A DNA stretch of 64,000 bases from Candidatus Thorarchaeota archaeon (lineage in GTDB: Archaea > Asgardarchaeota > Thorarchaeia > Thorarchaeales > Thorarchaeaceae): NCBI GenBank assembly GCA_038893995.1, contig JAWAQK010000004.1, positions 5,837-69,836 of the forward strand, written 5' to 3'. A program made the translations under genes and the position numbers. This document shows, piece by piece, positions 1-64,000 of the stretch. Below the pieces are notes generated by a model. It had not been told where the DNA came from and did not search any database. It worked only from the letters and a program-made list of their open reading frames with translations. Within the stretch, counting starts at the first letter, position 1; every line of letters begins with the position of its first letter.

Positions 1-547
1 CCTTCAATGCATTCGAGTATCCGGCAAAGTAGTGTGCCTTCATGTCAGCGAGTACAACGTACACGTCATGATGTGCTGCACGCGAGTTGATGATGACTGG
101 TGTTCCACGACTGGTGTCTCCGATTCGGACCATGTTGGTGTCATGGCAGTCATGAATGCTGACCCTGTAGTCATCTATCGAGGCCTCACTGGCTGCCCTC
201 TCAATCTCTGTCACTATCCTCAGGTTCTCCGGATGGTCGACCTCGTGTGAACCTGTCGCCACTATGAATTCGACATGACTTGCATCCGTCAGATAGGGGG
301 TTATCGCGTCGAGCATCTCGGAGTGGGGCTCATTCCTAGTGTGATCTTCGACAAGCACACATACACTTCGCCCAGCAGCGATCTGATCCAATCGGTCGCC
401 GTGTGGGTTCTCAATGACTCGCACGAGCTCTCTGACGGGGTCTGCAAACGGCTTCAGAGAGGTTGCCGGTTCGATGACACCTGCCAGGTTCTCACGCGGA
501 ATGTCGAGCTCAATTCCCTTCAGGCCATAGCTCAGTCTTATTCTCAC
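1..547 (-). CDS. LarA-like (DUF2088 / lactate-racemase family) protein, N-terminal part; 3' end runs off the window
   Basis: Absent from the ORF track because there is no stop in the window. My reverse-strand translation from GTG 547 reads RIRLSYGLKGIELDIPRENL...VCVLVEDHTRNEP...FIVATGSHE...VVLADMKAHYFAGYSNALK. This fits the family pattern (DxTR, ATGxH, HxFAGxSGGxK). The start could instead be the in-frame ATG at 652. Confidence 0.55.
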   Translation of the reverse strand, partial: MRIRLSYGLKGIELDIPRENLAGVIEPATSLKPFADPVRELVRVIENPHGDRLDQIAAGRSVCVLVEDHTRNEPHSEMLDAITPYLTDASHVEFIVATGSHEVDHPENLRIVTEIERAASEASIDDYRVSIHDCHDTNMVRIGDTSRGTPVIINSRAAHHDVYVVLADMKAHYFAGYSNALK

Positions 548-646
548 GTCTATCCCGCGTTTCAGATAGTGGAATATCAGCAAAAAAGGGCTCGGTTGAG
601 GAAGGCAGAGGACCAAAACTGATATCCGGAGGGCCTCTACTGACCG

Positions 647-985
647 ATGCATATGTCCAATTCGGATGCACCAGGACAGAGTGACTCAATTGGCATGGGC
701 CGCTGGATAGCGGCAGGTTCCGAGCTACCCTGTTCTGTGATCATCTTCGTCTACCTTGGGGACCTCATAGGAGCCAGTCTGTATGGTCCTCAGGGCAGAA
801 ATCTGGGGGCCATGGTGGGGGCCATAGTGGGGTTTCTGTTGGGTGTCTTCGGGGTGTACTCTACGATACGATTCTACGAGAACATCGAGAGAGTCTCCTC
901 CAGGAGGCGGGCCTGGCTGCCCCCAATAGAGGAGATCCTCGAGGAACCCGACCTCAGCCGCATGACACGGGACAGCCCTGAATGA
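647..985 (+). CDS. Small two-TM membrane protein, AtpZ/AtpI-like (putative)
   Basis: 112-aa ORF with two Gly-rich hydrophobic helices (ELPCSVIIFVYLGDLIG..., GAMVGAIVGFLLGVFGVY) in the layout typical of AtpZ/AtpI-type proteins. It lies 0.7 kb from the A-ATPase genes. The function is a guess. Confidence 0.35.
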   Translation: MHMSNSDAPGQSDSIGMGRWIAAGSELPCSVIIFVYLGDLIGASLYGPQGRNLGAMVGAIVGFLLGVFGVYSTIRFYENIERVSSRRRAWLPPIEEILEEPDLSRMTRDSPE

Positions 986-990
986 GCCGG

Positions 991-1578
991 TCAGCTGACA
1001 AACTCGGAGTCATCCTTGTCGAGGACCTGTACTACTACCTTTGTTGCAGTCCTTCCAACTACCGCAATGATCACCTGGATGAGTACCGAGATGAACAGCG
1101 CTCCGACTGCAAGTCCAAACAGCACCATCGATATTGAGCCGGACGCAGCAATCCATGGCCCAAGGTAATACTTGTGCACGAGATACCAGATGTACACGCC
1201 GGTTATGCCGACGAATACCACCAGTGCCGCGTAGACGTATACTACGATCTTGACCGCCGGCGAGTCCATCCTCACTTTTCGAATCCCGGGTCCTACTATC
1301 TTGCTGCTGACCGTCCTGGATGAATTCAGGAGGAACGTGAATGCTGCCAGAAATACAAACAGGAGTAACATGATTCCCACCAATAGCAGGAGGGTCTTCA
1401 GGTCGTCAGGAAGGGTAGGTAAGAACTGTTCAAGGAGGAAGAATGCGAGAGAGCCTATTATCACTATGATCGAGAAGATCTGAATTACAAAGGTGATAGT
1501 TGCAGAGCCCCTGAATAGACTCCCGATATCGATGATCTCCTGAAGTCTCTTGGCTGGGCGTCCGGTGTCCTCCGACAT
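991..1578 (-). CDS. Hypothetical multi-pass membrane protein
   Basis: 195-aa ORF with 4-5 long hydrophobic segments. No family recognised. Confidence 0.45.
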   Translation of the reverse strand: MSEDTGRPAKRLQEIIDIGSLFRGSATITFVIQIFSIIVIIGSLAFFLLEQFLPTLPDDLKTLLLLVGIMLLLFVFLAAFTFLLNSSRTVSSKIVGPGIRKVRMDSPAVKIVVYVYAALVVFVGITGVYIWYLVHKYYLGPWIAASGSISMVLFGLAVGALFISVLIQVIIAVVGRTATKVVVQVLDKDDSEFVS

Positions 1579-1722
1579 TTACAACCACTGGGCCTGTCGT
1601 ATCATCCCGCTCTTTTGAACCCTTCTACTATCTGGCGCCTCAAGATCTGCTCGGCAAACTTATATTGCCCCCTCCGGACTTGGCTCTCGAGTCCCCACTG
1701 GACGTGTGAGAAGGGCCAAACG

Positions 1723-2784
1723 ATGAACTATAGGGCTGTGACAGACTACAGTTTCATCAATGCGAGGATACGTGGACTGAAGTCCAAGTTCCTCACATTA
1801 GGTGACTATGAGCGTCTAGTGCAGTCTGGGACTTACGATGAGTTCATCAAACTGATGACAAACACCCACTATGGTCGACTCATTGGCAGAGATTCTACGC
1901 AGATACCGAGTCCCGATGACCTATCACTGATGCTGTCCCGGGACCTGGCTGAGACTGTGCACAGCCTCTCCCGCAGCGTCTCAGGCAACGTTCATGCATT
2001 CATGATGGCCTATCTGAACATGTTTCTGGCAGAGAGTCTGAAGTCGATCTTGAGGGGCATTCACGCAGGCCTTGACAGATCCGAGATCTTGCGATTCTCA
2101 GTCCCGGTGGACGAGGACCAGGCAGCGGCCTTCTCTAGGCTTGCAGGGAGCACCTCCGTTGACCAGTTCATTGAGGCCATGCCGTACCCCGACATCAAGC
2201 TGGCGCTCGTGACGCGTCTGCACCTGTATCACGAGTTCAACTCAACAGCCCCACTCGAAGTGACCATCGATGAATGGTTCCTGGAGTCCCTGCTCGAGGC
2301 AACGGAGAGACTACCCCGTAGTGACAGGACGCGCCTGCTGCGCATCCTTGAGCCCAGGACTGTGATGAAGAACATGCTGGTGATACTGCGTGGCCGATCC
2401 CTCCAGATTGCTCCGAGGGCGCTCGAACTGTCCGTAGTCCGGTTCACCCACCGGTCCGACAGGATCACGCGCGATATGCTATCACGTTCCTCGTGGCGTG
2501 AGATTGTCCTAGAACTGTCCGGACTTGGCCTCTCACAGTTTGCTGCTCATATCGCACGTCTGTACGAAGAGCGGCAGAGCACAGTGGATGTCGAGTCGGC
2601 TGTGGAGGACCATCTGGCCCAGATGGCAAAGGCGCAGCTTGTGGGATATCCATTTCATTCTGGGACGGTCCTGGGGTTTCTGACGCTCAAGTACTATGAA
2701 ATCCGGAACATAAGGTCCATATCCGTGGGGATCGAACGCGGTGAGTCAGCCGCAAACATAAGAAGGATGATAACACTCTGGTAA
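1723..2784 (+). CDS. atpC: A-type (V-type) ATP synthase subunit C (V0 d-like)
   Basis: MNYRAVTDYSFINARIRGLKSKFL... at the N-terminus and GFLTLKYYEIRNIRSISVGIERG at the C-terminus are typical of archaeal AtpC. I chose the internal ATG 1723; the 36 residues upstream in the track ORF look non-coding. Confidence 0.88.
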   Translation: MNYRAVTDYSFINARIRGLKSKFLTLGDYERLVQSGTYDEFIKLMTNTHYGRLIGRDSTQIPSPDDLSLMLSRDLAETVHSLSRSVSGNVHAFMMAYLNMFLAESLKSILRGIHAGLDRSEILRFSVPVDEDQAAAFSRLAGSTSVDQFIEAMPYPDIKLALVTRLHLYHEFNSTAPLEVTIDEWFLESLLEATERLPRSDRTRLLRILEPRTVMKNMLVILRGRSLQIAPRALELSVVRFTHRSDRITRDMLSRSSWREIVLELSGLGLSQFAAHIARLYEERQSTVDVESAVEDHLAQMAKAQLVGYPFHSGTVLGFLTLKYYEIRNIRSISVGIERGESAANIRRMITLW

Positions 2785-2804
2785 CTCAGGTCGTAGAATC
2801 ACAG

Positions 2805-3185
2805 ATGAGGAATGCAATGATGAATACACTGAAGCTTTTCGTCACCATGGTATTTGCGCTACTGGTGCTCGTGTTCGTCTTTCCAGTCCCGGTCCAGGCC
2901 ATGTCGGCACTGCCTGACGCAGGCCTCGTGCCCCTGCAGACAGAGGGCGATGGCTGGGCGATCCTGGGCATTGCTCTGGGTGCTGGGCTTGCTGTCGGTA
3001 TGGCCGGCATTGGTGGTGGACTAGGAATGGGTACTGCATCGGCAGCCGCTCTTGGCGCAATCACAGAGAAGCCCGAGGTATTTGGAAAGAGCATCCTGTA
3101 CGTTGTGTTCATCGAGGCCATCGCCATATACGGCCTTGTGATTGCTTTCCTACTCCTGGGCAAGATTGACGCAATACTGGCATAG
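2805..3185 (+). CDS. atpK: A-type ATP synthase subunit K (proteolipid c subunit) with N-terminal hydrophobic extension
   Basis: Gly/Ala-rich helix GAGLAVGMAGIGGGLGMGTA, followed by a second helix carrying the ion-binding Glu (VVFIEAIAIYGLVIAF). Confidence 0.88.
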   Translation: MRNAMMNTLKLFVTMVFALLVLVFVFPVPVQAMSALPDAGLVPLQTEGDGWAILGIALGAGLAVGMAGIGGGLGMGTASAAALGAITEKPEVFGKSILYVVFIEAIAIYGLVIAFLLLGKIDAILA

Positions 3186-3346
3186 TAATACTACCCGGAC
3201 CCCTCTGTCTCGGAATAGGTGCCACCGCAGTAGGAAGATTGTCTGGCCGACCAGACTCCGTGGCAGAAACGTACACCCGTCCATTCGACCAAGACGACGG
3301 CACGGGCCGCTGGATCTCCCCAGTCTGAGCAGGTCGCGGGCACAGC

Positions 3347-3958
3347 CTACTCTCCGTTACCAAACAGGGTCTCTGCTGCTGTGTTCCGAAGCATGCCCAG
3401 CAGACGATCGTACCTGGCCTCGATGGTATTGTCGACCCACTTGTGTTGGTCCTTGGTCCTCACGATCACGCCTCCCCGTGTTCTCACGGTGTCCTTAGCG
3501 ACTGAGATACCATCGACACCCGTCGCGTCCCTGAGGCGACCAACAAACCTCGAATCAAGCCCTGGGTGGCCCTCCGGAAGGACTATCTCCATCTCACCCC
3601 CTCCCAATGCCCTCACGCCCTCAGTCGCCAGTCTCAAGAGAATGTCATTATGCTTGTCCGACTTGATGAGTTCTATTGCTTTCTCCAGGGCTGCCTGCAG
3701 CACCATACTGGTCGCTCTGTCTCTTGCCGCGACTATCTCCTGACGCATCTTGAGCTTCAGGCCTGCCTCGAACTTCGTCAGCTCTGCACGGGCCTCTCGC
3801 TCCATCTTCTCAATTCGCGATCTCTCGACCTCTGCCGCTCTCTTTGTGGCCTCGTCGATAATCCTCGTCCTGGTCTCCTCTGCCTGCGACAGGATCTCAC
3901 CGATCTTTTCGTCGGCCTTCCTGTTGATCAGCTCGATTATGCTGTCGATGCCAGTCAT
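3347..3958 (-). CDS. atpE: A-type ATP synthase subunit E
   Basis: Charged N-terminal coiled coil (IIDEATKRAAEVERSRIEKMEREA) and a C-terminal GGVIVRTKDQHKWVDNTIEARYDRL motif, both characteristic of AtpE. Confidence 0.85.
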   Translation of the reverse strand: MTGIDSIIELINRKADEKIGEILSQAEETRTRIIDEATKRAAEVERSRIEKMEREARAELTKFEAGLKLKMRQEIVAARDRATSMVLQAALEKAIELIKSDKHNDILLRLATEGVRALGGGEMEIVLPEGHPGLDSRFVGRLRDATGVDGISVAKDTVRTRGGVIVRTKDQHKWVDNTIEARYDRLLGMLRNTAAETLFGNGE

Positions 3959-3962
3959 GTTA

Positions 3963-4286
3963 TCAGTCCTCGGACAGGAGGATCTTCAGGAGCTTGTCAA
4001 CGGCAGGGGCCATCCTCTCCCGTGCCTGTGACTCGATCTTCTCGATCGATCTCTTGACCTCGTCCCTGTAACGTTTCTCTAGCTCCTCCTTATGTGTCTG
4101 CTTCCTGGCTGCAATGAGCGCGGCCTGACTCTCAGCCCTCTGTTCAGCCTCGGCCAATATCCTCTGTGACTCCGCCTCTGCCTCGGCCTTGGTCTCAGAG
4201 GCCTTCCTCTCTGCCTCTGCAACTCTCTTCTTGGCCTCTTCCTCAGCAATGCGGATCTGCTCTATGTCGTCCCCGGTGGTTGACAT
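3963..4286 (-). CDS. atpH: A-type ATP synthase subunit H (peripheral stalk, G-like)
   Basis: About 107 aa, nearly all charged coiled coil (IRIAEEEAKKRVAEAERKASETKAEAEAES...). It sits 4 nt upstream of atpE. Internal ATG 4286 preferred over the track start at 4367. Confidence 0.7.
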   Translation of the reverse strand: MSTTGDDIEQIRIAEEEAKKRVAEAERKASETKAEAEAESQRILAEAEQRAESQAALIAARKQTHKEELEKRYRDEVKRSIEKIESQARERMAPAVDKLLKILLSED

Positions 4287-4438
4287 GGTGCAACACTCCA
4301 GCCTGGGTCCAGATGCGGGCACCAAATCCTCCAGATAAAGCTTCACTCTCGTCATAATGTTTATCAACAGGACTCGGAGGACTACCTTGTCACCCCTCAG
4401 GACCCGGAGGTGGGCTATTCACCTCAGGTGGCCACGAC

Positions 4439-6622
4439 ATGCGCCTGTCCATAACGCCAACTGGGATGCTGGTTGCAAAGATAGTCTCTCATAGGGATTA
4501 CGAGCGAGAGATACTTCGTTCTCTAGAGGAGTTTGGCCTCTTCGAATTCGTAGATGTTCGACTCCAGACAGGCACGACCGACGTCAAGAAGACTCCTGAA
4601 GAGGAAATGGTATACTCACTACTGGGGAGGGTCACTAGCATGATCACCTCTCTCGGTCTTGACACCACCAGGAGCATGGGTCCTCGCGTCGGAGTCGACG
4701 ATACTAGACTGAACAATGTTCTGACGATGGTCAATGACGTGATTGGAATCGTGGAGCCCCAGTTGCTTGAGATTGACAAGAACATCGCGGTGGCTACTCT
4801 TGATCTTGACCGGCAGCACGGGCTGCGTGACGTCGCGAAGTCCGTGGGACCTCTGAGGCTGGACTTGGGCCTACTGGGGGAGAGCGAGTACACCTACACA
4901 GTCGCTGGTGTGATAGGCGCAGAAAAGGTGAGCAAACTCGAATGGGCAGTCCGGGAAGTCTCAGAGGGTTCTTATGCGATCCGTCGTGTCCCGGTCAGCC
5001 GCAACAGAGTGGCCGTGGCTCTCAGTGTCCCCATCGAGAGGAAGGACGCCGTTGACCGTGTCTTCACAGCCATCGGATTCGAGCAGTTCAAGGTTCCCGA
5101 GGGTCAGCGAGGACAGCCGGACGAGATAGTCCGCACTGCAACGGCGGAGATCTCACGGATCGGGACCGAGCTGAAGCGACTGAGGGCACGAAAGCGCTTC
5201 ATTGCCAAGGAGTGGGGCTCCAAGATACTCGCCGCCTGGGAATGCCTGAACATAGAGAAGTCACGGATAGACTCCAGACGGTTCATTGTCTATACGTCTC
5301 AGGCCATGAAGATATGGGGATGGATCCCCGAGGGCACTGAGGAACGACTCAAGACCATTCTGAAGGAGCGCGTCGGTCCAGTCATCGAGGTCACGTTTGA
5401 GCATCCAGAGTTTGCGGAATACGAGGCCCCCACTCATCTTGACAACCCCCGGGTGATGGCGGCTGCGGAGGGTCTTGTCAAGGCGTACGGCGTCCCATCG
5501 AGACACGATATCGATCCTACCAAGATAATGTTCTTCTCATTTCCGCTCATCTTTGGACTCATCTTTGCGGATGTCGGCCAGGGACTTCTAATTCTACTTA
5601 TTGGCCTCGCTGCAAACATCTCCGTCAGGAGGAGGCAGAACTGGGGTCCTATTATGGGGTACGTCCAGACAGGCGCCATCGGACTGATGATGATGGGTCT
5701 CTTTGCGATCTTTGGAGGCCTTCTCTTCGGAAGCTTCTTCGGATCAGAGACTGTCATCGAACCCCTATGGCCGATATTCTCACATACCACCGAGACAGGC
5801 CTGAGGAATCCATTCAGGGATGCCCATATGCTCAAGCTATCGATCGAGATCGGAATAATTCAGATGACAATGGGCATCATTCTCAATCTCTACGTGCGTC
5901 TGAAGCACAGACAGTATAGAGACGCAATCGTTGCTGTGTCCTATCTATGGCTCTACCTGAGCTTCGTCACCCTCGTCTTCGGAGTGAGCTACAGCAACAT
6001 CTCGGCATGGTTCAGCACCACCGGCAGTGTCTATCTCTGGGTGCCTATCCTGGGTATCGGACATGGTACGGGCAATAATGGTGTGTATCCGCAGCTTCCA
6101 GTGAGTCCTCTTGTCCTCCTCATCTCGTCGATCATTGTCCCGCTGGTGCTAATGCTCGTGGCCTCTGTCAAGGGTGGTATGGATGGGATCGTTCACTTCA
6201 TCGAGTACCTCATAGGAATGGTCAGCCATACTGTGAGCTACGCTCGTATCTTCGCGCTGAATATGGTCCATGTCGTACTGAGTTCAGTCTTCTTCATGGT
6301 AGTCCCCGCTATCGTCAACATCACCATCCCCCCAGTTGAGATCCTTGGCATCGAGATAGTACCCCATTCGGTGTGGCACGAAGGTCACCAGGTCCCACCA
6401 TTCCTGCCACTTGGTGGTGCAGTAGTCGGAAGTCTGATCGTGGGGATCCTCGAGGGTCTGCTGGCGTTCATGCATACGCTCAGGCTACACTTTGTTGAAT
6501 GGTTCAGTAAGTTCTTCCATGCAGGAGGTATTCCCTTCAGGCCTCACCTGGTCATGAGGCTTCACACCGTCGCTGCACTGAGCTCACCAGTGGCAGTGTT
6601 CCCGCAGGCAAGGAGTCCGTAG
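4439..6622 (+). CDS. atpI: A-type ATP synthase subunit I (a subunit)
   Basis: 727 aa. Soluble N-terminal half (EEFGLFEFVDV), then a polytopic C-terminal half with the conserved HTVSYARIFALNMVH (essential Arg) and LRLHFVEWFSKF motifs. Confidence 0.9.
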   Translation: MRLSITPTGMLVAKIVSHRDYEREILRSLEEFGLFEFVDVRLQTGTTDVKKTPEEEMVYSLLGRVTSMITSLGLDTTRSMGPRVGVDDTRLNNVLTMVNDVIGIVEPQLLEIDKNIAVATLDLDRQHGLRDVAKSVGPLRLDLGLLGESEYTYTVAGVIGAEKVSKLEWAVREVSEGSYAIRRVPVSRNRVAVALSVPIERKDAVDRVFTAIGFEQFKVPEGQRGQPDEIVRTATAEISRIGTELKRLRARKRFIAKEWGSKILAAWECLNIEKSRIDSRRFIVYTSQAMKIWGWIPEGTEERLKTILKERVGPVIEVTFEHPEFAEYEAPTHLDNPRVMAAAEGLVKAYGVPSRHDIDPTKIMFFSFPLIFGLIFADVGQGLLILLIGLAANISVRRRQNWGPIMGYVQTGAIGLMMMGLFAIFGGLLFGSFFGSETVIEPLWPIFSHTTETGLRNPFRDAHMLKLSIEIGIIQMTMGIILNLYVRLKHRQYRDAIVAVSYLWLYLSFVTLVFGVSYSNISAWFSTTGSVYLWVPILGIGHGTGNNGVYPQLPVSPLVLLISSIIVPLVLMLVASVKGGMDGIVHFIEYLIGMVSHTVSYARIFALNMVHVVLSSVFFMVVPAIVNITIPPVEILGIEIVPHSVWHEGHQVPPFLPLGGAVVGSLIVGILEGLLAFMHTLRLHFVEWFSKFFHAGGIPFRPHLVMRLHTVAALSSPVAVFPQARSP

Positions 6623-6627
6623 ATATC

Positions 6628-8943
6628 TCACTTCCCGGCGGTTGCAAGGTAGAGTGCAAACAGCTCAGCATCTGTCTTGTATACTGGTTCCTTGTCGAGA
6701 CCCAGTCGCTGGCCGTTGTCCCATATGCCTCTAGCCAGGAGATCCGCTGTGCTGGCCTTTGCAAACACGTTCTCAGCCGCCTGCTGATCGCCCAGCTGTT
6801 GGAACACCTGAGCGGCCACTGTGTAGTTGCCGACTGCCTCACGCAGGCGGTCACTGGCCCTGCTGTAGTATTGTCGTGCCTGTATTCTCTCCTTTCTTCT
6901 AGAGAGAAACTCCGCCATGAAGTCCTCCTTTGCGCCCTCTATCCTGGAGAGGTCTCCCTTGAACTTGAGGGCAACTCCCTGCAGCTGCTTTATCTGATCG
7001 TCCACATTATTCTTCTTTCTTATATCTGGGCTGACCACCCCGCCGAGCTCAGCTGACGCAGCCTCGAAGCAGGCTATTGCATGTCTTATTCGGCGGGCAG
7101 TGTTGTCATGCGATTCCAGTGTCCGCTTCACCACCTCTTCCAGACGGGCCTCATCGACTGGTTCTTGGTTGACGAGTTGAAGGACTCCCGATCTCTCCAG
7201 ATGTGTCCTGAATGCCCACTGTTCAGCCTGTCTCGCGAAAGACTGTGCCTCCGCCGAGCATGCGGTTGCCATGGCCAGCTTACCCAGGTCCCTGAGCTGT
7301 TCTGCCAGCTTGTCTTCGTGAACAACTGAGTAGAACCTGGCGGCCTCCTCTGCGTTCAGGTTCTCAAGTACCCGAGACACTATGAACTTGAAACCCTGTT
7401 GGAGCTGCGAACTGACCTGGAACTGAATCACATACTTCAGGTTTGCCAAGACCGCAAGGACACGATTCCTGAGCTGCTCGACCTGTTCATCTTCCCGCTC
7501 GAGACTGAGTAGGATTCCTAGACTGGTAAGGGCACTTCGGACGAAGTCGAGTGAGTCGGCGGGTTTCTCAACTAGTACGTTCTGAGCACTGTCAACAGCA
7601 CGATTAACATCTTGGATGAGTCCCTCTTTTCGTATGCTCTTTGCGAGCTCTATCTGGTCGATGATCCCGCTGGGATTCATCTGTGAGTTCTTCATGCGTG
7701 TCTGAACAAAGGACAGGATCTTCAGATTCTCTCTGATTGCACCTGTCAGCTCACGACTCTTTGACAGCTTCTCGGCCTTTCCGAGATCCTTGAAGATCTC
7801 ATCGAGGACCTTTTCTGCCTCCTCCCTATTATCAACACTCAGCAGCTGCGCAAGCTCTCGAAATGCAGCCTCAGACTTGCAGAATAGTGATTGGGCTCTC
7901 CTATGGTCTCTGTCAGCAGCTGACTGTCTCGCGTTGCCCTCCAGTGCATCGGAACTCGCAAACATCTTCTGCGCCCTGCCAAAAGCGTCTGATGCCGTCT
8001 GATAGAGTTTAGCGGCATCCTCCAAGTTCCCCGCGCGCATCTGGACATCCGCAATGTCTGCATATGTCATTGCGTTGTATACTTCGCTAAGTCCTGCTGC
8101 GTTCTGTTTCCATCTTTGCACTGCGTCGATCTGATCTGTGACTCCGGCCTTCCTCAGGGCATCGATGGCCTCGTTGTACAGGTCTGCCGCCTGCTCGAAT
8201 ATGTACGAACTGAGGATGTCTCTCCACACTATCTCGTCGAACGGATTGAACGCCTGTCGGAATGTGCTCTCAAGATTGACCAGCTCGTGCAGAAACTCGT
8301 CATGGAACTCCGCCTCCGCGATCTTGTTGTACCCCCTCAACTTCATTACCTCGGGGTCTTTGGCATCTCGAGTCCTCATCATGAGGTCGAGTGCGAGCGA
8401 TCCGAGTGCAATCTTGCGAAGCTTCATGGTGCCATCAGTGTGGTCCGGCACGGCTGCAAACGGTCGATCCAGCATCATGATTACTGTCGAGAATATTCCA
8501 AGTGCGTTTCTCTTCTTCTCCTCGTTCTCCTCGTCGACAAAGGGCCCACTGGACGCGGTGGCCTGGTGCAACCATGCCATCACCCTTGACATCCATATGT
8601 CTGCACGGTTCCTTTCTGCCTGTGTCTGAAGTTCCTTCACGGCATTCTCGAGCTGGGCCTTGGTCTCGCCCTCCGCCTGTTTGATCCTCTCTTTCAGGTA
8701 GGCGATATCGAACTCCTCGCCCATCATCTCCTCGTTGAATCTGGCCGTTTCTGAATGGAGCATTGTGAATGCATCATGCATTGCAATTCTCCTTGACTCG
8801 AGACCATCCATGTCGTCTACATCGTGCAATGCGAACTCTCTCACGGCCTCTCGGGCTCTGGTATTCAGATCCAGCAGTTTCCTGGTGTATACCTCTTCGC
8901 CAAGGTCAGACGATGCCTGTTTTCGGACGATTATGTTCGACAA
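6628..8943 (-). CDS. Large all-alpha helical-repeat protein (TPR/SNAP-like hairpins), function unknown
   Basis: 771-aa uninterrupted ORF. Repeated helix-hairpin signatures, for example AAKLYQTASDAFGRAQKMF and VAAQVFQQLGDQQAAENVFAKAS. No TM segment or catalytic motif seen. Confidence 0.55.
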   Translation of the reverse strand: MSNIIVRKQASSDLGEEVYTRKLLDLNTRAREAVREFALHDVDDMDGLESRRIAMHDAFTMLHSETARFNEEMMGEEFDIAYLKERIKQAEGETKAQLENAVKELQTQAERNRADIWMSRVMAWLHQATASSGPFVDEENEEKKRNALGIFSTVIMMLDRPFAAVPDHTDGTMKLRKIALGSLALDLMMRTRDAKDPEVMKLRGYNKIAEAEFHDEFLHELVNLESTFRQAFNPFDEIVWRDILSSYIFEQAADLYNEAIDALRKAGVTDQIDAVQRWKQNAAGLSEVYNAMTYADIADVQMRAGNLEDAAKLYQTASDAFGRAQKMFASSDALEGNARQSAADRDHRRAQSLFCKSEAAFRELAQLLSVDNREEAEKVLDEIFKDLGKAEKLSKSRELTGAIRENLKILSFVQTRMKNSQMNPSGIIDQIELAKSIRKEGLIQDVNRAVDSAQNVLVEKPADSLDFVRSALTSLGILLSLEREDEQVEQLRNRVLAVLANLKYVIQFQVSSQLQQGFKFIVSRVLENLNAEEAARFYSVVHEDKLAEQLRDLGKLAMATACSAEAQSFARQAEQWAFRTHLERSGVLQLVNQEPVDEARLEEVVKRTLESHDNTARRIRHAIACFEAASAELGGVVSPDIRKKNNVDDQIKQLQGVALKFKGDLSRIEGAKEDFMAEFLSRRKERIQARQYYSRASDRLREAVGNYTVAAQVFQQLGDQQAAENVFAKASTADLLARGIWDNGQRLGLDKEPVYKTDAELFALYLATAGK

Positions 8944-9048
8944 TACTTACTCCTCTTGACCCAGTCTAAGACCTACTACCTGATGACTCGTACTTAAGAA
9001 TAGCTCGGCTCTGCCCCTGAACCGGGTCAAGGACACACCGCCCGTGTC

Positions 9049-9435
9049 TCAGGATACCCTGAACTTTATCTCTCGTCCATCCCTGTACTTGACGACCTGG
9101 CCGTCCTTGGCCATTCTGTTCAAGACCTCGCTCGTGCGTGAACGTGACTTGCCCCATTGTCTGGCAAGCTCGGCCGCCGTCATACCATCGCTGGCATCCC
9201 TCAGGATGTTGATCAGCTTCGACCAGGATGCGTCCTGGAAGAGACTCTCCCTGGCGTCCTTCGCGACACTATACCTCTCTGCATATGCGCCAATACTGGA
9301 TGGTGGAGACGTCTGTGCAAGTCTCTCGTTAAGCTCAGTGACCATCTTCCTCAGAGATTGCACTGTCATCCTTAGCTCGGCAATCTCTGACCGGAGTCTG
9401 CTATTCTCGGACTCTTCGGACATCTTGACTCCCAC
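9049..9435 (-). CDS. Coiled-coil plus winged-helix DNA-binding protein (putative regulator)
   Basis: N-terminal heptad region (LRSEIAELRMTVQSLRKMVTELNERL). C-terminal wHTH-like segment MTAAELARQWGKSRSRTSEVLNRMAKDGQVVKY. Confidence 0.5.
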   Translation of the reverse strand: MGVKMSEESENSRLRSEIAELRMTVQSLRKMVTELNERLAQTSPPSSIGAYAERYSVAKDARESLFQDASWSKLINILRDASDGMTAAELARQWGKSRSRTSEVLNRMAKDGQVVKYRDGREIKFRVS

Positions 9436-9440
9436 ACATC

Positions 9441-9785
9441 TTAGAGTTTCCTGTTCTGCCTTCTCTTGATTGTGTACAGATCGTCGGGGGTCTTCACGGA
9501 CGACGTACCCTCTAGCAGTGCATGATACTGTTCGGTCCCAATCCCATCCTCACAGCCGCCCGAGATCCTGATACATCCCTCAGTAGACTCTTCAATCGTC
9601 TCCTCGATCTTACTGTTTCCGAACTCTATCAGGGGCTCCTCGTCCATCATTCTCTCAAAGGGGTTGAACACGGCCGCCACTGGGACCGCGTTGATCTCAT
9701 CGCTTGCTGCCTTTACGGAGATTATTTCCTCAAGAATCTCCCGAGTCTGTCGTGTGCATGTCTCGTTCTTGTGTTCGTATGTCAT
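9441..9785 (-). CDS. Hypothetical acidic protein
   Basis: 114-aa ORF, 5 nt upstream of the wHTH gene on the same strand. No family recognised. Confidence 0.4.
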   Translation of the reverse strand: MTYEHKNETCTRQTREILEEIISVKAASDEINAVPVAAVFNPFERMMDEEPLIEFGNSKIEETIEESTEGCIRISGGCEDGIGTEQYHALLEGTSSVKTPDDLYTIKRRQNRKL

Positions 9786-9864
9786 CCCGTGTCACCACTC
9801 ACTCAGCTGGTCGTCGTCAACAATCGACAACATCATTCTCTCGTGACTGAATATAAACCTTTGG

Positions 9865-10644
9865 TCATGTACCAGCAAGGGCCCTGGCAAAAGTGATGTA
9901 TCCCGTATGACCCACCATCCATGTGGGGGGCCGAGTCTTCCCCTCCCTGACCATGATCTCCCGCTGAAGTACCTCGACTGTCTTGACCATCCCCCACTTT
10001 CCACTCTCACCGAGAGCACGACATGTCTTCATGACCTGTTCGATCGTTGGACTGTAGCTGACGATGTATCTGCTTGGCTTGAGGACAGTGTGCGCGATGT
10101 CAAGCACCTCCCACGGAGTTGCCAGGTCAAGTACAACAGCATCCACGTCTCTCTCCTCTATTCCCTCGCGGATATCCCTGTTGTACATTGTCACATTATG
10201 GGTCAGTCCGAATCTCTCAAGATTCCTCCTGGCGTCGTCGAACATGTCCTTTCGTATCTCGTAGGTGTAAACATGGCCCGTCGGCCCGACAGCTCTGGAG
10301 AGTATGCTTGTCAGGGCGCCAGAACCCGTGCCACTCTCAACAACTCGAGACCCAGCGACTATCTCGGCCTCGACAAGGATAGTCCCTGCATCCTTTGGAT
10401 ATACTATCTGAGTGTTTCTTCCCAATGAGACCTGTATGTCCGTCTGGCTGGGCCTGTGTATCTGAAACTCATATCCGGAGTGGCTGATCACCTTTATCCC
10501 ATAGGGACGACCTATGAGTTCGTCAAAATCTATGATCCCTCTGTTGGTATGAAACTTCTCTCCGGTCTTCACGCGCTTTATCCAGTTTCTCTTTGCATCC
10601 AGGAAGATGAGGACGGGTGACCCCTCTTCTATCAGTTCGGGCAT
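9865..10644 (-). CDS. trmI: tRNA (adenine-N1)-methyltransferase TrmI (Gcd14 family)
   Basis: N-terminal beta domain, then a SAM-binding VVESGTGSGALTSIL motif and the VVLDLATPWEVL motif. Length 259 aa. Confidence 0.85.
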   Translation of the reverse strand: MPELIEEGSPVLIFLDAKRNWIKRVKTGEKFHTNRGIIDFDELIGRPYGIKVISHSGYEFQIHRPSQTDIQVSLGRNTQIVYPKDAGTILVEAEIVAGSRVVESGTGSGALTSILSRAVGPTGHVYTYEIRKDMFDDARRNLERFGLTHNVTMYNRDIREGIEERDVDAVVLDLATPWEVLDIAHTVLKPSRYIVSYSPTIEQVMKTCRALGESGKWGMVKTVEVLQREIMVREGKTRPPTWMVGHTGYITFARALAGT

Positions 10645-10745
10645 GAGCGCATCTCGTCAGGACTCGATATTAGAGTTGACGCTGCCGTGTCAAGGTCGTC
10701 TGTTCAACAAAGACTTATCCGGTCATCCTGAATACCGACAGCCGA

Positions 10746-12833
10746 TTGATAATGACAGATGGGAACGACCTTCCACCAAAGTGGGCCCTCACTGGAGAGG
10801 GGTCGTCCGTGGAGGATCATACTGCAGGACTTCAGTCCCGAATAGCCTCACATCTCGAGTTCAGACCCCTCGTACCGCAGCCGCTCGACGTGATGGTCGA
10901 CGAGCATGGCGTCATAGTCGGAAGGTCCACTTCCCTTCACAGCAGATTGGGGCCCGTTGGACTTGGACTTCTTGGTGCGGTCTCAGAGTCCTCTGACGAT
11001 CCGATCGCCTCTTTCCTGGGCAAGCCCGTCCTGATAGACCTGGTCAATCCACATGTAGTAATGGTCTCGGGAAAGAGGGGTTCTGGAAAGAGTCACACGC
11101 TGGGAGTCATTGTCGAGGAGATGGCCCGCTCGATGGAGAAGAGAGAGATCGGCGTGTCGGTGATAGTTGTTGATGTCGTCGACGTGTTCAGACAGATGGT
11201 GGAGCCGAATACAGGAGCGGCAGAGTTGCTTGCAGTATGGGGTCGTGAACCTAGGGGATATCCCGTCGCAGTCTTCATACCCCGTATGACCTACGAACAG
11301 CTACCCGACGATGTCCGTATAAAGTGGTCTCTGCATCCGCTTGCCATCTCGCCGCGTGACCTGACGCAGTCGGACTGGAGCCACGTGTTACAGAAGGAGG
11401 GGCAGCTATCAACGACAATGGAGAACCTGATTGGTGACGTATTGGACGCCATTAGGACCGGCTACGTACTACAAGACGGCGAGACTGTTCCCCCTACGGA
11501 TGACTTCAGCATTGAGGAGATGATCAGGTGCATCAGGAATGACAGTCGTTTCGATGACATCTACAAACCATCCACACGTTCAGCTCTGGTCCAGCGTCTC
11601 AGACGCCTCTCTCGTATGGGGATCTTCCTGAAGAACGGAACGAGTGTTCGGGATCTTGCCGTTGCTGGCAGGATCACCATCGTAGACATGGCGCCGTTGG
11701 GCTCCGACGCAGAGTCTGTACTTGCGGTACTGACGAACATCCTGTGTAGGCAGATACTCTACCACCGGATGTCGTGGGAGTCTGACTCGGTCGATGTTCA
11801 TGAGGAACTGCCACCTGTCTGGCTCGTGATCGATGAGGCTCAGACACTCGTTCCTCGGTCCGGGACTGCACCTGCGGGAGAAGCAATCGTAAACTACGCC
11901 AAGCTGGGTAGACGGTTTGGATGCAGCCTGATACTCTGTACACAACAGCCATCCGCAGTCTCAGACGAGGCCATCTCTCAGGTGGACCTCGCGATCTCGC
12001 ATGCTCTGACACTCGAGGCGGATATCCGTGCCCTTCAACAGCGCGCCCCTGCGCTAATGCCTGATCTTTTCAAGGAGAGGACCTTCATCACAAGCCTTCC
12101 TCGAGGTGCAGCATTGGTCTTCGACCAGAATACCGAGAACAGACGTGGCTTTCTTGTCCAGGTGCGACCCCGAGAGTCCAACCATGGTGGCTCTGACAGG
12201 CTCTCACTCCTGTTCGAGGACCTAAGGCTGCTCAGGGAGTTGGAGCCTACGAAGACCGACGAACATGTCTATGGTACTTCCGAGTCAGACAGGTCTGGTG
12301 TCACCGGAAGCCAGGATATATCAGGCATGACCAGTGATCAGGATGACCAGGGTCAGGGGAGAGATATCTCAGTTCACGAGGAATCATCCCATCTCAAGGG
12401 GGCAGTTGAGGCCACCACACCTCCGTTCAATGTGGCTGCGGTGTCAACCAAGCGGTTCGGCCCACTGCCTGAGGCCCTTCTTGAAGACGCCCTAGTCAGG
12501 ACCATGCTCTACTCACCGATCTCCCATGAGTTTCTCTTTCCGACGCCATCAGTGCGCAAGTCTGCTGTCTCGGTCGTTCGCGAGGACGCAGACCCACGAG
12601 CTCTACTGTCTGCCGTCGTCAACAGACTGAGATCACGCGGCATGGCTGTTGAGAGCCTGAACAGTGCGAACGGCATCCCCCTGGTCATGATGATCTCGGA
12701 TCAGGCCCGGGCAGTTGTCGCCGTAGCTACCAGTGGAAACTCTGTGTGCGCATCGGTCGTGGCAACTGGGGACGAGTCTCGTCAGGTGGAGGCGATTACT
12801 GATACTGTTGGTAGATTGTGCATAGACCAGTGA
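10746..12833 (+). CDS. HerA-like / DUF87 P-loop ATPase with long acidic linker and extra C-terminal domain
   Basis: Walker A VSGKRGSGKSHTLG, Walker B PVWLVIDEAQTLVP, and a LILCTQQPSAV motif. These are followed by a Ser/Asp/Gln-rich low-complexity stretch and a domain of about 150 aa. Confidence 0.72.
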   Translation: MIMTDGNDLPPKWALTGEGSSVEDHTAGLQSRIASHLEFRPLVPQPLDVMVDEHGVIVGRSTSLHSRLGPVGLGLLGAVSESSDDPIASFLGKPVLIDLVNPHVVMVSGKRGSGKSHTLGVIVEEMARSMEKREIGVSVIVVDVVDVFRQMVEPNTGAAELLAVWGREPRGYPVAVFIPRMTYEQLPDDVRIKWSLHPLAISPRDLTQSDWSHVLQKEGQLSTTMENLIGDVLDAIRTGYVLQDGETVPPTDDFSIEEMIRCIRNDSRFDDIYKPSTRSALVQRLRRLSRMGIFLKNGTSVRDLAVAGRITIVDMAPLGSDAESVLAVLTNILCRQILYHRMSWESDSVDVHEELPPVWLVIDEAQTLVPRSGTAPAGEAIVNYAKLGRRFGCSLILCTQQPSAVSDEAISQVDLAISHALTLEADIRALQQRAPALMPDLFKERTFITSLPRGAALVFDQNTENRRGFLVQVRPRESNHGGSDRLSLLFEDLRLLRELEPTKTDEHVYGTSESDRSGVTGSQDISGMTSDQDDQGQGRDISVHEESSHLKGAVEATTPPFNVAAVSTKRFGPLPEALLEDALVRTMLYSPISHEFLFPTPSVRKSAVSVVREDADPRALLSAVVNRLRSRGMAVESLNSANGIPLVMMISDQARAVVAVATSGNSVCASVVATGDESRQVEAITDTVGRLCIDQ

Positions 12834-12840
12834 GATATGG

Positions 12841-12849
12841 CTTATAAGG
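12841..12849 (+). promoter_or_regulatory. TATA-like box (CTTATAAGG) upstream of ORF 12881
   Basis: AT-rich element in an otherwise GC-balanced 47-nt intergenic spacer, 32-40 nt upstream of the TTG start. Confidence 0.25.
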
Positions 12850-12880
12850 CGGAGACACATCCGAAGCATGGGTGTTTTAA

Positions 12881-13237
12881 TTGAGCAAGACCGCTGTGCG
12901 ACCCCCGATAAACCTGAAGATTGCATCGATGATGGACTTTGTTCGCATGCTCGTGTCTTGGTCTCAGAGAGACCGCCCAGCAAGCGTATTCTACTTCTTG
13001 CATGAGGGCAGACACATCTACGGCACACTCATCTCCAACCACGGATACTACGAGATGTACGGACTTCCGTTCTGGGTGTACACCGAGACCGACAGCGCCC
13101 CTGGGGGAAGATTCCTACAGTATCGTTCAAGACCAGAAGAGAAAGTGGAGTTTGTCGACACAGTCGAGCCAGAGCCAATGACGATGTACCTGCCAGTGAT
13201 AAGACTTGCCGAGGCCCTTAGCATACTCACTCTCTAG
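12881..13237 (+). CDS. Hypothetical protein
   Basis: 118-aa ORF with a TTG start, 47 nt downstream of the HerA-like gene. Its end overlaps the convergent NUDIX gene by 4 nt. No family recognised. Confidence 0.35.
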   Translation: MSKTAVRPPINLKIASMMDFVRMLVSWSQRDRPASVFYFLHEGRHIYGTLISNHGYYEMYGLPFWVYTETDSAPGGRFLQYRSRPEEKVEFVDTVEPEPMTMYLPVIRLAEALSILTL

Positions 13238-13677
13238 ACCCGTTGCCTAGAGGACCAATATGTCCCCCTGTGTTCACTCCATCGAACAAAGTCTGCGATG
13301 ACCTGTGCATGGTCGAACGCAAGATGCTCGGAGAGTAGGCGCGTCGGAGTGAACCATGAAACGGCCGCTGCGTCATCTCCTGCCTGGGGATGTGTGGCCA
13401 GTGGTCGGCCGACGAAAACAACTGTTACGGTGTGACCACGTGGATCTCGGTCTGGACTGCTATACACGCCCATTATGTCCGTCAGGTCCACTTCGATCCC
13501 AGTCTCCTCCACGATCTCCCGGACTGCGGCATCCTCGACTCTCTCGCCGTACTCCACAAAACCTCCTGGCAATGCCCAGAATCCGCGAAACGGATCATTC
13601 TTTCTGCGGACGAGCAGAACCTGTCCTGTGTCGTCGACTACAATGACGTCTACTGTGAGTGCAGATCGAGGTCGCAT
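13234..13677 (-). CDS. NUDIX hydrolase
   Basis: Canonical Nudix box GGFVEYGERVEDAAVREIVEETG. Confidence 0.85.
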   Translation of the reverse strand: MRPRSALTVDVIVVDDTGQVLLVRRKNDPFRGFWALPGGFVEYGERVEDAAVREIVEETGIEVDLTDIMGVYSSPDRDPRGHTVTVVFVGRPLATHPQAGDDAAAVSWFTPTRLLSEHLAFDHAQVIADFVRWSEHRGTYWSSRQRV

Positions 13678-13678
13678 A

Positions 13679-14719
13679 TCAGTACAGCTCCCTTGATGAG
13701 GCCCTCATGTAATTGATGACGATGAGCCCAGCGAACAGTATGAAAGCAAGCCATATAGCAAAGTTTACCACGATCAGGTTGGTCTTGTAGAACACCTCTA
13801 TCATCAGGAAGAGTCCGACCACAGTGATGTTCGAGACCCCGCCCATCGTGGAGTTCTCGGCCATCCCGAGAGCACGTTTAGTGACCAATACGACCGCCAC
13901 GACAGCCATCGAGATGTAGTTTATGTACTGATTGAACAGATATGACGCGTTCAGGAAGGGGAGTGTTCCGATCGGCGTCGGAATTGGGGGCAGGTACACG
14001 CATAGGAAGATCATGAAGAGCGTCGCCTCAAATAGGCGGACACGGATCATTGGAATGCGAGTATAGACCATGCCGTACACCCCTCTGTCGTACTCCTGTG
14101 CGGCCACCCATATGAAGTGCACAGGGGCGCCCCAGCTGAGGGCATTGACCAGGCACTGCGACACTCCCTGCACGACACCCACCCAGAAGCTGGACCAGCT
14201 CTCTTGAATACGCTCCCAGACAAGAAGATAGCCTGGTGCAAACTGCAGCAGCACGAAGATCGACAGTAGACATACTGCAGAGGCCACGACTACTGCTGCA
14301 GCTGCAGAGATCCTCCTCATGCCCAACCTGCCGAGTGCAGCCCTATAGACGACTGTCGAGGCCAACATGATACCTCCTATCATGGACACTATCGGTGTCA
14401 CGAGTGGCAGGACGAAAAAGAGGCTCACGAAGAGAGCGTTTGCACCGTAGAAGACCCTCCACCTGAGAGGAATTGGACCGGTCGACCGTCTAGCGAGGTA
14501 TACTGTGTTTGCCATGCGATATCGTCGTAAGTAGATTATGGAATCCCACGTGACCGAGAAGATGATGGGCACCACTCCAAAGTGGAACAGTGTGTCGAGG
14601 AACTCATTTCCAAAGGGCGTCATCCTGAAGGGTAACATGTGTACCAGGATGAAGGCGTATGCAGGTATCGAGAGCGCCATGGCCATAACGACCGCCCTGG
14701 TCATCAGTACTCTGGTCAT
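13679..14719 (-). CDS. Hypothetical polytopic membrane protein
   Basis: 346 aa with about 8-9 hydrophobic helices. Its stop lies 1 nt from the NUDIX start, so the two are probably co-transcribed. Confidence 0.5.
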   Translation of the reverse strand: MTRVLMTRAVVMAMALSIPAYAFILVHMLPFRMTPFGNEFLDTLFHFGVVPIIFSVTWDSIIYLRRYRMANTVYLARRSTGPIPLRWRVFYGANALFVSLFFVLPLVTPIVSMIGGIMLASTVVYRAALGRLGMRRISAAAAVVVASAVCLLSIFVLLQFAPGYLLVWERIQESWSSFWVGVVQGVSQCLVNALSWGAPVHFIWVAAQEYDRGVYGMVYTRIPMIRVRLFEATLFMIFLCVYLPPIPTPIGTLPFLNASYLFNQYINYISMAVVAVVLVTKRALGMAENSTMGGVSNITVVGLFLMIEVFYKTNLIVVNFAIWLAFILFAGLIVINYMRASSRELY

Positions 14720-14750
14720 CGTTACCTCACACCGACAGGATTACGATTCG

Positions 14751-14757
14751 AATATAA
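14751..14757 (+). promoter_or_regulatory. TATA-like box (AATATAA) in the divergent spacer upstream of pyrF
   Basis: The only AT-rich element in the 81-nt spacer. It is 44-50 nt upstream of the pyrF GTG at 14801 and could alternatively serve the divergent gene starting at 14719. Confidence 0.25.
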
Positions 14758-14800
14758 GGCTGAGCGGACATAGTCCGCGGGTGTAATTGGAGGTCTCTTT

Positions 14801-15586
14801 GTGTTCAGGAGTAGACTCTCTGCAGCAGCCTTTGTAAGAAAGACCAGGCTCATTATCGGGCTTGACCTGGCCGCCAATATCACTGGCAAGTCTGGGATCG
14901 ATCTGAGGGCCGAGACCGACCGCGTGGAACAGAAGGCATTGCAGGTCATAGCTCAGACAGCAGACTATGCTGTTGCATTCAAGGTCAACCACCATTTGGT
15001 GTTACCCTTGGGACTGTTCGACAGGGTTCAGAGAATCGTGAGGGCCATACATGACCAGGGATTGCCAGCCATCATGGACTGTAAGATCAATGACATTGGG
15101 GACACAAACCAGTGGATTGCAAGATACTACTTTGATGCCGGATTCGATGCTGTGATCGCAAACCCGCTCGTCGGGTGGAAGGGTGGTCTCGATTCAGTAT
15201 TCCAGGAGGCACGTGAGAGATCGCGTGGAGTGATTCTCCTGTGCTACATGTCTCACCCCGCGTCCGATGAGGGATACGGACTGTGGGTCGCCTCTGAGAG
15301 GAAACAGAAGGAACACGAGCCCCTCTACCTGCGCTTTGCGAGGTTGGCCAAACAATGGGATGTGGACGGTGTCATCGTTGGAGCCACTTATCCTGACAAG
15401 ATACGCGAGGTACGTGATGCCGTCGGTAACGAGATCCCCATATTGAGTCCAGGTGTCGGCGCGCAGGGAGGCAGCGCGCGCGAGGCAATCAACGCAGGCG
15501 CCTCCTTCATCATCGCGTCTCGTTCGATAGTCTCATCCCCCGATCCAGCGGCAGCAGCTCGAACACTGGCGGAGGAGACCCGCTGA
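14801..15586 (+). CDS. pyrF: Orotidine 5'-phosphate decarboxylase
   Basis: LIIGLDL, DCKINDIGDTN and LSPGVGAQGG...IIASRSI...PAAAA closely parallel archaeal PyrF as I remember it. Confidence 0.8.
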   Translation: MFRSRLSAAAFVRKTRLIIGLDLAANITGKSGIDLRAETDRVEQKALQVIAQTADYAVAFKVNHHLVLPLGLFDRVQRIVRAIHDQGLPAIMDCKINDIGDTNQWIARYYFDAGFDAVIANPLVGWKGGLDSVFQEARERSRGVILLCYMSHPASDEGYGLWVASERKQKEHEPLYLRFARLAKQWDVDGVIVGATYPDKIREVRDAVGNEIPILSPGVGAQGGSAREAINAGASFIIASRSIVSSPDPAAAARTLAEETR

Positions 15587-15712
15587 CATGTTCGGTCACC
15601 CACTGCAGGTCGTCACACCATCGATGTACATCAGTGTACATCCGTGAGGAGATCGATGCATCAGTCACGGGACTCGGTCAGATATACATAAAGCGCCATT
15701 GAGCCAGGGTGA

Positions 15713-17032
15713 ATGCAGAGGATTTCTCTCCTGCCGCCCAGAGATCTCCTCAGGAGTCTGGATGTCATGATTGGCAATGGCTTCGGTTTTGCGAGCTGGA
15801 CCTCCTTCATCAAGGAGTCTCAGATCAGGGCCCTGTTGAAATACAATGTGAAATACTACTTTGCGGGTGGAAAGCCTGGCATTGTACCCATTGCTGCCTT
15901 TGCGGAGATCCTGCGCACCCTCAGTCAACTCTACGAGGAAAACCCCTCGATGGCACTTGACGACCTCAACTATGGTCCCACTGGTGGGCATTCCTGGTTT
16001 CAGAAGACACTTGCGAAACGACTCCGCGATGTCAGGGGAATTCCAATCGACCCTGAGACTCAGTATGACCATGTCTCGATCACTAACGGTTCTCAACAGG
16101 CTCTGTATGCCATACTCGACACGATGATTGACCCGGGCGACATAATCATCACTCCCTCGCCGGCGTACCTCGGATTCCTAGTGCCTGCAGTCAAGCTTGG
16201 AGCCCGAATTGTCACTGTTCCAACGGACCTTGAAGGAATAATTCCAGAGTACGTAGAACGTGCGATATACCTGACCCGGCTGAAGTTCAATCGAGACCCG
16301 GACATGCTATATGTTGTGCCCGATTCAGACAATCCGAAGGGCACGACTCTTTCGGCGAGCAGAAGACAGCAGCTATTTGACATATGTGAGAACTACAACA
16401 TCATGTTGGTCGAGGACTCTGCATATGCAGAGATACAGTTCAGACCTCAAATCAAGCCAATCAAGTCCCTGGATCGAGAGAACACCAGAGTGTCATATCT
16501 GGGAACCAGCAGCAAGGAGGCCGCAGTGTTGAGGGTCGGTTACTCTGTTCTGCCTCAGAGTGTTCGAGAACAGGTCCTGAAGGACAAGGGGTACCTCGAC
16601 CTATGCACATCCTCGCTGGTACAGAGGATACTCGACATCTACTACAACAAGTACATCGAAGAGGCCCTGAGGAATGCAGTTCCAAAGTATAGAGAGCGAT
16701 GTGAAGCAATGGCAAAGGCGATTGATGAGTTCTTTCCCGCTGGTACTCGGACCGATCCGACGGGTGGTTTCTTCATATGGTGGCAGAGTGACAGGCAGTT
16801 CGATAGTACAGCATACATGATGAAGACGGCGATTCCAAACGACGTCATGTATGTTCCCGGCGCCCAATTCTATCCTCAAGTCGGGTTCTCACTGACTGAT
16901 GACGGTGTCGACATTGTACCCAGCAAGATTGAAACAAACACGATGCGCCTGGGTTTCTCGTATGCATCACCAGAACTCATCTACGAGGGCATAGAACGGC
17001 TTGGAAAGATGCTATCGAGAGACATCGGTTAG
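15713..17032 (+). CDS. PLP-dependent aminotransferase, class I/II
   Basis: ITNGSQQALYAILD, YVVPDSDNPKG, MLVEDSAYAE and the Lys-containing GTSSKEAAVLRVGY block. Confidence 0.8.
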   Translation: MQRISLLPPRDLLRSLDVMIGNGFGFASWTSFIKESQIRALLKYNVKYYFAGGKPGIVPIAAFAEILRTLSQLYEENPSMALDDLNYGPTGGHSWFQKTLAKRLRDVRGIPIDPETQYDHVSITNGSQQALYAILDTMIDPGDIIITPSPAYLGFLVPAVKLGARIVTVPTDLEGIIPEYVERAIYLTRLKFNRDPDMLYVVPDSDNPKGTTLSASRRQQLFDICENYNIMLVEDSAYAEIQFRPQIKPIKSLDRENTRVSYLGTSSKEAAVLRVGYSVLPQSVREQVLKDKGYLDLCTSSLVQRILDIYYNKYIEEALRNAVPKYRERCEAMAKAIDEFFPAGTRTDPTGGFFIWWQSDRQFDSTAYMMKTAIPNDVMYVPGAQFYPQVGFSLTDDGVDIVPSKIETNTMRLGFSYASPELIYEGIERLGKMLSRDIG

Positions 17033-17082
17033 ATCCATCAGTATACATCCGATGTCAGAAATTGACTGGTGGCCTGGGCTCC

Positions 17083-17125
17083 GAGAGGTGCTCGGTGCTC
17101 CGTCTTTGGAGCGGCTGCACCTCTC
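17083..17125. terminator. Nested stem-loop in a convergent intergenic spacer (candidate bidirectional terminator or structured RNA)
   Basis: GAGAGGTGC (17083-17091) pairs with GCACCTCTC (17117-17125). The inner pair GCTCC (17097-17101) / GGAGC (17108-17112) encloses the loop GTCTTT. Confidence 0.3.
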
Positions 17126-17216
17126 AGAGGTCCCGTATGAAAGGCCGCCGGTCTGTCGTAAGCTGTTGTGATGTGAGATTCCAGTGAGTCGTCCTGACTG
17201 GACAGAGGACACACAC

Positions 17217-18563
17217 TCACTCCGATACTATGGCTACATCCCCGACCTCGCCTGTCCGCACTGACAGTGTCAGCAGGAGGGCTATCACGAGGAACACCAG
17301 CGATACCGGAAACAGGAGTGTCACTCCTTGAATGGACATCAGTAGAGCCGCGGCATCAAATATGATACCCGTGATGAAGGGACCAAGTATTGCTGCACTC
17401 ATGCTGAATCCGTAGTACAGTCCAGTTCCAGCCCCCAGCCGAGACTGCCCCAGCAGTTGCCAGACCATGACGATGGAGTTCACATTCACGAATGCCCAGC
17501 CGGTACCTGCAATGGCGAGGAGACCCAGGATGACCACGTAATCAGTGGCTGGTATCAGTAGCACCAGAGCAACCAACATCAGGACTAGCCCGATCGCTAT
17601 GGTCTTCTTGCGCCCAATTCGACCCGCCAGGTAGCCTGCAGGGACTGCGAATACTATGAATGAGATCGCTATGCCGTTCAACAGGAATGACGCATCTGCA
17701 GTAGCGAATCCCAGCACGTTAGCACCATAAGTGGTGAACCACGTCTCAATTGCGTTGTAGCTCAGAAACCAGAAGAAGATGGCAAGCAACAGAAGCATTG
17801 CAGATCTGTCTCTGGAGAGGGAAACCTGTCGTAATGCCTCGACTATCCCCATCTCTCGTTTAATCTCAGCTGGTAACGGTGTGGCTGGTTCCTTGATGAA
17901 TACGAAAAGCAGTACCAGGGCTACCACCATTATGATGGCAGTCGTCAGAAACGTCAATACCGGTCCTGACTGTTCTGCAGTGACTCCAAGCATTGCCCCG
18001 ATGACAGGGTCGTTGATCTTGTAGATCCTCGAGGCTATTGCAAAAGCATAGACGGCCCCGATACCTCCCATCAGGTTGATCACACCATTAGCCTTGCTCC
18101 TGTGTTCTGGTCCCACAAGATCCGGCATGAGTGCCACAACAGGGGCCCGGTAGAAGGCCATTGACACGTTGAACACGGTCAGTGCGGCCATCATGAACCA
18201 GAACGACGCCATTGCCCATCCGTACGCGATCAGAACGAAGGTGACTGATGCGATAGGGACACCGACCATTATGTATGGCATCCTCCGGCCCCATCTGGTC
18301 CAGGTCCTGTCACTCCGCGCTCCGATATACGGTTGGAGAAAGAACGCGAATATGTTGTCAAGCACCATTATGGCACCAATGATGGTCATCTGAAAATCAC
18401 CGGTGATGAAGACCGGTAAGAAGTCCTTAGGCAGATAGCTGTTGTAGACACCCCAGCTGACGCCTGTAGTAAAGAACCCGAGTCCGATGGTCAGCACGTA
18501 CAGCCATCTCATTCTCTCGGGTCCGCCGGCGTATCCATTGCGCTCATTATTGACTGAACTCAT
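17217..18563 (-). CDS. MFS transporter (GPH/SLC45-like)
   Basis: About 12 TM helices. The loop motif RSDRTWTRWGRRMPYIMVG is typical of glycoside/cation-symporter-like MFS proteins. Confidence 0.78.
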   Translation of the reverse strand: MSSVNNERNGYAGGPERMRWLYVLTIGLGFFTTGVSWGVYNSYLPKDFLPVFITGDFQMTIIGAIMVLDNIFAFFLQPYIGARSDRTWTRWGRRMPYIMVGVPIASVTFVLIAYGWAMASFWFMMAALTVFNVSMAFYRAPVVALMPDLVGPEHRSKANGVINLMGGIGAVYAFAIASRIYKINDPVIGAMLGVTAEQSGPVLTFLTTAIIMVVALVLLFVFIKEPATPLPAEIKREMGIVEALRQVSLSRDRSAMLLLLAIFFWFLSYNAIETWFTTYGANVLGFATADASFLLNGIAISFIVFAVPAGYLAGRIGRKKTIAIGLVLMLVALVLLIPATDYVVILGLLAIAGTGWAFVNVNSIVMVWQLLGQSRLGAGTGLYYGFSMSAAILGPFITGIIFDAAALLMSIQGVTLLFPVSLVFLVIALLLTLSVRTGEVGDVAIVSE

Positions 18564-18703
18564 ACCTTACTCCTCGAGTAAAGACGAACTTGACCGGTCA
18601 TTGTAAAGACGGGTATATAGACTGTCGGTCTGCCCGACCGGTCGACACAGTTCAACCAGTAGGATATGTTGTCTCATCCCGCGTATCGTGGACCCATGTC
18701 GAA

Positions 18704-20392
18704 TCAGGGCATGAAGTTCACAAAGAGAGTTGGGCCATTCTTCATGCCGGGGACGTAATTTCTCTCGTAGGGCCCGAAGACGTCGTGCACGCCCGTATTT
18801 ATCATCCACTCGACCCACGACCACGATGCCTCTTGTCCAATCTTCTCCCTGGCATAGCTGCCGTACGTCCAGCTGAGGTAGTTGAGTGCATCCAGTCGGA
18901 GGCCCCTCCTGCCGTCGTCGCTCATCTCTCCGAGACCTGCGTCGAGTGACGAACGCAGTTCCGTCCATCGTGACATGATGAGTTGTTCAGTTTCCTGCAG
19001 GCAGAGATTGATCTCGTCCACATTTCCTGCCTTTCGTGCACGGACCTGTCGCCCAATGATCTTAAAGAGGTCTGTTGTCTGGAGAACCGGTAGGCCTGCC
19101 TCGTTCAATCTCTGCGCCGAGCTCTGACTCCATGGTGTGTTGAAGTAGACTCGCGGATACCTCAGGACTCGCGGAACAGGAAGGCCAAGTTCGCGAATAC
19201 ATGGTAAGACCTGTGCATAGTACGATATCTCTCCCGGTCCGCCAATGTGACAGACTACGGGTAGCATGAAGTCTACGAGTATCTGGCGAGTGTCTACTCT
19301 TGGTGTAAGCATGAGGACATAGTCAGATAGGTCGGGCTGTCTCTCGTCGTACTCGATGCTAATTGTCTGTCCACAGACCGGACACGCCCCAGTGAGAATG
19401 CCCTTTCCCTGCGAATTGCCCTTCCGAATCTGGACCCTGCTCCGATGACAATCTCTCTCAGGGCACTCAAGGAAGAACGGAGAGTAGTCATCTGTCCTCT
19501 GCGGCAGCCCTGCTCTATATCCTGCAGACTCTATTGCCCTCAGGGCCCTATTGCTCTCATTGATGAATCTCACCCGATTTGTCTCAGTCAGGAGGAACTC
19601 CATGCCATCCTGCATCAGCCGTCTGACATCGGGATCAGAGTATGGAATGAGAGGAATTCCGAGGTCTCCAATGATATTGTAGAGGCTTCCCATTATCCTC
19701 TGATGCCAATCGCCCAGGGTGCTTGACTCGAAATACGATGCCCTCACTAGAGCCAGTGCGCTCTCAAGTCTCTCCTGGAAGAGTACTCTTGTCTTTGGCT
19801 CCAGTGTCTTGAACAGAGTCGAGTAGCTGTGCCGGACAGAGTGTTCCACCTGGACATACCACTCTGCATCAGGGAGTGGAAGTGTACCGGCCGGAGAATG
19901 TTCGTAGCCTCTCGGCACGGGAATACTGATCAGGTTCCCCTCTGAGTCTGGTCCAGGTGTCCTCACATTTATGAGCTCCGGCTGAACAACATCATAGTCT
20001 GCCACAAAGAACACAGGCGCCATCTGTCCATTGGCAAAGTCCGCGACTCTCCTTGCGGTTGCTGCCTTGTTCAACATGAACACAGGGCCACCCATACACA
20101 CGGTCTGGTGGGCAGCCTCAACCACACCTGATCCCATGTTGTTGATGCTGACCCTGACCCTCGGTGTCAGTATTCCAATCCGTTGGCTCAGTCTGAGAAG
20201 GACTGACTGTAGCTGTGAGATCCTGCTCTCGTCAAGTGTACCCTGCTGTCCATATGCCTCAAGTACCTGTTCCGCCTCACGAGGCACCGCATCAATCGTG
20301 ATCGGAGGATCGTCGTAGAGGTATCTCGCCAGTTCTGCGTGCTCGCCTCTCCAGATATACGACTGGTAGAGGCCTGCAATACTCTCAGCCAT
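18704..20392 (-). CDS. bshC: BshC-family protein (putative bacillithiol cysteine-adding enzyme) with a 4-Cys insertion
   Basis: 562 aa. The blocks AHQTVCMGGPVFMLNKA, PVFFVADYD and HIGGPGEISYYAQVLP...PVPRVLRYPRV match my memory of BshC-family blocks (GQQxxxxGGPLYxxxK, PVFWxAxEDHD, GGPGEiaYw...P.v.pR). Confidence 0.62.
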   Translation of the reverse strand: MAESIAGLYQSYIWRGEHAELARYLYDDPPITIDAVPREAEQVLEAYGQQGTLDESRISQLQSVLLRLSQRIGILTPRVRVSINNMGSGVVEAAHQTVCMGGPVFMLNKAATARRVADFANGQMAPVFFVADYDVVQPELINVRTPGPDSEGNLISIPVPRGYEHSPAGTLPLPDAEWYVQVEHSVRHSYSTLFKTLEPKTRVLFQERLESALALVRASYFESSTLGDWHQRIMGSLYNIIGDLGIPLIPYSDPDVRRLMQDGMEFLLTETNRVRFINESNRALRAIESAGYRAGLPQRTDDYSPFFLECPERDCHRSRVQIRKGNSQGKGILTGACPVCGQTISIEYDERQPDLSDYVLMLTPRVDTRQILVDFMLPVVCHIGGPGEISYYAQVLPCIRELGLPVPRVLRYPRVYFNTPWSQSSAQRLNEAGLPVLQTTDLFKIIGRQVRARKAGNVDEINLCLQETEQLIMSRWTELRSSLDAGLGEMSDDGRRGLRLDALNYLSWTYGSYAREKIGQEASWSWVEWMINTGVHDVFGPYERNYVPGMKNGPTLFVNFMP

Positions 20393-20404
20393 TCCCTGTC
20401 TCCC

Positions 20405-21574
20405 TCAGCCATTCAGTGCGCTCCTGAGTACCTTCTCGTACCTTGGAACAATCACTTCGGGTGTGAACCCGTCCAATACTCTCCTTCTACCTGCCTTTCC
20501 GAGTCGAGCCCTGAGCCGGTCATCAGTAAGTAGACGAATGACCCCCTCTGCAAGCTCCTCCGTTTCAAATGTCTCGGTGACAATTCCGTCTATCCCGGGC
20601 CTGACCAACTCGGGTACCCCCCCTGCCGGTGTGGTCACGACGGGAAGCTCGCAGGCCATTGCCTCCAGCAGGACAAGAGGCATTCCTTCCAGATTGGAAT
20701 TGAGGACAAAGAGGTCTGCTGACGACATCAGCTCGTTCACATTCGTCCTCACACCGATAAGATGTACTCTATTGCAGAGCCTATGTTGTTCGATCCTCCG
20801 CTCGACCTCTGTCCTTGTGGGCCCATCGCCTACCAGCAACAGCCTTGCTTCGGGAACATTATCCACAACCAGTCGCATGGCATCGATCAGTTCTACTACC
20901 CTCTTCACCCTCCTGAAGTTTGAGACGTGCAGCAATATCCTGTCCTTCCGTGAGACAGTATGATCCCGTCTCTCTCTCATCACTGGGCATCCGTCCTCTA
21001 CAACAAGTTCGACCCTCGATGTGCGACGGAAGACCTTCGGGTCGATGAAGTTTGGAATGACCTCAATCTCTCTCTCTACGCCGAGTTTCTCAATGGCCAT
21101 TTTCCTGAGGAAATCCGCAACTGTCGTCACTCTGTCTGCCTCACGTATGGTGTGCTTCACGACTGGCATGTAGGCGGGATTGGCCCCCAGCATATGTACG
21201 TCGCTGCCATGTAGTGTGAGGACGTACGGCACTCCCGTGATCTCTCTTGCAACATGCGCTGACATGGCATGGGGAATCGCGTAGTGGACATGAATCACGT
21301 CGAGTCTGCTCGTATTCGCGACTTCGACCAATTTTGAGCATAATGTGACTGCATATTGAGTTCCAACGTCCTCAAAGAGTGGGTACTCGCCCTGGTCCAC
21401 CAGGTGAACGAACAGGTGCAAGGGACGTTCTTGGGTCAGGCCAAAGGGAGTCCGGTAGGTGATGAAATGTATCTCATGACCCCTCTGGACCATGTGCTCT
21501 CCAAGCCGTGTCGCCAGGTGTCCCGAGCCTCCGACGGATGGGAACAGACTGACACCTATCTTCATATACTTCAC
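20405..21574 (-). CDS. bshA: GT4 glycosyltransferase, BshA-like (N-acetylglucosaminyl-malate synthase candidate)
   Basis: The N-terminus MKIGVSLFPSVGGSGHLATRLGEHMVQRGHEIHFITYRTPF is very close to the BshA N-terminal signature. The C-terminal GT-B motif EGMPLVLLEAMACELPVV is present. Confidence 0.72.
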   Translation of the reverse strand: MKYMKIGVSLFPSVGGSGHLATRLGEHMVQRGHEIHFITYRTPFGLTQERPLHLFVHLVDQGEYPLFEDVGTQYAVTLCSKLVEVANTSRLDVIHVHYAIPHAMSAHVAREITGVPYVLTLHGSDVHMLGANPAYMPVVKHTIREADRVTTVADFLRKMAIEKLGVEREIEVIPNFIDPKVFRRTSRVELVVEDGCPVMRERRDHTVSRKDRILLHVSNFRRVKRVVELIDAMRLVVDNVPEARLLLVGDGPTRTEVERRIEQHRLCNRVHLIGVRTNVNELMSSADLFVLNSNLEGMPLVLLEAMACELPVVTTPAGGVPELVRPGIDGIVTETFETEELAEGVIRLLTDDRLRARLGKAGRRRVLDGFTPEVIVPRYEKVLRSALNG

Positions 21575-21618
21575 ATTCCTGAGTCGTACTACAATAGGGT
21601 ACTGACAACGTCTTATGC

Positions 21619-22326
21619 GTGGTGGTCCTGCAAATGGTATCGGAGCATCCTCATGCAGGCTCCGGCGGAGATCGTCCTTCTATCCTGGTCGTCTGCGCCC
21701 ATCCTGACGACGAATGTATCGGTGCAGGGGGAACGGTTGCCAAACATGCCCACCTGGGCTTCCCGGTGCATGTATTGTGTCTGACTGGCAATCCAGAACG
21801 ACATAGAGAACTCTCAGCCTCCTGCAAGACGCTTGGCGTCAGCACGCTACGCGCTATCGAACGCGGCGATCACGACATAGACTGGTCTCTAAGAGCAGTT
21901 GTCGTTGAGGCGATACTGGATGTCCGGCCTGCAGTTGTGATAACACACACTCCTGACGACTACAACCGGGCTCATGAGATGTGTCACAGAGTTGTGGTCG
22001 AGGCTGTCGAGTGGGCCTCACATGTCACACAGTTCCCCAACGCACACAGGACCAGGCAAGTCCTCACGATGGAGATAAACACACTTCATCCGCATCCAAA
22101 CATACTTGTCGATGTCTCTTCATCTTATGACGTGGCCATCAGTGCCCTCAGCGAACACAAGTCTCAGCTGAGAAAGTCAGACCGATTCTACGAGCGATTC
22201 TATGACGCAAGGACCAGGCTCAGGGGAGTACAGGCTGGATGTGAACGGGCAGAGGCATTTGGCATAGTTCTCCCAACTCACGCCGGCCCGTTCTACACTA
22301 TCAACAGTGTTGATACGCTTCTCTGA
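21619..22326 (+). CDS. bshB: PIG-L/LmbE-family N-acetylglucosaminyl deacetylase, BshB-like
   Basis: ILVVCAHPDDECIGAGGT zinc-site motif and a later HxDH-type region. The start could be ATG 21634 instead of GTG 21619. Confidence 0.68.
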   Translation: MVVLQMVSEHPHAGSGGDRPSILVVCAHPDDECIGAGGTVAKHAHLGFPVHVLCLTGNPERHRELSASCKTLGVSTLRAIERGDHDIDWSLRAVVVEAILDVRPAVVITHTPDDYNRAHEMCHRVVVEAVEWASHVTQFPNAHRTRQVLTMEINTLHPHPNILVDVSSSYDVAISALSEHKSQLRKSDRFYERFYDARTRLRGVQAGCERAEAFGIVLPTHAGPFYTINSVDTLL

Positions 22327-22327
22327 A

Positions 22328-22720
22328 CTACTCCTGCTCCGTCTCTGATCTCTTTCGTCTGGCGGCGAGCAATGCCTTTAGTTCGCCCATCATGCCGCCT
22401 CCAGGAGAGACTGGCTTCGGAGCGGCCGATACTGGTGCCTTCGCGATTGAGGGTGCTGCCTCGGCCGCCAGTGATGGTCCTCCTTCTGCAGGCGTCGGGG
22501 TGACTCCCCTTGCGATCCTGGACTCGAGAGAGCTGATCTTTGACTCGAGGCTATTCACCTGATTCTGGAGTGAGCTTATGTTCCCCTCAAGGACCCCGAT
22601 TGCCTCTACCAGCTTGTGAGTAATTGTACTGACGACCTCTCCAAGCCCCCTGAGCTTCTCCTCTGTAGGATCCTTGAGTGCCCACTCAAACTCTTCCATG
22701 ATGAAGTCATCGTCGCCCAT
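22328..22720 (-). CDS. Hypothetical coiled-coil protein with a Pro/Ala-rich linker
   Basis: 130 aa. Heptad segment SSLQNQVNSLESKISSLESRI, a low-complexity PA-rich region, and a basic C-terminus. Confidence 0.4.
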   Translation of the reverse strand: MGDDDFIMEEFEWALKDPTEEKLRGLGEVVSTITHKLVEAIGVLEGNISSLQNQVNSLESKISSLESRIARGVTPTPAEGGPSLAAEAAPSIAKAPVSAAPKPVSPGGGMMGELKALLAARRKRSETEQE

Positions 22721-22751
22721 GGATACGTCCCGCTAAGACTTCCTCGATACG

Positions 22752-24146
22752 CTATAAAGGTTGTCTGCGCCGACTTGCAACCTCCACAATTGTGCTCTGG
22801 ACTATTGGCTCGACGGAGTCGAGGATCTGCCTGAGACCGTCCGATGTCTTTGCCTCACAGGTGATTCTAATCACCGGTTCCGTACCCGAGGGTCTCACAA
22901 GTGCCCAACCATTTCTCAACACGATCCCCAGTCCGTCGACCTTGGTGACACTGACTATCTCGGGTACACTGGACGGCAGTCTCCTCTCTAACAACTCCAT
23001 CACGGGACCCTTGATGTGTTCTTCGCAGTTGAGCTTGACCTTGCTCAGGGGGTACACGGGTATGTCAGAGATGAGTTCTCCAAGAGTGCGGCCTGACTCA
23101 GCCATCAGTTCGAGTACCCTGCATACCGCGAGAAACGGTTCGGGTCCAAGGTGAAAATCGGGAAAGATGAAGACTCCGCAGGCCTCTCCTCCGAAGCATG
23201 CACCAGACTCCTGGATCTTCATGGCCACCTGAATGTCGCCAACGGGTGTGCGTATTGTCGCCCCACCACTCTTTGAGACAGTGTCATCGAGTACCTGTGA
23301 GCTATCGACAGTCGTGACGACTGTCTTGGACGTGCAATCGCGAATCATCTCTCGCGCAAGGAGGGCAATGATCCGGTCTCCTCGTATGACCTCTCCAGTC
23401 TCTGACACGAAGACGACCCGGTCTGAATCGCCATCATGTGCCACACCCAGCGCGGCCCCACTCTGTCTTACCATAGTGACAAGGTCAGCAAGGGACTCTT
23501 CGTCCGGCTCCGATCTTCTGCCCGGAAAGTGCCCATCGAGCTGGCCGTTGATACTCAGGACTTTACATCCAAGCTTACGCAGCAGGTACGGGGTCATGAG
23601 AGTACCAACACCATTACCGGGGTCGACCACCACCTTGAACCCCATGGATGCCACAAGACCAACGTCACAACGGTCTAGGATCGCCGTCATGTGTCTGGAA
23701 ACTGCATGGTCAATCTGGGTGTCCTTTCCCAGCCGGTCCCACGTCTGGCGCTTGAACTCTCTGCGCTGCAGTATGTCCTCTATCCGCCGTTCCTGCTCGG
23801 GTGTGTAGCCCATGCCATCGGACCGCCAGAACTTGACCCCTGTGTACTCCGGTGGATTATGCGACGCAGTCACTATGACTCCTGCAGCGTATCGATCAAC
23901 TCCGGTCATGAATGCCAGAGTCGGTGTCGGTATCGTGCCCGCACGCACAACATCGACACCTGTTGACATCACGCCGGCAGCAAATGCATCTGCAATCATT
24001 CTCCCCGTCGTTCGGGCATCTTGCGCAAGTAGGATCTTCCCCTCACCAAGATAGGTCCCGAGAGCCATACCGAGGTCCAGCGCGAGATCCAGGGTGAACT
24101 CTGTCCCGTAGACCTTTCTCACTCCTGTCGTTCCAAAGAGGGACAC
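22752..24146 (-). CDS. glmM: Phosphoglucosamine mutase / phosphohexomutase
   Basis: Active-site TASHNPPEYTGVKF, metal-site HDGDSDR, and the sugar loop. I prefer GTG 24146 (VSLFGTTGVR), which is preceded by GGTGGTGA, over the track start at 24209. Confidence 0.85.
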   Translation of the reverse strand: MSLFGTTGVRKVYGTEFTLDLALDLGMALGTYLGEGKILLAQDARTTGRMIADAFAAGVMSTGVDVVRAGTIPTPTLAFMTGVDRYAAGVIVTASHNPPEYTGVKFWRSDGMGYTPEQERRIEDILQRREFKRQTWDRLGKDTQIDHAVSRHMTAILDRCDVGLVASMGFKVVVDPGNGVGTLMTPYLLRKLGCKVLSINGQLDGHFPGRRSEPDEESLADLVTMVRQSGAALGVAHDGDSDRVVFVSETGEVIRGDRIIALLAREMIRDCTSKTVVTTVDSSQVLDDTVSKSGGATIRTPVGDIQVAMKIQESGACFGGEACGVFIFPDFHLGPEPFLAVCRVLELMAESGRTLGELISDIPVYPLSKVKLNCEEHIKGPVMELLERRLPSSVPEIVSVTKVDGLGIVLRNGWALVRPSGTEPVIRITCEAKTSDGLRQILDSVEPIVQSTIVEVASRRRQPL

Positions 24147-24341
24147 CTTCTCACCACCAGACCCTGTTCTGTGGTAGATGAAAAATGTAATGCTCTGAGG
24201 GGGGAACACTCTTGAACTCCGGTCAGTCGAGTGACCTCTGGAATCCTGATACTGGTCCGAGAAAGCTTATTAGGCCCGCATGAGCTACTCGCCAACCGAT
24301 TACTGGCGGTCAAGACGATACTGGAGAGTCTGGAATGGCAG

Positions 24342-24890
24342 ATGAGTAGTACGTATGATTATCTATTCAAGACGGTTGTTCTGGGGGAGGGTGCTGTCGG
24401 AAAGACTGCGATAGTCACCAGATTCTCGCATGGTTTCTTCAGGACTGACTACAAGACCACGATCGGGTCCCAGTTTGCAGTGAAGAGCATCGATGTCTTC
24501 ACTAAGAGCGGAAATCGTGTCACTGTAAAGCTTCAGATATGGGATGTGGCTGGTCAGTCCCGTTTTCAGATACTCAGACCGATGTATTATCGGGGATCCA
24601 GCGGCGGTCTGCTAGTCTATGATGTCACCAGAAGGCGTACGTTCCTAGTGCTCGACGAGTGGCTCGAGGAACTGAGGAAGTCAGTCAACAAGGACATTCC
24701 TCTCGTATTGGTCGCAAACAAGATAGACCTCCCCGACAGAGTGGTGACTGCAGCAGAGGGCAAGAAGTATGCCGAGGAGCACGGGATGCCCTACGTGGAG
24801 TCTAGTGCCAAGAGCGGAGAGGGTATTCTGGACGTATTCGAGAGTCTTGCGAAGACACTGATTGAGGCTCGAGAGGCTGGACGCGCTTAG
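24342..24890 (+). CDS. Rab/Ras-family small GTPase (eukaryote-like, no C-terminal prenylation Cys)
   Basis: YDYLFKTVVLGEGAVGKT (G1), YKTTIG (switch I), WDVAGQSRF (G3), NKID (G4), SSAKSG (G5). Internal ATG 24342 chosen; the 37 upstream residues in the track ORF look spurious. Confidence 0.85.
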   Translation: MSSTYDYLFKTVVLGEGAVGKTAIVTRFSHGFFRTDYKTTIGSQFAVKSIDVFTKSGNRVTVKLQIWDVAGQSRFQILRPMYYRGSSGGLLVYDVTRRRTFLVLDEWLEELRKSVNKDIPLVLVANKIDLPDRVVTAAEGKKYAEEHGMPYVESSAKSGEGILDVFESLAKTLIEAREAGRA

Positions 24891-24935
24891 CCACGCTGTC
24901 CGGGCCCAGATCGTCATTGGTCCTATCGGCTGGGA

Positions 24936-25523
24936 GTGTTCATGACCAAGCCGGACGAGTACTTCCCTGTCAACACAATTCCTGCTCTCTCATGGGCATT
25001 TGAGTTGTATCTGAAGAACAACGGCAGGTTCAAGGATGCTCCTGTTGTCGAACTCATACTTCAGGCTGGACAACATCGCGAATTGCTCAGCAAGAAGGGT
25101 GGCCACGAGATCATCGTGTGGATATCGAGGCGTCGCATCTACGTCCGGGCAAGATGCCTCGAGGACAAGGACTGTGAGTTCAATGTGGACAGGATTGACG
25201 GACGAGACCGAGAGGCCCTGAAGAAGCTGGCGTGGGACAAGATAGACGCGCGCAGATTCTTTGTGATGCTCCGCAAGTGGATAATGCGGCTCGACCTCGA
25301 CAATATACTGTTCATAAGGGCGCTCAACACAGTGTGCGATCACAAGGTGAGGATCCCATTGACCACGCAGTATGGGCGAACATTCGAGAAGTTTGATGAA
25401 TACCGACGCAATCGATGGCCCGAGGATGTCACCCCTGACGATATGGACCGCTTCATCGAGGAGTTGCTGATGCGGGTGTCATTCTGGTTCCAGAGCGCGG
25501 CAGCGGTTGGAGCGCTCGTCTGA
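24936..25523 (+). CDS. Hypothetical protein downstream of the small GTPase
   Basis: 195-aa ORF (GTG 24936 or ATG 24942), 45 nt after the GTPase stop on the same strand. No family recognised. Confidence 0.5.
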   Translation: MFMTKPDEYFPVNTIPALSWAFELYLKNNGRFKDAPVVELILQAGQHRELLSKKGGHEIIVWISRRRIYVRARCLEDKDCEFNVDRIDGRDREALKKLAWDKIDARRFFVMLRKWIMRLDLDNILFIRALNTVCDHKVRIPLTTQYGRTFEKFDEYRRNRWPEDVTPDDMDRFIEELLMRVSFWFQSAAAVGALV

Positions 25524-25536
25524 GGTGTGATGATGG

Positions 25537-26670
25537 ATGAAGATCGGTCTACTGGTCAATCCCATTGCCGGAATGGGTGGCCGTGTTGGCCTGAAGGGTA
25601 CGGATGGCGTATACGAGAGGGCAGTCAAGTTGGGTGCTGTACCTGTGGCACCCCAGAGAGCACAGGAGTTCCTCACATCACTGAAGCAGCTCTACACTCA
25701 TCTTGAGAGGGTCCCCCCGGCGATCGTGACGTGTCCGTCCATCATGGGTCAGTCCGAGGTAGAATCAGTGGGTCTTCACCATGAAACTATCGATGTTCAG
25801 ATTGGCAATCCGACCTCGTCAGAAGACACAAGACGTTGTGTCAATGCTCTCTATCAGGCAGGCGTGCGCCTCTTGGTGTTCGTAGGAGGAGACGGGACTG
25901 CAAGAGACATTGTTGACGCCGTGCAGACCAACAGGCTGGACGATCTCTCAGTGATTGGCGTGCCCTCAGGAGTCAAGATGTACAGTGGTGTCTTCGTCGT
26001 CAATCCAGCGGTTGCAGCAGATGTAGTTCGACTGGTGGACGAGGGGATGACAACAACCACCGACTTCGAGGTGATGGACGCCGATGAACAGTCATTCAGG
26101 GAGGACCAGTTCGTGGTTCGCCTCTATGGCTTTCTCAGGGGGCCACTTGTACCAGCACGATTTCAGGGTGCGAAACAGGTCAGCCCCGAGACCGTGGACG
26201 AGAGGGAGGCTCAGGAGGCCATCGCACGATATGTCGTAGAGCGGATGGTCGATGGCGACTGGTACATACTGGGTCCGGGTACCACTGTGAGAGCTGTGGC
26301 GGACCTGCTCGGCATCAGGAAGACCGTACTTGGCGTTGACCTATATCAACGGGGAAAGGTGTACAACGACGTCAATGAGTCTCAGATACTCCAGCTTGTG
26401 TCAGACTTCTCTCGGGCGTGGATCATGGTATCTCCCATTGGTCATCAGGGCATGCTGTTTGGACGAGGAAACCAACAGATCAGTCCTGCCATCATCGAAC
26501 GCGTTGGTCGCGATCATATAGTCGTCATGATGACTGCGGCCAAGCTACGAGGTATTTCGGGGGATCATATCTGTGTCGATACCGGCGATCCCAGAGTGGA
26601 TGAGATGCTGAGGGGATACATTCGGGTCATCACGGACTATGCTGAGATAAGACTGGTCAGGGTGGAATAG
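25537..26670 (+). CDS. ATP-NAD kinase-like family protein (COG3199-type)
   Basis: MKIGLLVNPIAGMGGRVGLKGTDG N-terminus and VGGDGTARDI motif. Confidence 0.68.
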   Translation: MKIGLLVNPIAGMGGRVGLKGTDGVYERAVKLGAVPVAPQRAQEFLTSLKQLYTHLERVPPAIVTCPSIMGQSEVESVGLHHETIDVQIGNPTSSEDTRRCVNALYQAGVRLLVFVGGDGTARDIVDAVQTNRLDDLSVIGVPSGVKMYSGVFVVNPAVAADVVRLVDEGMTTTTDFEVMDADEQSFREDQFVVRLYGFLRGPLVPARFQGAKQVSPETVDEREAQEAIARYVVERMVDGDWYILGPGTTVRAVADLLGIRKTVLGVDLYQRGKVYNDVNESQILQLVSDFSRAWIMVSPIGHQGMLFGRGNQQISPAIIERVGRDHIVVMMTAAKLRGISGDHICVDTGDPRVDEMLRGYIRVITDYAEIRLVRVE

Positions 26671-26676
26671 GACCAT

Positions 26677-27441
26677 ATGAGCAAGACCTGCGATAGCTCC
26701 AGACCAGTGATCCTGATGACTGACTTCGGGGAGTCTGAGTATGTCGGCATGATGAGGGGCGTGATACGAAGTCTATGTCCGTCAGCCGAGATCCTCGACC
26801 TCACACATTCGATAACACCTCAGTCAGTAACTGAGGGTGCATGGGTGCTACTCAAGTCGTACAGATTCTTCCCCGTAGGGAGCCTGTTCGTCGCAGTGGT
26901 CGATCCTGGCGTGGGTAGTGCAAGAGACGCCGTGATCGTCAGGACAAGGGAGTACACCTTTCTCGGTCCGGACAACGGTCTCCTGTATCCCACTGCAACA
27001 GAGAACGGACTAGAGGCTGTCTACAGCATCATTGTACCCACCTCTGTGTCCAAGACGTTTCACGGTCGAGACGTCTTTGCTGTTGCTGCAGGCAGACTGT
27101 CCGCAGGGGCTCCGATTGACACGCTGGGGGTCAGGAAGGGATCTCTTGACGTCCCTCTGATTTTCCATCTCGAGGGTCCAGAGGGTCAAGTCGTGCGCAT
27201 TGACCGTTTTGGGAATGTCATCACCAATATTCCTCCGACCGACCGATCCGAGGTCGAGCTGGTGATTCATGGTCAGAGTCGAAGACTGAGAGTTGTCGAT
27301 AACTATGCAGCCGGAAGTGACTCCGAGCTTCTGGTGGTCATAGGAAGCGCAGGAACCCTGGAAATAGCCGTCAAGAATGGTCGGGCTGCTGAGCTACTAC
27401 AGGTCCAGGCCGGCGACATCGTGATGATCAGACCGCTGTGA
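26677..27441 (+). CDS. SAM hydroxide adenosyltransferase family (DUF62, SalL/FlA-like)
   Basis: LMTDFG, DLTH, VAVVDPGVGS, FLGPDNGLL and FHGRDVFA motifs. Confidence 0.82.
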   Translation: MSKTCDSSRPVILMTDFGESEYVGMMRGVIRSLCPSAEILDLTHSITPQSVTEGAWVLLKSYRFFPVGSLFVAVVDPGVGSARDAVIVRTREYTFLGPDNGLLYPTATENGLEAVYSIIVPTSVSKTFHGRDVFAVAAGRLSAGAPIDTLGVRKGSLDVPLIFHLEGPEGQVVRIDRFGNVITNIPPTDRSEVELVIHGQSRRLRVVDNYAAGSDSELLVVIGSAGTLEIAVKNGRAAELLQVQAGDIVMIRPL

Positions 27442-27539
27442 TGTACACAGTCATTGATCTCCGTGCTGAAGTAATGAGACCCTAGCCACTACACACATAT
27501 TGGCATATGGTACGTCAATGATGGAGGCGACCATCCATC

Positions 27540-28115
27540 ATGGATCGAGAGCAGACCGGACTCACATACGTGATATTCCCGACGGAGATGGGACACTGCG
27601 GAGCAGTATTCAGGAAGGAACGGGGCCGTCCACTGGCAGTCCGCGTATATCTACCGGCACCTCCTGACATGGTTGTTGCATCCATAAGACGTGAGTTCCC
27701 GGACGCAGAGGAGAACACGGGCCCACTGCCCGAACTCTGTCATCTCATCCAGAGGTATCTTCGTGGAGAAGACCTAGAGTTTCCCCTCGAACTGATTGAC
27801 CTCTCAGTGGTTGGACCATTCCAGCGTGCGGTCCTCCTTGTCGACCGTGAGATCCCTAGGGGCATGGTCGCGTCGTACGCCTGGGTCGCAGGTAGACTTG
27901 GCAATCAAGGCTCACGGGCAGTCGGAAATGCACAGGCGAGGAATCCCTTTCCTATCGTAGTGCCCTGTCACAGGGTCATACGGTCTGATGGGACACTCGG
28001 TGGTTTCGGCGGAGGTCCAGACATGAAGAAGAGGTTGCTACGTCTTGAGGGCGTCTACATTGATGAACATGGTCACGTGTCGCCGCCGCAGATCATCCGT
28101 CACTACGAGAACTGA
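27540..28115 (+). CDS. ogt: Methylated-DNA--protein-cysteine methyltransferase
   Basis: Active-site PCHRVI, preceded by the helix-turn-helix SYAWVAGRLGNQGSRAVGNA. Confidence 0.85.
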   Translation: MDREQTGLTYVIFPTEMGHCGAVFRKERGRPLAVRVYLPAPPDMVVASIRREFPDAEENTGPLPELCHLIQRYLRGEDLEFPLELIDLSVVGPFQRAVLLVDREIPRGMVASYAWVAGRLGNQGSRAVGNAQARNPFPIVVPCHRVIRSDGTLGGFGGGPDMKKRLLRLEGVYIDEHGHVSPPQIIRHYEN

Positions 28116-28295
28116 CCATGTCCCAACACATATGTCGAATGCAGTGTCATTGAACGTGATTTACACCGTCAGGGGTCAGCTGAGCCTTTTCGTGGTCCAC
28201 AGGACTGTCTCCTTCAGTCCAGCTCCTGATAGCGCGGGCCGTGGCTCCAGTCAGTGGAGGCGGAAGTCGATAGGCACTCCGGCTCCACCCCTGGG

Positions 28296-29603
28296 CTACA
28301 GATCAAACCCGGTCCGACCAGTTCCCCATGACTCGAGGGCCCTGCGTAGCTCAACATGGTCCTCTGCATACTTCTTGAGGGGTATCTTGTTCATGACTGC
28401 ATCGATTGCCTGACGGAATGCCCTGGCACCGGCCCTTGGCCCGTCAGGATGTGCGTGAATGCCGCCCCCCGAGCCGATGACTATGTCTGGTCCCAGGTCT
28501 CCGACGACTTCGTCCACCATCCCAGGTGAGATACCTCCGCTAGGCATGGGTGCAGTCTGTCTGATGTGATGTAGAGGCATGACCATCTCCCTGGCCATTG
28601 CAATGAATCTCTCTTTCAGCAGTGGTGCTTTCCCATATGGGGCCGGAAATACAGTGATGTCAGAACCACAGATGCGTGGCAGCTTGCCTATGACGAGGTT
28701 GGTTCCCACTCCGGTTATTGGCGAATAGGACAGAGCACCCGTTATGTCCATGTGAGCCAGTACGGGCACGTTTAGCGATGGGTCCTCACATACATGGCGG
28801 AACGCGGAATACCCCACTGCGAGGAAGTTTATCATCAGTGCATTTGCACCAAGCTCTATTGCCCGCTCTGCGTTCTCGAACATCTTCGGGACCTCGTCCG
28901 TGATGTTCACCGTGAAGAGCGTCTTCTCTCCCTTCTCCGAGTTGGCCCGGTCAATGGCCTCCATGAATAGTGGGATTCTCTCCTCGATGGAGTTGAAACA
29001 GGCATTCGCGAGGAGTTCGTCATCCTTGATTATGTCCGCTCCGCCGGCCGCAGCCTCGTAACAGAGACTCGCACCCAGTTTGGCCGAAGTATACACACAG
29101 GGCTTGATCATATTGTTGAGCAGCGGGCGTTCCTTCACCCCGAGCAGCTTTCTGAGACCCTCGATGCCGAACTTTGGTCCCTTGAACTCCTTCAGCCAAC
29201 TCTGTGGAAACCTGAGGTCTAGGAGCTTTATCCTGCCACCAAGAGATATGTTTCCCACCACCGTGCTCAGGAGCATCGGTATCTGAGCCCCAAAGTTCTC
29301 CCACGGAAAGGCTACCTGAATGATGTACTCTCGTCTCTCGAGGTCCTTGGGAATGCTATACTCATACTGGGGGACCTCGTACACGCCGATTACCCTTGCA
29401 ATATGCCGTCTCCTCACATCGGGAGTTTCTCCTGGCACTGGTGTCCAAGTACCAGTGCTCTGCTCCACTGCGGCAGCATGAGCTACCTCTCTCGCATCTA
29501 TGAATGGAGGTAATCCAACATAGTACGTACCTATCACATACTTCTCCGGGTCAATCGCATCGGCAAGTGCGTCTGGCAGGGAATCGAGTGGCTCTCTGTG
29601 CAT
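28296..29603 (-). CDS. RuBisCO large-subunit-like protein (form-III-related; probably non-carboxylating form IV / RLP)
   Basis: EQSTGTW, IIKDDE, PSGGISPG and GGGIHAHPDGPRAGARAFRQAIDAV are clearly RbcL-family. However, KPK is KPC, HRAMH is HMDIT, and the H327-equivalent is T (see findings). Confidence 0.85.
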   Translation of the reverse strand: MHREPLDSLPDALADAIDPEKYVIGTYYVGLPPFIDAREVAHAAAVEQSTGTWTPVPGETPDVRRRHIARVIGVYEVPQYEYSIPKDLERREYIIQVAFPWENFGAQIPMLLSTVVGNISLGGRIKLLDLRFPQSWLKEFKGPKFGIEGLRKLLGVKERPLLNNMIKPCVYTSAKLGASLCYEAAAGGADIIKDDELLANACFNSIEERIPLFMEAIDRANSEKGEKTLFTVNITDEVPKMFENAERAIELGANALMINFLAVGYSAFRHVCEDPSLNVPVLAHMDITGALSYSPITGVGTNLVIGKLPRICGSDITVFPAPYGKAPLLKERFIAMAREMVMPLHHIRQTAPMPSGGISPGMVDEVVGDLGPDIVIGSGGGIHAHPDGPRAGARAFRQAIDAVMNKIPLKKYAEDHVELRRALESWGTGRTGFDL

Positions 29604-29777
29604 CTTGATCGTCAGTTTCTTCGGCCTACTGTCTATTATTTCCTTCTGAAGGGACAGCCGCGCCCATGTTCTTCAGTCTCCCACTCGCAACAGGGCTGGA
29701 CGACCTCTATTTGTGACAAGGCCAGCATGAGGGGATTCTGGAGTACACGCGGGCGGAAGTGTCCCATAGCTTGGTTT

Positions 29778-31424
29778 ATGAGTAGATGGCTCGGCAATCA
29801 CCCAGAAAACAAAGGGAGCCTTAGATTCACGTTGAGACCCATCCTCGAGATTGCCCGGAGTATTGGTATTCCAGACGATTGCGTTGAACCTTACGGACAG
29901 TACATGGCAAAGATAAGCCTCAGGGCAAGGGATGTTCTGAAGGAGCGGCGTGGTCGTCTCATTCTTGTGACCGCGACAACTCCGACTCCCTCTGGAGAGG
30001 GCAAGACTACCAATGCAATCGGACTGTCGATGGCCCTGAATAGGCTGGGCTATAGTGCGGTGGTCACGCTCAGGGAACCATCATTGGGCCCAGTCTTTGG
30101 TGTGAAGGGCGGTGCCGCTGGTGGCGGGAGGTCTCAGGTCCTCCCGTCCGAGAGGATCAATCTCTTGTTCACGGGGGACTTTCCGGCAGTCAGTGCAGCA
30201 CACAATCTGTTGGCTGCGATGATCGACAATCACATCTACCAGGGGAATGCACTCGGAATAGATGTCGTAAAGGTGAGCTGGCCGCGCACCGTAGACATGA
30301 ATGATCGTGCTCTCAGGGAGATAGTTGTTGCGCTGGGTCAGAAGAACGGCATCCCCCGCGAGACATCGTTCGTGATAACAGCAGCCTCGGAGGTCATGGC
30401 CATTCTTGCCCTTGCAAAGGACTATGAAGACCTACGAGAGCGGCTTGGTAGGATTGTAGTCGGAGCGACCACAACAAAGGAAGATGTGTGCGCGCGGGAT
30501 CTCAAGGCTGATGGTGCAATGAGCGTTCTCCTCAGGGATGCACTCATGCCCAATCTCGTCCAGACCTCGGAGGGCACTCCGGCAATCGTCCACACAGGTC
30601 CATTTGCGAACATTGCACACGGTACCAACTCGGTGATTGCCATAGATATGGCACTAAGGCTCTTCGACTACGTGGTTGTCGAGGCCGGCTTCGGAGCTGA
30701 CCTTGGTGCCGAGAAGTTTGTCAACATTGTGTCCCGCGTTGGAAACTTCAATATCGACGCGGTTGCACTCATCACCTCGATTCGTGCCCTGGAGGAGCAT
30801 GGCAAAGGTGATCTTAGGGCGGGATTCCCCAACCTGGAGGTACATGCCGAGAACATACACAGCTGGGGGCTCCCTCTTGTCGTGGTACTCAATCGTTTCC
30901 CTGACGATACATCCGAGAAGATCGACATCCTCAGGAAGCTCTGTCAGGACCGGGGCTGGCAGTTCGAGGTCTCCGAGGTGTACGCCAAGGGCAGTGAGGG
31001 CGGACTGTCTGTGGCCAGAGCCGTTGTAGAAGCGGCTAGCAAGGGTTCTGAACTGAGAAGGACCTACGAACTGAGTGACAGCATCAAGTCGAAGATAGAG
31101 AAGGTCGCTAAGCAGGTGTATCATGCCTCAAGGGTGTCCTATTCGGAAGACGCAGAGAGTCAGCTAAGACGACTTGAAAAGCGGGGATACGGCAGCCTGC
31201 CGGTCTGCATTGCTAAGACTCAATTCTCGATATCAGACAACCCGAAGCTCAAGGGCCGACCCAGCGGCTTCGAAGTCTCTGTCCGTGAGGTCGAGCTGAA
31301 CGCAGGTGCGGGCTTCATCGTGGTCCTGATGGGAGACATACTCAGAATGCCCGGACTGCCCAAGCAACCTGCAGCAGAGGGGATGAGCATCGATGAAAAT
31401 GGAGAAATATCAGGAGTCTTTTGA
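29778..31424 (+). CDS. fhs: Formate--tetrahydrofolate ligase
   Basis: TPTPSGEGKTT P-loop, EPSLGPVFGVKGGAAGGG and FAVSEVYAKGSEGG-type blocks. 548 aa from ATG 29778. Confidence 0.9.
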   Translation: MSRWLGNHPENKGSLRFTLRPILEIARSIGIPDDCVEPYGQYMAKISLRARDVLKERRGRLILVTATTPTPSGEGKTTNAIGLSMALNRLGYSAVVTLREPSLGPVFGVKGGAAGGGRSQVLPSERINLLFTGDFPAVSAAHNLLAAMIDNHIYQGNALGIDVVKVSWPRTVDMNDRALREIVVALGQKNGIPRETSFVITAASEVMAILALAKDYEDLRERLGRIVVGATTTKEDVCARDLKADGAMSVLLRDALMPNLVQTSEGTPAIVHTGPFANIAHGTNSVIAIDMALRLFDYVVVEAGFGADLGAEKFVNIVSRVGNFNIDAVALITSIRALEEHGKGDLRAGFPNLEVHAENIHSWGLPLVVVLNRFPDDTSEKIDILRKLCQDRGWQFEVSEVYAKGSEGGLSVARAVVEAASKGSELRRTYELSDSIKSKIEKVAKQVYHASRVSYSEDAESQLRRLEKRGYGSLPVCIAKTQFSISDNPKLKGRPSGFEVSVREVELNAGAGFIVVLMGDILRMPGLPKQPAAEGMSIDENGEISGVF

Positions 31425-31440
31425 TTGATGGTGAATCGAG

Positions 31441-32376
31441 TTGACGACCTTTGAGATAGGCCCCACAGACTTCTGCAAGGACCGTGTCATCGACGGAAAG
31501 GCCCTCTCAGAAGCTATCCGTCAAGAGATAGAGAGGGAGGTGCATCATCTGACCGAGGAGCACGGAATCCCTCCGAAACTTGCGACGGTCCTAGTCGGTG
31601 ATGACCCAGGGTCCAAGATGTATGTCCGCATGAAACACAAGGCCTGTCAGAAGGTGGGCATACTCTCCGCCAACTACGACCTTCCGGGAAACACCACGCA
31701 GGATGAGCTGCTGGAGCTGGTTCGGCGACTCAATAACGATCCCACCGTTCATGGCATCCTCGTTCAGCTGCCTCTTCCGCGACATATCAATGAGGAAACG
31801 ATCCTGAGTGAGATCGACCCGTTGAAGGATGTTGACGGTTTCTCGCCAAGAAACATCTATCGACTCTTCAACGGGGCTGAGATGCTCAGTGCAGCTACTC
31901 CTCAGGGAATTGCAGTCATGCTCGACCATCTTGGCATCGAGTTGGAGGGGAAGCATGCCGTAATCGTCAACAGGTCGAACATAGTGGGTAAACCCCTCAT
32001 ATTCCTGCTGCTCAACCGGAACATGACTGTGACTATCTGTCACTCCCGCACGAAAGACCTTGCACAACATACCCGGAATGCCGATGTGCTAGTCACGGCC
32101 ATAGGCCGGAGGAAGTCGGCTGAGGACCCGTTCTTCATCACTGCAGACATGGTCAAGGAGGGGGCCGTTGTCATCGACGTTGCCACTCCTTATGGGGACT
32201 GCGACTTTGAGTCGCTGAAGTGCAAGGTGTCCTATATAACGCCAGTACCCGGCGGCGTCGGTCCGATGACGATCACAATGTTGCTCAAGAACGTACTGGC
32301 GTCCTACTCGTTCCAACAGGCTCAGACAAACGTCCTCAGCGCCGATGCTCTCGACTACGGGGCCTATATCTCATGA
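31441..32376 (+). CDS. folD: Bifunctional 5,10-methylene-THF dehydrogenase / methenyl-THF cyclohydrolase
   Basis: IDGKALS, LATVLVGDDPGSKMYVRMKHKAC, VIVNRSNIVGKPL, TPVPGGVGPMT. TTG start. Confidence 0.9.
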   Translation: MTTFEIGPTDFCKDRVIDGKALSEAIRQEIEREVHHLTEEHGIPPKLATVLVGDDPGSKMYVRMKHKACQKVGILSANYDLPGNTTQDELLELVRRLNNDPTVHGILVQLPLPRHINEETILSEIDPLKDVDGFSPRNIYRLFNGAEMLSAATPQGIAVMLDHLGIELEGKHAVIVNRSNIVGKPLIFLLLNRNMTVTICHSRTKDLAQHTRNADVLVTAIGRRKSAEDPFFITADMVKEGAVVIDVATPYGDCDFESLKCKVSYITPVPGGVGPMTITMLLKNVLASYSFQQAQTNVLSADALDYGAYIS

Positions 32377-32426
32377 CCACAACCCCAAATCCTTTTGAGT
32401 CATAGTCGTTGCATCGCGCCCAGTGA

Positions 32427-33995
32427 GTGCCCTTGAAGATAGTCGAGTGCGTTCCCAATTTCTCAGAGGGACGGAGAAAGGATGTGATTGACGCCATTGC
32501 TGACGCAATAAGAGGCGTTGAGGGAGTCAGGCTGCTTGATGTTGAGTCTGACTACGATCACAATCGCTCTGTCTTCACATTCATAGGAGAGCCTGAGAAG
32601 GTCAAGCTGGCCGCCCTCAGGGCTGCAGAAGTTGCTGTCGAGAAGATCGACCTGAACCATCACAGGGGGGCCCATCCTCGGATGGGTGCTGTGGACGTCG
32701 TCCCGTTTGTCCCCCTTCACGGCGTCACCATAGGTGAGTGCATCGAGCTGTCGAGACAATTTGCTCAGGAATTCTCGTCCAAGTGCAACGTTCCCGTATA
32801 CCTCTATGCCAAGTCGGCCACTCGACCCGAGCGCAGGGAGTTGCCAAATATTCGTGAGGGCGAGTTCGAGGGACTTCGGGAACTCATTGGCACTGATCCT
32901 AGCAAGGACCCTGACTATGGACCCAAGAGGATACATCCCACAGCTGGGTGCACTGCCACCGGTGCTCGCAACTTCCTAATAGCGTTCAATTGCAACCTCA
33001 ACACCAGAGATGTGAGAGTCGCAAAGGCATGCGCCGATGCTGTCCGGAGCACTACTGGCGGATTCGTGAATGTCCAGGGAATTGGACTCGACTTGCCCGA
33101 GAAGAACATGGTACAGGTATCGATGAATCTGACCCATCCAAGGATGACCAAGATACATCAGGTACTGGAGGCCGTGAGGACTGAGGCAAGGAGATTTGGG
33201 GCCACCGTCGTAGAAACTGAGATTGTTGGCATGATTCCCCTATTTGCTGTGCTAGATGTGTTCAGGTACTACGTTCAGCCTGCCAAGTTCGACGAGTCAA
33301 TGATACTCGACCTGCACTACCTTGGAAACGGTACATCAGTCGGAAAGAAGGGCTTTACCGATATGTCGCTCATAGAATTCGGTGACGAGGTCCGCAGGGC
33401 AAGGGCGACACCTGGAGGAGGTAGTGTGTCTGCGGTCATGGGCTCTTATGGTGCAGGACTTGTCTGCATGGTGACGGGTCTCTCTCTCACAGGCCGCAAG
33501 TTCGCAGCAATCAAGGAAGAGATGCTGGAGCTCCGTCACTCGGTAGAGAATGACCGAGGTGTGCTCATGGGACTCGTGGAGCGCGACTCTGAGGCCTTCG
33601 ACCAGGTAATGAACGCATACAGACTCCCAGATGACACACCCGAGCAGAGGGCAGAGAAGGAGGCAAAGATCCAGGAGACAACCATTCATGCGGCTGAGGT
33701 ACCACTGGAAACAATGCGTCATTCACTCAATGCGCTCCGTGGAGCCCGCATAGCTGCAGAGAAGGGCAATATCAATGCCATAACCGATGCGGGTGTGGCT
33801 GCACATGCACTCGTGGCTGCAATCGAGGGGGCCGCTCTGAATGTCCGCGTGAATCTTGCAAACATCAGAGATACTGAGCTGAGGAGCCGGATGAGTGCAG
33901 AAGTCGAGGACATCATTGCAGAGGCTCGAGGCATAAAGGACGAGACCATTGCGATCGTGGAGAGAAGGATGAGAGAGCTGGCCGAGAATAAGTGA
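32427..33995 (+). CDS. ftcD: Fused glutamate formimidoyltransferase / formimidoyl-THF cyclodeaminase
   Basis: N-terminal IVECVPNFSEGR and GAHPRMGAVDVVPF (transferase). C-terminal PGGGSVSAVMGSYGAGLVCMV helical domain (cyclodeaminase). Confidence 0.82.
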   Translation: MPLKIVECVPNFSEGRRKDVIDAIADAIRGVEGVRLLDVESDYDHNRSVFTFIGEPEKVKLAALRAAEVAVEKIDLNHHRGAHPRMGAVDVVPFVPLHGVTIGECIELSRQFAQEFSSKCNVPVYLYAKSATRPERRELPNIREGEFEGLRELIGTDPSKDPDYGPKRIHPTAGCTATGARNFLIAFNCNLNTRDVRVAKACADAVRSTTGGFVNVQGIGLDLPEKNMVQVSMNLTHPRMTKIHQVLEAVRTEARRFGATVVETEIVGMIPLFAVLDVFRYYVQPAKFDESMILDLHYLGNGTSVGKKGFTDMSLIEFGDEVRRARATPGGGSVSAVMGSYGAGLVCMVTGLSLTGRKFAAIKEEMLELRHSVENDRGVLMGLVERDSEAFDQVMNAYRLPDDTPEQRAEKEAKIQETTIHAAEVPLETMRHSLNALRGARIAAEKGNINAITDAGVAAHALVAAIEGAALNVRVNLANIRDTELRSRMSAEVEDIIAEARGIKDETIAIVERRMRELAENK

Positions 33996-34120
33996 TCATC
34001 ATGAACACGACGTCAGTGAGTGCAGGCCCACGAGTATGGACCGTGTAGCCTGTGTACATGTTGTGATAGGCACGGTCTGGTAGCAGGTCGGTTCACGCAC
34101 TAAGACATATAACCCCTCAG

Positions 34121-34915
34121 ATGGGTCTTAGCCCAGTTCAGATGATCGAGGCCGTCTCACTCACCAAGAAGTTCAACGAGTTTGTTGCCGTCAACAACCT
34201 GTCCTTTTCAGTCAACAGCGGCGAGATATACGGCCTGCTTGGGCCAAATGGCTCGGGTAAGTCAACCACCATGCGTATGCTCCTAGGGCTGTTGAGACCC
34301 ACTGCCGGAACTGCAAGGATCTCGGGGTTTGACATCCGGACTCAGACTGTTGATGCTAAGAGACTCATCGGCTATGTCCCCGAAGAACCCGTTCTGCCAG
34401 AACGTCTCACGGGGTGGGAGTACGTCAACTATGTTGCGGATATCTGGCGAGTGCCCCGCGGTACCGAGCGTGAGGAAGAGATCGAGCGTCTGCTCAAACT
34501 GCTAGATCTGACAGACGCCAGCGATGACCTCATCGAGACATATTCGAAGGGAATGTCACGGAAGATAGGGCTGATTGCTGCGCTGATACATAGGCCACGC
34601 GTATTGATCCTTGACGAGATACAGGCAGGAATCGACCCTCGGGGCGCTGCCACAATAAAAGAGATACTACTCGGCCTCAAGGCACACGGAGCAACCATTC
34701 TGATGTCGACCCATATACTCGAGATAGCCGAAAGGATGTGTGACAGAGTGGGAATCATCATGAAGGGCTCGATGGTTGCAGAGGGTACTATGGCTGAACT
34801 CCGAAAGCAGGCAAGGGGAGAAACATCCCTTGAGGAGATATTCCTGAGTCTGACGGGAGGTCCTGATGTCCAGCTGATTGCAGAGTATCTCAGTAGGAGT
34901 GGCGAGAGCAATTGA
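34121..34915 (+). CDS. ABC transporter ATP-binding protein
   Basis: Walker A GPNGSGKST, signature-like YSKGMSRK, Walker B VLILDE. Confidence 0.85.
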   Translation: MGLSPVQMIEAVSLTKKFNEFVAVNNLSFSVNSGEIYGLLGPNGSGKSTTMRMLLGLLRPTAGTARISGFDIRTQTVDAKRLIGYVPEEPVLPERLTGWEYVNYVADIWRVPRGTEREEEIERLLKLLDLTDASDDLIETYSKGMSRKIGLIAALIHRPRVLILDEIQAGIDPRGAATIKEILLGLKAHGATILMSTHILEIAERMCDRVGIIMKGSMVAEGTMAELRKQARGETSLEEIFLSLTGGPDVQLIAEYLSRSGESN

Positions 34916-36627
34916 ACTTCCGCGACATCATTTTCCTCCTGAAGATTGACATCAGGGAGAACTTCAGGCTCACAGGGACAGGCGGGAAGAGGTCGAAGGA
35001 GCCGTCTTACGGTCGATTGTTCTCGGTGCTCCTACCGTTTCTAGTCGCGGGGACCATCCTTTACATTACCGTTGAGCTCGGAACACTCTTCGGCTGGCCA
35101 ACGATCAGTCAAGTGCTTCGGGAGAACATTGCAGCTGGAAGCGTCCTGTTCAACGCAGTACTCATCTTCTCACTCGTGGGATCGATCGCTTTCTCTGCTT
35201 CGAGTGTTGCTAACAGCAGAAAGGTAGAATACCTGTTGATCATGCCGTTTCGCATCCGCACTATCTTCATGGAGAAGCTGTTACTATTCGTCCTCTACGG
35301 TTCAGCTATCTGGCTAGTCGGAGGAACACCCATCTTCCTGGCCCTGAGCATGCTGTCTGGACAGGCGATCTCGTATCTCTCTGCGGTGGCGTTCATAGTA
35401 CTTGTAGTCTGCACAGTGTCCATCGGCAGCTCCCTTGGTGGTATGGTCGGTCTTGCAGTCTCGAAGTTTCTCGCTGGTCGGAGGAGGCTCAAACAGGCAG
35501 GATATTTCATTGCAACCTCTGCCGCAATTGTCCTCAGTACGCTGTGGTACTACTCAATCTACTTTGACGACCAGGGACCGACATTCTTCACCTTGTTGAT
35601 CGACTTGGCCAACAGTCTGGGTTTCTCGTCCACATATTCCCCGGGACATGTGGTCAGTACGATCTCCCTGGGCCTCCTGGTGGGAGTACTGCCCGGACCG
35701 TACGGAATGATCTCTGGCACAGTGCTCGTCATCGCGGGTACTGGGCTGCCCTACGTGAATGCAGTCTTGAGCGAGTCCGCCCACTACAGTGGGTGGTTGT
35801 CGGTTGGTTCAGTGCGTGGTTCCAAGAGAACGGGCCCGGTCGCCAGGCATAGATGGTCTCCAAGGATTCCGTTTCCCGTGCAACTGAACCCTACTGTCAG
35901 CGTTTCTGTCTGGTACAACCTCACTAACATACGGCGTGAGGGTAGGATACTTGCCACCTATCTCCTGGGACCGTTGAGGATCCTGATCTTCTTGTTCATC
36001 CCTGTACTGGCCTCTCGGCCTAATGGCGTCCTCTCTCTGATCCTCCCATTAGTTGTCGCATCTGCGATGATTCCTGTTGCCAGTTCTTACGGGATGTTCT
36101 TCGCTGGTTTCGAGACGGTATACGAGGGAAAGAACCTGATGAACCTACAGCTCGCAGCCACGAACCTCCAGGACTATGTCAAGGGAAAGGTCTATAGCGC
36201 ACTTCCATTCTCGCTGGTAGCTTCCGTGATTGTCTCCATCCTATTGGTCACTGTGTCTCCAGCATGGTGGATATTCGCCCTGATACTGCCGTTTCTGACT
36301 ATATCCACCACAATGGTGGCAGGAAGCGTATCAGCAAACGCAGCTGCAAGGAGTGGCAACTTCAAGGCAGGACGGATGCTCACGCAACAGAGGGGCTCGG
36401 CAGTGAGGTATCCAATTGGGCTGTTTGCCACCTTGTCCGCATACGCGATCAACTACGGAATTGGAATCCTCATCATGGCTGTGGCCGCAGTTGCCATCCT
36501 GACCCATCCTCTTCTGGGTTTCGTAGTCCCTCTTATCTACCATCTGGTGTGCGTGCTGTTGACCAGACACTATACGCTGGCTGCAGGACGCAGACTCGCA
36601 GAGAGAGAGGTGACAGACTACCTGTGA
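34912..36627 (+). CDS. Polytopic membrane protein, putative ABC exporter permease
   Basis: 571 aa with more than 10 hydrophobic helices. Its start overlaps the ATPase stop by 4 nt. Confidence 0.55.
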   Translation: MNFRDIIFLLKIDIRENFRLTGTGGKRSKEPSYGRLFSVLLPFLVAGTILYITVELGTLFGWPTISQVLRENIAAGSVLFNAVLIFSLVGSIAFSASSVANSRKVEYLLIMPFRIRTIFMEKLLLFVLYGSAIWLVGGTPIFLALSMLSGQAISYLSAVAFIVLVVCTVSIGSSLGGMVGLAVSKFLAGRRRLKQAGYFIATSAAIVLSTLWYYSIYFDDQGPTFFTLLIDLANSLGFSSTYSPGHVVSTISLGLLVGVLPGPYGMISGTVLVIAGTGLPYVNAVLSESAHYSGWLSVGSVRGSKRTGPVARHRWSPRIPFPVQLNPTVSVSVWYNLTNIRREGRILATYLLGPLRILIFLFIPVLASRPNGVLSLILPLVVASAMIPVASSYGMFFAGFETVYEGKNLMNLQLAATNLQDYVKGKVYSALPFSLVASVIVSILLVTVSPAWWIFALILPFLTISTTMVAGSVSANAAARSGNFKAGRMLTQQRGSAVRYPIGLFATLSAYAINYGIGILIMAVAAVAILTHPLLGFVVPLIYHLVCVLLTRHYTLAAGRRLAEREVTDYL

Positions 36628-36631
36628 CATC

Positions 36632-37357
36632 CTATCCGAGAGTCCTTCCTATGACCCTGCCCGGGGGCACCAGTATGTCTGTGTCAAAGTACAGACCGAT
36701 CATCGTGCTCTCCACGTGGATCATAGACATGTCGTCGTCTGGGCATCCCTGAATGGTGACCTGCACATCTCCCGAGCGACCACTCTTGATCCTGTACTCA
36801 AGATCAGCAATTGTGATGACGTCTATGTCATTCCCCTCTCCGGTCACGGATGGCATGATCTTGACATTGACTGCCGGTCCGCTGTCTATCCACTCGCCGC
36901 TGTCAGTAAAGGTGCACGTAGCACTCATGATGACAGCATCATTCCTGATGGTCCTCGCGCGGAGGGTGTCTCCATCCCATTCCATCTCGGTCCTTGCCAT
37001 CTTTCTCGGAAATCCCCATATCTCCCGCCCTGCAGCAAGTGCAACATCGGAATCGACATAGTCTCTACAGAAGTGCACGCCGACTCTTTCCTCGTCACTC
37101 TCCGGGTCCTTGAACAGGCACTGAGCAAGAACAGAAGACTCCCTGAAAGTACCAGTCTCCCTACAGGGCTGCTCGGCAAACAGGAGTGCCATGAGATTCA
37201 TGTCAGACGGACGAAGAGGAGGCGGAAGGACACTCCTCAGGGACTCCTCTGGGGCGTAGAACAGAGCCAGGAACAGCCGTGCATTGTCATAGTGATATGG
37301 CGGCATGGGATACAGTGGGCTCGACAGGGGGATCACTCGCTCCCTCAACTTGGTCAC
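36632..37357 (-). CDS. Acetoacetate decarboxylase (ADC) family protein
   Basis: The N-terminal pattern PLSSPLYPMPPYHYDNARLFLALFYAPEESLRSVLPPPL resembles the ADC-family N-terminus. Length 241 aa. Confidence 0.5.
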   Translation of the reverse strand: MTKLRERVIPLSSPLYPMPPYHYDNARLFLALFYAPEESLRSVLPPPLRPSDMNLMALLFAEQPCRETGTFRESSVLAQCLFKDPESDEERVGVHFCRDYVDSDVALAAGREIWGFPRKMARTEMEWDGDTLRARTIRNDAVIMSATCTFTDSGEWIDSGPAVNVKIMPSVTGEGNDIDVITIADLEYRIKSGRSGDVQVTIQGCPDDDMSMIHVESTMIGLYFDTDILVPPGRVIGRTLG

Positions 37358-37434
37358 CTTCGTCTCTGGTCTCGCGAGTGACTATTGAATCTTGTCACCA
37401 CTTGCCCCACTAGGGTCCTCGATCGACTGTCCCC

Positions 37435-38316
37435 TCACAACGAGATCTTCTTGAATATCGCCGGCCACACAAATCCTCCGACCAATGCCACCACCGAGTA
37501 TCGCAGTACTCGGAGCCAAGCGTATGTGATTGGATCCGTGCTGGATATGAGCGCTGCAAGGCCGAACATCACTGCGAACACAATGACCAGTCCCACAACA
37601 GCTCTCACGATCCGTCTTGGTGTTGTCACATCGGTGCTGAATCCCACGTATCTCTTCTCGAGAGGCAATGCCACTGCAACTCCCATCATGAGACCGCCGA
37701 GGGCCCCAAAATTGTCGCTAGGAGGCAGTGGGACAACGTGAGTGGCAACGACCATCATGACGAGTCCAACGATGAAGAGAATGGTATAGAGGTGTTCGGT
37801 CTTGTATCTGGACAGGGTTTCTTCCAGGGGTTTCTCCAGATACACGAGCAGGATGACTGTCAACAGTCCTATGGCCCACCCGGAGATCACGTCACCGACA
37901 TAATGGACTCCTAGGTAGACTCTCGAGAGCCCTATCAGCGTAACTAGCACCACAGACGACAGGATCATCCACCACGTTCGCACCTTGAGGGAGAACCAAC
38001 CAAAGAGGGTCATCGAGTTCTGTGCATGGCCGCTGGGTGTGCTATACCCCTCGGCCATCTGATAACCCGGATAGAGAACTCCCTCCGGCCTGGGATTGGC
38101 AATTGCCAGTTTCAGCCAGTAGTTTGATACAACCGACACTAGAAGGACGAATATGGTGAGTATCGACTCCCTCTTCCTGAATGACCAGTAGCCAACTAGC
38201 AGGAGGGCAATGTAGAACATCTCAGAGCCAAGCTCCGTGATGACCTTGAAGAACTCGCCAGCTCCCGGCAGTATGTCGCGAAGGATATTGGTCAAGTTCG
38301 GATCGAACAGGAACAT
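37435..38316 (-). CDS. PAP2-family (type 2 phosphatidic acid / undecaprenyl-PP) phosphatase
   Basis: The three PAP2 motifs are present: KLAIANPRP, PSGH, SRVYLGVHYVGDV. Internal ATG 38316 chosen. Confidence 0.8.
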   Translation of the reverse strand: MFLFDPNLTNILRDILPGAGEFFKVITELGSEMFYIALLLVGYWSFRKRESILTIFVLLVSVVSNYWLKLAIANPRPEGVLYPGYQMAEGYSTPSGHAQNSMTLFGWFSLKVRTWWMILSSVVLVTLIGLSRVYLGVHYVGDVISGWAIGLLTVILLVYLEKPLEETLSRYKTEHLYTILFIVGLVMMVVATHVVPLPPSDNFGALGGLMMGVAVALPLEKRYVGFSTDVTTPRRIVRAVVGLVIVFAVMFGLAALISSTDPITYAWLRVLRYSVVALVGGFVWPAIFKKISL

Positions 38317-38360
38317 GTCACATCCCCACAACAGATTCGTTGAACCAGTGCGAAGGCCTG

Positions 38361-38367
38361 TATAAAA
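38361..38367 (-). promoter_or_regulatory. TATA box-like element (TTTTATA on the minus strand) upstream of the PAP2 gene
   Basis: GCCTTTTATACAGG on the minus strand, 45-51 nt upstream of ATG 38316. Confidence 0.3.
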
Positions 38368-38545
38368 GGCATCTGCTACGTTCTGGAACGATCGGGACTG
38401 GGGGGTAAATGGAGCAGGTCTACATTCCTGTGGTGTAGGGGAGATCGGGAGATCCCATGTGAGCCACTCAGAAAGTCTTATAGAGTACGTGCCGTGAGCT
38501 GCCGATCGGGGATGGTATCTGGTACTGGAGAGTCTGGAACCGAGG

Positions 38546-40036
38546 GTGGTCTGGGAGATCTTTGAGAAGCTGATGACGTCCACTCCAAGATGCTCGAAGC
38601 ATGAATCGAGGGTCCGCAGTCAGATCGTAGAGTGGGTGAAGAGGCAGGCGTCAAGGAAACATCTGGACGTCAAGATCTACCAAGATGAGACTGGCAATCT
38701 GCTGATCAGGGTGCCGCCGACACCCGGGATGGAGTCCTGTAGGACACTGATACTCCAGGCTCACCTCGACATGGTCTGCGAGACTAATAGGCCTGGTGGA
38801 TTCGACTTCGAGAAATCTCCCATCCCAGTCACGCTGTCAAGTGATGGTGAGTGGGTGACCGCCAACGGGACCACTCTGGGAGCTGACAACGGAATCGGCG
38901 TGGCGCTTGCACTTGCACTGATAGCAGACGATTCTGAGAACATCGCTCGTGGACCACTTGAGATACTCCTGACGGTGGACGAGGAGACTGGGCTTACAGG
39001 CGCCTTTGGAGTTGACCCGAAGGCACTGAACATGACCGGTCTGATAATGATCAATCTCGATACCGAGACCTTTGGTTCAATAACGATTGGCTCTGCGGGA
39101 GGCGGCGACATCAGGTTGACACGAGCGTCTGGAACTGAGAACGTCGGCAAGCCGCTGGAGTTCATCAGACTCAGAGTTGCCGGGCTGCAGGGAGGTCACT
39201 CTGGTGTCGACATACACGAGCCACGCGCAAACGCCATCAAGATAGTCGCTAGACTACTCTCCTCTGTGAGGCTGGCAGAGAACCTATACCTATGCTGCTG
39301 GAATGGGGGTACAAAACATAATGCCATCCCCAGGGAATCTGAGGCAGTCTTTGCCGTCTCACCTGACTCTGTGGCAGATGTCCTTGACATCCTGACAAGA
39401 GAGCGTAAGGCGATCCTAGATTACTACAGGAACAGCGAGCAGGGTGCGTTGGTACTTGAGCCAGGGATGGAGATTACCTGGGAGAAGACCCGGGCCAGGT
39501 CCTGCTACTCGATCGATGAGTCGTCAAAGATAGTCAACACCCTAAATGCTCTGCCTCACGGATATCGTAACTTCTCGCCTGATGTTCCAGGCCTTGTCGA
39601 GACCTCCTGCAACGTTGCGACCATCAACACCGAGAAGGATCGAATGACCGTGCTCATATCCGTACGTAGTAGCATTGATTCAGAGCTGGAGGCCTTCCGC
39701 AGGTCGATCAGTGATATCGGTCGCCTGGGTGGCTGGCAGGTATCACTTGGTAATGCGTATCCCGGCTGGAAACCTCAGCCCAACAGTCCTTTCCTGCAGT
39801 TTGTGAAGGAACACTATGAACGACTGACTGGCGGCCAGGTCAAGATCGAAGCGGTCCATGCAGGTCTCGAGTGCGGTATCATTGGCAGTCACATTCAGGG
39901 GATTCAGATGGTCTCAATCGGTCCAACTGTGAGAGGCGCCCATACTCCGGACGAGCGTCTCAGGATCTCCGATGTCGGAGCGATGTATTCATTGCTCAAG
40001 GACATACTGCGGGACCTGATCCACTTCACTGGCTGA
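38546..40036 (+). CDS. pepD: Aminoacyl-histidine (Xaa-His) dipeptidase, M20C
   Basis: VWEIFEKLMTSTPRCSKHE N-terminus, LQAHLDMVCE, GADNGIGVA, TVDEETGLTGA, VHAGLECG. GTG start. Confidence 0.85.
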   Translation: MVWEIFEKLMTSTPRCSKHESRVRSQIVEWVKRQASRKHLDVKIYQDETGNLLIRVPPTPGMESCRTLILQAHLDMVCETNRPGGFDFEKSPIPVTLSSDGEWVTANGTTLGADNGIGVALALALIADDSENIARGPLEILLTVDEETGLTGAFGVDPKALNMTGLIMINLDTETFGSITIGSAGGGDIRLTRASGTENVGKPLEFIRLRVAGLQGGHSGVDIHEPRANAIKIVARLLSSVRLAENLYLCCWNGGTKHNAIPRESEAVFAVSPDSVADVLDILTRERKAILDYYRNSEQGALVLEPGMEITWEKTRARSCYSIDESSKIVNTLNALPHGYRNFSPDVPGLVETSCNVATINTEKDRMTVLISVRSSIDSELEAFRRSISDIGRLGGWQVSLGNAYPGWKPQPNSPFLQFVKEHYERLTGGQVKIEAVHAGLECGIIGSHIQGIQMVSIGPTVRGAHTPDERLRISDVGAMYSLLKDILRDLIHFTG

Positions 40037-40056
40037 CGAATTGCTGATGACACCAG

Positions 40057-41892
40057 TCAGTTGATACTCTGACTGACGAGATCCTGCAGACCGAGGTCGA
40101 GTATCCTCTCTCTACTTGGCCAGCCTGTGGTTCGGTCCCACATGCGGTACCTGTACCACCGGTCTAGGTGTGCATTCACGTCAGGCACGTGTCTCTCCGT
40201 GGGGCCGTCAAGGGGTCTCAGGAGTATGTCCGGAAGCCTCTCGTTGGCAGTCGTGTAACCGAACTTCAGATTCATCAGACGCATGAGTGTGAAGATCCGC
40301 TCTCCTGTCTTCTTCAACTCATCAATCGAATAGTCCCATCCGACCACGAGTCTGAACAGCTCTACAATCTCATTGCCTGTGTATGGATAGAAGTTGCAGA
40401 CCAAGGCAGAGTTTGTCACGCACCTCAGGTCTTGGACTCTTGCAACCACCTCGGCCTCGTTGGCAAACCTGTCCTCACTGCGGATGTCCAGGCTCTCGTC
40501 CGTCATGCCCATCTGCCAATTGTACATGTCCGCTGTCATGTGACATGCACCCCTCGGCGAAGTCGTGTATGCAATGGCCATTCCTGAGAAACCTCTGGGA
40601 TCATGCTGTGGTAACTCGAGCCCATTCACGTGTGGTGCAATGTCCTCGTGGCCCAGCTTGGCACCGAGGGCTCTGCTTCCCTCAGCCATCAGGTCTCCGA
40701 TCCCTTCCCTCCTTGCTATCTTGTTCAGCAGGACAAGCGCAGAGTCGACCTCTCCCCACTCAGGTGTTACGCCGTCGAGATCATCGGATGTGATCATCCC
40801 CTGCTTGTACAGATAGTATGCAAATGCAATGACGTTTCCACCAGAGATGGTATCGATTCCCAGTAGGTCCAGTTCCCGGTTGACATACGAGAGTGCCTCT
40901 GGATTGTTATTCAGGATGAGTGAGCCCATGGTCCCCGTGACCTCAAGCTCGGGTCCGGCGAACCTGTCCATCTTGTACTTACCCTCCCTCACCTCGACAA
41001 CACGCCCGCAGCCTATCGGGCATCGAAAACAGGCAGTCTTCCCTACTAGGAGCCTCTCCTTGACTGTCGAGCCACTGATGTTATACGTATCAAAGTCAGA
41101 GACCGAGTAGAATCCCGCTGGGAGAGACCCGAACATCATCGTGGCCATGTCGACGAACCCCGCAGTACCCAGGTTCGAGTACATGTTGAAGGTAGGCGTA
41201 TCTCGCTTCTGTTCGTTGAGCGTCTTGCAATAAGTCTCCAGGCGGTCTGGTTCTGCTACGGGCACTTTCCTATTCGAACCGTGTACGACGATCGCCTTGA
41301 GTCTCTTCGAACCCATGACCGCTCCGAGTCCTGTTCTTCCGGCCGCCCGGTGATGGTCGACTATTATGCTGGCATACTTGACCAGGTTCTCGCCCGCGAT
41401 GCCGATCCTTGCGACACCAGCGTTCCTCAGCCCCGTCTCCGTCTTGAGTTCATCCCAGACCCTATGGGTGTCCATACCCCACAGATGTGAGGCATCTCTG
41501 ATTGCCACATCGGAGTCCTGTATGAGGATGTACACAGGAGCATCCGACGATCCCCTCACTATCAGGCCGTCATACCCTGCAAACTTCAGGTCTGCTCCCA
41601 GGTGCCCTCCAAATGTGCTGTAGCCCAGAAGACCAGTCAGCGGTGATCTTGCGCAGAAGGTGGACTTGCTGCCTGTTGGTACGGCAGTCCCACAGAAGGG
41701 GCCCGTCATCAGAATGAGAGGGTTCTCTGGGCCAAGCGGATCTGTCGATGCGTCAACCATGTCATAGAGTAGTCGACAGGCGAGGCCTGCACCACCGATG
41801 AACTTCCGGACCATTTCCGGATCCTGATCTCTCTCAGTCGTCCTCCTGTTGGTCAGGTCTATCTCAAGGATCCTTCCGGTATAGCCGTTCAT
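40057..41892 (-). CDS. aor: Aldehyde:ferredoxin oxidoreductase family (tungstopterin)
   Basis: MNGYTGRILEIDLT...FIGGAGLACRLLYD N-terminus and 611 aa length typical of the family. Confidence 0.88.
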   Translation of the reverse strand: MNGYTGRILEIDLTNRRTTERDQDPEMVRKFIGGAGLACRLLYDMVDASTDPLGPENPLILMTGPFCGTAVPTGSKSTFCARSPLTGLLGYSTFGGHLGADLKFAGYDGLIVRGSSDAPVYILIQDSDVAIRDASHLWGMDTHRVWDELKTETGLRNAGVARIGIAGENLVKYASIIVDHHRAAGRTGLGAVMGSKRLKAIVVHGSNRKVPVAEPDRLETYCKTLNEQKRDTPTFNMYSNLGTAGFVDMATMMFGSLPAGFYSVSDFDTYNISGSTVKERLLVGKTACFRCPIGCGRVVEVREGKYKMDRFAGPELEVTGTMGSLILNNNPEALSYVNRELDLLGIDTISGGNVIAFAYYLYKQGMITSDDLDGVTPEWGEVDSALVLLNKIARREGIGDLMAEGSRALGAKLGHEDIAPHVNGLELPQHDPRGFSGMAIAYTTSPRGACHMTADMYNWQMGMTDESLDIRSEDRFANEAEVVARVQDLRCVTNSALVCNFYPYTGNEIVELFRLVVGWDYSIDELKKTGERIFTLMRLMNLKFGYTTANERLPDILLRPLDGPTERHVPDVNAHLDRWYRYRMWDRTTGWPSRERILDLGLQDLVSQSIN

Positions 41893-41904
41893 GACATCAA
41901 CTCC

Positions 41905-43104
41905 CTAGAAGTCGACTGGTGTACCATCGTACATGCACCTGTAGATCCTGCGCAGATCATCTGCCTGAACATCTCTTGGTGTCATTGTGATGCTTGAGTC
42001 CATCATGGCATATTCCACGAGTCTGTCGAGGCCGTTCTCCAGGTCCTCCGGCTTCACACCTGCCTCTCGTAGACTGAGTGGAAATCCGACCTGCTTCTGT
42101 AGACCCCTGATTCTGTCTGCGAACGCTCTGGCACTCTCGAGCGCGGTACCTCTGGAGGCACCGATAAGGTCCGCAAGTTCCCGATAGTCTTCTGCAGCAT
42201 TCGGACTACCGTCTGCATTGAACTCGACCGTGTACGGCAGTGCTATTCCCACTGCGAGTCCATGGTGTATCCTTAGGACTGAGCCCATACTGTGGCCAAG
42301 TGAGTGGGCGATACACACCTGTGAGTTGCTGAACGACATCCCTGCGAGGCAGGATGCCACGAGCATCTTCTCACGGGCCTGCATGTCACCAGGGTCAGCC
42401 ACTGATCTCGGCAACCATTCGAAGATCAACCGGATTGCCTTCATGGAACAGGCGTCAGAGAAGTCGTTCTTCCAGACTGACACAAATCCCTCAACTGCAT
42501 GTGACAGTGCATCCATCCCCGTATTGACAGTCAGATCCCTTGGTAGGTCCCTGACAAACTCCGGGTCGAGGATTGCAAGGTCTGCGGTCAGCTCCGGGTT
42601 GATGGTCGCAAACTTCCTACCGGTCTCGTCCTCCCTCACGACAATGGCCCGTGTGGCCTCCGATCCTGTGCCTGCTGTTGTGGGAATACAGACGAGACGG
42701 GCTCTGGACCTCAGACTGAGTGTGTCAAATGGTGTCAGTTCTTCAAGCCTCATGTCAGGCCTTGCATAGAGTACCCAGGCTGCCTTTGCAGTGTCCATCA
42801 CGCTCCCACCGCCCACTGCCACGATGAGGTCAATGCCCGCCTGTTCCATGGCGGCAGCGGCACTCCTGACTACAGATACTCTCGGGTCTGGTTCTGCCTC
42901 GGCCCAGACCGTCACCTCCCAACCATTCTTCCTGAGTAGCTGGTCGACCCTATCGACCAGGCCCTTTCCTCTGACGATCCTGTCGGTCACAATGATTGCA
43001 TGCCGACCTGACAGTCTCTCGATGTCAGACAGAGCATCCTCTCCGAATGCGACTCTCGGTATGTTGAACCACCAGACCAATGCACACCACACTCGACAAA
43101 GCAC
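41905..43104 (-). CDS. Iron-containing alcohol dehydrogenase
   Basis: AVGGGSVMDTAKA and the HSLGH metal-site region. The start is probably a few codons inside the track ORF. Confidence 0.85.
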   Translation of the reverse strand: MLCRVWCALVWWFNIPRVAFGEDALSDIERLSGRHAIIVTDRIVRGKGLVDRVDQLLRKNGWEVTVWAEAEPDPRVSVVRSAAAAMEQAGIDLIVAVGGGSVMDTAKAAWVLYARPDMRLEELTPFDTLSLRSRARLVCIPTTAGTGSEATRAIVVREDETGRKFATINPELTADLAILDPEFVRDLPRDLTVNTGMDALSHAVEGFVSVWKNDFSDACSMKAIRLIFEWLPRSVADPGDMQAREKMLVASCLAGMSFSNSQVCIAHSLGHSMGSVLRIHHGLAVGIALPYTVEFNADGSPNAAEDYRELADLIGASRGTALESARAFADRIRGLQKQVGFPLSLREAGVKPEDLENGLDRLVEYAMMDSSITMTPRDVQADDLRRIYRCMYDGTPVDF

Positions 43105-43159
43105 ATGAAATGTAGATGATTCATGGCCAGCGGGCTATTATTCTTGTTGAGAGAGTGGC

Positions 43160-44251
43160 TCAGTCAGAGACACATCGCTCTGCGGTCTGTCGGAGGATTC
43201 TGGCAGCCTCGTGGACGATCTGGTCGATGACCTCAGCAACTGTGGGAATGTCCTGTATTCTTCCCACACACTCTCCCCCAAACATGAGTGCGGTCTCAGG
43301 TCTCTTGTCCAGGAGGTCTCTGAACCCCTCCTTTTCCAGATTCAGGATGTCCTCATTCGACTCAACGGGTTCTCCAAGGTAGAATCGGGGGATGTCATTG
43401 AGTGTCCGTTCAACTATCATCTCAGCTCTCCTATTCCTCAGGAATCTCATTGGTCCAAATAGGCCACGACCCGCCAGCGTCTGTCGTTCGTTGAGCCTCA
43501 CTATCGTGTCCTTCCAGATCGGTTCGAAGTCGCTCTCCTTGGTGGCAATGAATCGGGTCCCCATCTGGATTCCCTTTGCTCCCATGCATAGTGCTGCAGC
43601 AAGCGACGCACCATCACAGAATCCGCCTGCAGCCACAACGGGTCTCTTCACAGACCTGACTACTGCTGGCACGAGGACCACAGAGTGTACGGGCTCCCAT
43701 GAGACATGTGCGCCTCCCTCGTGCCCCGAGGCGACTACTATGTCTACGCCAGCCGCCTCAGCCTTCTGGGCATGGTACACGGATGGTACAACATGTGCCC
43801 AGATCAGTCCATGTTTCTTCACATCTGCCCAGGGTCGGGGATTACCCGCCGAGGTAATCAGGACGCGGAGCCTCCTTTCCACGTCTGAGTCGTTGTTCCT
43901 GCATTCGATCGTCTGCTCAACAAACATCTTGGATGCCTGTATGAACTCGGCTGCGACAGGCACGTTGACACCGATCACGCCCTGGGAAGTCCGAGTCTCC
44001 CTCACCACCCTCTCGATAGACTTCTGAAGTAGTACCCGGGGTGGGTCGGACCCGAATAGCCTTACTGGGTCAATGGGGGCGGCCTCTGGTAGCAGGCTGG
44101 CTGCCATTCCTATGCTGCTTATCACGCCCAGCGCGCCAGCTCTTGCAACTGCGATTGCAAGGTCCTCTGTCTTGTACGGCCCCATGCCTCCTTGCAGTAT
44201 CGGATGCCTGATTCCGATCAGGTCGCACAGCTCAGTCCGTATTGACGGCAT
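43160..44251 (-). CDS. NAD(P)H-dependent flavin oxidoreductase (nitronate monooxygenase / FabK-like)
   Basis: IGIRHPILQGGMG, SGHEGGAH, QMGTRF. Confidence 0.8.
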   Translation of the reverse strand: MPSIRTELCDLIGIRHPILQGGMGPYKTEDLAIAVARAGALGVISSIGMAASLLPEAAPIDPVRLFGSDPPRVLLQKSIERVVRETRTSQGVIGVNVPVAAEFIQASKMFVEQTIECRNNDSDVERRLRVLITSAGNPRPWADVKKHGLIWAHVVPSVYHAQKAEAAGVDIVVASGHEGGAHVSWEPVHSVVLVPAVVRSVKRPVVAAGGFCDGASLAAALCMGAKGIQMGTRFIATKESDFEPIWKDTIVRLNERQTLAGRGLFGPMRFLRNRRAEMIVERTLNDIPRFYLGEPVESNEDILNLEKEGFRDLLDKRPETALMFGGECVGRIQDIPTVAEVIDQIVHEAARILRQTAERCVSD

Positions 44252-44256
44252 GGTTC

Positions 44257-44673
44257 CTATTCATCCAGGAATCTTGTGGGCACCCTCACTGCAGTCGCCA
44301 CGAGCTCGGCCGCGGCCTTTGTCGCACGCATGACCTTGCCCATGTCTCCGGTGAGCTTGAACTTGTTGGCCATCAGCCCCTTGATCGGATCTATCTTTCC
44401 TGCAAACAGCTGCTTCCAGTTCTCGTACGGCCCTGAATAGGTGAATGCCGCCTTGTCTCCGGGGCCAGCAATCCTGGCGCTTCGGCAGACTCCATGCCAG
44501 AGGTCCATGTATATCATCATGGGCTCCTTGACGAGCTTGCCATCAGCCTCTATACGAAAGATGAAGTCACCCTCCCAGGTGGCAGCTGCCTCCTTGTAGG
44601 CAGCGTTCTGATTCAACAACTCGACGTATTTCTGGACCCACTCTTCTGATGGAAAGAGAAGCTTCTCGGTCAT
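44257..44673 (-). CDS. SCP2 sterol-carrier-like domain protein
   Basis: 138 aa. C-terminal GLMANKFKLTGDMGKVMR is typical of the SCP2 fold. Confidence 0.68.
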   Translation of the reverse strand: MTEKLLFPSEEWVQKYVELLNQNAAYKEAAATWEGDFIFRIEADGKLVKEPMMIYMDLWHGVCRSARIAGPGDKAAFTYSGPYENWKQLFAGKIDPIKGLMANKFKLTGDMGKVMRATKAAAELVATAVRVPTRFLDE

Positions 44674-44821
44674 CCCGAATCACCTGTACCGGTACTGATA
44701 CAGCTCGTAGGACAAAAAGATTCTGGAGGTCTGCGTCCAGGGAGTGAAGGATCAGATGCAGTGCAGCTCCGGATGCCCATACATGATCGACAGTCCCACG
44801 GCTGGCACAAGATGCCAGACC

Positions 44822-45493
44822 TCAGTGCCCCACTCTTCTCAACGACTTTCCATCGATGAGTGGCAGTCCCATTGCCTGTGCGATCTGCATATAGTCCTTG
44901 AGGCGTCCTATGGTCTCAATCGAGTGGGAATCGCTGCCAAGGGAGAAGCTGCAGCCGAGGTCTCGTGCTCTCTCCAGGAAGTCGCGATTACCTATGCCGT
45001 ATCTCAGATTCAGTTCGATGGCAACGCCGTGGTCCGCCAGGATGCCTGCTACTCTCTCCCCATCTTCTGCCCTGTACGACGTCAGCATCGCGCTCCAGTG
45101 GCCAAGGATGTTCGGGCTGTATTTCCTGAGTGCCCTGTCGACTGCAGATGCCCATACCTGAGACGTACAGCTGTGATGGATCGAGAATATGACCAGGTCA
45201 AACTGTTCGAGCCCTCCGGCCACCGAGGCTATCTCACCGTTGAGGTCAACATCGACTTCCACACCATCGAGGAGGGTGACAGTCGGCCACTGAGACCTTG
45301 CCTCCTCAATCAACTGCCGCCTCTCCAGGATCACGTCCTGACCCCCCTCCCTGGCACCGAGTGACGGCCAGAAATGATCGGTCAGGGCCACCGCCTCTAG
45401 CCCGACTATGGCTGCACGCTGTGCCACAGCCTCAACAGAGTTGTTGCCATCAGAGAAATGCGTGTGCACATGAAGATCCTGCGTCGCTGGCAC
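44822..45493 (-). CDS. PHP-domain metal-dependent phosphoesterase
   Basis: DLHVHTHFSDG, later ALTDH, SIHH and GSDSH metal ligands. Confidence 0.8.
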   Translation of the reverse strand: MPATQDLHVHTHFSDGNNSVEAVAQRAAIVGLEAVALTDHFWPSLGAREGGQDVILERRQLIEEARSQWPTVTLLDGVEVDVDLNGEIASVAGGLEQFDLVIFSIHHSCTSQVWASAVDRALRKYSPNILGHWSAMLTSYRAEDGERVAGILADHGVAIELNLRYGIGNRDFLERARDLGCSFSLGSDSHSIETIGRLKDYMQIAQAMGLPLIDGKSLRRVGH

Positions 45494-45534
45494 ATCTCCC
45501 TCGGGTTGATCTGAACATCAGACATGCAGTCAGG

Positions 45535-46671
45535 CTATGTCCACTCAATTCGGGTCCTGAAGTCGGACACGGCACGGGGTAGTTCCGCCCTTGACTCCAG
45601 CGCTCTGTCTGCCCTGAGTATCACCGCTCGACCAGGTCCACTGTGTTCAGCATCAAATCTCTTTAGCTTGGGGCACGAGAAGAGCGGGCTCACGTCAACG
45701 GAATCGAAGGGATTGTCGCGAAGGTCAAGCACCCGGAGTTCCTCTAGGCCGCCCAATGGGTCTAGACCTATCTCTCTCAGACGGTTCTCGGCCAGTGATA
45801 GTTCTCTGAGGGCATTACACGACCTCAAGGGGGTCAGATCTATCCGTTCTATGCGGTTTCCATCAAGATGTAGTTCTTCTAGTCGGCTGCATCTCTGTAG
45901 CGGACGCAGGTCTGCATCAACGATCTGGTTGTCTGAGAGAAACAGGTATCTTATCGAGCCTGCTTGCCCGAGTGGCGTCAGGTCTACCTCTTGGAGCTCG
46001 TTTCCCCTGAGGTTGAGATACTCGAGGTGCCTGCAATCGCTGAGCGGTCCCAGGTCGATTTTCCTCAGGAGGTTCCTCTCCAGCTCCAGCCTCTTGAGCT
46101 CCGGACAGCCCCGGAGTGGGCTGAGATCGATCCCAGTCAGGCGATTGTTGGTCAGTCCGAGATACGTGAGCCTTGGGCACTGGCGGAGAGGTTGAAGATC
46201 CACCTGTTCGAGCTGATTGTGTGTCACTCCCAGATATCGGAGGCTCTGACAGTCAACTAGAGGTGCCAGGTTCACAGAACGCAGGGCGTTGTCTGAGAGA
46301 TACAGACTCCTCATATTGACACACTCGGACAGAGGTCCCAGGTCTACTGTCTCTATCAGATTAGATGAGAGATCAAGCTCCGAGAGCTCTAGGCAGCTGC
46401 TCAGTGGCCTGAGATCAATCTTCTCAAGCTGATCCCATCTCAGACACAGCTCTCTGAGACTGGAGCATTCTCGGAGTGGACTCAGATCGACCTCGACAAT
46501 TGGGTTCTCAGCCAGCGTCAGCCTCTCGAGTCTGCGGAGATGTCTCACCGGAGACAGATCAATACTCTTGATGTCCATCTGGACCAGATTGATCTCCGTG
46601 GCGTCAACATGAATCTTGATCTCCTCCCCGTCAGAGTCAGTAGTGGAATACTTCAAGGTGACATAGTCCAT
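45535..46671 (-). CDS. Leucine-rich repeat protein (LRR only)
   Basis: 12-13 tandem 24-residue units of the form LxxLxLxxNxLxxIDLxPLxxCxx. Confidence 0.85.
   Translation of the reverse strand: MDYVTLKYSTTDSDGEEIKIHVDATEINLVQMDIKSIDLSPVRHLRRLERLTLAENPIVEVDLSPLRECSSLRELCLRWDQLEKIDLRPLSSCLELSELDLSSNLIETVDLGPLSECVNMRSLYLSDNALRSVNLAPLVDCQSLRYLGVTHNQLEQVDLQPLRQCPRLTYLGLTNNRLTGIDLSPLRGCPELKRLELERNLLRKIDLGPLSDCRHLEYLNLRGNELQEVDLTPLGQAGSIRYLFLSDNQIVDADLRPLQRCSRLEELHLDGNRIERIDLTPLRSCNALRELSLAENRLREIGLDPLGGLEELRVLDLRDNPFDSVDVSPLFSCPKLKRFDAEHSGPGRAVILRADRALESRAELPRAVSDFRTRIEWT
45651..46593 (-). repeat. 72-nt periodic coding repeat (LRR array)
   Basis: Back-to-back 24-codon units visible in the translation, for example LRELCLRWDQLEKIDLRPLSSCLE and LSELDLSSNLIETVDLGPLSECVN. 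Confidence 0.8.
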
Positions 46672-46761
46672 TCAAGTATCTTTCCTGAAGGCTCCGCAGG
46701 CCCACTCAGATTAGTACTGGTTCTCCCTTAAGTTTAGTTCTTACAAGTCCTCACCGCTCTG

Positions 46762-48246
46762 ATGCCAGCTGGCCGATGCTGGACAAGACCCTCGATCATG
46801 CCCCGTTACATTCACAGTCCTGGCGGTGGGCTGTTCCCCAGCCACAAGAGTTATGGAGAGCATCTCTATTCACCGAGGTACATGCGGGTTGACGCACGAC
46901 TACTCCCGAACGGTGTCTCGGTATCCTTCAAGGGAAATGAGTACCCCATACTATATCCGGACGGTGTCTGGTCCAGTGTTCCAGAACAGACGAGAGTTGC
47001 GCTCCGCGACAATCTCGCAGTCATGGCAACAATGCATCTACCCCTGGTATTTGGGGAGGACCACGTGACCTACGGCACGGGCCGGCCTTATCTGGAGCCA
47101 TACCTCTACATGAACTTCATCAAAGACATCCCTTCCTGCACGGAGATTGATGGTACCGACACTGCGGAAACGATTCGGAGATTCTACAATACCAGGTACG
47201 AGTTTGAGCACTCGGACATAGTCGTTCCATCGCCAGATCCTGTTGACTCACCCCACAGGGCCATTGTGGGTCTCAGCTTTGGAAAGGATAGCCTCCTCAC
47301 GTACGCCGTGGCTGACGAGATTGGACTAGAGCCTGAGAGCGTCTATGTCATCGAGGAGAGCATGACCTATGAGCAGAAACACAAGACGGCGCTGGCCGCG
47401 GAGTTCAAGAAGGAGTTCGGGAAGGAACTGAAGACCCTCATTCATGACACTGGCAGGCTCAGAGACTACGATCATCTGGGCCTACCACAGTCTGAACTTG
47501 GATGGGGTCTCCAGACGAGTGAGTATGTCCTGGAGCTGCTACCGTTTGCCTACTATCTTCATGGTAAGTATCTTCTCTTCGGGAACGAGCAGACCGCCTC
47601 TGCAACCTACATGAGCAATGATGCGAGTGGACCGTGGTTGGTATATCCCTGCTTCGACCAGTCTCACGAGTGGACTGTACATCTCGACCAGGTTTCGCAG
47701 GCCTTCTCAGGACGCTCAGTCAGGACGGGGAGCCTGATCGAGCCACTTATGGACATGATGATCCAACGGATACTTGTGAGGCGTTATCCCCAATATGCCA
47801 AGTACCAGATGAGTTGCTTCACGATCGACGAGCATGGTCGTGACTATCGCTGGTGTCACCATTGCTCGGTCTGTGCAAAGATGTATCTCATGTGTGTGGG
47901 TGGCGGCGTCGATCCGGCCATGATTGGTCTGAGAGAGGACATGCTTGCATCATCCAAGAGACATCTGTTTTCTCTGTTCGGAGGCAAGTCTGACATGCCA
48001 TACCTGAACTCAGAGGCCGCTCGTGACGAGCAGATATTTGCACTATACTCCGCAGCCAAGAAGGGAGTGCGTGGTGACCTGATCGATGAGTTCAGACATA
48101 GCAGTCACTTCAAGGAGGCACAGGCACGGGAGGACGACCTCATGAAGAAGTTCGTTCGACTGTATGAGCCAATCTCACTGCCCAGGGAACTTCGGGACCA
48201 GGTGATGTCGATCTACCGGGAGGAGCTGGCACTCTTTGAACTCTGA
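46762..48246 (+). CDS. Hypothetical protein with a PP-loop-like motif and a C-terminal Cys cluster (possible adenine-nucleotide alpha-hydrolase superfamily)
   Basis: IVGLSFGKDSLLTYAV resembles the SGGxDS PP-loop. WCHHCSVCAKMYLMC is a Cys cluster. The true start is uncertain. Confidence 0.4.
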   Translation: MPAGRCWTRPSIMPRYIHSPGGGLFPSHKSYGEHLYSPRYMRVDARLLPNGVSVSFKGNEYPILYPDGVWSSVPEQTRVALRDNLAVMATMHLPLVFGEDHVTYGTGRPYLEPYLYMNFIKDIPSCTEIDGTDTAETIRRFYNTRYEFEHSDIVVPSPDPVDSPHRAIVGLSFGKDSLLTYAVADEIGLEPESVYVIEESMTYEQKHKTALAAEFKKEFGKELKTLIHDTGRLRDYDHLGLPQSELGWGLQTSEYVLELLPFAYYLHGKYLLFGNEQTASATYMSNDASGPWLVYPCFDQSHEWTVHLDQVSQAFSGRSVRTGSLIEPLMDMMIQRILVRRYPQYAKYQMSCFTIDEHGRDYRWCHHCSVCAKMYLMCVGGGVDPAMIGLREDMLASSKRHLFSLFGGKSDMPYLNSEAARDEQIFALYSAAKKGVRGDLIDEFRHSSHFKEAQAREDDLMKKFVRLYEPISLPRELRDQVMSIYREELALFEL

Positions 48247-48305
48247 TGGGACTGACCTGGCTGAGTGCTCAAGGTTATATGTCTCACGAGGGGGTAGGAC
48301 ACACA

Positions 48306-49301
48306 ATGAAGATTGCTCTTGTCTTGAACACCAGAAGATCAGACTCTGAGTTCGAGGTGGAGTACGATCCACCTCACACGATTGAGTTGATACGACATGG
48401 GATAGAGGCCACGGGTCATAAGTACGTATTTATCGAGGCGGATGAGGACCTCTATGCCAGACTCAGGCGTGAACGTCCCGACCTGGTCTTCAACCGTGCA
48501 GAGGGTATCAGGGGGGAGAGCAGGGAGTCTCATGTACCTGCGATTCTCGAGATGCTCGGCATACCTTACGTGGGCTCAAATGTCCTGACCACCGCAGTCT
48601 GTCTCAACAAGGCCTGGACCAAGAAGGTCCTCATCTACCATCGGATACGCACACCGGAGTTTCAGCTGGTCCGGAGCGTTCGTGAGTTGGATGTGAAACG
48701 CGTCAGGTATCCCGCCATCCTGAAACCCAACGAGGAGGGGTCCTCGATGGGTGTCAACGAGGATAATGTGGTGCACGACTCTGACCATCTGCAGGCGAAA
48801 CTGAATGAGATGCTGCGCATCTACGATGGCGGCGTGATAATCGAGCAGTTCATTGCCGGGCGCGAGTTCAGTGTAGGCGTTCTAGGCACACCGCCTCACG
48901 ACGCCGAGGTATTGCCGATACTAGAGGTAGACTTCTCCAGGATGCCCCCTGAAGTGGGAAACGTACTCGGGCAGCGCGCTAAGACCGTACTCGACTCATT
49001 AGACCACTATGTCTGTCCCGCAGAGACAGACACGCGGCTGAGGAGACGGATCGAACGTCTGGCACTCGAGATATGTCAGCACCTTGGAGTCGTTGACTTC
49101 TGTAGGATCGACCTCAGGATGAATGACAAGGGTGAGATATACTTCCTCGAGGCGAACCCCCTGCCCGGGATGGACTTCGACATGGAGGAGCGTGACTTCT
49201 CGTTCTTCCCATTCATGGCAATGAAGGCGGGCTATACCTACGATGAACTCATCCGCCGGATCCTGGAGTCCGCATGTCGTCGGTACGGACTAGCGTTATG
49301 A
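48306..49301 (+). CDS. D-alanine--D-alanine ligase-family ATP-grasp enzyme
   Basis: GESRESHVPAILEMLGIPYVGSNVLTTAVCLNKAWTKKVL, PAILKPNEEGSSMGV, IIEQFIAGREFSVGVLG, FCRIDLRMNDKGEIYFLEANPLPGM. ATG 48306 chosen. Confidence 0.8.
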   Translation: MKIALVLNTRRSDSEFEVEYDPPHTIELIRHGIEATGHKYVFIEADEDLYARLRRERPDLVFNRAEGIRGESRESHVPAILEMLGIPYVGSNVLTTAVCLNKAWTKKVLIYHRIRTPEFQLVRSVRELDVKRVRYPAILKPNEEGSSMGVNEDNVVHDSDHLQAKLNEMLRIYDGGVIIEQFIAGREFSVGVLGTPPHDAEVLPILEVDFSRMPPEVGNVLGQRAKTVLDSLDHYVCPAETDTRLRRRIERLALEICQHLGVVDFCRIDLRMNDKGEIYFLEANPLPGMDFDMEERDFSFFPFMAMKAGYTYDELIRRILESACRRYGLAL

Positions 49302-49337
49302 CACTGACAGACGCAGTCGTTCACGAAGTGGTCATCA

Positions 49338-49901
49338 TTGAGGATTCACAACAGTAGTTGCAGTTCATCGCGGGTCTGGTGCGAGCTGGAGCGGTCTCTC
49401 TCCTCACTCCTGGGCCGTCCTGTCCGACTGTGGTTTCCGACAAGGTGGTCCCAGAGAGTACTCGGGTGCTTTCGACAGGCCGACTCGGTATTTCGAGAGT
49501 CACTGAGGTACAGTCAGGAGGAGATCTTGGACCGACTCCATAACGACGATCTGGTCCTCATGTTCGTGATGGCGGGCCGGCAGGTGGAGGGTGTCCTGCT
49601 TGGATACTCGTTCGAGGCGTCAGAGCGGAGGGTCTTCTACCTTGACACAATTGCAGTACGTAGAAGGGGACTGGGACTGGGTACGCGTCTTCTGTGCTCG
49701 CTCATTGAATGGTCGATGATGTCTGGCTTTGAGAGCCTATTGCTCGATACCGAGGATGCTGACGAGAATGGATTTCGGCTTGCTGACTTCTATGGCAGGT
49801 TTGGATTCACGCGCGTCTCAGAGGACGAGCATGGGGATATAACGATGGAGCTTGACCTGAGAAGCAAAGGTCTCCCTCCCCGGTGCCGGGGTGATGGGTG
49901 A
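49338..49901 (+). CDS. GNAT-family N-acetyltransferase
   Basis: Acetyl-CoA motif IAVRRRGLGLGTRLL, then a YGRFGF C-terminal motif. Confidence 0.62.
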   Translation: MRIHNSSCSSSRVWCELERSLSSLLGRPVRLWFPTRWSQRVLGCFRQADSVFRESLRYSQEEILDRLHNDDLVLMFVMAGRQVEGVLLGYSFEASERRVFYLDTIAVRRRGLGLGTRLLCSLIEWSMMSGFESLLLDTEDADENGFRLADFYGRFGFTRVSEDEHGDITMELDLRSKGLPPRCRGDG

Positions 49902-49922
49902 TCTAGTGCGGGTCAGCCCATG

Positions 49923-50927
49923 TTACGAGAAGTCTCTGCCAGTCAGAATAGCGACGAACCGTCCCTTGACGGTGACCTTGTTGTCTGTCAGGGCAGACAG
50001 TACAGCAAGCGTACTTGCAGAGGCTGGAAGGACATTCAGCCCCTCTTCTTCTCGAAGAAGCCTCGCAAATTCAATCATCTTTGTATCCGACGCGTAATCG
50101 GCAAACCCATCTGACTCGTAGATAGCATCCAGCGCCTCTTGTCCATCAAACGAGTGCCAGTTGGTGAGAGGCTCGTTTACCTTGCTCTCCTTGATCTCGT
50201 CCCTCGACAGGTCAATGAGCGTTCTGCTCTTGAGCAGATATGACTTCACGATGGGATTTCCTCTCCTCGTGCTAGTCGCCACCATACGCGGAATCTCCGA
50301 TATCTTGCCGGACTCGTAGAGCCTCTTGAAGCCTGTGAAGATGCCCGCAAATGTGGTCCCATTGCCGACAGGACAGAATACGTAGTCTGGGGCCCGCCTC
50401 AGATCTCTAAAGATCTCGTATGCTATCTCAGCATACTCGTTGATCGACAGTTGTTTGACACCGTCCACCCCAGGATTCGCGTTGAACCATCCCTTGTCCT
50501 CGCATATCTCAGAGGAGAGCTTGACCAGGTCCTCGTATTGACCCTCCTCATAATGGATTATGGCCGACCCCTCGATCATCCTCCTCAGTCGGTCCCTAGG
50601 CACATGATACCCCTTGGGAATGAAGATATGTGCCTCGAGCTCCCACAACTTGGCCGCATATGCAAGTGCAGCACCGAAATTACCGCAGGTCGCGGATGCT
50701 ATGGCCTTGAATCTGTTGTTCCAGGCCATCTCTGCAATTGCAAGAGCGATCCGGTCCTTCTGTGTTCCCGTAGGATTGCCGAGCTCGCACTTGAGGTAGA
50801 GCTTCTCGACCCCTGCGCAGCGGGCCACATTTCGTGCATCCACCAACAACGAGGACCCGGCTACGTCCTTGAATCTCGCCTTGGGAGGTTCTCGTCTCAA
50901 TCGTGTGCCGTTATGGTCACTTGTCAT
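49923..50927 (-). CDS. PLP-dependent fold-type-II enzyme (Thr synthase / Cys synthase / deaminase superfamily)
   Basis: LYLKCELGNPTGTQKDRIA (Schiff-base Lys) and CPVGNGTTFAG glycine loop. Confidence 0.72.
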   Translation of the reverse strand: MTSDHNGTRLRREPPKARFKDVAGSSLLVDARNVARCAGVEKLYLKCELGNPTGTQKDRIALAIAEMAWNNRFKAIASATCGNFGAALAYAAKLWELEAHIFIPKGYHVPRDRLRRMIEGSAIIHYEEGQYEDLVKLSSEICEDKGWFNANPGVDGVKQLSINEYAEIAYEIFRDLRRAPDYVFCPVGNGTTFAGIFTGFKRLYESGKISEIPRMVATSTRRGNPIVKSYLLKSRTLIDLSRDEIKESKVNEPLTNWHSFDGQEALDAIYESDGFADYASDTKMIEFARLLREEEGLNVLPASASTLAVLSALTDNKVTVKGRFVAILTGRDFS

Positions 50928-51065
50928 TTCTTGGTGTTCACTTCTTCCCAGACCCTCAACTCACCAGGGGTCTCATCGACGATCGAGGACTTCATTCAGT
51001 CCGTGATTATAAGCTTATTCTATGCTACACAGCACTCGTCCAGGCCCTTGGGGACATTCCTTCGG

Positions 51066-52388
51066 CTAGCCTAGGGAGCAACCATTGTCGGATGAGTGGC
51101 TCGTCCTGCTGAGTCTCAGGGCTCTTGCAGAGCACTCGGCAGCTCTGACAGTATCTCCGATTTCCTCAAACAGTCTTGCGGCTACCTCCCAGGTACGCCG
51201 TGCCTCGTCATCTCTGTGAAGTCGCTCGAGCACTAGGGCTCTCCTGTAGAGAGGTTCTGGATTGTCAGGTGCAATTGCAAACGCATCGCTGAAGTCAGAC
51301 GCAGCCTCTTCAAGTCTGCCCGATATCTCATGCACGATCCCTCGGCCGTAGGCAGCCTCCCAGTTGCGGGGCTGAAGACTCCGCGCCGTGTGATAACACT
51401 CCAGGGCTGTGCCCATGTCGCCCTCCAGAGCCAGCACCTGTGCCGTCTTCACCCACGCCTCGACATTGTCTGGGTCTGAGTTGAGCACTTTCTCGTACGC
51501 CGACGCTGCCTTATCATAGGCCTTCAGCATCCGGTGTGCATCACCTTTTCTCATCCAGATGGTCAGATCGTCTCTTTTGATACTGACTGCTCGTTCATAG
51601 AGCTCTACGGCCTTCTCATACTCCCGCTGGGCCAGATAGGTATTGGCAAGTTCGGCCAGCAAGTAGGGGTCATTGGGACTGATAGAGACTCCATCTGTCA
51701 GGATATCTCTTGCCATGTCTGATCTGCCCTGCTGAAGATAGAGCCTACCGAGCTCAAGGTAGGCCGGACCATAGTCAGTCTTGGACCATATTGCTTTCCG
51801 GAGCCAAGTAGTGGCCTGCTCGAGCCTGCCCATTCGCGCCATCAGGACTCCCCGGAGGTAGTAGACCATGAAATTCTCAGGATCTATCTCTGCCGCTATG
51901 TTCAGATGACCCTCACAGAGGGACAGCTCGCCGGTCGCAAGGTACAGACGCGCCAGAGCTATATGCACAGAGTAATCGTCGGGATCCAGTTCAAGTGCAC
52001 TTCTGAATGATGATCGCGCCCCATCAAGTCGGCCCTCACTGTAATACGCCCACCCCATGTTCAGCCAGGCAGTACTCATCTTTGGATCTATCTCGACGGT
52101 CTTACGGTAGAGTGCGATGGCCCTGTCGTAGTCGCTCTCCAAGAAACGGAGATTTGCAAGCCTGTACAGGAGTGTCGAAAGACGGGGGTCACTCTTGAGT
52201 GACTCAAACTCTTGCTCGATCCTAGACTCCAACTCATCTATGTCTTTCTTGACCTCCGGGCGGGTGATCAGACGATGTACAGTTTCGGGGGATATCTCCA
52301 GGTCGATCCCGATCTTGTTGAGGTCCATCATCATCGTTGTCAATAGGTCGGGCGTATTCCAGTCACCCTCCTTCTTGCGGACTAGCAT
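51066..52388 (-). CDS. Tetratricopeptide repeat protein
   Basis: About 9-10 consecutive 34-aa TPR units (W..G.AY...G....A...F..AL..DP). No TM or signal sequence. Confidence 0.85.
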   Translation of the reverse strand: MLVRKKEGDWNTPDLLTTMMMDLNKIGIDLEISPETVHRLITRPEVKKDIDELESRIEQEFESLKSDPRLSTLLYRLANLRFLESDYDRAIALYRKTVEIDPKMSTAWLNMGWAYYSEGRLDGARSSFRSALELDPDDYSVHIALARLYLATGELSLCEGHLNIAAEIDPENFMVYYLRGVLMARMGRLEQATTWLRKAIWSKTDYGPAYLELGRLYLQQGRSDMARDILTDGVSISPNDPYLLAELANTYLAQREYEKAVELYERAVSIKRDDLTIWMRKGDAHRMLKAYDKAASAYEKVLNSDPDNVEAWVKTAQVLALEGDMGTALECYHTARSLQPRNWEAAYGRGIVHEISGRLEEAASDFSDAFAIAPDNPEPLYRRALVLERLHRDDEARRTWEVAARLFEEIGDTVRAAECSARALRLSRTSHSSDNGCSLG

Positions 52389-52445
52389 TCGATATCTTAT
52401 GAATGTTCACACCCTGCAGAGTCCCCCACACAGATCGTAGGCGCA

Positions 52446-55400
52446 TCATGTGACGACTTGGACCGGTCTGAGACTGGAAACTCTGTGTTCTCCTTCACCA
52501 GTGTCATACTCGATTATCCCGACCAGTTCTCCTGTTGAGCCGGGTTCCAGCTCGAATGCAATCTCTGCGACGACGGACGTGCCCGGCTCAACTGTTCCGA
52601 TCGTCTTGCTGACTATTGACTCTGTCAGACTGGGAATCGCCAGAGTCACCTGCGCATTGTTCATGGCGACACTCGACTGATTTCTCACGACGATACCGAA
52701 TATTGTTCGGCCCTCTCGAATCTTGTAGTCCACAACGACATCCATGCCTGGTTCGAGACCCGGACTCATCGGCTCGCTCATGGTGAGATGCTCCTTCTTG
52801 GCCCTCCTGCCTCTCGTACTTCTGGCGACTGCACCGAGTAGTGCTCCGATGGCGATCAGGACTGTCAGGTGCAGTCCCCAGTGGACCTTGGGATCAGGGT
52901 CGAGCGCATCAATGAGCCCATCCCTATCCGAGTCGGGACTCAGAGGGTCGGTACCATATAGGACTACCTCCTCGTAGTCCGTCCAGCCGTCCCCATCCGT
53001 GTCAGGAGTCAGAGGGTCAGTACCATGACGATGCTCCAGTCCGTCCGATAGTCCATCCTGGTCGGTATCGCTGTTCGTCGGATCCGTCCCAAGGACAACG
53101 ACCTCAAAGTAGTCGCTCAGAGTATCATTGTCTGTGTCTATTCTCCTGGGGTCGGTACCCCGTGAGGCCTCATCATAGTCGCTCAGACCGTCTCCATCAG
53201 TGTCGAACCTCAGAGGACTCGATCCATAGACATAGACCTCATCGTAGTCAGTGAGGAGGTCTCCGTCAGTGTCCGAGTCAGCAGGATCTGTGCCCAGGTC
53301 GACCTCCTCCGGGTCTGAGAGCCCGTCAGCATCGGTATCCCACAGAAGCGGTGAACAGCCATATCGATGGACCTCATGTCCATCCAGCAGTGAGTCCTCA
53401 TCGGTGTCAGGGTCAAGAGGGTCTGTGCCCGCCTGCACCTCGTCTCCATCGTTCAGATCATCATCGTCCGAGTCCGGATCTAACGGATGAGTATGATGCA
53501 CCCGGAGTTCATTGAGGTTACTCAACCCGTCATAGTCCGAATCCCAGTCCGAATCGAGGATTCCGGGATGAGTCATATTCGTCAGTGGGCTGGTGTTGGT
53601 CAGAAACACCTCCTCATAGTCAGTCAGCTGGTCGTCGTCCGTATCGGTCTTGACAGGATTCGTGCGGTAGTTGTTCACTTCACTGCCATCATTCAGTCCG
53701 TCCTTGTCAGTATCGATGGCAAGCGGGTCTGAACCATGTATCTTGACCTCATCGTAGTCGGACAGACCATCCATGTCCGTATCTCTATTGATCGGGTCTG
53801 TGTGATAGATCTTGACCTCCTCTCCATTCTTCAGACCATCTCCATCCTCGTCGTCCAGAAAGTCCATTATGCCATCTCCGTCCGTGTCTCTGAGTCTCGG
53901 ATTGGTCCTGGTCAGCACACATTCCTCATAGTTCGTTAGAAGATCGAGGTCTCCGTCCTCATCGCCATCAAGCACACCATCATTGTCCGTATCCGCCACT
54001 GATGGGTCTGTGAGTGTGAGTGTCAACTCCTGAAGGTTTGTGAGACCGTCGAGATCCTTGTCCCAGTCTGCGTCAGACGTGCCATCCCCCTTTGTGCTGT
54101 ACAACAGGGGATTCGTGAGTGTCTGAGTGACCTCCTGATAGTCGGTCAGTCCATCGCCATCGGTGTCACGACGCAATGGATTCGTAGCATGAATCTGGAC
54201 CTCTTGATAGTCAGTCAGCCCATCTCCATCGGTGTCCCGCTTGTTCGGATCTGTGTTATGGAGATAGACCTCATGATAATCAGACAGTCCGTCGCCATCA
54301 GTGTCCGGATTCAACGGATCCGTGTTGAAGACCTTGATCTCGTCGTAGTCAGAGAGTCCGTCGCCGTCTGAGTCCGGAGTGTTTGGCAACGTGTGGTATA
54401 GACGGACCTCGTCGCCATCGCTGAGCCCGTCTCTATCCGAGTCTTTCTGTCTCGGGTTGGATGAGTATACCCTTGTCTCGTCAAAATCAGTCAGTCCGTC
54501 CTCATCTGTGTCTCTCGAGAGAGGGTTGGTGTTGTAGACATTGACCTCATCAAAGTCAGAGAGGCCATCCCCATCCGTGTCGTAGAGTGTGCAGTTTGTA
54601 TTGAACAAGTAGATCTCTTCGAAGTTCGAGAGTCCATCTGCGTCATTGTCATCAAGAAAATCGATGATGCCATCTCCGTCAGTATCTGGGTTGAGGGGGT
54701 CTGTGTGCGCGTTCAGGATTTCGTCGCTATCAGTCAGTCTGTCGCCGTCGGTGTCTGAACTTGTCGGCATTGTCCCATATAGCCTGACTTCGTCAGCGTC
54801 GTTGAGGCCGTCACCGTCAGTGTCCGCAAGGAACGGATCTGTACTCCACCGGACCTCCTCACCATCAGTCAGACCATCATCGTCTGAGTCTTCGTCGAGA
54901 GGATCAGTATGATAGACATACACTTCGTCATAGTCCGATAGTCCGTCACCATCTGTGTCGTTGTTCCTAGGGTCTGTTCCAATCCGGACCTCATACCAGT
55001 CATCCAACAGGTCTTGATCGCTGTCCTTCCTACTTGGGTCCGAATTGTGTATGTGCACCTCGTCACCATCGGAGATACGGTCTCCGTCCGAGTCCCAGTT
55101 TGTCGGGTCTGTGTCCCAGATGTACACCTCTTCGTAGTCTGACAGACCATCATAGTCAGAGTCCGCCACTCTTGGACTAGTGTGATATACGTGGAACTCT
55201 AGGTAGTCGCTCAGACCATCGTCGTCCGTGTCCTTGTCGGTTGGGAGAGAACCAACGATGTGTATCTCCAGTCCGTCCGGTAGGCCATCCCCGTCAGTGT
55301 CACTTGACAGGGGGTCTGAGCCCCATCCGTATATCTCCAAACCATTAGCGACCCCGTCCCCGTCACTGTCAAGGTAGAAGTCTGATGTCCCATTCCCATA

Positions 55401-58400
55401 TGTACTCCACAGGGTAGCATTGGTCCCGAGGACCATGATCTCCCAGTAGTCTGAGAGTCCATCACCATCGGTGTCCTGTCTGGTCGGGTCCGATCCATAT
55501 TCGACCTCCGCTAGATCATAGACCCCATCTGCATCGGTATCGGCCCTGAGCGGATCGGTCTGGTACTGCATCACCTCAAGGCCATCCGAGAGTCCATCGT
55601 CGTCAGTGTCACTGTCTTCCGGAGACGTACCGTACACGTCAATCTCCTGACCATTACTCAGAGAGTCGCCGTCGGAGTCGTAGTCGTAATCGGAAACTCC
55701 ATGAGTCATTGGATTGTTTGGATCAGTTGAGGTGTACGTGACCTCTACGAAGTCTGTCAGTCCGTCCCCATCGGTGTCCCGCTTGTTCGGATCTGTGTTA
55801 TGGACATAGACCTCCTGATAGTCAGACAGTCCGTCGCCGTCTGTGTCTGGTTTGAGCGGACTTGTGTGATGTGCATTGACTTCTGCACCGTCGCTCAGAC
55901 CGTCTCCATCAGTGTCGGCGTTGAGTGGATCCGTCTTGTAGGTATTGACCTCTCCCCCATCATTGAGGCCATCTCCGTCGGTGTCAGGTCTCAGCGGATC
56001 AAGTCCTGCAAGTATCTCGAACCGGTCAGTCAGTGAGTCGCCATCAGTGTCTGCAAGGAGGGGGTCGGTATTATAGATGCGTATTTCATTCAGGTTCGAC
56101 AACCCGTCGTGGTCTTCATCGTCCTCTGCGTCGCCTATCCCATCTTGGTCTGAGTCTCTTCTGAGTGGATTGGTTCCAGTCTTCAAGACCTCCTCTCCAT
56201 CTGTAAGCCCATCACCGTCAGTGTCCCGGCTCAACGGATCCGTACCGGCGAGGTATTCTGCCAGATTTGATAGACTATCAGAGTCCGGATCTTCAAACGC
56301 GTCTGATATTCCATCGTCATCGGTGTCGTCGTACAGTGGGTCCGTGCCGGTCATGATGACTTCGAACCAGTTGACGAGGCCATCTGAATCAGAATCATAC
56401 ATGTCGTCACGTGGTTGACCAGTCCCATGCGAGTATGGAATGAGCGGGTCCGTCTTTGTGACGTATAATTCAATACCATTAGTCAAGCGGTCCTCGTCAA
56501 AGTCTTCATCGTAATCATTGATGGAGTCATCGTCGCTGTCAGGATCGAGAGGGTCTGTCATGAGTACAAGGACCTCATGGCCGTCCAGAATCCCATCCTC
56601 GTCTGTGTCGGGTCTTCTCGGATGCGTGTTGTATGTCGCGAATTCCTCGTAGTTGGTGAGTAGGTCCAGGTCGTGATCTTCATAGTCATCTCTTACCGAA
56701 TCTAGGTCGGTGTCCTGAAGGAGTGGGCTGGTCAGCGTGAAGTATATCTCGTATCCGTTAGGGAGTCTGTCCCCATCGTAGTCCCAGTCGTAGTCATTTA
56801 CTGTGCTGCTGAAGGTGTGAGCGTTGGTCGCATTGAAGACCGGATACAGGTTCACTTCTTGTTTGTCGCCTATACGGTCGCCGTCGGTGTCCCACAAGAG
56901 GGGGCTCGTATGGTAGATGTTCACCTCGGTTCCATCGTCAAGGCCGTCATTATCGGTGTCAGCCCTTGTTGGGTTCGTGTGCCATACCATGACCTCATCG
57001 TAGTCTGACAGTGAGTCCAGGTCTGTGTCTCTGACAAGAGGACTGGAACCCCATGTCTTGACCTCTGCTCCATCAGAGAGCCCATCATCATCCGTATCGT
57101 TATCGAGTGGATCTGTCCTGTATGTGAATATCTCTTCGTAGTCACTCAGTCCGTCATCATCTGTGTCTGCATCCAGAGGATCCGTCAAGTAGTAGACATG
57201 CTCTTGGTAGTCACCGAGTCCGTCATCGTCTGAGTCGCTGTCTGTTGGTGAACTGTGGACGATCATGACTTCCTCATAATCATTGAGACCATCACCATCT
57301 GTATCACGCAGAAGTGGGCTCGTCTTGTAGGTCTTGACCTCGTCACCATCTAGTAGTCCATCTCCGTCCGTATCGGGATTCAGTGGATCTGTTCCTATAG
57401 CAATCTCCTTCCAGTTGGACAGATTGTCACTGTCCTCGTCGTCGTAGTAGTCCGACACTCCATCATTGTCCGTATCGACACTGTTTGGATCTGTCCTTGT
57501 GAGCCTGACCTCCTGAATGTTGGTGAGGCCCTCGCCATCGTTATCATCTGCATCGTCACTGAGCCCGTCGCCGTCGCTGTCTGGATCAGTCGCGAGGGTC
57601 ATGGTGACATTGTTCTCCTCGTAGTCAGTTAGTCTGTCACCGTCAGTGTCAATCGAGTTCGGATTTGTACCGAGATAGACCTCCTGCCAATCTGTGAGTA
57701 GGTCGCCGTCCGAGTCGACCATGTTGGGATCAGTGTGATAGACTATCACCTCGCTGAAATCATCCAGTCTGTCGCCGTCGGTATCCAGTAGCAAGGGGTC
57801 TGTGTTGTACTCCAGATACTCCTGTCCATCACTCAGTCTGTCACCATCGGTGTCCCAGACATCCCAGAGGGTGCCAACTATCAGGTTCTCAGCTGCATCG
57901 GCCAGCCCATCCCTGTCATAGTCTCTACCGTAGACATCCATCTTGGATGCGCCACGTGCAAGGGCAATCTCAGACCCAAGTACTGAGTCGATGTTGCCCG
58001 TCGACAGTACTCCTTGAAAGCCCTGAATCGTGAGCTCGGAGACGAACCCTCCCGTCGAATTGAGTACGGTGATGCGATCCTGTGTCGAGACTAGAACTTG
58101 GTCTGAGCCCATGTTTCCAATGTCAGCAACATCGAATCTAAGGACAGATGCAGTCGCATTCGAACTCCAGAGAGAACTCCCTGTCCCCGCATAGACCCCG
58201 ACTAGTCCTGCACTGGTCCCAACTACCAACTCATTCTTTCCCCCAGCGACGACGTCTACCGCCACGAGTGCTGTCACTCTGTCACTGAGAGTGAGCGAAT
58301 ATGCAACGGTCCCGTTGCTGTGTGCAACTCTGACTGTCCTGTCACCGTCTACATAGATGGCCTCCTGAGCAGGGGTTCCTAGTAGATCGCCCGAGGCTAT

Positions 58401-59114
58401 TGCGCTCGTTCCGGAGGACAGGCTCTTCTCAAACAACACGGTCCCGTTGTTGTCGAGCAGGAGTAGTTTACCTGTGGACGATGATACGAGGATCTCTGCC
58501 TGACTGTCCACGTCGAAGTTCCCTGTGACCACTCTCAGTATGCGGCCTGATGTAGACACATTCCAGCTCTGTATTCCGTTCGCTTTGAACGCATATATGA
58601 CTCCAAGATCCGACCCTACGACTATCTCGTCTAGTACGTCAGCATCTATGTTGGCTACGGCAAGTGATGACACGCCGCCAAAGATCGGAATGCTCGTCAG
58701 AAGACTCCTGTTGGCACCAATGACAGCGATGCCGCTAGAGGTCGCAACACATATCTCTCTTGGTCCCGTGGAGTCGGCGCTGAGTCCAGCGAGTGCAACA
58801 GGCACTGCTCCTAGTCCATATCCCCAGATCAGCTGTCCGGTCTCTGAATAGTGAAGCAGCTGACTCATGGATGTCGCTGCCACGACCTCGAGATTGGAGT
58901 CGTAGTCAAAGTTGTCTAGTACTACAGCGACCGTCTGTGAGGCTGTGTTGGTGGTCCATACAAGTGCCGTTGCGAACGTCGGAATGTCGCTGACGTACAT
59001 ACAGTCCTCAACAGTCGTGATGTCCGTTACACTGTCTGGCATGACAGCCCCAGCGTGACTCATGATGATGAGTGCAATGAACAGAAGCAGAACAGTGCCA
59101 TACAGATTTCTCAT
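52446..59114 (-). CDS. Giant (2,222 aa) secreted, C-terminally anchored protein: signal peptide, FG-GAP/VCBS-like beta-propeller, about 75 thrombospondin-type-3-like Ca-binding repeats, one TM helix, 123-aa cytoplasmic beta-rich domain
   Basis: Start taken at [24 protein letters not shown] (ATG 59114, forming ATGA with the upstream stop). Propeller blades such as [22 protein letters not shown]. Repeated [13 protein letters not shown] units. [19 protein letters not shown] followed by [10 protein letters not shown]. Confidence 0.85.
52902..57923 (-). repeat. Tandem array of DxDxDG calcium-loop (TSP type 3-like) coding repeats, about 22 aa / 66-69 nt period
   Basis: My manual count gives about 75 loops between residues 409 and about 2082 of the track ORF. 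Consensus T(D/N)[20 protein letters not shown]. Confidence 0.85.
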
Positions 59115-60145
59115 CTTTCTTCCTCCGGTTTCTTCCCATGTTTCCACGGCTTGACCTCGAAAAAGTCAAAGAAGTCGGCCTCAGCGACTGACACCTCTAC
59201 AAGGGGCAGTCCTCTCTTGTGGAAATCTCGCATTAGCGTCAGCAGAGCTTCGTTCGGCTGATCGACGAACAGTTTCAGTGCGTTCCTCCCTGAATTCACG
59301 ATGTACCTGACGATAGGCATCTCACCGATGCTACTGACCATAGCTGGCGTGAGCTTAGTCAGGACGACCTTGATACACTCTCCCTTACCTGGTAAAGTGG
59401 ATATGAGCGCTTCTGGAGTGTCAAACTGACTCACGGTCCCATTCTCGAGTAGGCATACTCTGTTGCAGTAGTCAACTATCTCTAGGTCGTGGCTTATGAT
59501 GACCATCGTTGTACCGAGCTCAAAGTTGAGCTTCTTGAGATAGTTCAGGGTCTCATGCCTGAGATGGGCATCAAGGCCTGTCGTGGGCTCATCAAGTAGC
59601 AGTACTGGGGGGTCGTGAAGCATGCCCATACATATCGAAACTCGCTTCTTCTCGCCTCCAGAGAGTCGTTCGACCCTCTTGGTCATGAGTTCCTCATCGA
59701 AACCTAGTATCTCGAGGATGTCGCGTGCCCTCTCGTCTATCTCTCTCGGACGCATCCCGAAACAACGTCCAAAGAACTGTGCATTCTGGAGGGCTGAGAA
59801 GTCGTAGTACAGACTGTTGTGCTCAAGTTGAGGTACATATCCCACAAGGAGGCTTATGAGCGACCTCTTCTTGGTGACATCGTAACCGCTCACATAGGCC
59901 TTTCCCGATGTCGGACTCACTTGACCAGTGAGGACTCTGAGCACTGTCGTCTTGCCAGCTCCAGAGGCACCAATTATTCCGAGGAACTCGCTCCGGTTGG
60001 CAAACAGCGACACGCCTCTGAGGGCCTCGACCTTGCCAAACTTCACCCTGAGATTGACGAGCTCTATCTCATGAGTGGCCTCACCCGACGTTTCAGACCC
60101 CTCCCACTCGCTTGCTGATCCTCTTGAAGTCCCTCTTGGCATCAT
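59111..60145 (-). CDS. ABC transporter ATP-binding protein with a C-terminal accessory domain
   Basis: Walker [10 protein letters not shown], signature LSGGEKKR, Walker [12 protein letters not shown], plus a C-terminal extension of about 110 aa. Confidence 0.85.
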
Positions 60146-63100
60146 CCATCATCTTCATCATGGCCCTCAGGGACTCCACTTTCTGCACACGGTCGAGGTC
60201 TTCGTTCCTGATCACACCCTCCATCTGCACAAAGGCAGCCAGAAACTTGTTCATCGTGTTGTCGATGTCCTGCCCGAGAAACAGGTCCACCTCCGGAATT
60301 CGGAGCTGCCTTCGGAGTCTTCTCCTATTTGCGAGGATCGAGGCCGTGGTGACACCGAATATGGATGAGGAGACAATGATTGCCACTTGCGGCATGGTCA
60401 GGATCCTCTCGATGGGCGGCGGCTGTGGAGGTGGCTCTACGACATAGAGCCAGAACTTGGTGCTGGCGAAGGTTCCAGCGTACTCAGCCGTGGTCAATAC
60501 GATGAAGATGCAGTTCACTCGTCCCTCGTCTCGGTAGTATGAGGGCATGAACTGGGACGCATACAGACCGTTCTCAACAAATGCTGCGAAGAAGTAGGTC
60601 AGGCTACCGTTGGGCAGTTCAAATGCCACAGCGACGAACAGATCATTGACGGGATGTCCTCGGATGTCCGTCAACCTCAGGCTCAGATAGACACTCTTCC
60701 CGACCGGATATCTCTCCCTCTGCTCGGTAAGCTGAGCCCTCGCAATCAGCGTATTCTCGAGGAAGAAGTCATTCAAGTTCTCCAGCAGTCTGCTGTTGTC
60801 ACATCTTGGTAGGTTCGTGTTGGTGAATAGGGACGATGAGCCGAACAACACCAGTCTGGGAGGGCTCTTGTCCATCAGTATCACGGGGATACCGTTGACC
60901 CTTGCAACTCCTTGTGATTGATTGTTGAGTACATAGGTCCCGCCACCTAGCCACACACAGCTTATCCCGTCTGCAAGCTCTGACGAGGTAGCAATGTCAG
61001 TCGTGTTCTCGGCATCATGTTGGCCGGCCATCCTATAGCCGTAGACAGAGAGGAGCGGGTTCAGTGCAGTGATGTTTGCCTTCCCGTCGTGGTCACCAAA
61101 GATGACCAGCCGTCCCCCTCTGTTTGTGAAGTCCCTCAGTGTCTGTATCTCGGTGCTGTTGTATTCCCTCGTCGGTCTGACTATGATGATTCCAGAGAAC
61201 TGACTCAGGGTCTCCGACTTCAGGCCACCGCCCGGCATCTCGATCAGGTCTAGTCCCACCGATGCCATCCTCCTCTTCATCTCGTAGAGCGCCGAGAACT
61301 TTGAAAGACGGAGTGACTCCATGATGTCGTTGATCGCCCCGAGGTTCTCCATCTCCTGCAGTGAGATACCTCCCTGAACACCACTGGCGTTCGCGACAGA
61401 GACTTCCCCACTGCCCATCATGCCGAAGAGGCTGTTGCTGTGCGATGTGTCAAGCAGGATCATGGCCACAGGATACCTTATGCGTGTGTCAAGGACGACT
61501 CTGGTCGTGTATCCTGAGCCCGTGACTATCTCGTAGTCACACCGGTAATTGCCGTCCATCACGATCGCTGGAACGAACGCTGTCAGTGAGAGACTGGTAC
61601 AGCAGGTATCATGGACAGTTTCAGACACTGTCAGGTTTCCCCATAGGGTGGCATTCCCCCGGCTGGTCACACTGATTCCGCCCAAGGGCCTGGTCGAGTA
61701 CAGCACAACTCCATACATTCCGAAGTCTGCTGGAAACAGGAGATCGAAGGGTGCACATGGCAGCTGCTTGGGGAAAATGGAGACCGACCACAGGGGATCC
61801 ACGACGAACACATCACGATTGAGGAAGTCGTCGAGTGATCGAAGACCCTCCTGTAGCAACTGAGGACCCAATGAACCAAACAGCTCGATGACCTGCTGTA
61901 GCCCTGTACCCACGACCCACGCAACGGAATACACATCACTGAACTCGGGCCTCCAGCTTGCAACGACAGATACAGCACGGAATGGTTTTACTACTCCGAG
62001 GGACGACACGCTGGAGTAGACGGTACCACTACCCTGTCTGATCCGGCCAGCCAGGAAGGCTGCGACCATTGACGAGGGTTCCAGTCCGACATTCATTACT
62101 ACTGCACGTGACTCGTAAGAGTCGCCGGGCGCCCCCTGCCTGCGCATGTCAGACTCTACCACAATCAGGTCGCCTCGTTGTTGCATCTGGAACGAGGGAC
62201 CCCTCTGCCACAGCTCAGCAATCACGCTGTCCAGTTCCGACCTATTCTCCCCAAAACCCACTGCAAGTGTCAGGTTTCCGACATCTCTGACGCCTATCGA
62301 GCCTATTCTCCACCCTGCAGCCAGACCGACCTGGCCGTCGAACGAGGGTGAGTTGGTGAGTCTACCACGCGCCACGTTGTCACTCACGGCCGAGGAGTTT
62401 CCCACATCGAATCCAGACATGGGCATGCTAGAGTTGAATCCAAAGTAGAAGCTCTGCAGATCTTCGGATATACCATAGCAGAACAGCATGTTGTTCTGAA
62501 TTGCGGCCCTCCCATGGTCAGCAAGTCCGTCAGTGAAGATGTCAACCGAGAAATTCACGTAGAGCGTGACATTCTCGAGTTCGCGGAGCCCAACATTGTT
62601 CACGAAGATGCTGACCTTCAGTCCAGTCGACGGAAGCACATTGAGGATGTTGTTCCTGCTGTACGACTCCGCAAGTAGGATGACATAGAAACCATCCTCG
62701 TGATACAGGATCCCAACGTAACGGTTGTAATCATCCAGCCCAGTGCCGAGATGCACCTGGTGGAACTCGCGCTTCACGGTAAAGAGCATCAGATTCGTCG
62801 GGCTCACGTTATTCCAGCCTAGCGAGAACATTCCGAGCAACAGGTGAAGCGCTGCGTCGTTCGTTCCTCGCTCATCGAGAACGGCGGTCATCGTTCCATA
62901 GCTGCTCATCAGGACAGTACTAGTGGAATTCTGGCCGCTAGAGGACACTATACCCATCGCGAGTAGTGGGACTCCTGTAGTCCTCGCATGAGATTCCACA
63001 GGTGACTGTAGTCTCCTGAGGTAGTCAAAGGCGGCAGACACATTGATCAGTCCTGCTCCTGCATCGTTGGCTCCATATGGGAGCTGGGTGGCTGTGTCTC

Positions 63101-64000
63101 TGAGAGCGTTGGAGATTGCAATGGGCATTGCCCTATCGAATGCCTGGATCAGTATTGCTGCTGCTCCAGCCACTATTGCTGCTGCTGCAACAGTGGTGTC
63201 CGCCACCACGTAGTAGTCGTCTATGCTCTCTCCCAGCTGGCCGCCAAGCAGTTCTGAGATACTGCTGAGACCCTCGAGGTCGAGACCCTCCACACCCAGG
63301 GACGCCAGTCCTACGCCAGCGCGGGCCCCGATCACTCCCATGCCAGGTGCCACGATGTCTGGTTTGGCCATCATCTCGAATGTGGGCCCTCGGCCGGAGA
63401 AACGCGGTATCTCACCTGACGCCATGTCATACGCTCCCACGGTCAGTGCATGTACTGATGCACCGGGCGACATGATTGTGAGATAGTCAGGTCCATCATC
63501 GCCAGCGGCAGCCACCACCAGTACACCCTTCTGGGTAGCCAATTGAACCGCTCTTGTAACTACGTCTCCGGGGGCACCAAGCACGTTGAACGGCATCAGT
63601 ATTATGTCTGCGCCTCTGCTACATGCCCACTCGATTCCAGACACGATCCAGCTGGGTGCTGCCAGGATGCCTCCAAATGTCACCTTTGCCGATATGAGGG
63701 TCGCTCCGGGCGCCACGCCCGCATAGACGCCGCCGGAACAATTACCCGTTCCTGCCACTATTGACGCCGCATATGTTCCCGGGCCGAGGATGTCAATGGG
63801 TAGCGTATCGATCTCGACGAACGAAGCGAATGCAGTGACCTTGCTGTCGAGCGTATTGTTGTTGTCGTCGAAGTCATCCAAGTCCGGGTGTAGGAAGTCA
63901 ACCCCGGTGTCAAGTACTGCGATGACCACTCCACTGCCGTTGTAGCCCATGTTCCAGAGTTCCCTGATACCGAGCAGGTCGACGAGCGGTACATAGTCCG
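60093..64000 (-). CDS. Subtilase (S8)-like protein with apparently degenerate catalytic triad, large extracytoplasmic region, C-terminal TM anchor and 78-aa cytoplasmic tail; 5' end outside the window
   Basis: GVVIAVLDTGVD (Asp box). GPGTYAASIVAG where HGTH is expected, AAAGDDG where AAGN is expected, ADTTVAAAAIVAG where GTSMAAP is expected. The frame stays open upstream to position 64000 (..DLLGIRELWNMGYNGSG). Confidence 0.8.
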   Translation of the reverse strand, partial: DYVPLVDLLGIRELWNMGYNGSGVVIAVLDTGVDFLHPDLDDFDDNNNTLDSKVTAFASFVEIDTLPIDILGPGTYAASIVAGTGNCSGGVYAGVAPGATLISAKVTFGGILAAPSWIVSGIEWACSRGADIILMPFNVLGAPGDVVTRAVQLATQKGVLVVAAAGDDGPDYLTIMSPGASVHALTVGAYDMASGEIPRFSGRGPTFEMMAKPDIVAPGMGVIGARAGVGLASLGVEGLDLEGLSSISELLGGQLGESIDDYYVVADTTVAAAAIVAGAAAILIQAFDRAMPIAISNALRDTATQLPYGANDAGAGLINVSAAFDYLRRLQSPVESHARTTGVPLLAMGIVSSSGQNSTSTVLMSSYGTMTAVLDERGTNDAALHLLLGMFSLGWNNVSPTNLMLFTVKREFHQVHLGTGLDDYNRYVGILYHEDGFYVILLAESYSRNNILNVLPSTGLKVSIFVNNVGLRELENVTLYVNFSVDIFTDGLADHGRAAIQNNMLFCYGISEDLQSFYFGFNSSMPMSGFDVGNSSAVSDNVARGRLTNSPSFDGQVGLAAGWRIGSIGVRDVGNLTLAVGFGENRSELDSVIAELWQRGPSFQMQQRGDLIVVESDMRRQGAPGDSYESRAVVMNVGLEPSSMVAAFLAGRIRQGSGTVYSSVSSLGVVKPFRAVSVVASWRPEFSDVYSVAWVVGTGLQQVIELFGSLGPQLLQEGLRSLDDFLNRDVFVVDPLWSVSIFPKQLPCAPFDLLFPADFGMYGVVLYSTRPLGGISVTSRGNATLWGNLTVSETVHDTCCTSLSLTAFVPAIVMDGNYRCDYEIVTGSGYTTRVVLDTRIRYPVAMILLDTSHSNSLFGMMGSGEVSVANASGVQGGISLQEMENLGAINDIMESLRLSKFSALYEMKRRMASVGLDLIEMPGGGLKSETLSQFSGIIIVRPTREYNSTEIQTLRDFTNRGGRLVIFGDHDGKANITALNPLLSVYGYRMAGQHDAENTTDIATSSELADGISCVWLGGGTYVLNNQSQGVARVNGIPVILMDKSPPRLVLFGSSSLFTNTNLPRCDNSRLLENLNDFFLENTLIARAQLTEQRERYPVGKSVYLSLRLTDIRGHPVNDLFVAVAFELPNGSLTYFFAAFVENGLYASQFMPSYYRDEGRVNCIFIVLTTAEYAGTFASTKFWLYVVEPPPQPPPIERILTMPQVAIIVSSSIFGVTTASILANRRRLRRQLRIPEVDLFLGQDIDNTMNKFLAAFVQMEGVIRNEDLDRVQKVESLRAMMKMMDDAKRDFKRISKRVGGV

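What the first reader, a model, noticed from the sequence alone, without database searches (positions are those of the whole stretch)
18704..22326. Complete bacillithiol-type biosynthesis gene set (bshA-bshC operon, divergent bshB) in an archaeal context
A BshA-like GT4 (N-terminus almost a textbook BshA signature) is followed 12 nt later by a BshC-family protein on the same strand. A PIG-L/LmbE deacetylase diverges from them across a spacer of only about 45-60 nt. A phosphoglucosamine mutase (the route to UDP-GlcNAc, the BshA donor) lies 0.4 kb further on.

Established knowledge: BshA, BshB and BshC make bacillithiol in Firmicutes and some other bacteria. Low-molecular-weight thiols of Asgard archaea are, as far as I know, uncharacterised. 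Clustering of all three genes argues for a functional, possibly horizontally acquired, LMW-thiol pathway.
Basis: partly seen in the sequence, partly recalled or inferred. Interest (0 to 1): 0.7.

Follow-up and report, generated by a model that had tools for sequence, protein, structure and literature searches.

The report
Archaeal-type bacillithiol gene cluster in Thorarchaeota
A Thorarchaeota (Asgard) genome carries a conserved three-gene cluster that most likely makes bacillithiol or a close relative, a sugar-cysteine antioxidant so far detected only in bacteria; two of its three enzymes belong to divergent archaeal subfamilies, and the cluster had been noticed before but never characterised.

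Summary
bshC-like (18704-20392, -) follows bshA (20405-21574, -) after 12 nt. A PIG-L deacetylase (21619-22326, +) diverges across 44-59 nt, and an archaeal GlmM lies 0.4 kb beyond.

BshA passes NCBI's curated equivalog cut-off (373 vs 273.7 bits). The other two do not: BshC-like scores 63.6 vs 265.8 and PIG-L 80.4 vs 182.5. BshC-like is still a full-length structural homologue of B. subtilis BshC (TM 0.68-0.70) and keeps nine residues invariant in both clades. It belongs to a separate archaeal clade, most of whose members carry a Cys4 zinc-ribbon-like motif that is absent from bacterial BshC.

The same three families cluster in three different gene orders in Thorarchaeota (49 loci), Bathyarchaeia (18) and a Heimdall-type contig. 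In Bathyarchaeia a DinB/MST thiol-transferase and a CxxC redoxin join them. This supports a functional low-molecular-weight thiol pathway.

Nothing indicates recent transfer from bacteria. Novelty is limited: a 2020 review reported BshA/BshC hits in Asgard archaea, and NCBI already annotates the orthologues. No bacilliredoxin, YpdA or DinB gene lies in the window, and the product is unverified.

The parts
18704..20392 (-). Archaeal-type BshC-family protein (562 aa), the putative cysteine-adding enzyme
   Evidence: Pfam PF10079 scores 55.8 vs 27. TIGR03998 scores 63.6 vs 265.8, a fail. The AF2 model has pLDDT 86 and its top PDB match is 4WBD BshC, E 8.6e-17, TM 0.68/0.70. Nine residues are invariant in both archaeal and bacterial clades.
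19373..19465 (-). Cys4 (C310-x4-C315 ... C337-x2-C340) zinc-ribbon-like module inside BshC-like, flanking the family-invariant R319
   Evidence: All four Cys are invariant in 40 Thor homologues. The motif is present in 17/28 archaeal-type and 0/73 bacterial-type representatives. The region is beta-rich with pLDDT 83-93.
20393..20404 (-). 12-nt bshA-bshC junction (GGGAGACAGGGA), purine-rich and Shine-Dalgarno-like, implying an operon with coupled translation
   Evidence: Read directly from the sequence.
20405..21574 (-). [quoted passage not shown]
   Evidence: TIGR03999 equivalog scores 373.4 vs 273.7, a pass; the next GT4 model scores 142 bits and fails. The best PDB sequence hits are BshA structures 2JJM/3MBO/5D00. 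Identity to B. anthracis BshA is 39%, with the acceptor domain at 40% and the donor domain at 38%.
21575..21633 (.). Divergent bshA / PIG-L promoter spacer (44-59 nt) containing the quasi-palindrome GTACTACAATAGGGTAC
   Evidence: Sequence read. It lacks the two spacer motifs that are conserved in most other Thor loci.
21619..22326 (+). PIG-L/LmbE-family deacetylase (235 aa; 230 aa from the ATG at 21634), the putative GlcNAc-malate deacetylase (BshB analogue)
   Evidence: Pfam PIG-L scores 68.5 vs 28.2. BshB1 scores 80.4 vs 182.5, a fail. The Zn/base residues H28, D30, D31 and H119 are invariant, but 'DYNxxH' replaces 'HPDH'. The AF2 model has pLDDT 90.5. Fold matches to BshB and Dac are similar. 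The gene is linked to BshA/BshC in three lineages.
22752..24209 (-). Archaeal phosphoglucosamine mutase GlmM (supplies the UDP-GlcNAc precursor); context, adjacent to the cluster only in Thorarchaeota
   Evidence: TIGR03990 scores 510 vs 439. It is adjacent in all Thor loci that extend that far, but not in Bathyarchaeia or Heimdall loci.
22328..22720 (-). Conserved 130-aa coiled-coil ORF co-directional with GlmM; function unknown, context only
   Evidence: Conserved at this position in about 45 Thor loci at 45-69% identity. It has no significant family match.

Best explanation
The window carries the Thorarchaeota version of an archaeal-type bacillithiol (BSH) pathway. BshA condenses UDP-GlcNAc with L-malate to give GlcNAc-malate. 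The divergently transcribed PIG-L zinc deacetylase removes the acetyl group to give GlcN-malate. The BshC-family enzyme, co-transcribed with bshA, adds cysteine to give Cys-GlcN-malate (bacillithiol) or a very close derivative, which serves as a low-molecular-weight thiol redox buffer. Shown here: family and fold assignments, conserved catalytic residues, operon-like junctions, and repeated co-localisation across archaeal lineages. Inferred: the substrates, the product, and the claim that the PIG-L performs the BshB step. The cluster is a long-standing, vertically inherited feature of Thorarchaeota and not a recent bacterial import.
For: BshA passes the curated equivalog model (373 vs 273.7 bits), as do the Bathyarchaeia and Heimdall orthologues (414 and 319 bits). 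Its acceptor domain is as conserved relative to crystallised B. anthracis BshA as its donor domain (40% vs 38%). BshC-like passes Pfam PF10079. Its confident model superposes on B. subtilis BshC over the full length, including the C-terminal helical domain (TM 0.68-0.70). Q96, G102, K109, D134, E139, R319, G385, E388 and Y391 are 100% conserved in 29 archaeal-type and 73 bacterial-type sequences. PIG-L keeps the zinc ligands and catalytic Asp and scores best against BshB1, then BshB2, then MshB and Mca. Co-localisation: 49 Thor loci have PIG-L divergent from BshA-BshC. 18 Bathyarchaeia loci have PIG-L, Amidohydro_2, BshC, then a convergent BshA. A Heimdall-type contig has BshC, a convergent BshA, then a divergent PIG-L. 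The PIG-Ls of all three lineages form one subfamily. In Bathyarchaeia the cluster also holds a DinB/MST-type thiol S-transferase (15 loci) and a WCGDC thioredoxin-fold protein (14 loci), both hallmarks of low-molecular-weight thiol systems. A bacterial-type methyltransferase-PIG-L-BshC fusion (P0186) independently ties PIG-L to BshC.
Against: BshC-like and PIG-L fall far below the curated equivalog cut-offs (63.6 vs 265.8 and 80.4 vs 182.5), as do all other archaeal-type members tested. The Thor PIG-L has Asn where BshB, MshB and Dac have the first His of HPDH. No bacilliredoxin, YpdA/Bdr, DinB transferase or NmbA gene lies in the 64-kb window. [quoted passage not shown] The reaction of BshC had not been reconstituted in vitro for any organism as of the 2018 review (PMC5790435), so 'cysteine ligase' is genetic inference even in bacteria. 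There is no expression or metabolite evidence.
Confidence: 0.65

Rival explanations
1. The cluster makes a related but different thiol or amino-sugar conjugate. Examples are an N-modified bacillithiol, a different hydroxy-acid aglycone, or a different amino acid added by the divergent BshC-like enzyme.
For: BshC-like and PIG-L are distinct subfamilies that fail the equivalog cut-offs. Only the archaeal clade carries the Cys4 module. Thor PIG-L has an altered active-site motif. Bathyarchaeia clusters add an Amidohydro_2 enzyme with no counterpart in bacterial bsh loci.
Against: BshA passes the malate-synthase equivalog model by 100 bits, and its acceptor domain is as conserved as its donor domain. 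All residues invariant in bacterial BshC are kept. Amidohydro_2 is absent from Thor and Heimdall clusters, so it is not a core component.
Confidence: 0.2
2. This is not a thiol pathway. The GT4 and PIG-L pair makes or remodels a GlcN-containing glycoconjugate, or deacetylates chitobiose as the archaeal Dac enzymes do, and the BshC-like protein has an unrelated role.
For: The PIG-L model matches Pyrococcus diacetylchitobiose deacetylases as well as it matches BshB (E 8e-16, TM 0.74-0.76). One public annotation calls a Thor orthologue 'diacetylchitobiose deacetylase'. No redox partner gene lies in the window.
Against: The triad with a BshC-family gene recurs in three lineages and three gene orders. 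DinB/MST and a CxxC redoxin sit inside the Bathyarchaeia clusters. No chitin-catabolic genes flank the cluster. The compact BshB structures (2IXD, 6ULL, 1UAN) give higher target-normalised TM scores (0.78-0.84) and higher identity than Dac (0.66-0.69).
Confidence: 0.1
3. The cluster is a recent horizontal acquisition from bacteria, or a bacterial contaminant contig.
For: BshA is 39% identical to Firmicute BshA, which is high for an inter-domain comparison. BSH is otherwise known only from bacteria.
Against: The cluster's GC content (0.53-0.55) equals the window average. Its flanks are archaeal, and the gene order is fixed across 49 Thor loci. Archaeal-type BshC forms a clean bipartition from 73 bacterial representatives, with internal diversity (0.74) close to that of the bacteria (0.79). 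An ancient inter-domain transfer of bshA cannot be excluded.
Confidence: 0.04

Closest known systems
Bacterial bacillithiol biosynthesis, BshA-BshB-BshC (Bacillus, Staphylococcus, Deinococcus, Chlorobi)
   Same: The same three enzyme families are present. BshA meets the curated equivalog definition. BshC-like has the same overall fold and the same invariant residues. PIG-L has the same zinc/base motif. As occasionally in bacteria, the genes are co-localised.
   Different: BshC-like and PIG-L are separate archaeal subfamilies (63.6 and 80.4 bits against cut-offs of 265.8 and 182.5). BshC-like carries a Cys4 module that is absent from all 73 bacterial representatives. Thor PIG-L has DYNxxH in place of HPDH. 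All three genes are tightly clustered. No Brx or YpdA partner is nearby. The product has never been detected in any archaeon.
Mycothiol biosynthesis, MshA-MshB-MshC-MshD (Actinobacteria)
   Same: The chemistry follows the same logic: a GT4 glycosyltransferase, then a PIG-L deacetylase, then a cysteine ligase of class I aaRS ancestry.
   Different: The MshA model scores 53 vs 462.5 bits and MshB 34 vs 224. MshC (3C8Z) is only a marginal fold match at E 0.8. There is no MshD-type acetyltransferase in the cluster.
Archaeal diacetylchitobiose deacetylase (Dac, Thermococcales)
   Same: The PIG-L fold is the same and the structural similarity is comparable (TM 0.74-0.76).
   Different: Dac is larger (about 267 aa), keeps HPDH, and works in chitin catabolism. 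Here the gene is tied to BshA and BshC in three lineages.
Annotated bshA/bshC genes of Thorarchaeota MAGs (NCBI PGAP; Rawat & Maupin-Furlow 2020)
   Same: These are orthologues at 44-64% identity in the same gene order. The window is one more member of this set.
   Different: Public annotation calls the deacetylase only a generic 'PIG-L family' protein. No held paper describes the three-gene cluster, its archaeal subfamilies, the Cys4 module or the Bathyarchaeia extension.

Membership tests
BshA (NCBIfam TIGR03999, GlcNAc-malate synthase) | Whole-protein score at or above the curated equivalog cut-off (273.7 bits) | tested here: met
   373.4 bits, E 1e-111; the next-best GT4 model, EpsE, scores 142 vs 400.
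BshA (NCBIfam TIGR03999, GlcNAc-malate synthase) | GT-B/GT4 two-domain architecture, with solved BshA structures as the closest structures | tested here: met
   Pfam Glyco_transf_4 plus Glycos_transf_1. The top PDB hits are 2JJM/3MBO/5D00/6N1X, all BshA.
BshA (NCBIfam TIGR03999, GlcNAc-malate synthase) | L-malate acceptor site | tested here: inconclusive
   Only a proxy was available: the acceptor (N-terminal) domain is 40% identical to B. anthracis BshA and the donor domain 38%. The residue-level definitions sit in papers that are not held.
BshB (NCBIfam TIGR04001 BshB1 / TIGR04000 BshB2) | Whole-protein score at or above the curated cut-off (182.5 / 195.25 bits) | tested here: not met
   80.4 and 67.4 bits. 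The Bathyarchaeia and Heimdall cluster-linked PIG-Ls score 57-86 bits.
BshB (NCBIfam TIGR04001 BshB1 / TIGR04000 BshB2) | PIG-L fold with zinc ligands His-x-Asp-Asp ... His and a catalytic Asp | tested here: met
   H28, D30, D31 and H119 align with BC1534 H12, D14, D15 and H113 and are invariant in 25 homologues. The fold matches 2IXD, 6ULL and 1UAN at TM 0.77-0.79.
BshB (NCBIfam TIGR04001 BshB1 / TIGR04000 BshB2) | Canonical H-P-D-H motif (first His, BC1534 H110) | tested here: not met
   The Thor family has an invariant D114-Y-N116-x-x-H119. Bathyarchaeia and Heimdall relatives keep DYH(R/H)EH.
BshB (NCBIfam TIGR04001 BshB1 / TIGR04000 BshB2) | GlcNAc-malate deacetylase activity | not testable with these tools
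   Requires an enzyme assay.
BshC (Pfam PF10079 / NCBIfam TIGR03998) | Pfam Rossmann-like BshC domain above the gathering score | tested here: met
   55.8 vs 27 bits, covering residues 58-410.
BshC (Pfam PF10079 / NCBIfam TIGR03998) | NCBIfam equivalog cut-off (265.8 bits) | tested here: not met
   63.6 bits. Other archaeal-type members score 43-79 bits, while six bacterial-type representatives score 372-535.
BshC (Pfam PF10079 / NCBIfam TIGR03998) | Full-length BshC fold, including the C-terminal helical (coiled-coil) domain | tested here: met
   Foldseek top hit 4WBD, E 8.6e-17, TM 0.68/0.70 over 592 columns. The model has long helices at 440-510.
BshC (Pfam PF10079 / NCBIfam TIGR03998) | Family-invariant residues | tested here: met
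   Q96, G102, K109, D134, E139, R319, G385, E388 and Y391 are 100% conserved in both clades.
BshC (Pfam PF10079 / NCBIfam TIGR03998) | Cysteine addition to GlcN-malate | not testable with these tools
   Not reconstituted in vitro for any BshC as of the 2018 review PMC5790435.
Mycothiol pathway (MshA/MshB/MshC) | Scores above the MshA and MshB cut-offs; MshC-like ligase | tested here: not met
   MshA 53 vs 462.5 and MshB 33.6 vs 224. MshC 3C8Z gives Foldseek E 0.8.
Complete bacillithiol redox system | Bacilliredoxin (BrxA/B/C), YpdA/Bdr reductase or DinB-type S-transferase encoded nearby | tested here: not met
   None among the ORFs of the 64-kb window that were scanned against Pfam, nor in the Thor loci. 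Bathyarchaeia clusters do carry DinB/MST and a CxxC Trx-fold gene. The rest of the genome could not be searched.

The most novel reading that the evidence does not exclude
The archaeal-type module (canonical BshA, a dedicated PIG-L subfamily and a Cys4-bearing BshC subfamily) is an ancient, vertically inherited archaeal pathway shared by Asgard (Thor, Heimdall) and Bathyarchaeia. Its product is not plain bacillithiol but a distinct archaeal sugar-thiol. Alternatively, its zinc-ribbon BshC uses a different activated cysteine donor, in which case the archaeal enzyme would be the tractable route to the still-unknown BshC reaction.
Probability: 0.15. Interest if true: 0.75.

Novelty: new variant of a known kind. 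Interest (0 to 1): 0.45.

Why it matters
According to the 2020 review (PMC7278568), bacillithiol has not been detected in any archaeon, and Asgard archaea are the closest known prokaryotic relatives of eukaryotes. If the cluster is functional, these anaerobic sediment archaea would use a bacterial-type sugar-thiol redox buffer. The cluster also provides a compact three-gene set for heterologous reconstitution. The biochemical reaction of BshC had not been reconstituted as of 2018, and a deeply divergent orthologue with the same invariant residues plus a Cys4 module offers a new handle on it. The work also explains why a 2025 RefSeq BLAST survey with bacterial queries, a strict E-value threshold and over 80% coverage found no archaeal pathway: the archaeal BshB and BshC are too divergent to pass such thresholds. 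However, the presence of BshA/BshC homologues in Asgard archaea is already published and annotated, so this refines earlier work and is not a discovery.

Tried and rejected
1. Mycothiol and GPI-type assignment: rejected on HMM scores and fold.

2. Recent HGT or contamination: rejected on GC content, archaeal flanks, fixed synteny and the separate BshC clade.

3. Residue-level test of the BshA malate site and the BshC active site against the structural papers (PMC2943542, PMC5954418, PMC4303302, PMC6511738): none is held. Domain-wise identity and cross-clade invariant residues were used instead.

4. Fold search to decide between BshB and Dac for the PIG-L: not discriminating.

5. Partner genes (Brx, YpdA, DinB, NmbA) in the window: none found.

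6. BshA phylogeny against bacteria: not done.

7. GlmM adjacency as functional evidence: downgraded, because it holds only in Thor, where about 15 kb of synteny is conserved anyway.

8. Literature search for a post-2018 reconstitution of BshC: uninformative.

9. Rfam and tRNA scans of the window: nothing found.


Full report
OBSERVATION. The ORFs are exactly as described. The BshC-like gene is 18704-20392 (-, 562 aa). BshA is 20405-21574 (-, 389 aa, GTG start, alternative ATG at 21565). PIG-L is 21619-22326 (+, 235 aa from a GTG; the gene caller uses the ATG at 21634, giving 230 aa). The bshA stop and the bshC ATG are separated by 12 nt of purine-rich, SD-like sequence (GGGAGACAGGGA), which fits an operon. 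The divergent spacer is 44-68 nt depending on which start codons are used. GlmM (22752-24209, -) passes the archaeal GlmM equivalog model (510 vs 439 bits). A conserved 130-aa coiled-coil ORF lies between GlmM and PIG-L.

The context is Asgard. The window encodes A-type ATPase subunits, a Ras-family GTPase, RuBisCO and a folate C1 cluster. The nearest homologues of all three proteins are Thorarchaeota/Promethearchaeota MAGs at only 50-64% identity, so the window comes from a divergent Thor lineage. The cluster's GC content (0.53-0.55) matches the window.

FAMILY TESTS. BshA passes NCBI's curated equivalog model (373.4 vs 273.7 bits), and every other GT4 model fails. Its best solved relatives are the BshA structures 2JJM, 3MBO and 5D00. 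It is 39% identical to B. anthracis BshA, with the acceptor domain (40%) as conserved as the donor domain (38%).

The BshC-like protein passes Pfam PF10079 (55.8 vs 27) but falls far short of the NCBIfam equivalog cut-off (63.6 vs 265.8). PIG-L passes Pfam, and its best curated matches are BshB1 (80.4 vs 182.5) and BshB2 (67.4); MshB and Mca match only at the N-terminal motif. The mycothiol models are rejected (MshA 53 vs 462.5).

WHAT THE BshC-LIKE PROTEIN IS. An exhaustive phmmer search of 1.84 billion representatives gave two tiers. About 47 clusters matched at E <= 1e-30 over the full length. Scores then fell to about 1e-13 for proteins of about 540 aa that aligned only over the core. Six of the lower-tier proteins were tested and all pass TIGR03998 (372-535 bits), so they are canonical bacterial BshC. 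Four upper-tier proteins score 43-79 bits. Names recovered for the upper tier are Thorarchaeota, Promethearchaeota, Heimdallarchaeota/Kariarchaeum and Bathyarchaeota.

A neighbour-joining tree separates 29 archaeal-type from 73 bacterial-type sequences in one clean bipartition. Diversity within the archaeal clade (0.74) is close to that within the bacterial clade (0.79). The tree is unrooted and crude, but it gives no sign of shallow nesting in bacteria.

An AlphaFold model built from 40 Thor homologues is confident (pLDDT 86, pTM 0.88). Its best PDB match is B. subtilis BshC 4WBD (E 8.6e-17, TM 0.68/0.70 over the full length, 14% identity), followed by class I Lys-, Met- and Glu-tRNA synthetases; MshC is marginal. 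In a joint alignment, Q96, G102, K109, D134, E139, R319, G385, E388 and Y391 are 100% conserved in both clades. This argues for the same active-site chemistry.

The archaeal clade has a distinguishing feature, C310-x4-C315 ... C337-x2-C340. These four Cys are invariant in 40 Thor sequences. The motif is present in 17/28 archaeal-type representatives, and many others keep only the second knuckle. It is absent from 0/73 bacterial representatives. It decorates a beta-hairpin subdomain that bacteria also have, and it flanks the invariant R319. I infer a structural zinc ribbon, because four Cys ligands leave no open coordination site.

WHAT THE PIG-L IS. The zinc ligands and the catalytic Asp (H28, D30, D31, H119) align with BC1534 H12, D14, D15 and H113, and they are invariant. 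The Thor family, however, has an invariant DYNxxH where BshB, MshB and Dac have HPDH. The cluster-linked PIG-Ls of Bathyarchaeia and Heimdall belong to the same subfamily (30-43% identity) and keep DYH(R/H)EH.

The model (pLDDT 90.5) matches the compact BshB-type structures: 2IXD at TM 0.79/0.80, B. subtilis BshB 6ULL at 0.77/0.78 with rmsd 2.4 A, and Thermus TT1542 at 0.78/0.84. It matches the archaeal diacetylchitobiose deacetylases about equally well (TM 0.74-0.76/0.66-0.69). MshB is clearly worse at 0.54-0.59. Fold alone therefore does not decide its function; the genomic context does.

CONTEXT CONSERVATION. A genome-contig scan with the BshC alignment returned 80 loci, and I screened them by tblastn. 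In 49 Thor-type loci the order is GlmM, cc130, PIG-L (divergent), BshA, BshC, then a convergent aminotransferase and OMP decarboxylase. The loci that lack PIG-L or BshA end at a contig edge, with one exception, L052.

In 23 Bathyarchaeia-type loci the order is PIG-L, Amidohydro_2, BshC, then a convergent BshA; 18 of them include PIG-L. A thioredoxin-fold protein with a WCGDC motif often lies between BshC and BshA (14 loci), and a DinB/MST-type thiol S-transferase lies beyond BshA (15 loci). A marine Heimdall-type contig has BshC, a convergent BshA and a divergent PIG-L. All archaeal BshAs tested pass the equivalog cut-off (319-414 bits).

Three gene orders, three lineages and the same three subfamilies make strong evidence for functional coupling. 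DinB-type transferases and CxxC redoxins are the expected companions of a bacillithiol- or mycothiol-type thiol; BstA and MST are DinB-superfamily enzymes (PMC5790435). A bacterial-type methyltransferase-PIG-L-BshC fusion (P0186) also links the deacetylase to BshC.

MECHANISM. Most likely (0.65), BshA makes GlcNAc-malate from UDP-GlcNAc, the PIG-L deacetylates it, and the BshC-like enzyme adds cysteine to give bacillithiol or a close derivative. The family and fold assignments, conserved residues and gene linkage are shown here. The substrates and product are inferred. The rivals are a variant thiol (0.2), a non-thiol glycoconjugate or chitobiose role (0.1), and recent HGT or contamination (0.04).

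WEAKNESSES. Two of the three enzymes fail the curated membership cut-offs. No Brx, YpdA, DinB or NmbA gene is in the window or in the Thor loci. [quoted passage not shown] The BshC reaction had not been reconstituted anywhere as of 2018.

PRIOR KNOWLEDGE AND NOVELTY. Rawat & Maupin-Furlow 2020 (PMC7278568) reported 39 archaeal InterPro hits each for BshA and BshC, mostly Asgard, and suggested that archaea may make BSH. NCBI PGAP names the Thor orthologues BshA and BshC but labels the deacetylase only as a PIG-L family protein. A 2025 RefSeq BLAST survey with C. tepidum queries found no archaea with the pathway (PMC12719100). The divergence measured here explains that result.

No held paper links bacillithiol with Thorarchaeota or Bathyarchaeia. 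The core finding is therefore already flagged. The additions here are the conserved three-gene cluster, the archaeal BshB and BshC subfamilies, the Cys4 module, the Bathyarchaeia six-gene unit and the lack of evidence for recent HGT. I rate it a new variant of a known kind, with interest 0.45.

Noticed in passing
L002-L063 (Thor loci), PIG-L/BshA spacer; compare window 21575-21633: Most Thor loci share two conserved spacer motifs. CTAATCAAGSTTTGGC lies about 25 nt upstream of the PIG-L ATG (41 of 49 loci by regex). ACCATTTGCCTTAAAGGG lies 35-45 nt upstream of bshA (about 37 loci). Within each ~15 kb locus they occur almost only in this spacer, so they look like cluster-specific promoter or regulator sites. 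The window and its nearest relative L041 lack both, and the window has no CTTAAAGG anywhere in 64 kb.
   Followed up: partly
window 17217-18563 (-): An MFS transporter (448 aa) sits 140 nt downstream of bshC, with its own TATA-like element (TCTATATAC). It is absent from this position in all 80 related loci, so it is a lineage-specific insertion between bshC and the conserved aminotransferase. Whether it relates to thiol export is unknown.
   Followed up: partly
L060 and L064 (and about 20 other Bathyarchaeia loci), roughly 4400-11000: Bathyarchaeia carry a conserved six-gene unit: PIG-L, Amidohydro_2 (PF04909), BshC-like, Trx-fold (Thioredoxin_9, WCGDC), BshA and DinB/MST. The Amidohydro_2 gene sits between PIG-L and BshC in 22 loci and has no known role in bacillithiol metabolism.
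   Followed up: partly
L052:4685-8395 (closed Thorarchaeota chromosome CP070658.1): A 1,236-aa ORF joins an AAA_16-TPR (STAND-like) region to the C-terminal two-thirds of BshC (from about residue 108). BshA and PIG-L are missing upstream. This is probably a degenerate or rearranged locus, meaning the pathway was lost in this lineage, or else an assembly artefact.
   Followed up: partly
P0186 (1,217 aa): A natural fusion of a SAM methyltransferase, a PIG-L deacetylase and a bacterial-type BshC domain (PF10079, 248 bits). It acts as a 'Rosetta stone' linking BshB to BshC and suggests an N-methyl-bacillithiol synthase in one polypeptide.
   Followed up: no
window 22328-22720 (-): A 130-aa coiled-coil, low-complexity ORF lies 31 nt downstream of GlmM on the same strand. 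It is conserved at this position in about 45 Thor loci (45-69% identity) but has no family match.
   Followed up: no
L076 (DATKWN010000061.1) and L080 (DATKWY010000193.1): These contigs are labelled Krumholzibacteriaceae and Desulfaltia (bacteria), yet they carry the Bathyarchaeia-type cluster; the DinB of L076 is 91% identical to that of a Bathyarchaeia locus. They are probably mis-binned archaeal contigs.
   Followed up: no
L059 and L066 (closed Bathyarchaeota chromosome CP070640.1): This chromosome carries two BshC-like/BshA pairs, neither with a PIG-L within 7 kb. L066 keeps Amidohydro_2 and DinB, while L059 has neither.
   Followed up: no
L084:6348-7928 and 13257-14627 (Heimdall-type marine contig): A Hydantoinase_B/oxoprolinase-family gene lies 73 nt upstream of BshC on the same strand, and a DNA photolyase lies nearby. 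This fits a light- and oxygen-exposed lifestyle for this lineage.
   Followed up: no
window 52446-59147 (-), 60093-63950 (-), 45535-46671 (-): The window also encodes a 2,233-aa protein with at least 17 bacterial TSP3 repeats and beta-propeller regions, a 1,285-aa subtilase (S8) fusion and an LRR protein. These are large putative surface or secreted proteins unrelated to the finding.
   Followed up: no
window 28296-33995: A RuBisCO large-subunit homologue lies next to formate-THF ligase, FolD and formiminotransferase-cyclodeaminase, forming a folate-dependent C1 cluster.
   Followed up: no

Follow-up and report, generated by a model that had tools for sequence, protein, structure and literature searches.

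The question raised by this locus is whether a small orphan gene, lying directly downstream of a Rab-like GTPase gene and on the same strand, encodes a regulator or another partner of that GTPase. The idea of a regulator is suggested by the position of a small co-oriented gene next to a GTPase, a layout shared with MglA-MglB, the Asgard roadblock/longin-GTPase pairs and the LAMTOR1-like/Rab-like GTPase/DENN operon. The window, meaning the whole stretch of DNA that was analysed (64,000 nucleotides), is present in five apparent DNA runs, all carrying the label hot-springs metagenome; they stem from two studies, one run being possibly the source, and no RNA run is listed for it. The locus comprises the following features:

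24261..24273, + strand: BRE/TATA-like element GAAAGCTTATTAG, which precedes the GTPase start by some 70-80 nt
24342..24890, + strand: Rab-like small GTPase, 182 aa, with all five G boxes, catalytic Gln72 and no Cys
24891..24941, + strand: GTPase-orphan spacer, 51 nt, with a degenerate motif copy and GGGAG
24942..25523, + strand: family-restricted orphan protein, 193 aa, pI 9.0 (195 aa if read from GTG 24936)
25537..26670, + strand: NAD-kinase-like protein (Pfam NAD_kinase 4.2e-15, NAD_kinase_C 1e-11)
26677..27441, + strand: SAM hydroxide adenosyltransferase / SAM hydrolase, DUF62 (Pfam SAM_HAT_N 3.6e-48, SAM_HAT_C 2e-21)
27540..28115, + strand: O6-methylguanine-DNA methyltransferase, ogt (Pfam DNA_binding_1 1.7e-28, NCBIfam ogt 2.8e-24)

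The product of 24342-24890 is an ordinary Asgard Rab-like GTPase, of a kind already described for Asgard archaea. Its reading frame is open over 24231-24890, and ATG 24342, which gives MSSTYDYLFK..., is the start common to all orthologues, so the protein is assigned 182 aa. The preliminary description had ascribed to it all five G boxes, a Rab-typical start and no C-terminal Cys, and translation bears this out, with G1 GEGAVGKT, switch-I T40, G3 DVAGQ at 68-72, G4 NKID at 126-129 and G5 SAK at 155-157. Invariant in 22 aligned sequences are G15, G20, K21, T22, T40, D68, G71, Q72, N126, K127, D129, S155 and A156. Together with this full motif set, a profile match across the whole G domain places the protein in the Ras superfamily: Pfam PF00071 Ras matches at 2e-49 with 167.7 bits (cut-off 21.6), profile positions 1-160 of 162 being covered by residues 10-173, and NCBIfam small_GTP (TIGR00231) matches at 1e-24 with 87.2 bits (cut-off 42.5); PADLOC returned no match for it. 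With an intact P-loop, the switch-I Thr, the Gln of DxxGQ, NKxD and SAK, it would operate as a GTP/GDP molecular switch. Since the whole protein contains no Cys, it has no prenylatable C-terminal Cys, and it ends in ...LIEAREAGRA shortly past the last helix, lacking the hypervariable tail with prenylatable Cys that characterises a eukaryotic Rab proper. As this genome contains 28 Ras-family matches above the Pfam cut-off, the GTPase is one of many paralogues.

The Rab-like, eukaryote-like character claimed at the outset is supported by the ranking of PDB matches. The closest is 7EZB, 'Thorarchaeota Rab' (2.2e-54, 187 bits, residues 6-176), followed by Sec4, Rab18 and Rab14, each near 1e-40; among the best 60 of 785 matches (E ≤ 1e-10), 59 are named Rab, Ypt, Sec4 or 'GTP-binding' only, and all but 7EZB are eukaryotic Rab-type proteins. 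By this measure, which is a similarity ranking and not a phylogeny, the GTPase is nearer to Rab than to Ras, Rho, Arf or Ran. The RabF consensus, which reportedly goes back to Pereira-Leal and Seabra in 2000, reads IGVDF, KLQIW, RFrsiT, YYRGA and LVYDIT; at these positions the GTPase has IGSQF, KLQIW, RFQILR, YYRGS and LVYDVT, deviating from the consensus in RabF1 and RabF3. It resembles Thor-Rab (PDB 7EZB/7EZD/7EZE) in length class, in the complete G boxes and in the Rab-type segments KLQIW, YYRG and LVYDVT; the crystallised protein is, however, another paralogue. Where its orthologous group carries DVAGQS, the closest GTPases aligned from six genomes belonging to other families have DTGGQE/D. 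The group is unusually conserved: members of the family share 74-88% identity, and the orthologue of the sister family reaches 70%. The missing prenylatable Cys is shared with Thor-Rab and is given as typical of archaeal Rab-like proteins in passages of Tran et al. 2024 (PMC10933270) and Surkont & Pereira-Leal 2016 (PMC4915359), the latter also describing, in part of its text, phylogeny alone as inconclusive for such proteins.

The orphan is a real gene under strong purifying selection, not a chance frame. The 195-aa open reading frame first reported, 45 nt past the GTPase stop, does extend from GTG 24936 to 25523, but its start probably has to be moved: because nearly all homologues are 193-194 aa long and alignable from ATG 24942, the gene is more likely 24942-25523, encoding 193 aa after a 51-nt gap. 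There are 93 homologues at 51-69% identity, and among 36 pairs the 21 for which 0 < dS < 3 have a median dN/dS of 0.042 and a maximum of 0.124. The gene is single-copy in 69 of the 76 other genomes of its family and was found in none of 224 genomes from 29 other families of the phylum, while a profile search of 1.84 billion representatives yielded 12 matches in total, consisting of one full-length cluster and fragments. It arose in, or is recognisable only in, one archaeal family (Thorarchaeota in source annotations). As the preliminary description had it, the frame is well formed and belongs to no known family, with no match in Pfam, NCBIfam or PADLOC. Like other lineage-specific Asgard orphan families, it is restricted to one family and annotated solely as 'hypothetical protein' in every source naming it; unlike many of them, it occurs as a single copy in nearly all members of its family, is strongly constrained, folds confidently in the model and carries an invariant His/Cys cluster. 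The one longer match, P0101 (266 aa), a candidate fused form, has only the last 47 residues in common and an unrelated N-terminal part, and looks like an assembly or frameshift chimera.

The orphan protein, basic and of 23 kDa, was modelled confidently by AlphaFold2 (pLDDT 90.2, pTM 0.87), with a predicted fold of a helix, a four-stranded antiparallel sheet and a helical C-terminal half. Across 90 full-length homologues H45, H55 and C78 are conserved in all, C72 in 89 and C132 in 88, and C72, C78 and C132 are the only three Cys of the protein. From this invariance and the strand register, a metal such as zinc is the most likely ligand of the His2-Cys2(-Cys) cluster. Fold prediction and remote homology search, both proposed at the outset, left a confident model with no relative above noise. 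Pfam at E ≤ 1 returned no match, roadblock, longin and DENN included, for any of 27 family members; the PDB profile search gave 0 matches at E ≤ 10; and Foldseek gave none at E ≤ 0.001 against the PDB (whole model and N-terminal half) or BFVD. With VIA, for which unmatched models typically reach a best Z of 7-8, all scores lie below that noise level, the best being Z 4.7 for the whole model (a nucleoporin fragment, over 61 residues of the helical C-terminal half) and Z 4.2 for the N-terminal half (Pur-alpha). ESM Atlas supplied no usable feature match, and its own model of the orphan is poor (pLDDT 0.39), so that its structure rows (TM ≤ 0.34) are meaningless.

Known regulator folds were likewise not recovered. 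No match to TBC, DENN or another known Rab GEF or GAP appeared in Pfam, NCBIfam or the PDB profile search, the best VIA scores were to chains of unrelated proteins, and the orphan differs from MglB/roadblock, longin and DENN proteins in having no sequence match to those families. Roadblock and longin chains are absent among the rows listed by Foldseek and VIA, where a missing match does not exclude the fold. Roadblock and longin domains have a helix-interrupted sheet, whereas the order predicted for the orphan is a helix, four consecutive strands and then helices. Mog1/PsbP-fold proteins bind Ran; the PsbP/DcrB-type chains among the VIA results (Z 2.8-3.2) were dismissed as noise. Additionally, a TBC-like IxxDxxR reading of the orphan segment RIDGRDR does not fit by eye.

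The explanation that we prefer, and to which as a whole we give an even chance of being right, is that an Asgard Rab-like GTPase and an independent metal-binding orphan are adjacent mainly by inherited gene order. The foremost alternative, which we consider unlikely, is that the orphan is a lineage-specific GTPase partner of a new structural type, whether effector, adaptor, GAP, GEF or GDI-like, kept adjacent for co-expression. Neighbourhood conservation, the check named in the preliminary description, does find the orphan next to the orthologous GTPase throughout the family: at all 59 loci, which come from 16 genera, both genes have the same orientation, with less than 200 nt between them at 54. 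Their junction is the most stable and most insertion-resistant on the right side of the surrounding block, and the PGM-to-GTPase spacing is highly variable. At one locus, in one genus (L015), the GTPase stop overlaps the orphan start, which is compatible with co-translation there. Against these observations stands the synteny, over the same 59 loci, of the whole block of about 12 kb, which includes unrelated housekeeping genes and has the order (bacillithiol-type genes)-130-aa protein-PGM-(alpha/beta hydrolase)-GTPase-orphan-NADK-like-SAM hydrolase-ogt, so that adjacency of the two genes is expected by descent. At three loci (L073, L090 and L101) a substantial opposite-strand gene stands between them. 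In the one sister-family genome examined (G025), the orthologous GTPase retains its divergent PGM neighbour and is then followed by a convergent 138-aa ORF, and the orphan was not found. The pairing, present at every family locus and absent from that genome, therefore does not persist wherever the GTPase orthologue occurs; it ends at the family boundary, the sister family being represented here by one genome, unlike the DENN operon, which is predicted in most Asgard lineages according to part of 10.1101/2020.10.19.343400.

The upstream elements bear on the same choice. In 46 of the 59 family loci a motif AA-N1-3-TTATTA[AG] precedes the GTPase start by 63-125 nt, and GAAAGCTTATTAG is likely the promoter of the GTPase gene. 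An ATATC core stands 32-37 nt before the orphan ATG in 40 of 59 loci, and of 25 copies of the stricter form [ACT]ATATCA[GA]G that precede an ORF, about 21 stand before the orphan, which makes this form essentially specific to the orphan gene within these loci. Both motifs are read as putative promoters from their resemblance to such elements. In the window the copy is shifted and degenerate (CCTATCGG, 24922-24929), and an SD-like GGGAG (24932-24936) is placed 5 nt before the ATG; GTPase and orphan may well share a transcript here, and the 51-nt gap with its GGGAG counts for the partner explanation. Before 1412 long ORFs of the genome, a search for a positional TATA signal showed no positional AT enrichment and no general promoter consensus. 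A sigma-70 and terminator scan, which is not relevant to archaea, gave counts equal to those of shuffles, and Rfam had no match on 22000-28500 at E ≤ 0.1.

Some biochemical considerations favour a partner. The catalytic Gln is kept, and the invariant arginines R84, R90 and R178 of the orphan could in principle act as a finger. Passages of PMC10933270 describe slow GTP hydrolysis by the solved Thor-Rab and a presumed requirement for a GAP or GEF. On the other side, portions of the same article and of 10.1101/2020.10.19.343400 place Asgard GTPase genes mostly outside operons with regulators. A mirror-tree comparison over 29 genomes showed no sign of co-evolution, the GTPase-orphan residual correlation of 0.075 being the lowest of 10 gene pairs (range 0.075-0.39), although the strong conservation of the GTPase (mean distance 0.21, compared with 0.63 for the orphan) leaves the test little power. 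The suggestion that the orphan is a GAP, GEF or effector has thus found no support so far, given the syntenic block, its absence from the sister family, the separate promoter-like element, the lowest co-evolution and the lack of a regulator fold. That it is specifically a structurally new, metal-dependent Rab partner invented within one Asgard family appears somewhat more doubtful still; such a partner might serve as an effector, as an adaptor for membranes or cargo, or as a GAP or GEF unrelated to the roadblock, longin, TBC and DENN folds.

Improbable, by our estimate, is a third explanation, in which an operon with the NAD-kinase-like and SAM-hydrolase genes begins with the orphan, whose product would contribute an accessory or regulatory subunit to a nucleotide- or SAM-related pathway. 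The three genes after the orphan do continue on the same strand at short gaps, as first described (13 nt to the NAD-kinase-like gene, a further 6 nt to SAM_HAT and 98 nt to ogt), and it is the orphan that has the promoter-like motif immediately ahead of it. Of 56 informative loci across the family, 41 have the orphan next to the NADK-like gene, and that gene is within 130 nt of the SAM hydrolase in 32 of 37. The junction between the orphan and the NADK-like gene is, however, broken by insertions of 0.8-6 kb in 9 loci, and in 6 the NADK-like gene is absent within at least 2 kb. It is present in five other Asgard families with no orphan-like neighbour, and its mirror-tree partial r with the orphan, 0.26, is unremarkable.

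Slightly less probable again, though compatible with the other explanations, is a nucleic-acid-binding role for the orphan, as a small basic protein with a sheet-plus-helix module of PUR/PC4/Whirly type forming its N-terminal half, since both aligners ranked a PUR repeat first for the N-terminal 100 residues (VIA 3k44, Z 4.2, rmsd 3.7, 79 residues; Foldseek human PURA, E 0.53), two PC4 homologues followed at Z 3.2 and 2.9 and the pI is 9.0, but all scores lie beneath the VIA noise level, the order is a helix and then four strands, the match spans two different PUR repeats and there is no sequence signal.

According to the preferred explanation, that of inherited adjacency, the GTPase would be a switch without the eukaryotic prenylated tail, transcribed from its own BRE/TATA-like promoter. 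The orphan would have a compact alpha+beta fold in which the His-His-Cys-Cys(-Cys) cluster holds a metal such as zinc, and it would neighbour the GTPase mainly through inherited gene order. Most members of the family probably express it under the control of its own promoter-like element, and the NAD-kinase-like and SAM-hydrolase genes downstream would often be expressed along with it. On account of that element and the inherited order, regulating the GTPase would not be its dedicated, obligatory task; it would probably use the metal-stabilised sheet face to bind a macromolecular partner.

Asgard archaea possess dozens of Rab-like GTPases, and which protein regulates which is largely unknown. 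Gene order rarely helps to assign these regulators, as sections of PMC10933270 and 10.1101/2020.10.19.343400 indicate, so a GTPase with a faithful co-oriented neighbour is a useful test case. Here the neighbourhood is weak evidence, given that gene order is conserved over the entire region and that the pairing ends at the family boundary, and the locus presently stands as an ordinary Rab-like GTPase beside a conserved hypothetical protein, an opportunity for a cheap biochemical test and not a discovery. The orphan is nevertheless a genuine, family-specific protein, confidently folded in its model and worth expressing, and if it were the partner of its neighbour after all, the two would constitute a genetically paired Asgard Rab and regulator that could be reconstituted in vitro.

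The Rab-like GTPase, the orphan protein gene behind it and the three same-strand genes that the preliminary description had placed next at short gaps are arranged in the window as listed.

24342-24890, + strand: Rab-like GTPase, 182 aa (Pfam Ras, NCBIfam small_GTP)
24942-25523 (from 24936 if the GTG is the start), + strand: orphan, 193 aa, placed by homologue alignment
25537 onward, + strand: NAD-kinase-like gene, 13 nt past the orphan
ending at 27441, + strand: SAM_HAT (DUF62) gene, 6 nt past the NAD-kinase-like gene
98 nt past SAM_HAT, + strand: ogt

In the source genome, that of an Asgard archaeon (2.33 Mb, 82 contigs, 91% complete), 28 matches to the Ras family pass the Pfam cut-off. The GTPase lies in an open frame spanning 24231-24890, where the ATG at 24342, giving MSSTYDYLFK..., is the start common to all orthologues. 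Its product matches Pfam Ras over the full G domain (2e-49), Roc (1e-31) and Arf (4e-13), as well as NCBIfam small_GTP (1e-24), and carries GEGAVGKT, the switch-I Thr, DVAGQ, NKID and SAK and zero cysteines; the features first read from it (YDYLFK start, GxxxVGKT, DVAGQ, NKID, SAK, no C-terminal Cys) were all correct. Among all PDB chain sequences the top match is 'Thorarchaeota Rab' 7EZB (2.2e-54), while the remaining 59 among the matches listed are Sec4, Ypt or Rab proteins or entries with no other name than 'GTP-binding' (1e-35 to 1e-41). Proteins of this kind have been described before, and for the GTPase similarity ranking and motifs suggest the label 'Rab-like'. Tran et al. 2024 (PMC10933270) solved the Thor-Rab structure and present Asgard Rabs as a Rab core without a prenylated tail, with slow intrinsic hydrolysis implying GAPs or GEFs described there as still unknown. 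An earlier report, Surkont and Pereira-Leal 2016 (PMC4915359), gives RabF-type motifs as present and C-terminal cysteines as absent in archaeal Rab-like proteins. The orthologous group is highly conserved: identity is 74-88% across 17 further genomes of the family Thorarchaeaceae, 70% in the one sister-family genome compared and at most about 54% beyond the order. Most family genomes searched also have open frames of about 770-820 aa that begin with a Rab-like domain 51-57% identical to the GTPase, one of them outside the window in the source genome.

contig C8, 4979-5506: Rab-like N-terminal domain of a large multidomain Rab-like protein

The orphan had been introduced as a 195-aa ORF 45 nt past the GTPase stop, which is accurate for a GTG start (24936-25523). 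Nearly every homologue measures 193-194 aa, with an alignment that starts at the ATG of 24942, so the true gap is probably 51 nt. A single-protein search returned 93 homologues at 51-69% identity, all without a name or labelled 'hypothetical protein'; for the closest of them the source organisms are annotated as Thorarchaeota. Scored with a profile of 27 members, the orphan is single-copy in 69 of 76 other family genomes, the seven without a match being assemblies 74-92% complete, and in 29 other families of the phylum no copy turned up in any of the 224 genomes. Across 1.84 billion representatives, HMMER run without filters gave 12 matches, namely one full-length 50% cluster and fragments. 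Its lack of a recognisable family was borne out by Pfam (no match for the 27 members at E <= 1 except two single chance rows), by NCBIfam and PADLOC (no match) and by a profile search of PDB sequences (no match at E <= 10). Median dN/dS is 0.042 and the maximum 0.124 (21 of 36 pairs of moderately diverged orthologues, with 0 < dS < 3). One 266-aa protein (P0101), considered as an orphan fusion, was rejected, since it ends with just the last 47 residues of the orphan family after an unrelated N-terminal part; a chimera from misassembly or a frameshift is the likeliest origin. Literature word searches on GTPase topics returned no description of the 193-aa family, which is weak evidence of its absence from print.

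About 14 kb around the orphan was taken from 58 other family genomes and from the window's own region (59 loci), and the window genes were mapped onto each. A block is syntenic across the whole family, comprising three genes (PIG-L domain seen), a 130-aa coiled-coil protein, PGM, usually an alpha/beta hydrolase, the GTPase, the orphan, the NAD-kinase-like gene, the SAM hydrolase and ogt, so that adjacency of GTPase and orphan is expected by descent. At about even confidence, we read the pairing as mainly inherited gene order, with the orphan no dedicated GTPase regulator.

The alpha/beta-hydrolase gene (Abhydrolase_1, 5e-25) lies between PGM and GTPase in most relatives, oriented as the GTPase (for example 5461-6282, + strand, of locus L053), and the PGM-GTPase gap is 0.9-1.5 kb in 31 of 51 loci; the source genome lacks this gene, so that PGM and GTPase, which diverge, start just 132 nt apart (24210-24341). 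The 130-aa coiled-coil protein (22328-22720, - strand) has an Ala/Pro-rich tail and no significant Pfam family, and adjoins PGM in 43 of the 59 loci of the family as well as in the sister-family locus.

That the orphan is instead a new type of partner for the GTPase appears rather unlikely, despite the regularity of the junction. The GTPase stands upstream on the same strand in all 59 loci, the gap has a median of 101 nt and stays below 200 nt in 54 of them, this junction outlasts that between the orphan and the NAD-kinase-like gene, and in one genus (L015) the orphan start overlaps the GTPase stop. The exceptional gaps measure 367, 633, 1040 and, in two loci, about 1280 nt; they hold an opposite-strand 256-aa winged-helix protein (L073, L090), an opposite-strand 274-aa ORF (L101) or only 70- and 83-aa opposite-strand ORFs (L091, L064). 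Besides block-wide synteny, relatives outside the family count against partnership. The sister-family genome keeps the arrangement of 130-aa protein, PGM and GTPase, but there a convergent 138-aa ORF follows the GTPase, and the orphan profile has no match in that genome; in other Asgard families the closest GTPases stand beside unrelated genes. Conservation of the neighbourhood, proposed at the outset as a check, holds throughout the family and stops short of the one sister-family genome compared. Liu et al. (10.1101/2020.10.19.343400) place most Asgard eukaryote-like genes outside conserved neighbourhoods, the exception being a LAMTOR1-like, Rab-like and DENN operon, which is distinct from the GTPase-orphan pair.

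Two distinct conserved elements, one before each gene, likewise argue against partnership.

24261-24273, + strand: BRE/TATA-like GAAAGCTTATTAG upstream of the GTPase, with counterparts in loci L043-L101
24922-24929: CCTATCGG before the orphan, a degenerate, displaced copy of its motif

The BRE/TATA-like GAAA(G/C)CTTATTAG, counted as AA-N1-3-TTATTA[AG], is present in 46 of 59 loci, 63-125 nt ahead of the GTPase start. This position would imply a leader on the mRNA, and many relatives have a GGAGG-like site immediately upstream of the ATG. The orphan motif, roughly CCCAAC-N-C-ATATCAG-G, places its ATATC core 32-37 nt ahead of the ATG in 40 of 59 loci and is kept where another gene splits the pair. 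Of the ORF-preceding copies of the stricter motif [ACT]ATATCA[GA]G in 1.47 Mb of loci, both strands, about 21 of 25 stand before the orphan; within the loci examined the motif is almost gene-specific. Its fixed distance to the ATG fits the promoter of a leaderless or nearly leaderless mRNA. It could be such a promoter, in which case the orphan would head its own unit in most relatives, or a regulator-binding site. In the window, GGGAG precedes the orphan ATG, and transcription that continues from the putative GTPase promoter may be of greater weight.

A mirror-tree comparison of five block genes in 29 non-redundant genomes, with the common phylogenetic signal regressed out on the other genes, gave GTPase and orphan the lowest residual correlation of ten pairs (0.075; range 0.075-0.39), also pointing away from partnership, although weakly, given how little the GTPase varies (mean distance 0.21 versus 0.63 for the orphan).

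It is improbable that the orphan works with the downstream NAD-kinase-like and SAM-hydrolase genes. The orphan adjoins the NAD-kinase-like gene in 41 of 56 informative loci (three were too short to judge), with insertions of 0.8-6 kb in nine and nothing within at least 2 kb in six, and the GTPase-orphan junction is the stabler of the two.

The NAD-kinase-like and SAM hydroxide adenosyltransferase (DUF62) genes themselves (25537-27441, + strand), 6 nt apart here, are separated by no more than 130 nt in 32 of the 37 loci of the family, and NAD-kinase-like orthologues in five other Asgard families (40-51% identity) have other neighbours; the two may form a family-specific functional pair. Further along (28296-32376), a RuBisCO large-subunit homologue (- strand, PF00016, 5e-47) adjoins formate-tetrahydrofolate ligase (8e-224) and FolD (+ strand), the ligase frame and the RuBisCO stop region overlapping by a few bases as ORFs.

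Fold prediction, suggested from the outset as a route to the orphan's role, produced a confident AlphaFold2 model with the family alignment (pLDDT 90.2, pTM 0.87) and no fold match above noise. In the model, a long N-terminal helix (residues 8-25) precedes four antiparallel strands in succession (37-47, 50-62, 65-72, 82-86), and the C-terminal half is helical. Foldseek found no match in PDB or BFVD at E <= 0.001, and VIA-align against 48,161 representatives reached at best Z 4.7, confined to the helical half and below the tool's stated noise level. Modelled separately (pLDDT 82), residues 1-100 gave, all below noise, Pur-alpha as best VIA-align match (Z 4.2, rmsd 3.7 over 79 residues), human PURA as top Foldseek match (E 0.53) and PC4 homologues at Z 3.2 and 2.9. 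This possible PUR/PC4 resemblance serves as a lead only, and the fold is not claimed as new. A role as nucleic-acid binder, compatible with the other readings, is the least probable of those considered.

The orphan (pI 9.0) has C72, C78 and C132 as its sole cysteines. H45, H55 and C78 show no substitution among 90 full-length homologues; 89 of these retain C72 and 88 retain C132. By the modelled strand register, H45, H55 and C72 should share one sheet face with C78 in the next loop, a placement that points to a putative metal site. The orphan is a genuine, conserved protein specific to Thorarchaeaceae, with a probable metal site.

Follow-up and report, generated by a model that had tools for sequence, protein, structure and literature searches.

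Loops of the type DxDxDGxxDxxE, arranged head to tail, make up the type-3 wire of thrombospondins and COMP. In eukaryotes this wire, with its 13 motifs, is held by disulfides and runs around the C-terminal lectin domain. Rods of other chemistry serve to set the distance of a ligand-binding or canopy domain from the membrane: the calcium-stiffened extenders of RTX adhesins (e.g. Marinomonas MpIBP) are built of BIg domains, near-identical repeats that vary in number, while the stalk of archaeal tetrabrachion is a coiled coil, which in Staphylothermus is long, C-terminally anchored and carries a subtilisin-like protease. A receptor-like layout is found in integrin alpha, LINKIN (ITFG1) and ITFG2, i.e. 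a type I protein with a distal propeller containing Asp-rich A-B loops, a stalk, one transmembrane (TM) helix and a cytoplasmic part.

Among surface proteins rich in bacterial TSP3 loops, CglD of Myxococcus xanthus (NF033765), a beta-integrin-like gliding adhesin, belongs to the outer-membrane lipoproteins and carries a VWA domain. It acts as a Ca2+-dependent adhesin in traction and is tied to a trans-envelope machine (bioRxiv 10.1101/2023.10.19.562135). The ‘dockerin-type’ giants of Omnitrophota are predicted to be membrane-anchored and extracellular, with many bacterial TSP3 repeats (bioRxiv 10.1101/2023.11.21.568195). These bacterial proteins are at least 30,000 amino acids long, have dockerin and discoidin domains mixed in and are fragmented in assemblies. 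Finally, archaeal DUF4350/GldG-like proteins (arCOG01314) are predicted components of a complex for secretion or membrane remodelling (PMC5898192).

Here, we describe a Thorarchaeota-specific, previously undescribed type I membrane protein, encoded in a 64,000-nucleotide stretch of genomic DNA (hereafter the window). In its logic it resembles, by analogy, an integrin, LINKIN or the tetrabrachion stalk, with TSP3 loops in place of the BIg domains or coiled coil of the rods above, and it is the last gene of an operon reminiscent of GldAFG.

Architecture of the giant protein

The gene lies on the minus strand (Table 1), a detail absent from an earlier reading made from the sequence alone (hereafter the sequence-only reading). 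The anatomy which that reading had proposed, i.e. ORF, signal peptide, propeller, TSP3 array, TM helix and tail, was recovered in full and at the positions given. The ORF is uninterrupted through 6.7 kb, and an alternative in-frame GTG start at 59147 would add 11 residues. The 2,222-residue product is confirmed as a genuine and intact membrane protein, and its source is an Asgard archaeon of the Thorarchaeota. On the whole protein, Pfam reports TSP3_bac and propeller families and no others; Asp makes up 18.7% of the residues and Cys occurs 5 times. In exact-sequence look-ups of three proteins, neither the giant protein (with either start) nor the neighbouring ATPase 2 had a database record, and only the downstream TPR protein was matched, on a 3.2-kb contig. 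tRNA and Rfam scans of the 64-kb window returned no match, and an ORF at 6628-8943, checked for its similar AT skew, encodes a helical protein unrelated to the giant protein.

Table 1 Features of the giant-protein gene and its neighbours in the window
Feature	Residues	Position	Strand	Evidence or remark
Giant-protein ORF	2,222 aa	52446-59114	(-)	ATG at 59114; stop 52446-52448
Signal peptide	1-24	59043..59114	(-)	24-residue sequence; hydropathy peak aa 4-28
Extracellular beta-propeller	~45-395	57930..58982	(-)	Pfam matches, invariant residues, AF2, Foldseek
TSP3 array, 72-75 bacterial-type loops	396-2072	52899..57929	(-)	PF18884, loop list, self-HMM
TM helix, single	2079-2097	52824..52880	(-)	Kyte-Doolittle 1.98; 19-residue sequence
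Juxtamembrane stretch	2098-2124	52743..52823	(-)	basic flank, then motif T-x-x-E-P-x-S-x-G-L-E-P-G-M
C-terminal beta-sandwich, 98 residues	2125-2222	52449..52742	(-)	AF2, Foldseek, profile
TPR protein, cytosolic, immediately downstream of giant gene		51066..52388	(-)	TPR Pfam matches; no hydrophobic segment
ABC ATPase 2, DrrA/GldA-like, cytosolic		59111..60145, exact start uncertain	(-)	PF00005 E=1.5e-27
Membrane-anchored subtilase-like + GldG/GIFT/DUF4350 fusion		60093..64000	(-)	PF00082, DUF4350, ABC_transp_aux, IFT52_GIFT

The N-terminal propeller consists in sequence of eight 44-residue repeats, each of which has an Asp-rich A-B loop and then E-hhhG, and E76, E120, E163, E207, E295, Q339 and E382 are invariant in 30 orthologues. 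Pfam matches are to PQQ_2 (32.7 bits on the isolated domain, cut-off 27.6), BBS2_Mid, BBS7 and CGLA, and profile matches are to designed PQQ-like Cake and Bagel proteins (E=5e-19 to 1e-14), ITFG2 (6.6e-11) and BBS2 (1.2e-10). The Itfg2, FG-GAP_3 and FG-GAP models match 25, 16 and 10 of the 30 orthologues, respectively; on the window protein itself the FG-GAP models are not significant (E of 0.24 for FG-GAP and 0.15 for FG-GAP_3). A word-based homologue search with the propeller, whether from the single sequence or from a 30-sequence alignment, failed to recover orthologues, its output being limited to a fragment of the protein itself and two remote FG-GAP proteins, probably because identity in this domain is about 30% and TSP3 words crowd the candidate list. 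The propeller was therefore modelled from a three-sequence alignment. The resulting AF2 model (pLDDT 68.8) has seven four-stranded blades, the eighth repeat not being resolved into a blade. In Foldseek the model is closest to BBS2 (E=2.2e-17), with designed PQQ-like (Cake) proteins, BBS1/7/9, ITFG2 and BamB among the leaders and no integrin alpha among the best 50 matches. The domain thus belongs to the PQQ-like/VCBS propellers in the sense of the supercluster defined in PMC8023676, whose blades are four-stranded, about 40-45 residues long and in many members furnished with Asp-rich A-B loops, and it is a propeller of FG-GAP/PQQ-like type. The description "integrin-alpha-like" holds in this broad sense only, since the eight 44-residue repeats, the FG-GAP scores and the Foldseek ranking all point away from integrin alpha proper, the FG-GAP propeller of which has seven blades of about 60 residues. 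The rest of the molecule differs from an integrin alpha subunit as well: there are no thigh or calf domains, the TSP3 array occupying the place of the leg, the 125-residue tail lacks GFFKR, and the operon encodes neither a beta subunit nor a VWA protein.

Between propeller and membrane lies the TSP3 array. Pfam TSP3_bac (PF18884) matches the giant protein with E=2.6e-193 and 625.3 bits (cut-off 25), 29 stretches passing individually, which makes it a member of the bacterial TSP3 repeat proteins. Loops were located with the expression [DN]x[DN]x[DN]xxx[DN], which yields 80 overlapping or 72 merged loops between residues 398 and 2070, spaced mostly by 23 residues (the length of the unit consensus) and in some places by 22, 12 or about 35. 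An HMM built from the array units, circular as a test but valid for counting, finds 75 units, 74 of them at i-E<0.01, in agreement with the approximately 75 loops counted in the sequence-only reading. The array is 1,678 residues long with a net charge of -404. Extrapolating from the loop motif, we infer that it would bind Ca2+ and adopt the shape of a rod with a length set by the loops. The sequence-only reading placed the repeat number far beyond that of the eukaryotic wire and of typical bacterial OmpA-TSP3 proteins. The eukaryotic wire is indeed exceeded (72-75 loops against 13), but large TSP3 arrays have precedents, the Omnitrophota giants being likewise rich in these repeats. Unlike thrombospondin and COMP, the protein has no TSP_C, EGF or coiled-coil domain, and with its five Cys it falls outside that family. 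Its conserved fixed length and predicted cytoplasmic beta-sandwich have no reported equivalent in the Omnitrophota giants.

Hydropathy identifies just two hydrophobic segments, the signal-like peak and the TM helix. The N-terminus of all 29 orthologues has an n-region with K/R followed by a hydrophobic core, and the TM helix occurs at the equivalent place in every one. It is followed directly by a ten-residue basic stop-transfer flank, and over 30 orthologues 142 K/R residues are counted after the helix versus 11 before it. By these hydropathy and charge rules, on which the topology is assigned, the protein is predicted to be type I with its tail in the cytoplasm, as the sequence-only reading had supposed. 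The predicted ectodomain contains 17-46 N-glycosylation sequons. A sortase-type C-terminal signal (PGF-CTERM-like) is ruled out by the 125 folded, conserved residues that follow the helix (125 by our count, against the 123 given earlier for this tail).

No part of the protein is better conserved than the tail (mean column identity 82%), and none less so than the propeller (about 30-35% identity). The juxtamembrane stretch of the tail has low pLDDT in the AF2 tail model, and contains a motif in which 35 sequences agree without exception at T4, P8, S10, G12, L13, G16 and M17. The model as a whole (pLDDT 78.8, pTM 0.70) contains nine strands, and its best Foldseek match in the PDB is the luminal domain of TRAP-beta (E=1.6e-4, TM 0.63), together with adaptin/COPI appendages; further matches are to ApaG and transglutaminase barrels. 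The tail profile reaches DUF11/DUF7507 arrays with E=3e-16 to 1e-8, summed over several repeats. Pfam reports nothing significant on 35 tails (the best, DUF11, has E=0.056 and appears in 4 of the 35 orthologues), and a PDB sequence search with the profile returns chance-level GAPDH matches only. The suggestion of an Ig/CARDB-type fold is supported in the form of a predicted beta-sandwich, probably of the CARDB/DUF11/TRAP-beta kind, that falls into no Pfam family, and the profile and structure matches suggest a remote relationship to DUF11 and TRAP-beta. DUF11-type domains are normally extracellular, with which a cytoplasmic location sits awkwardly.

Authenticity and fixed length of the array

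Repeats are a recognised assembly hazard, and at 3 of 44 loci the ORF is interrupted (L006 and L034, and L039, which contains Ns). We therefore considered whether the array might be a collapsed or chimeric assembly product, or the ORF a decaying pseudogene. Against this, the array copies share only 60-80% DNA identity and are hence easy to assemble; the 6.7-kb frame of the window is intact; and even in the interrupted loci the ATPase gene and the tail lie the same ~6.4 kb apart. Full-length orthologues are present in 29 independent Thorarchaeota assemblies from different studies, which agree in length (2,233-2,286 residues), in the number of merged loops (70-74) and in the spacing pattern of the loops, a "barcode" common to the orthologues. 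The artefact and pseudogene explanations are effectively refuted, and the array length read from the window is genuine.

Each of 44 species-level genomes carries the gene once. The alignment of the window protein with its 29 orthologues is nearly gap-free at 50-57% identity. Array units are more similar at the same position across orthologues (identity 0.58) than between units within one protein (0.41), and for 24-37 of the 72 units the positional counterpart is the best match. As judged from these aligned sequences, the number of loops and their spacing are frozen from species to species, in diverged repeats that contrast with the near-identical and variable ones of RTX extenders. Repeat arrays typically grow and shrink in evolution; that this one has not implies that array length itself is under selection.

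The operon and the likenesses to CglD and GldAFG

The giant gene closes a conserved five-gene operon, all on the same strand, which comprises an ABC-2 permease, ABC ATPase 1, a pseudo-subtilase-GldG/GIFT protein, ABC ATPase 2 and the giant gene. Neither this operon nor the Thorarchaeota-wide conservation of the frozen repeats was part of the sequence-only reading. ATPase 2 adjoins the giant gene in 32 loci and is 66-75% identical among them. Its stop codon overlaps the start of the giant gene in an ATGA in the window and in 26 of 29 loci, an arrangement which, on sequence grounds, shows the two to be translationally coupled. One of the two ATPases carries a TrmB-C-like N-terminal domain. NCBIfam matches of ATPase 2 to drrA, GldA and NodI are all under the equivalog cut-offs (GldA_ABC_ATP, 142.5 against 402.6), and the ABC_transp_aux, DUF4350 and GIFT matches of the operon partners are near or under the Pfam cut-offs.

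The pseudo-subtilase protein, syntenic in 30 loci, ends in a TM helix and a helical tail on the cytoplasmic side; its N-terminus lies beyond the edge of the window, inside which there is no upstream stop. Compared in seven sequences with subtilisin BPN', Asp32 is kept, Ser221 is replaced by Thr and Asn155 by Asp in all, and the window copy has Pro in place of His64. This subtilase-like partner is probably inactive, its residues departing from those of an active Peptidase S8, and with both the catalytic Ser and the oxyanion Asn substituted it is unlikely to act as maturation protease of the giant protein. The TPR gene is found downstream in 43 loci. Its association is looser than that of the other neighbours, and it is not regarded as a core member of the operon, since in several genomes variable genes occupy 1-4 kb between the two.

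As in GldAFG and arCOG01314 systems, the partners are an ABC-2 permease, ATPases of GldA type and an ectodomain protein of the GldG/GIFT/DUF4350 kind whose TM helix lies at the C-terminus. They differ in having two different ATPases, a GldG-like domain fused to a probably inactive subtilase, and none of the VWA or AAA+ pair found in arCOG01314 neighbourhoods. With scores below the cut-offs, the operon is GldAFG-like in composition only, and is not assigned to the GldAFG equivalogs.

A second link to gliding comes from the repeat region, whose best named NCBIfam relative is CglD. The whole-protein score is 487.8 bits against a cut-off of 400, made up of 16 partial stretches, the best of which covers positions 167-299 of the 1,124 in the model. 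CglD has far fewer repeats; the giant protein has neither VWA domain nor lipobox, and has instead a propeller, a TM helix and a cytoplasmic domain. Identity as a CglD equivalog was rejected, the match being partial and repeat-driven, Pfam finding no VWA domain and the archaeal host having no outer membrane.

These likenesses raise an alternative in which an ATP-driven surface machine, an archaeal counterpart of bacterial gliding and focal-adhesion systems, has the giant protein as its adhesin, which either moves or bears force. The permease, ATPases and GldG/GIFT pseudo-subtilase would together act as an engine of mechanotransmission, comparable to GldAFG, MacB or FtsEX, and by gripping the tail or stalk this engine would move, tension or release the adhesin. 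The five-gene same-strand operon with GldA-, GldF- and GldG-like parts, the strict ATGA coupling of ATPase 2, the very strong conservation of the tail, and the kinship of the repeats with a gliding adhesin that acts in Ca2+-dependent traction are all consistent with such a machine. But every ABC/Gld match is below equivalog cut-off, the CglD match follows the repeats in a protein with no VWA domain, and ABC-2 systems mostly export lipids, glycans or drugs. To our knowledge, moreover, neither the substrate nor the mechanism of GldAFG is known, and we know of no motility in Thorarchaeota. We consider a machine of this kind unlikely.

Proposed function and significance

With moderate confidence, we propose that the giant protein serves as a surface stalk of fixed length, stiffened by calcium, or as an adhesion receptor, and that it is coupled across the membrane. 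It is the frozen number and spacing of the loops, together with a cytoplasmic domain conserved above all other parts, that lead us to read it as a fixed-length spacer or adhesion receptor. The protein would be exported by the Sec pathway, after which the signal peptide would be removed, placing the FG-GAP/PQQ-like propeller, a putative ligand binder, at the far end of the molecule. Ca2+ would turn the acidic stalk of ~1,680 residues (72-75 loops) into a stiff rod of defined length anchored by the one TM helix, while the 125-residue cytoplasmic part (linear motif and beta-sandwich) would bind an intracellular partner. The protein may thus link a target outside (a substrate, a partner cell or an envelope canopy) to something inside the cell. 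It is made together with the other products of its operon (permease, two ATPases, pseudo-subtilase) and probably works with them; operon membership is a sign of co-expression and not of physical interaction.

The protein could also be read as a structural part of the envelope. It might form an S-layer-like canopy or cation matrix in which the array is a Ca2+/Mg2+ sink or a quasi-periplasmic spacer and the tail a mere membrane or cytoskeleton anchor, the ABC system having a separate role in export, of envelope glycans for example. A net charge of -404 with 18.7% Asp, the same length across species, as suits a spacer, the single copy in 44 species-level genomes and the precedent of tetrabrachion are all in keeping with this. 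A pure anchor, however, needs neither a 98-residue domain at 82% column identity nor an invariant motif; no lattice-forming domain is evident; and the propeller, being the least conserved part, suggests adaptation to ligands over lattice contacts. An envelope role of this sort is possible but doubtful.

Returning to the stalk or receptor, binding of a ligand by the propeller, of a partner by the tail and coupling to ATP hydrolysis are activities that we infer. Their combination would yield an integrin-like mechanical linkage: a propeller on a fixed calcium rod, the tail of which is gripped by the ABC-2/GldG-type ATPase engine of the operon, so that ATP hydrolysis could tension, move or release the adhesin. 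We regard this linkage as quite unlikely. If true, it would be an archaeal adhesion or surface-motility machine near the origin of eukaryotes, with a propeller of the type common to the BBSome and ITFG2.

An array of ~72 loops that has kept its number and register while the sequences drifted to about 55% identity is also natural material with which to test how TSP3 loops form a calcium-dependent rod. No closer relatives of eukaryotes are known than the Asgard archaea, whose attachment to partners and surface organisation are central to models of eukaryote origin, yet few of their surface proteins have been defined. The giant protein, single-copy in 44 species-level genomes, receptor-like in layout and with defined partner genes, provides a concrete candidate.

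Anatomy, array and orthologues of the giant protein

The giant protein contains 18.7% aspartate and five cysteines in total, and an alternative in-frame start, the GTG at 59147, would lengthen it by 11 residues. Kyte-Doolittle analysis gives two hydrophobic segments only, a signal-like one at aa 4-28 and another at aa 2079-2097, the latter followed directly on its C-terminal side by a 10-residue stretch. Pfam assigned TSP3_bac (PF18884, E=2.6e-193) together with weak beta-propeller family matches at aa 49-346; the top named NCBIfam match was CglD, in 16 partial stretches that all lie across the repeats. A permissive regular expression located 80 loops from aa 398 to aa 2070 with overlaps counted and 72 after merging, mostly spaced by 23 aa (a few by 22, 12 or ~35 aa), and an HMM made from the array's own units counted 75, in agreement with the “about 75” calcium repeats of a sequence-only reading of this DNA. 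The array spans 1,678 aa and carries a net charge of -404. Its 69-nt DNA units are only 60-80% identical to one another, and TRF reported a single short stretch of 2.9 copies. Thus, collapse or chimerism during assembly is unlikely.

A query comprising the TM helix and the tail (the ~125 residues C-terminal to this helix) recovered two partial relatives, one labelled Candidatus Thorarchaeota. Scanning one genome per GTDB species with a tail alignment yielded 44 loci, one per assembly, with tails 56-62% identical; all derive from Thorarchaeota or “Promethearchaeota” MAGs except one labelled Hermodarchaeota. Of these loci, 29 have a complete ORF, which encodes a protein of 2,233-2,286 aa with a signal-like start. 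In a 30-sequence MAFFT alignment, where identity to the window protein is 50-57%, the array is nearly without gaps throughout, and mean per-residue identity is ~30-38% in the propeller, 50-72% in the array, 39% in the TM region and ~58% in the tail. Irregular loop spacings follow an identical pattern between species. Units at the same position in different species share an identity of 0.58 (0.47 at non-motif positions) and units within one protein 0.41 (0.27), and for 24-37 of the 72 units the positional counterpart is the best orthologue match. The array is therefore old and of fixed length, and its units are orthologous by position, a result that also answers the call in the sequence-only reading for a comparison of repeat number across related genomes. 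Three loci have an interrupted ORF or Ns, with unchanged gene length. That the giant ORF is an artefact or a pseudogene has a probability close to nil, given the divergence among the 69-nt units and the complete orthologues of like length and spacings.

Summed over 30 orthologues, K/R number 142 in the 15 residues that follow the TM helix and 11 in the 15 that precede it, which bears out the proposed single TM helix with a positive-inside flank. The anticipated signal peptide is likewise seen in aa 4-28 and in the basic n-region and hydrophobic core of all 30 orthologue N-termini. Since charge bias and signal-type N-terminus both point the same way, we infer a type I protein with propeller and array outside and tail inside. 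The ectodomain carries 17-46 N-glycosylation sequons per orthologue; tail length varies from 122 to 127 residues, and 23 of the 30 tails have 125.

Propeller and tail

In the 30-sequence alignment the propeller sequence repeats every 44 aa, eight times in all, and the marker residues are invariant or almost so (E76, E120, E163, E207, ~251, E295, Q339, E382), each within a strand/Asp-rich loop/E-hhhG pattern corresponding to an FG-GAP-type A-B loop. FG-GAP models fall short of significance for the window protein itself and match 10-16 of 30 orthologues. BBS2_Mid, BBS7 and CGLA match 30/30 orthologues, Itfg2 25/30 and BBS9/PTHB1 22/30; the first two of these Pfam models carry the eukaryotic names of BBSome subunits. 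Against the PDB, the propeller profile matched the designed PQQ-like “Cake” and “Bagel” (E=5e-19 to 1e-14), ITFG2 (6.6e-11) and BBS2 (1.2e-10). An AlphaFold2 model from a three-sequence alignment (pLDDT 68.8) has seven four-stranded blades, leaving repeat eight and the N-terminal strand unresolved. Its top structural match is BBS2 (E=2.2e-17, rmsd 2.8 Å, 291 columns), and others include Cake/Bagel, BBS1, BBS9, BBS7, ITFG2, YxaL and BamB. Integrin alpha is absent from the top 50 structural matches, led by BBS2, PQQ-like propellers and ITFG2. We therefore rejected an integrin-alpha identity, and what survives of the label “integrin-alpha-like” is membership of the VCBS-PQQ supercluster, in which the classification of Pereira and Lupas (PMC8023676) places this propeller and which also contains integrin propellers. 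The same propeller type occurs in P0026 and P0027, two distant FG-GAP proteins whose origin is not stated (BBS2_Mid was recorded for P0026 only), so that the BBS-type matches may reflect the propeller class in general and not a link between Asgard archaea and eukaryotes.

The tail is the best-conserved region of the giant protein: column identity averages 82% across 35 species, and there is an invariant juxtamembrane motif, T-x-x-E-P-x-S-x-G-L-E-P-G-M. Neither the tail of the window protein nor those of 35 orthologues matched any Pfam family (best DUF1344, E=0.0065; DUF11, E=0.056). AlphaFold2, again with a three-sequence alignment, predicts a nine-strand beta-sandwich after an unstructured stretch (pLDDT 78.8, pTM 0.70). 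Foldseek ranked the TRAP-beta luminal domain first in the PDB (E=1.6e-4, TM 0.63), followed by the appendage sandwiches of AP2 alpha and COPI, by ApaG and by the C-terminal barrels of transglutaminases. When 1.84 billion representatives were searched exhaustively with HMMER, the tail profile gave only 22 matches: a handful of orthologous fragments, and large DUF11/DUF7507/CARDB-repeat proteins with E=3e-16 at best, a value that sums several repeats. These DUF11 arrays also match Pfam TRAP_beta, and sequence and fold evidence therefore agree. Model, structural matches, DUF11 profile matches and charge rule together favour the suggested “Ig/CARDB-type beta-sandwich” on the cytoplasmic side; the tail family is otherwise undescribed.

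Operon and neighbouring genes

Features of the window and of the five-gene operon
Feature	Window position	Strand	Operon gene	Description
V/A-type ATPase subunit I	4439-6622	+		
HerA-like (DUF87) ATPase	10746-12833	+		
Leucine-rich-repeat protein	45535-46671	-		378 aa; LRR_8 E=1e-42
Gene group	46762-50927			494-aa protein (weak MurL-like match), D-Ala-D-Ala-ligase-type ATP-grasp enzyme, GNAT acetyltransferase, PLP-dependent enzyme
Giant gene	ATG 59114, stop 52446-52448	-	5	Single ORF, 2,222 aa
ATPase 2	59111-60145	-	4	ABC ATPase, 330 aa as operon gene; stop overlaps giant start (ATGA)
Subtilase/GldG-like protein	60093-64000, continues past window end	-	3	Membrane; subtilase and DUF4350/ABC_transp_aux/GIFT domains; 1,458 aa as operon gene, hydrophobic segments at N- and C-terminus
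ABC ATPase	 		2	559 aa; TrmB-C-like N-terminal domain; lies past window end
ABC-2 permease	past window end		1	PF12698

ATPase 2 and the subtilase/GldG-like gene are syntenic with the giant gene in 30-32 Thorarchaeota loci, and the ATGA overlap recurs in 26 of 29. Scanning metagenomes with the pseudo-subtilase protein as query extended the operon upstream: in six loci (L052, L057, L060, L064, L070 and L074) five genes lie on the same strand, with the permease and 559-aa ATPase at 5431-8298 in L074 and at the same positions in the other five, and the subtilase/GldG-like gene at ~8300-12680 in all six. The giant gene is thus strictly co-organised and translationally coupled with an ABC-2/GldG-like gene set. 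That the giant protein forms part of an ATP-driven adhesin machine seems to us improbable. At its N-terminus the 559-aa ATPase is similar to the C-terminal, sugar-binding domain of TrmB, an archaeal regulator (PF11495, E=1.6e-8), ATPase 2 is DrrA/GldA/NodI-like yet under every equivalog cut-off, and the nucleotide-binding domains of these two different ATPases may form a heterodimer.

In the subtilase domain, Ser221 is replaced by Thr and the oxyanion Asn155 by Asp in 7/7 sequences, and His64 by Pro in the window copy. This argues against a maturation protease; the domain is probably a pseudoprotease serving as a binding module. The GldG/GIFT-fusion protein ends in a TM helix and a ~80-aa cytoplasmic helical tail. 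Archaeal DUF4350/GldG-like proteins have been predicted in a novel secretion or membrane-remodelling complex (Makarova et al., PMC5898192), and the Thorarchaeota operon arranges that theme differently.

A cytosolic TPR protein is encoded downstream in 43 loci; we count it as loosely associated because variable genes intervene in several genomes. Just upstream of the TPR gene, many genomes encode a conserved ~228-aa membrane protein (MSLEIYSAVFWV...), located between giant and TPR genes in L007, L016, L023, L024, L027, L030, L036, L040 and L042; it is absent at that site in the window, where just 57 nt lie between the giant and TPR genes. The gene group at 46762-50927, whose place beside the TPR gene is syntenic across 10 Thorarchaeota loci, may represent an archaeal peptide-ligase pathway. 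The leucine-rich-repeat gene, with a counterpart in 0/44 related loci, looks like a lineage-specific insertion. The V/A-type subunit I and HerA-like ATPase fit an archaeal origin, and no tRNA or Rfam-recognised RNA was found in the entire 64 kb.

Proposed mechanism and novelty

Direct support exists for the type I architecture, the acidic, fixed-length TSP3 array, the variable outer propeller and the highly conserved inner domain. On this basis we lean, with modest confidence, towards a stalk of fixed length, stiffened by calcium, that serves in adhesion or in the envelope and is coupled across the membrane. Loops of the thrombospondin wire hold one to two calcium ions each; by extrapolation, calcium would fill the array with ~70-150 ions. 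Such loading would turn the acidic chain into a stiff rod keeping the propeller a set distance off the membrane, the propeller would bind an external ligand and the tail a cytoplasmic partner. A mainly structural canopy or cation sink appears unlikely.

The building blocks of such a stalk are already known, namely TSP3_bac repeats, FG-GAP/PQQ-like propellers and E-set sandwiches. TSP3-rich giant proteins have been reported in Omnitrophota (bioRxiv 10.1101/2023.11.21.568195), and the myxobacterial gliding adhesin CglD is a studied calcium-dependent TSP3 adhesin (bioRxiv 10.1101/2023.10.19.562135). Our full-text searches yielded no description of the giant-protein family, and the only source record that names a relative calls it “hypothetical protein”. 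Distinctive for the family are the frozen ~72-loop array, the conserved cytoplasmic DUF11-like domain and the link to an ABC-2/pseudo-subtilase-GldG operon in Thorarchaeota. With a function that is entirely inferred, the giant protein is a concrete, testable candidate in Asgard cell-surface biology.
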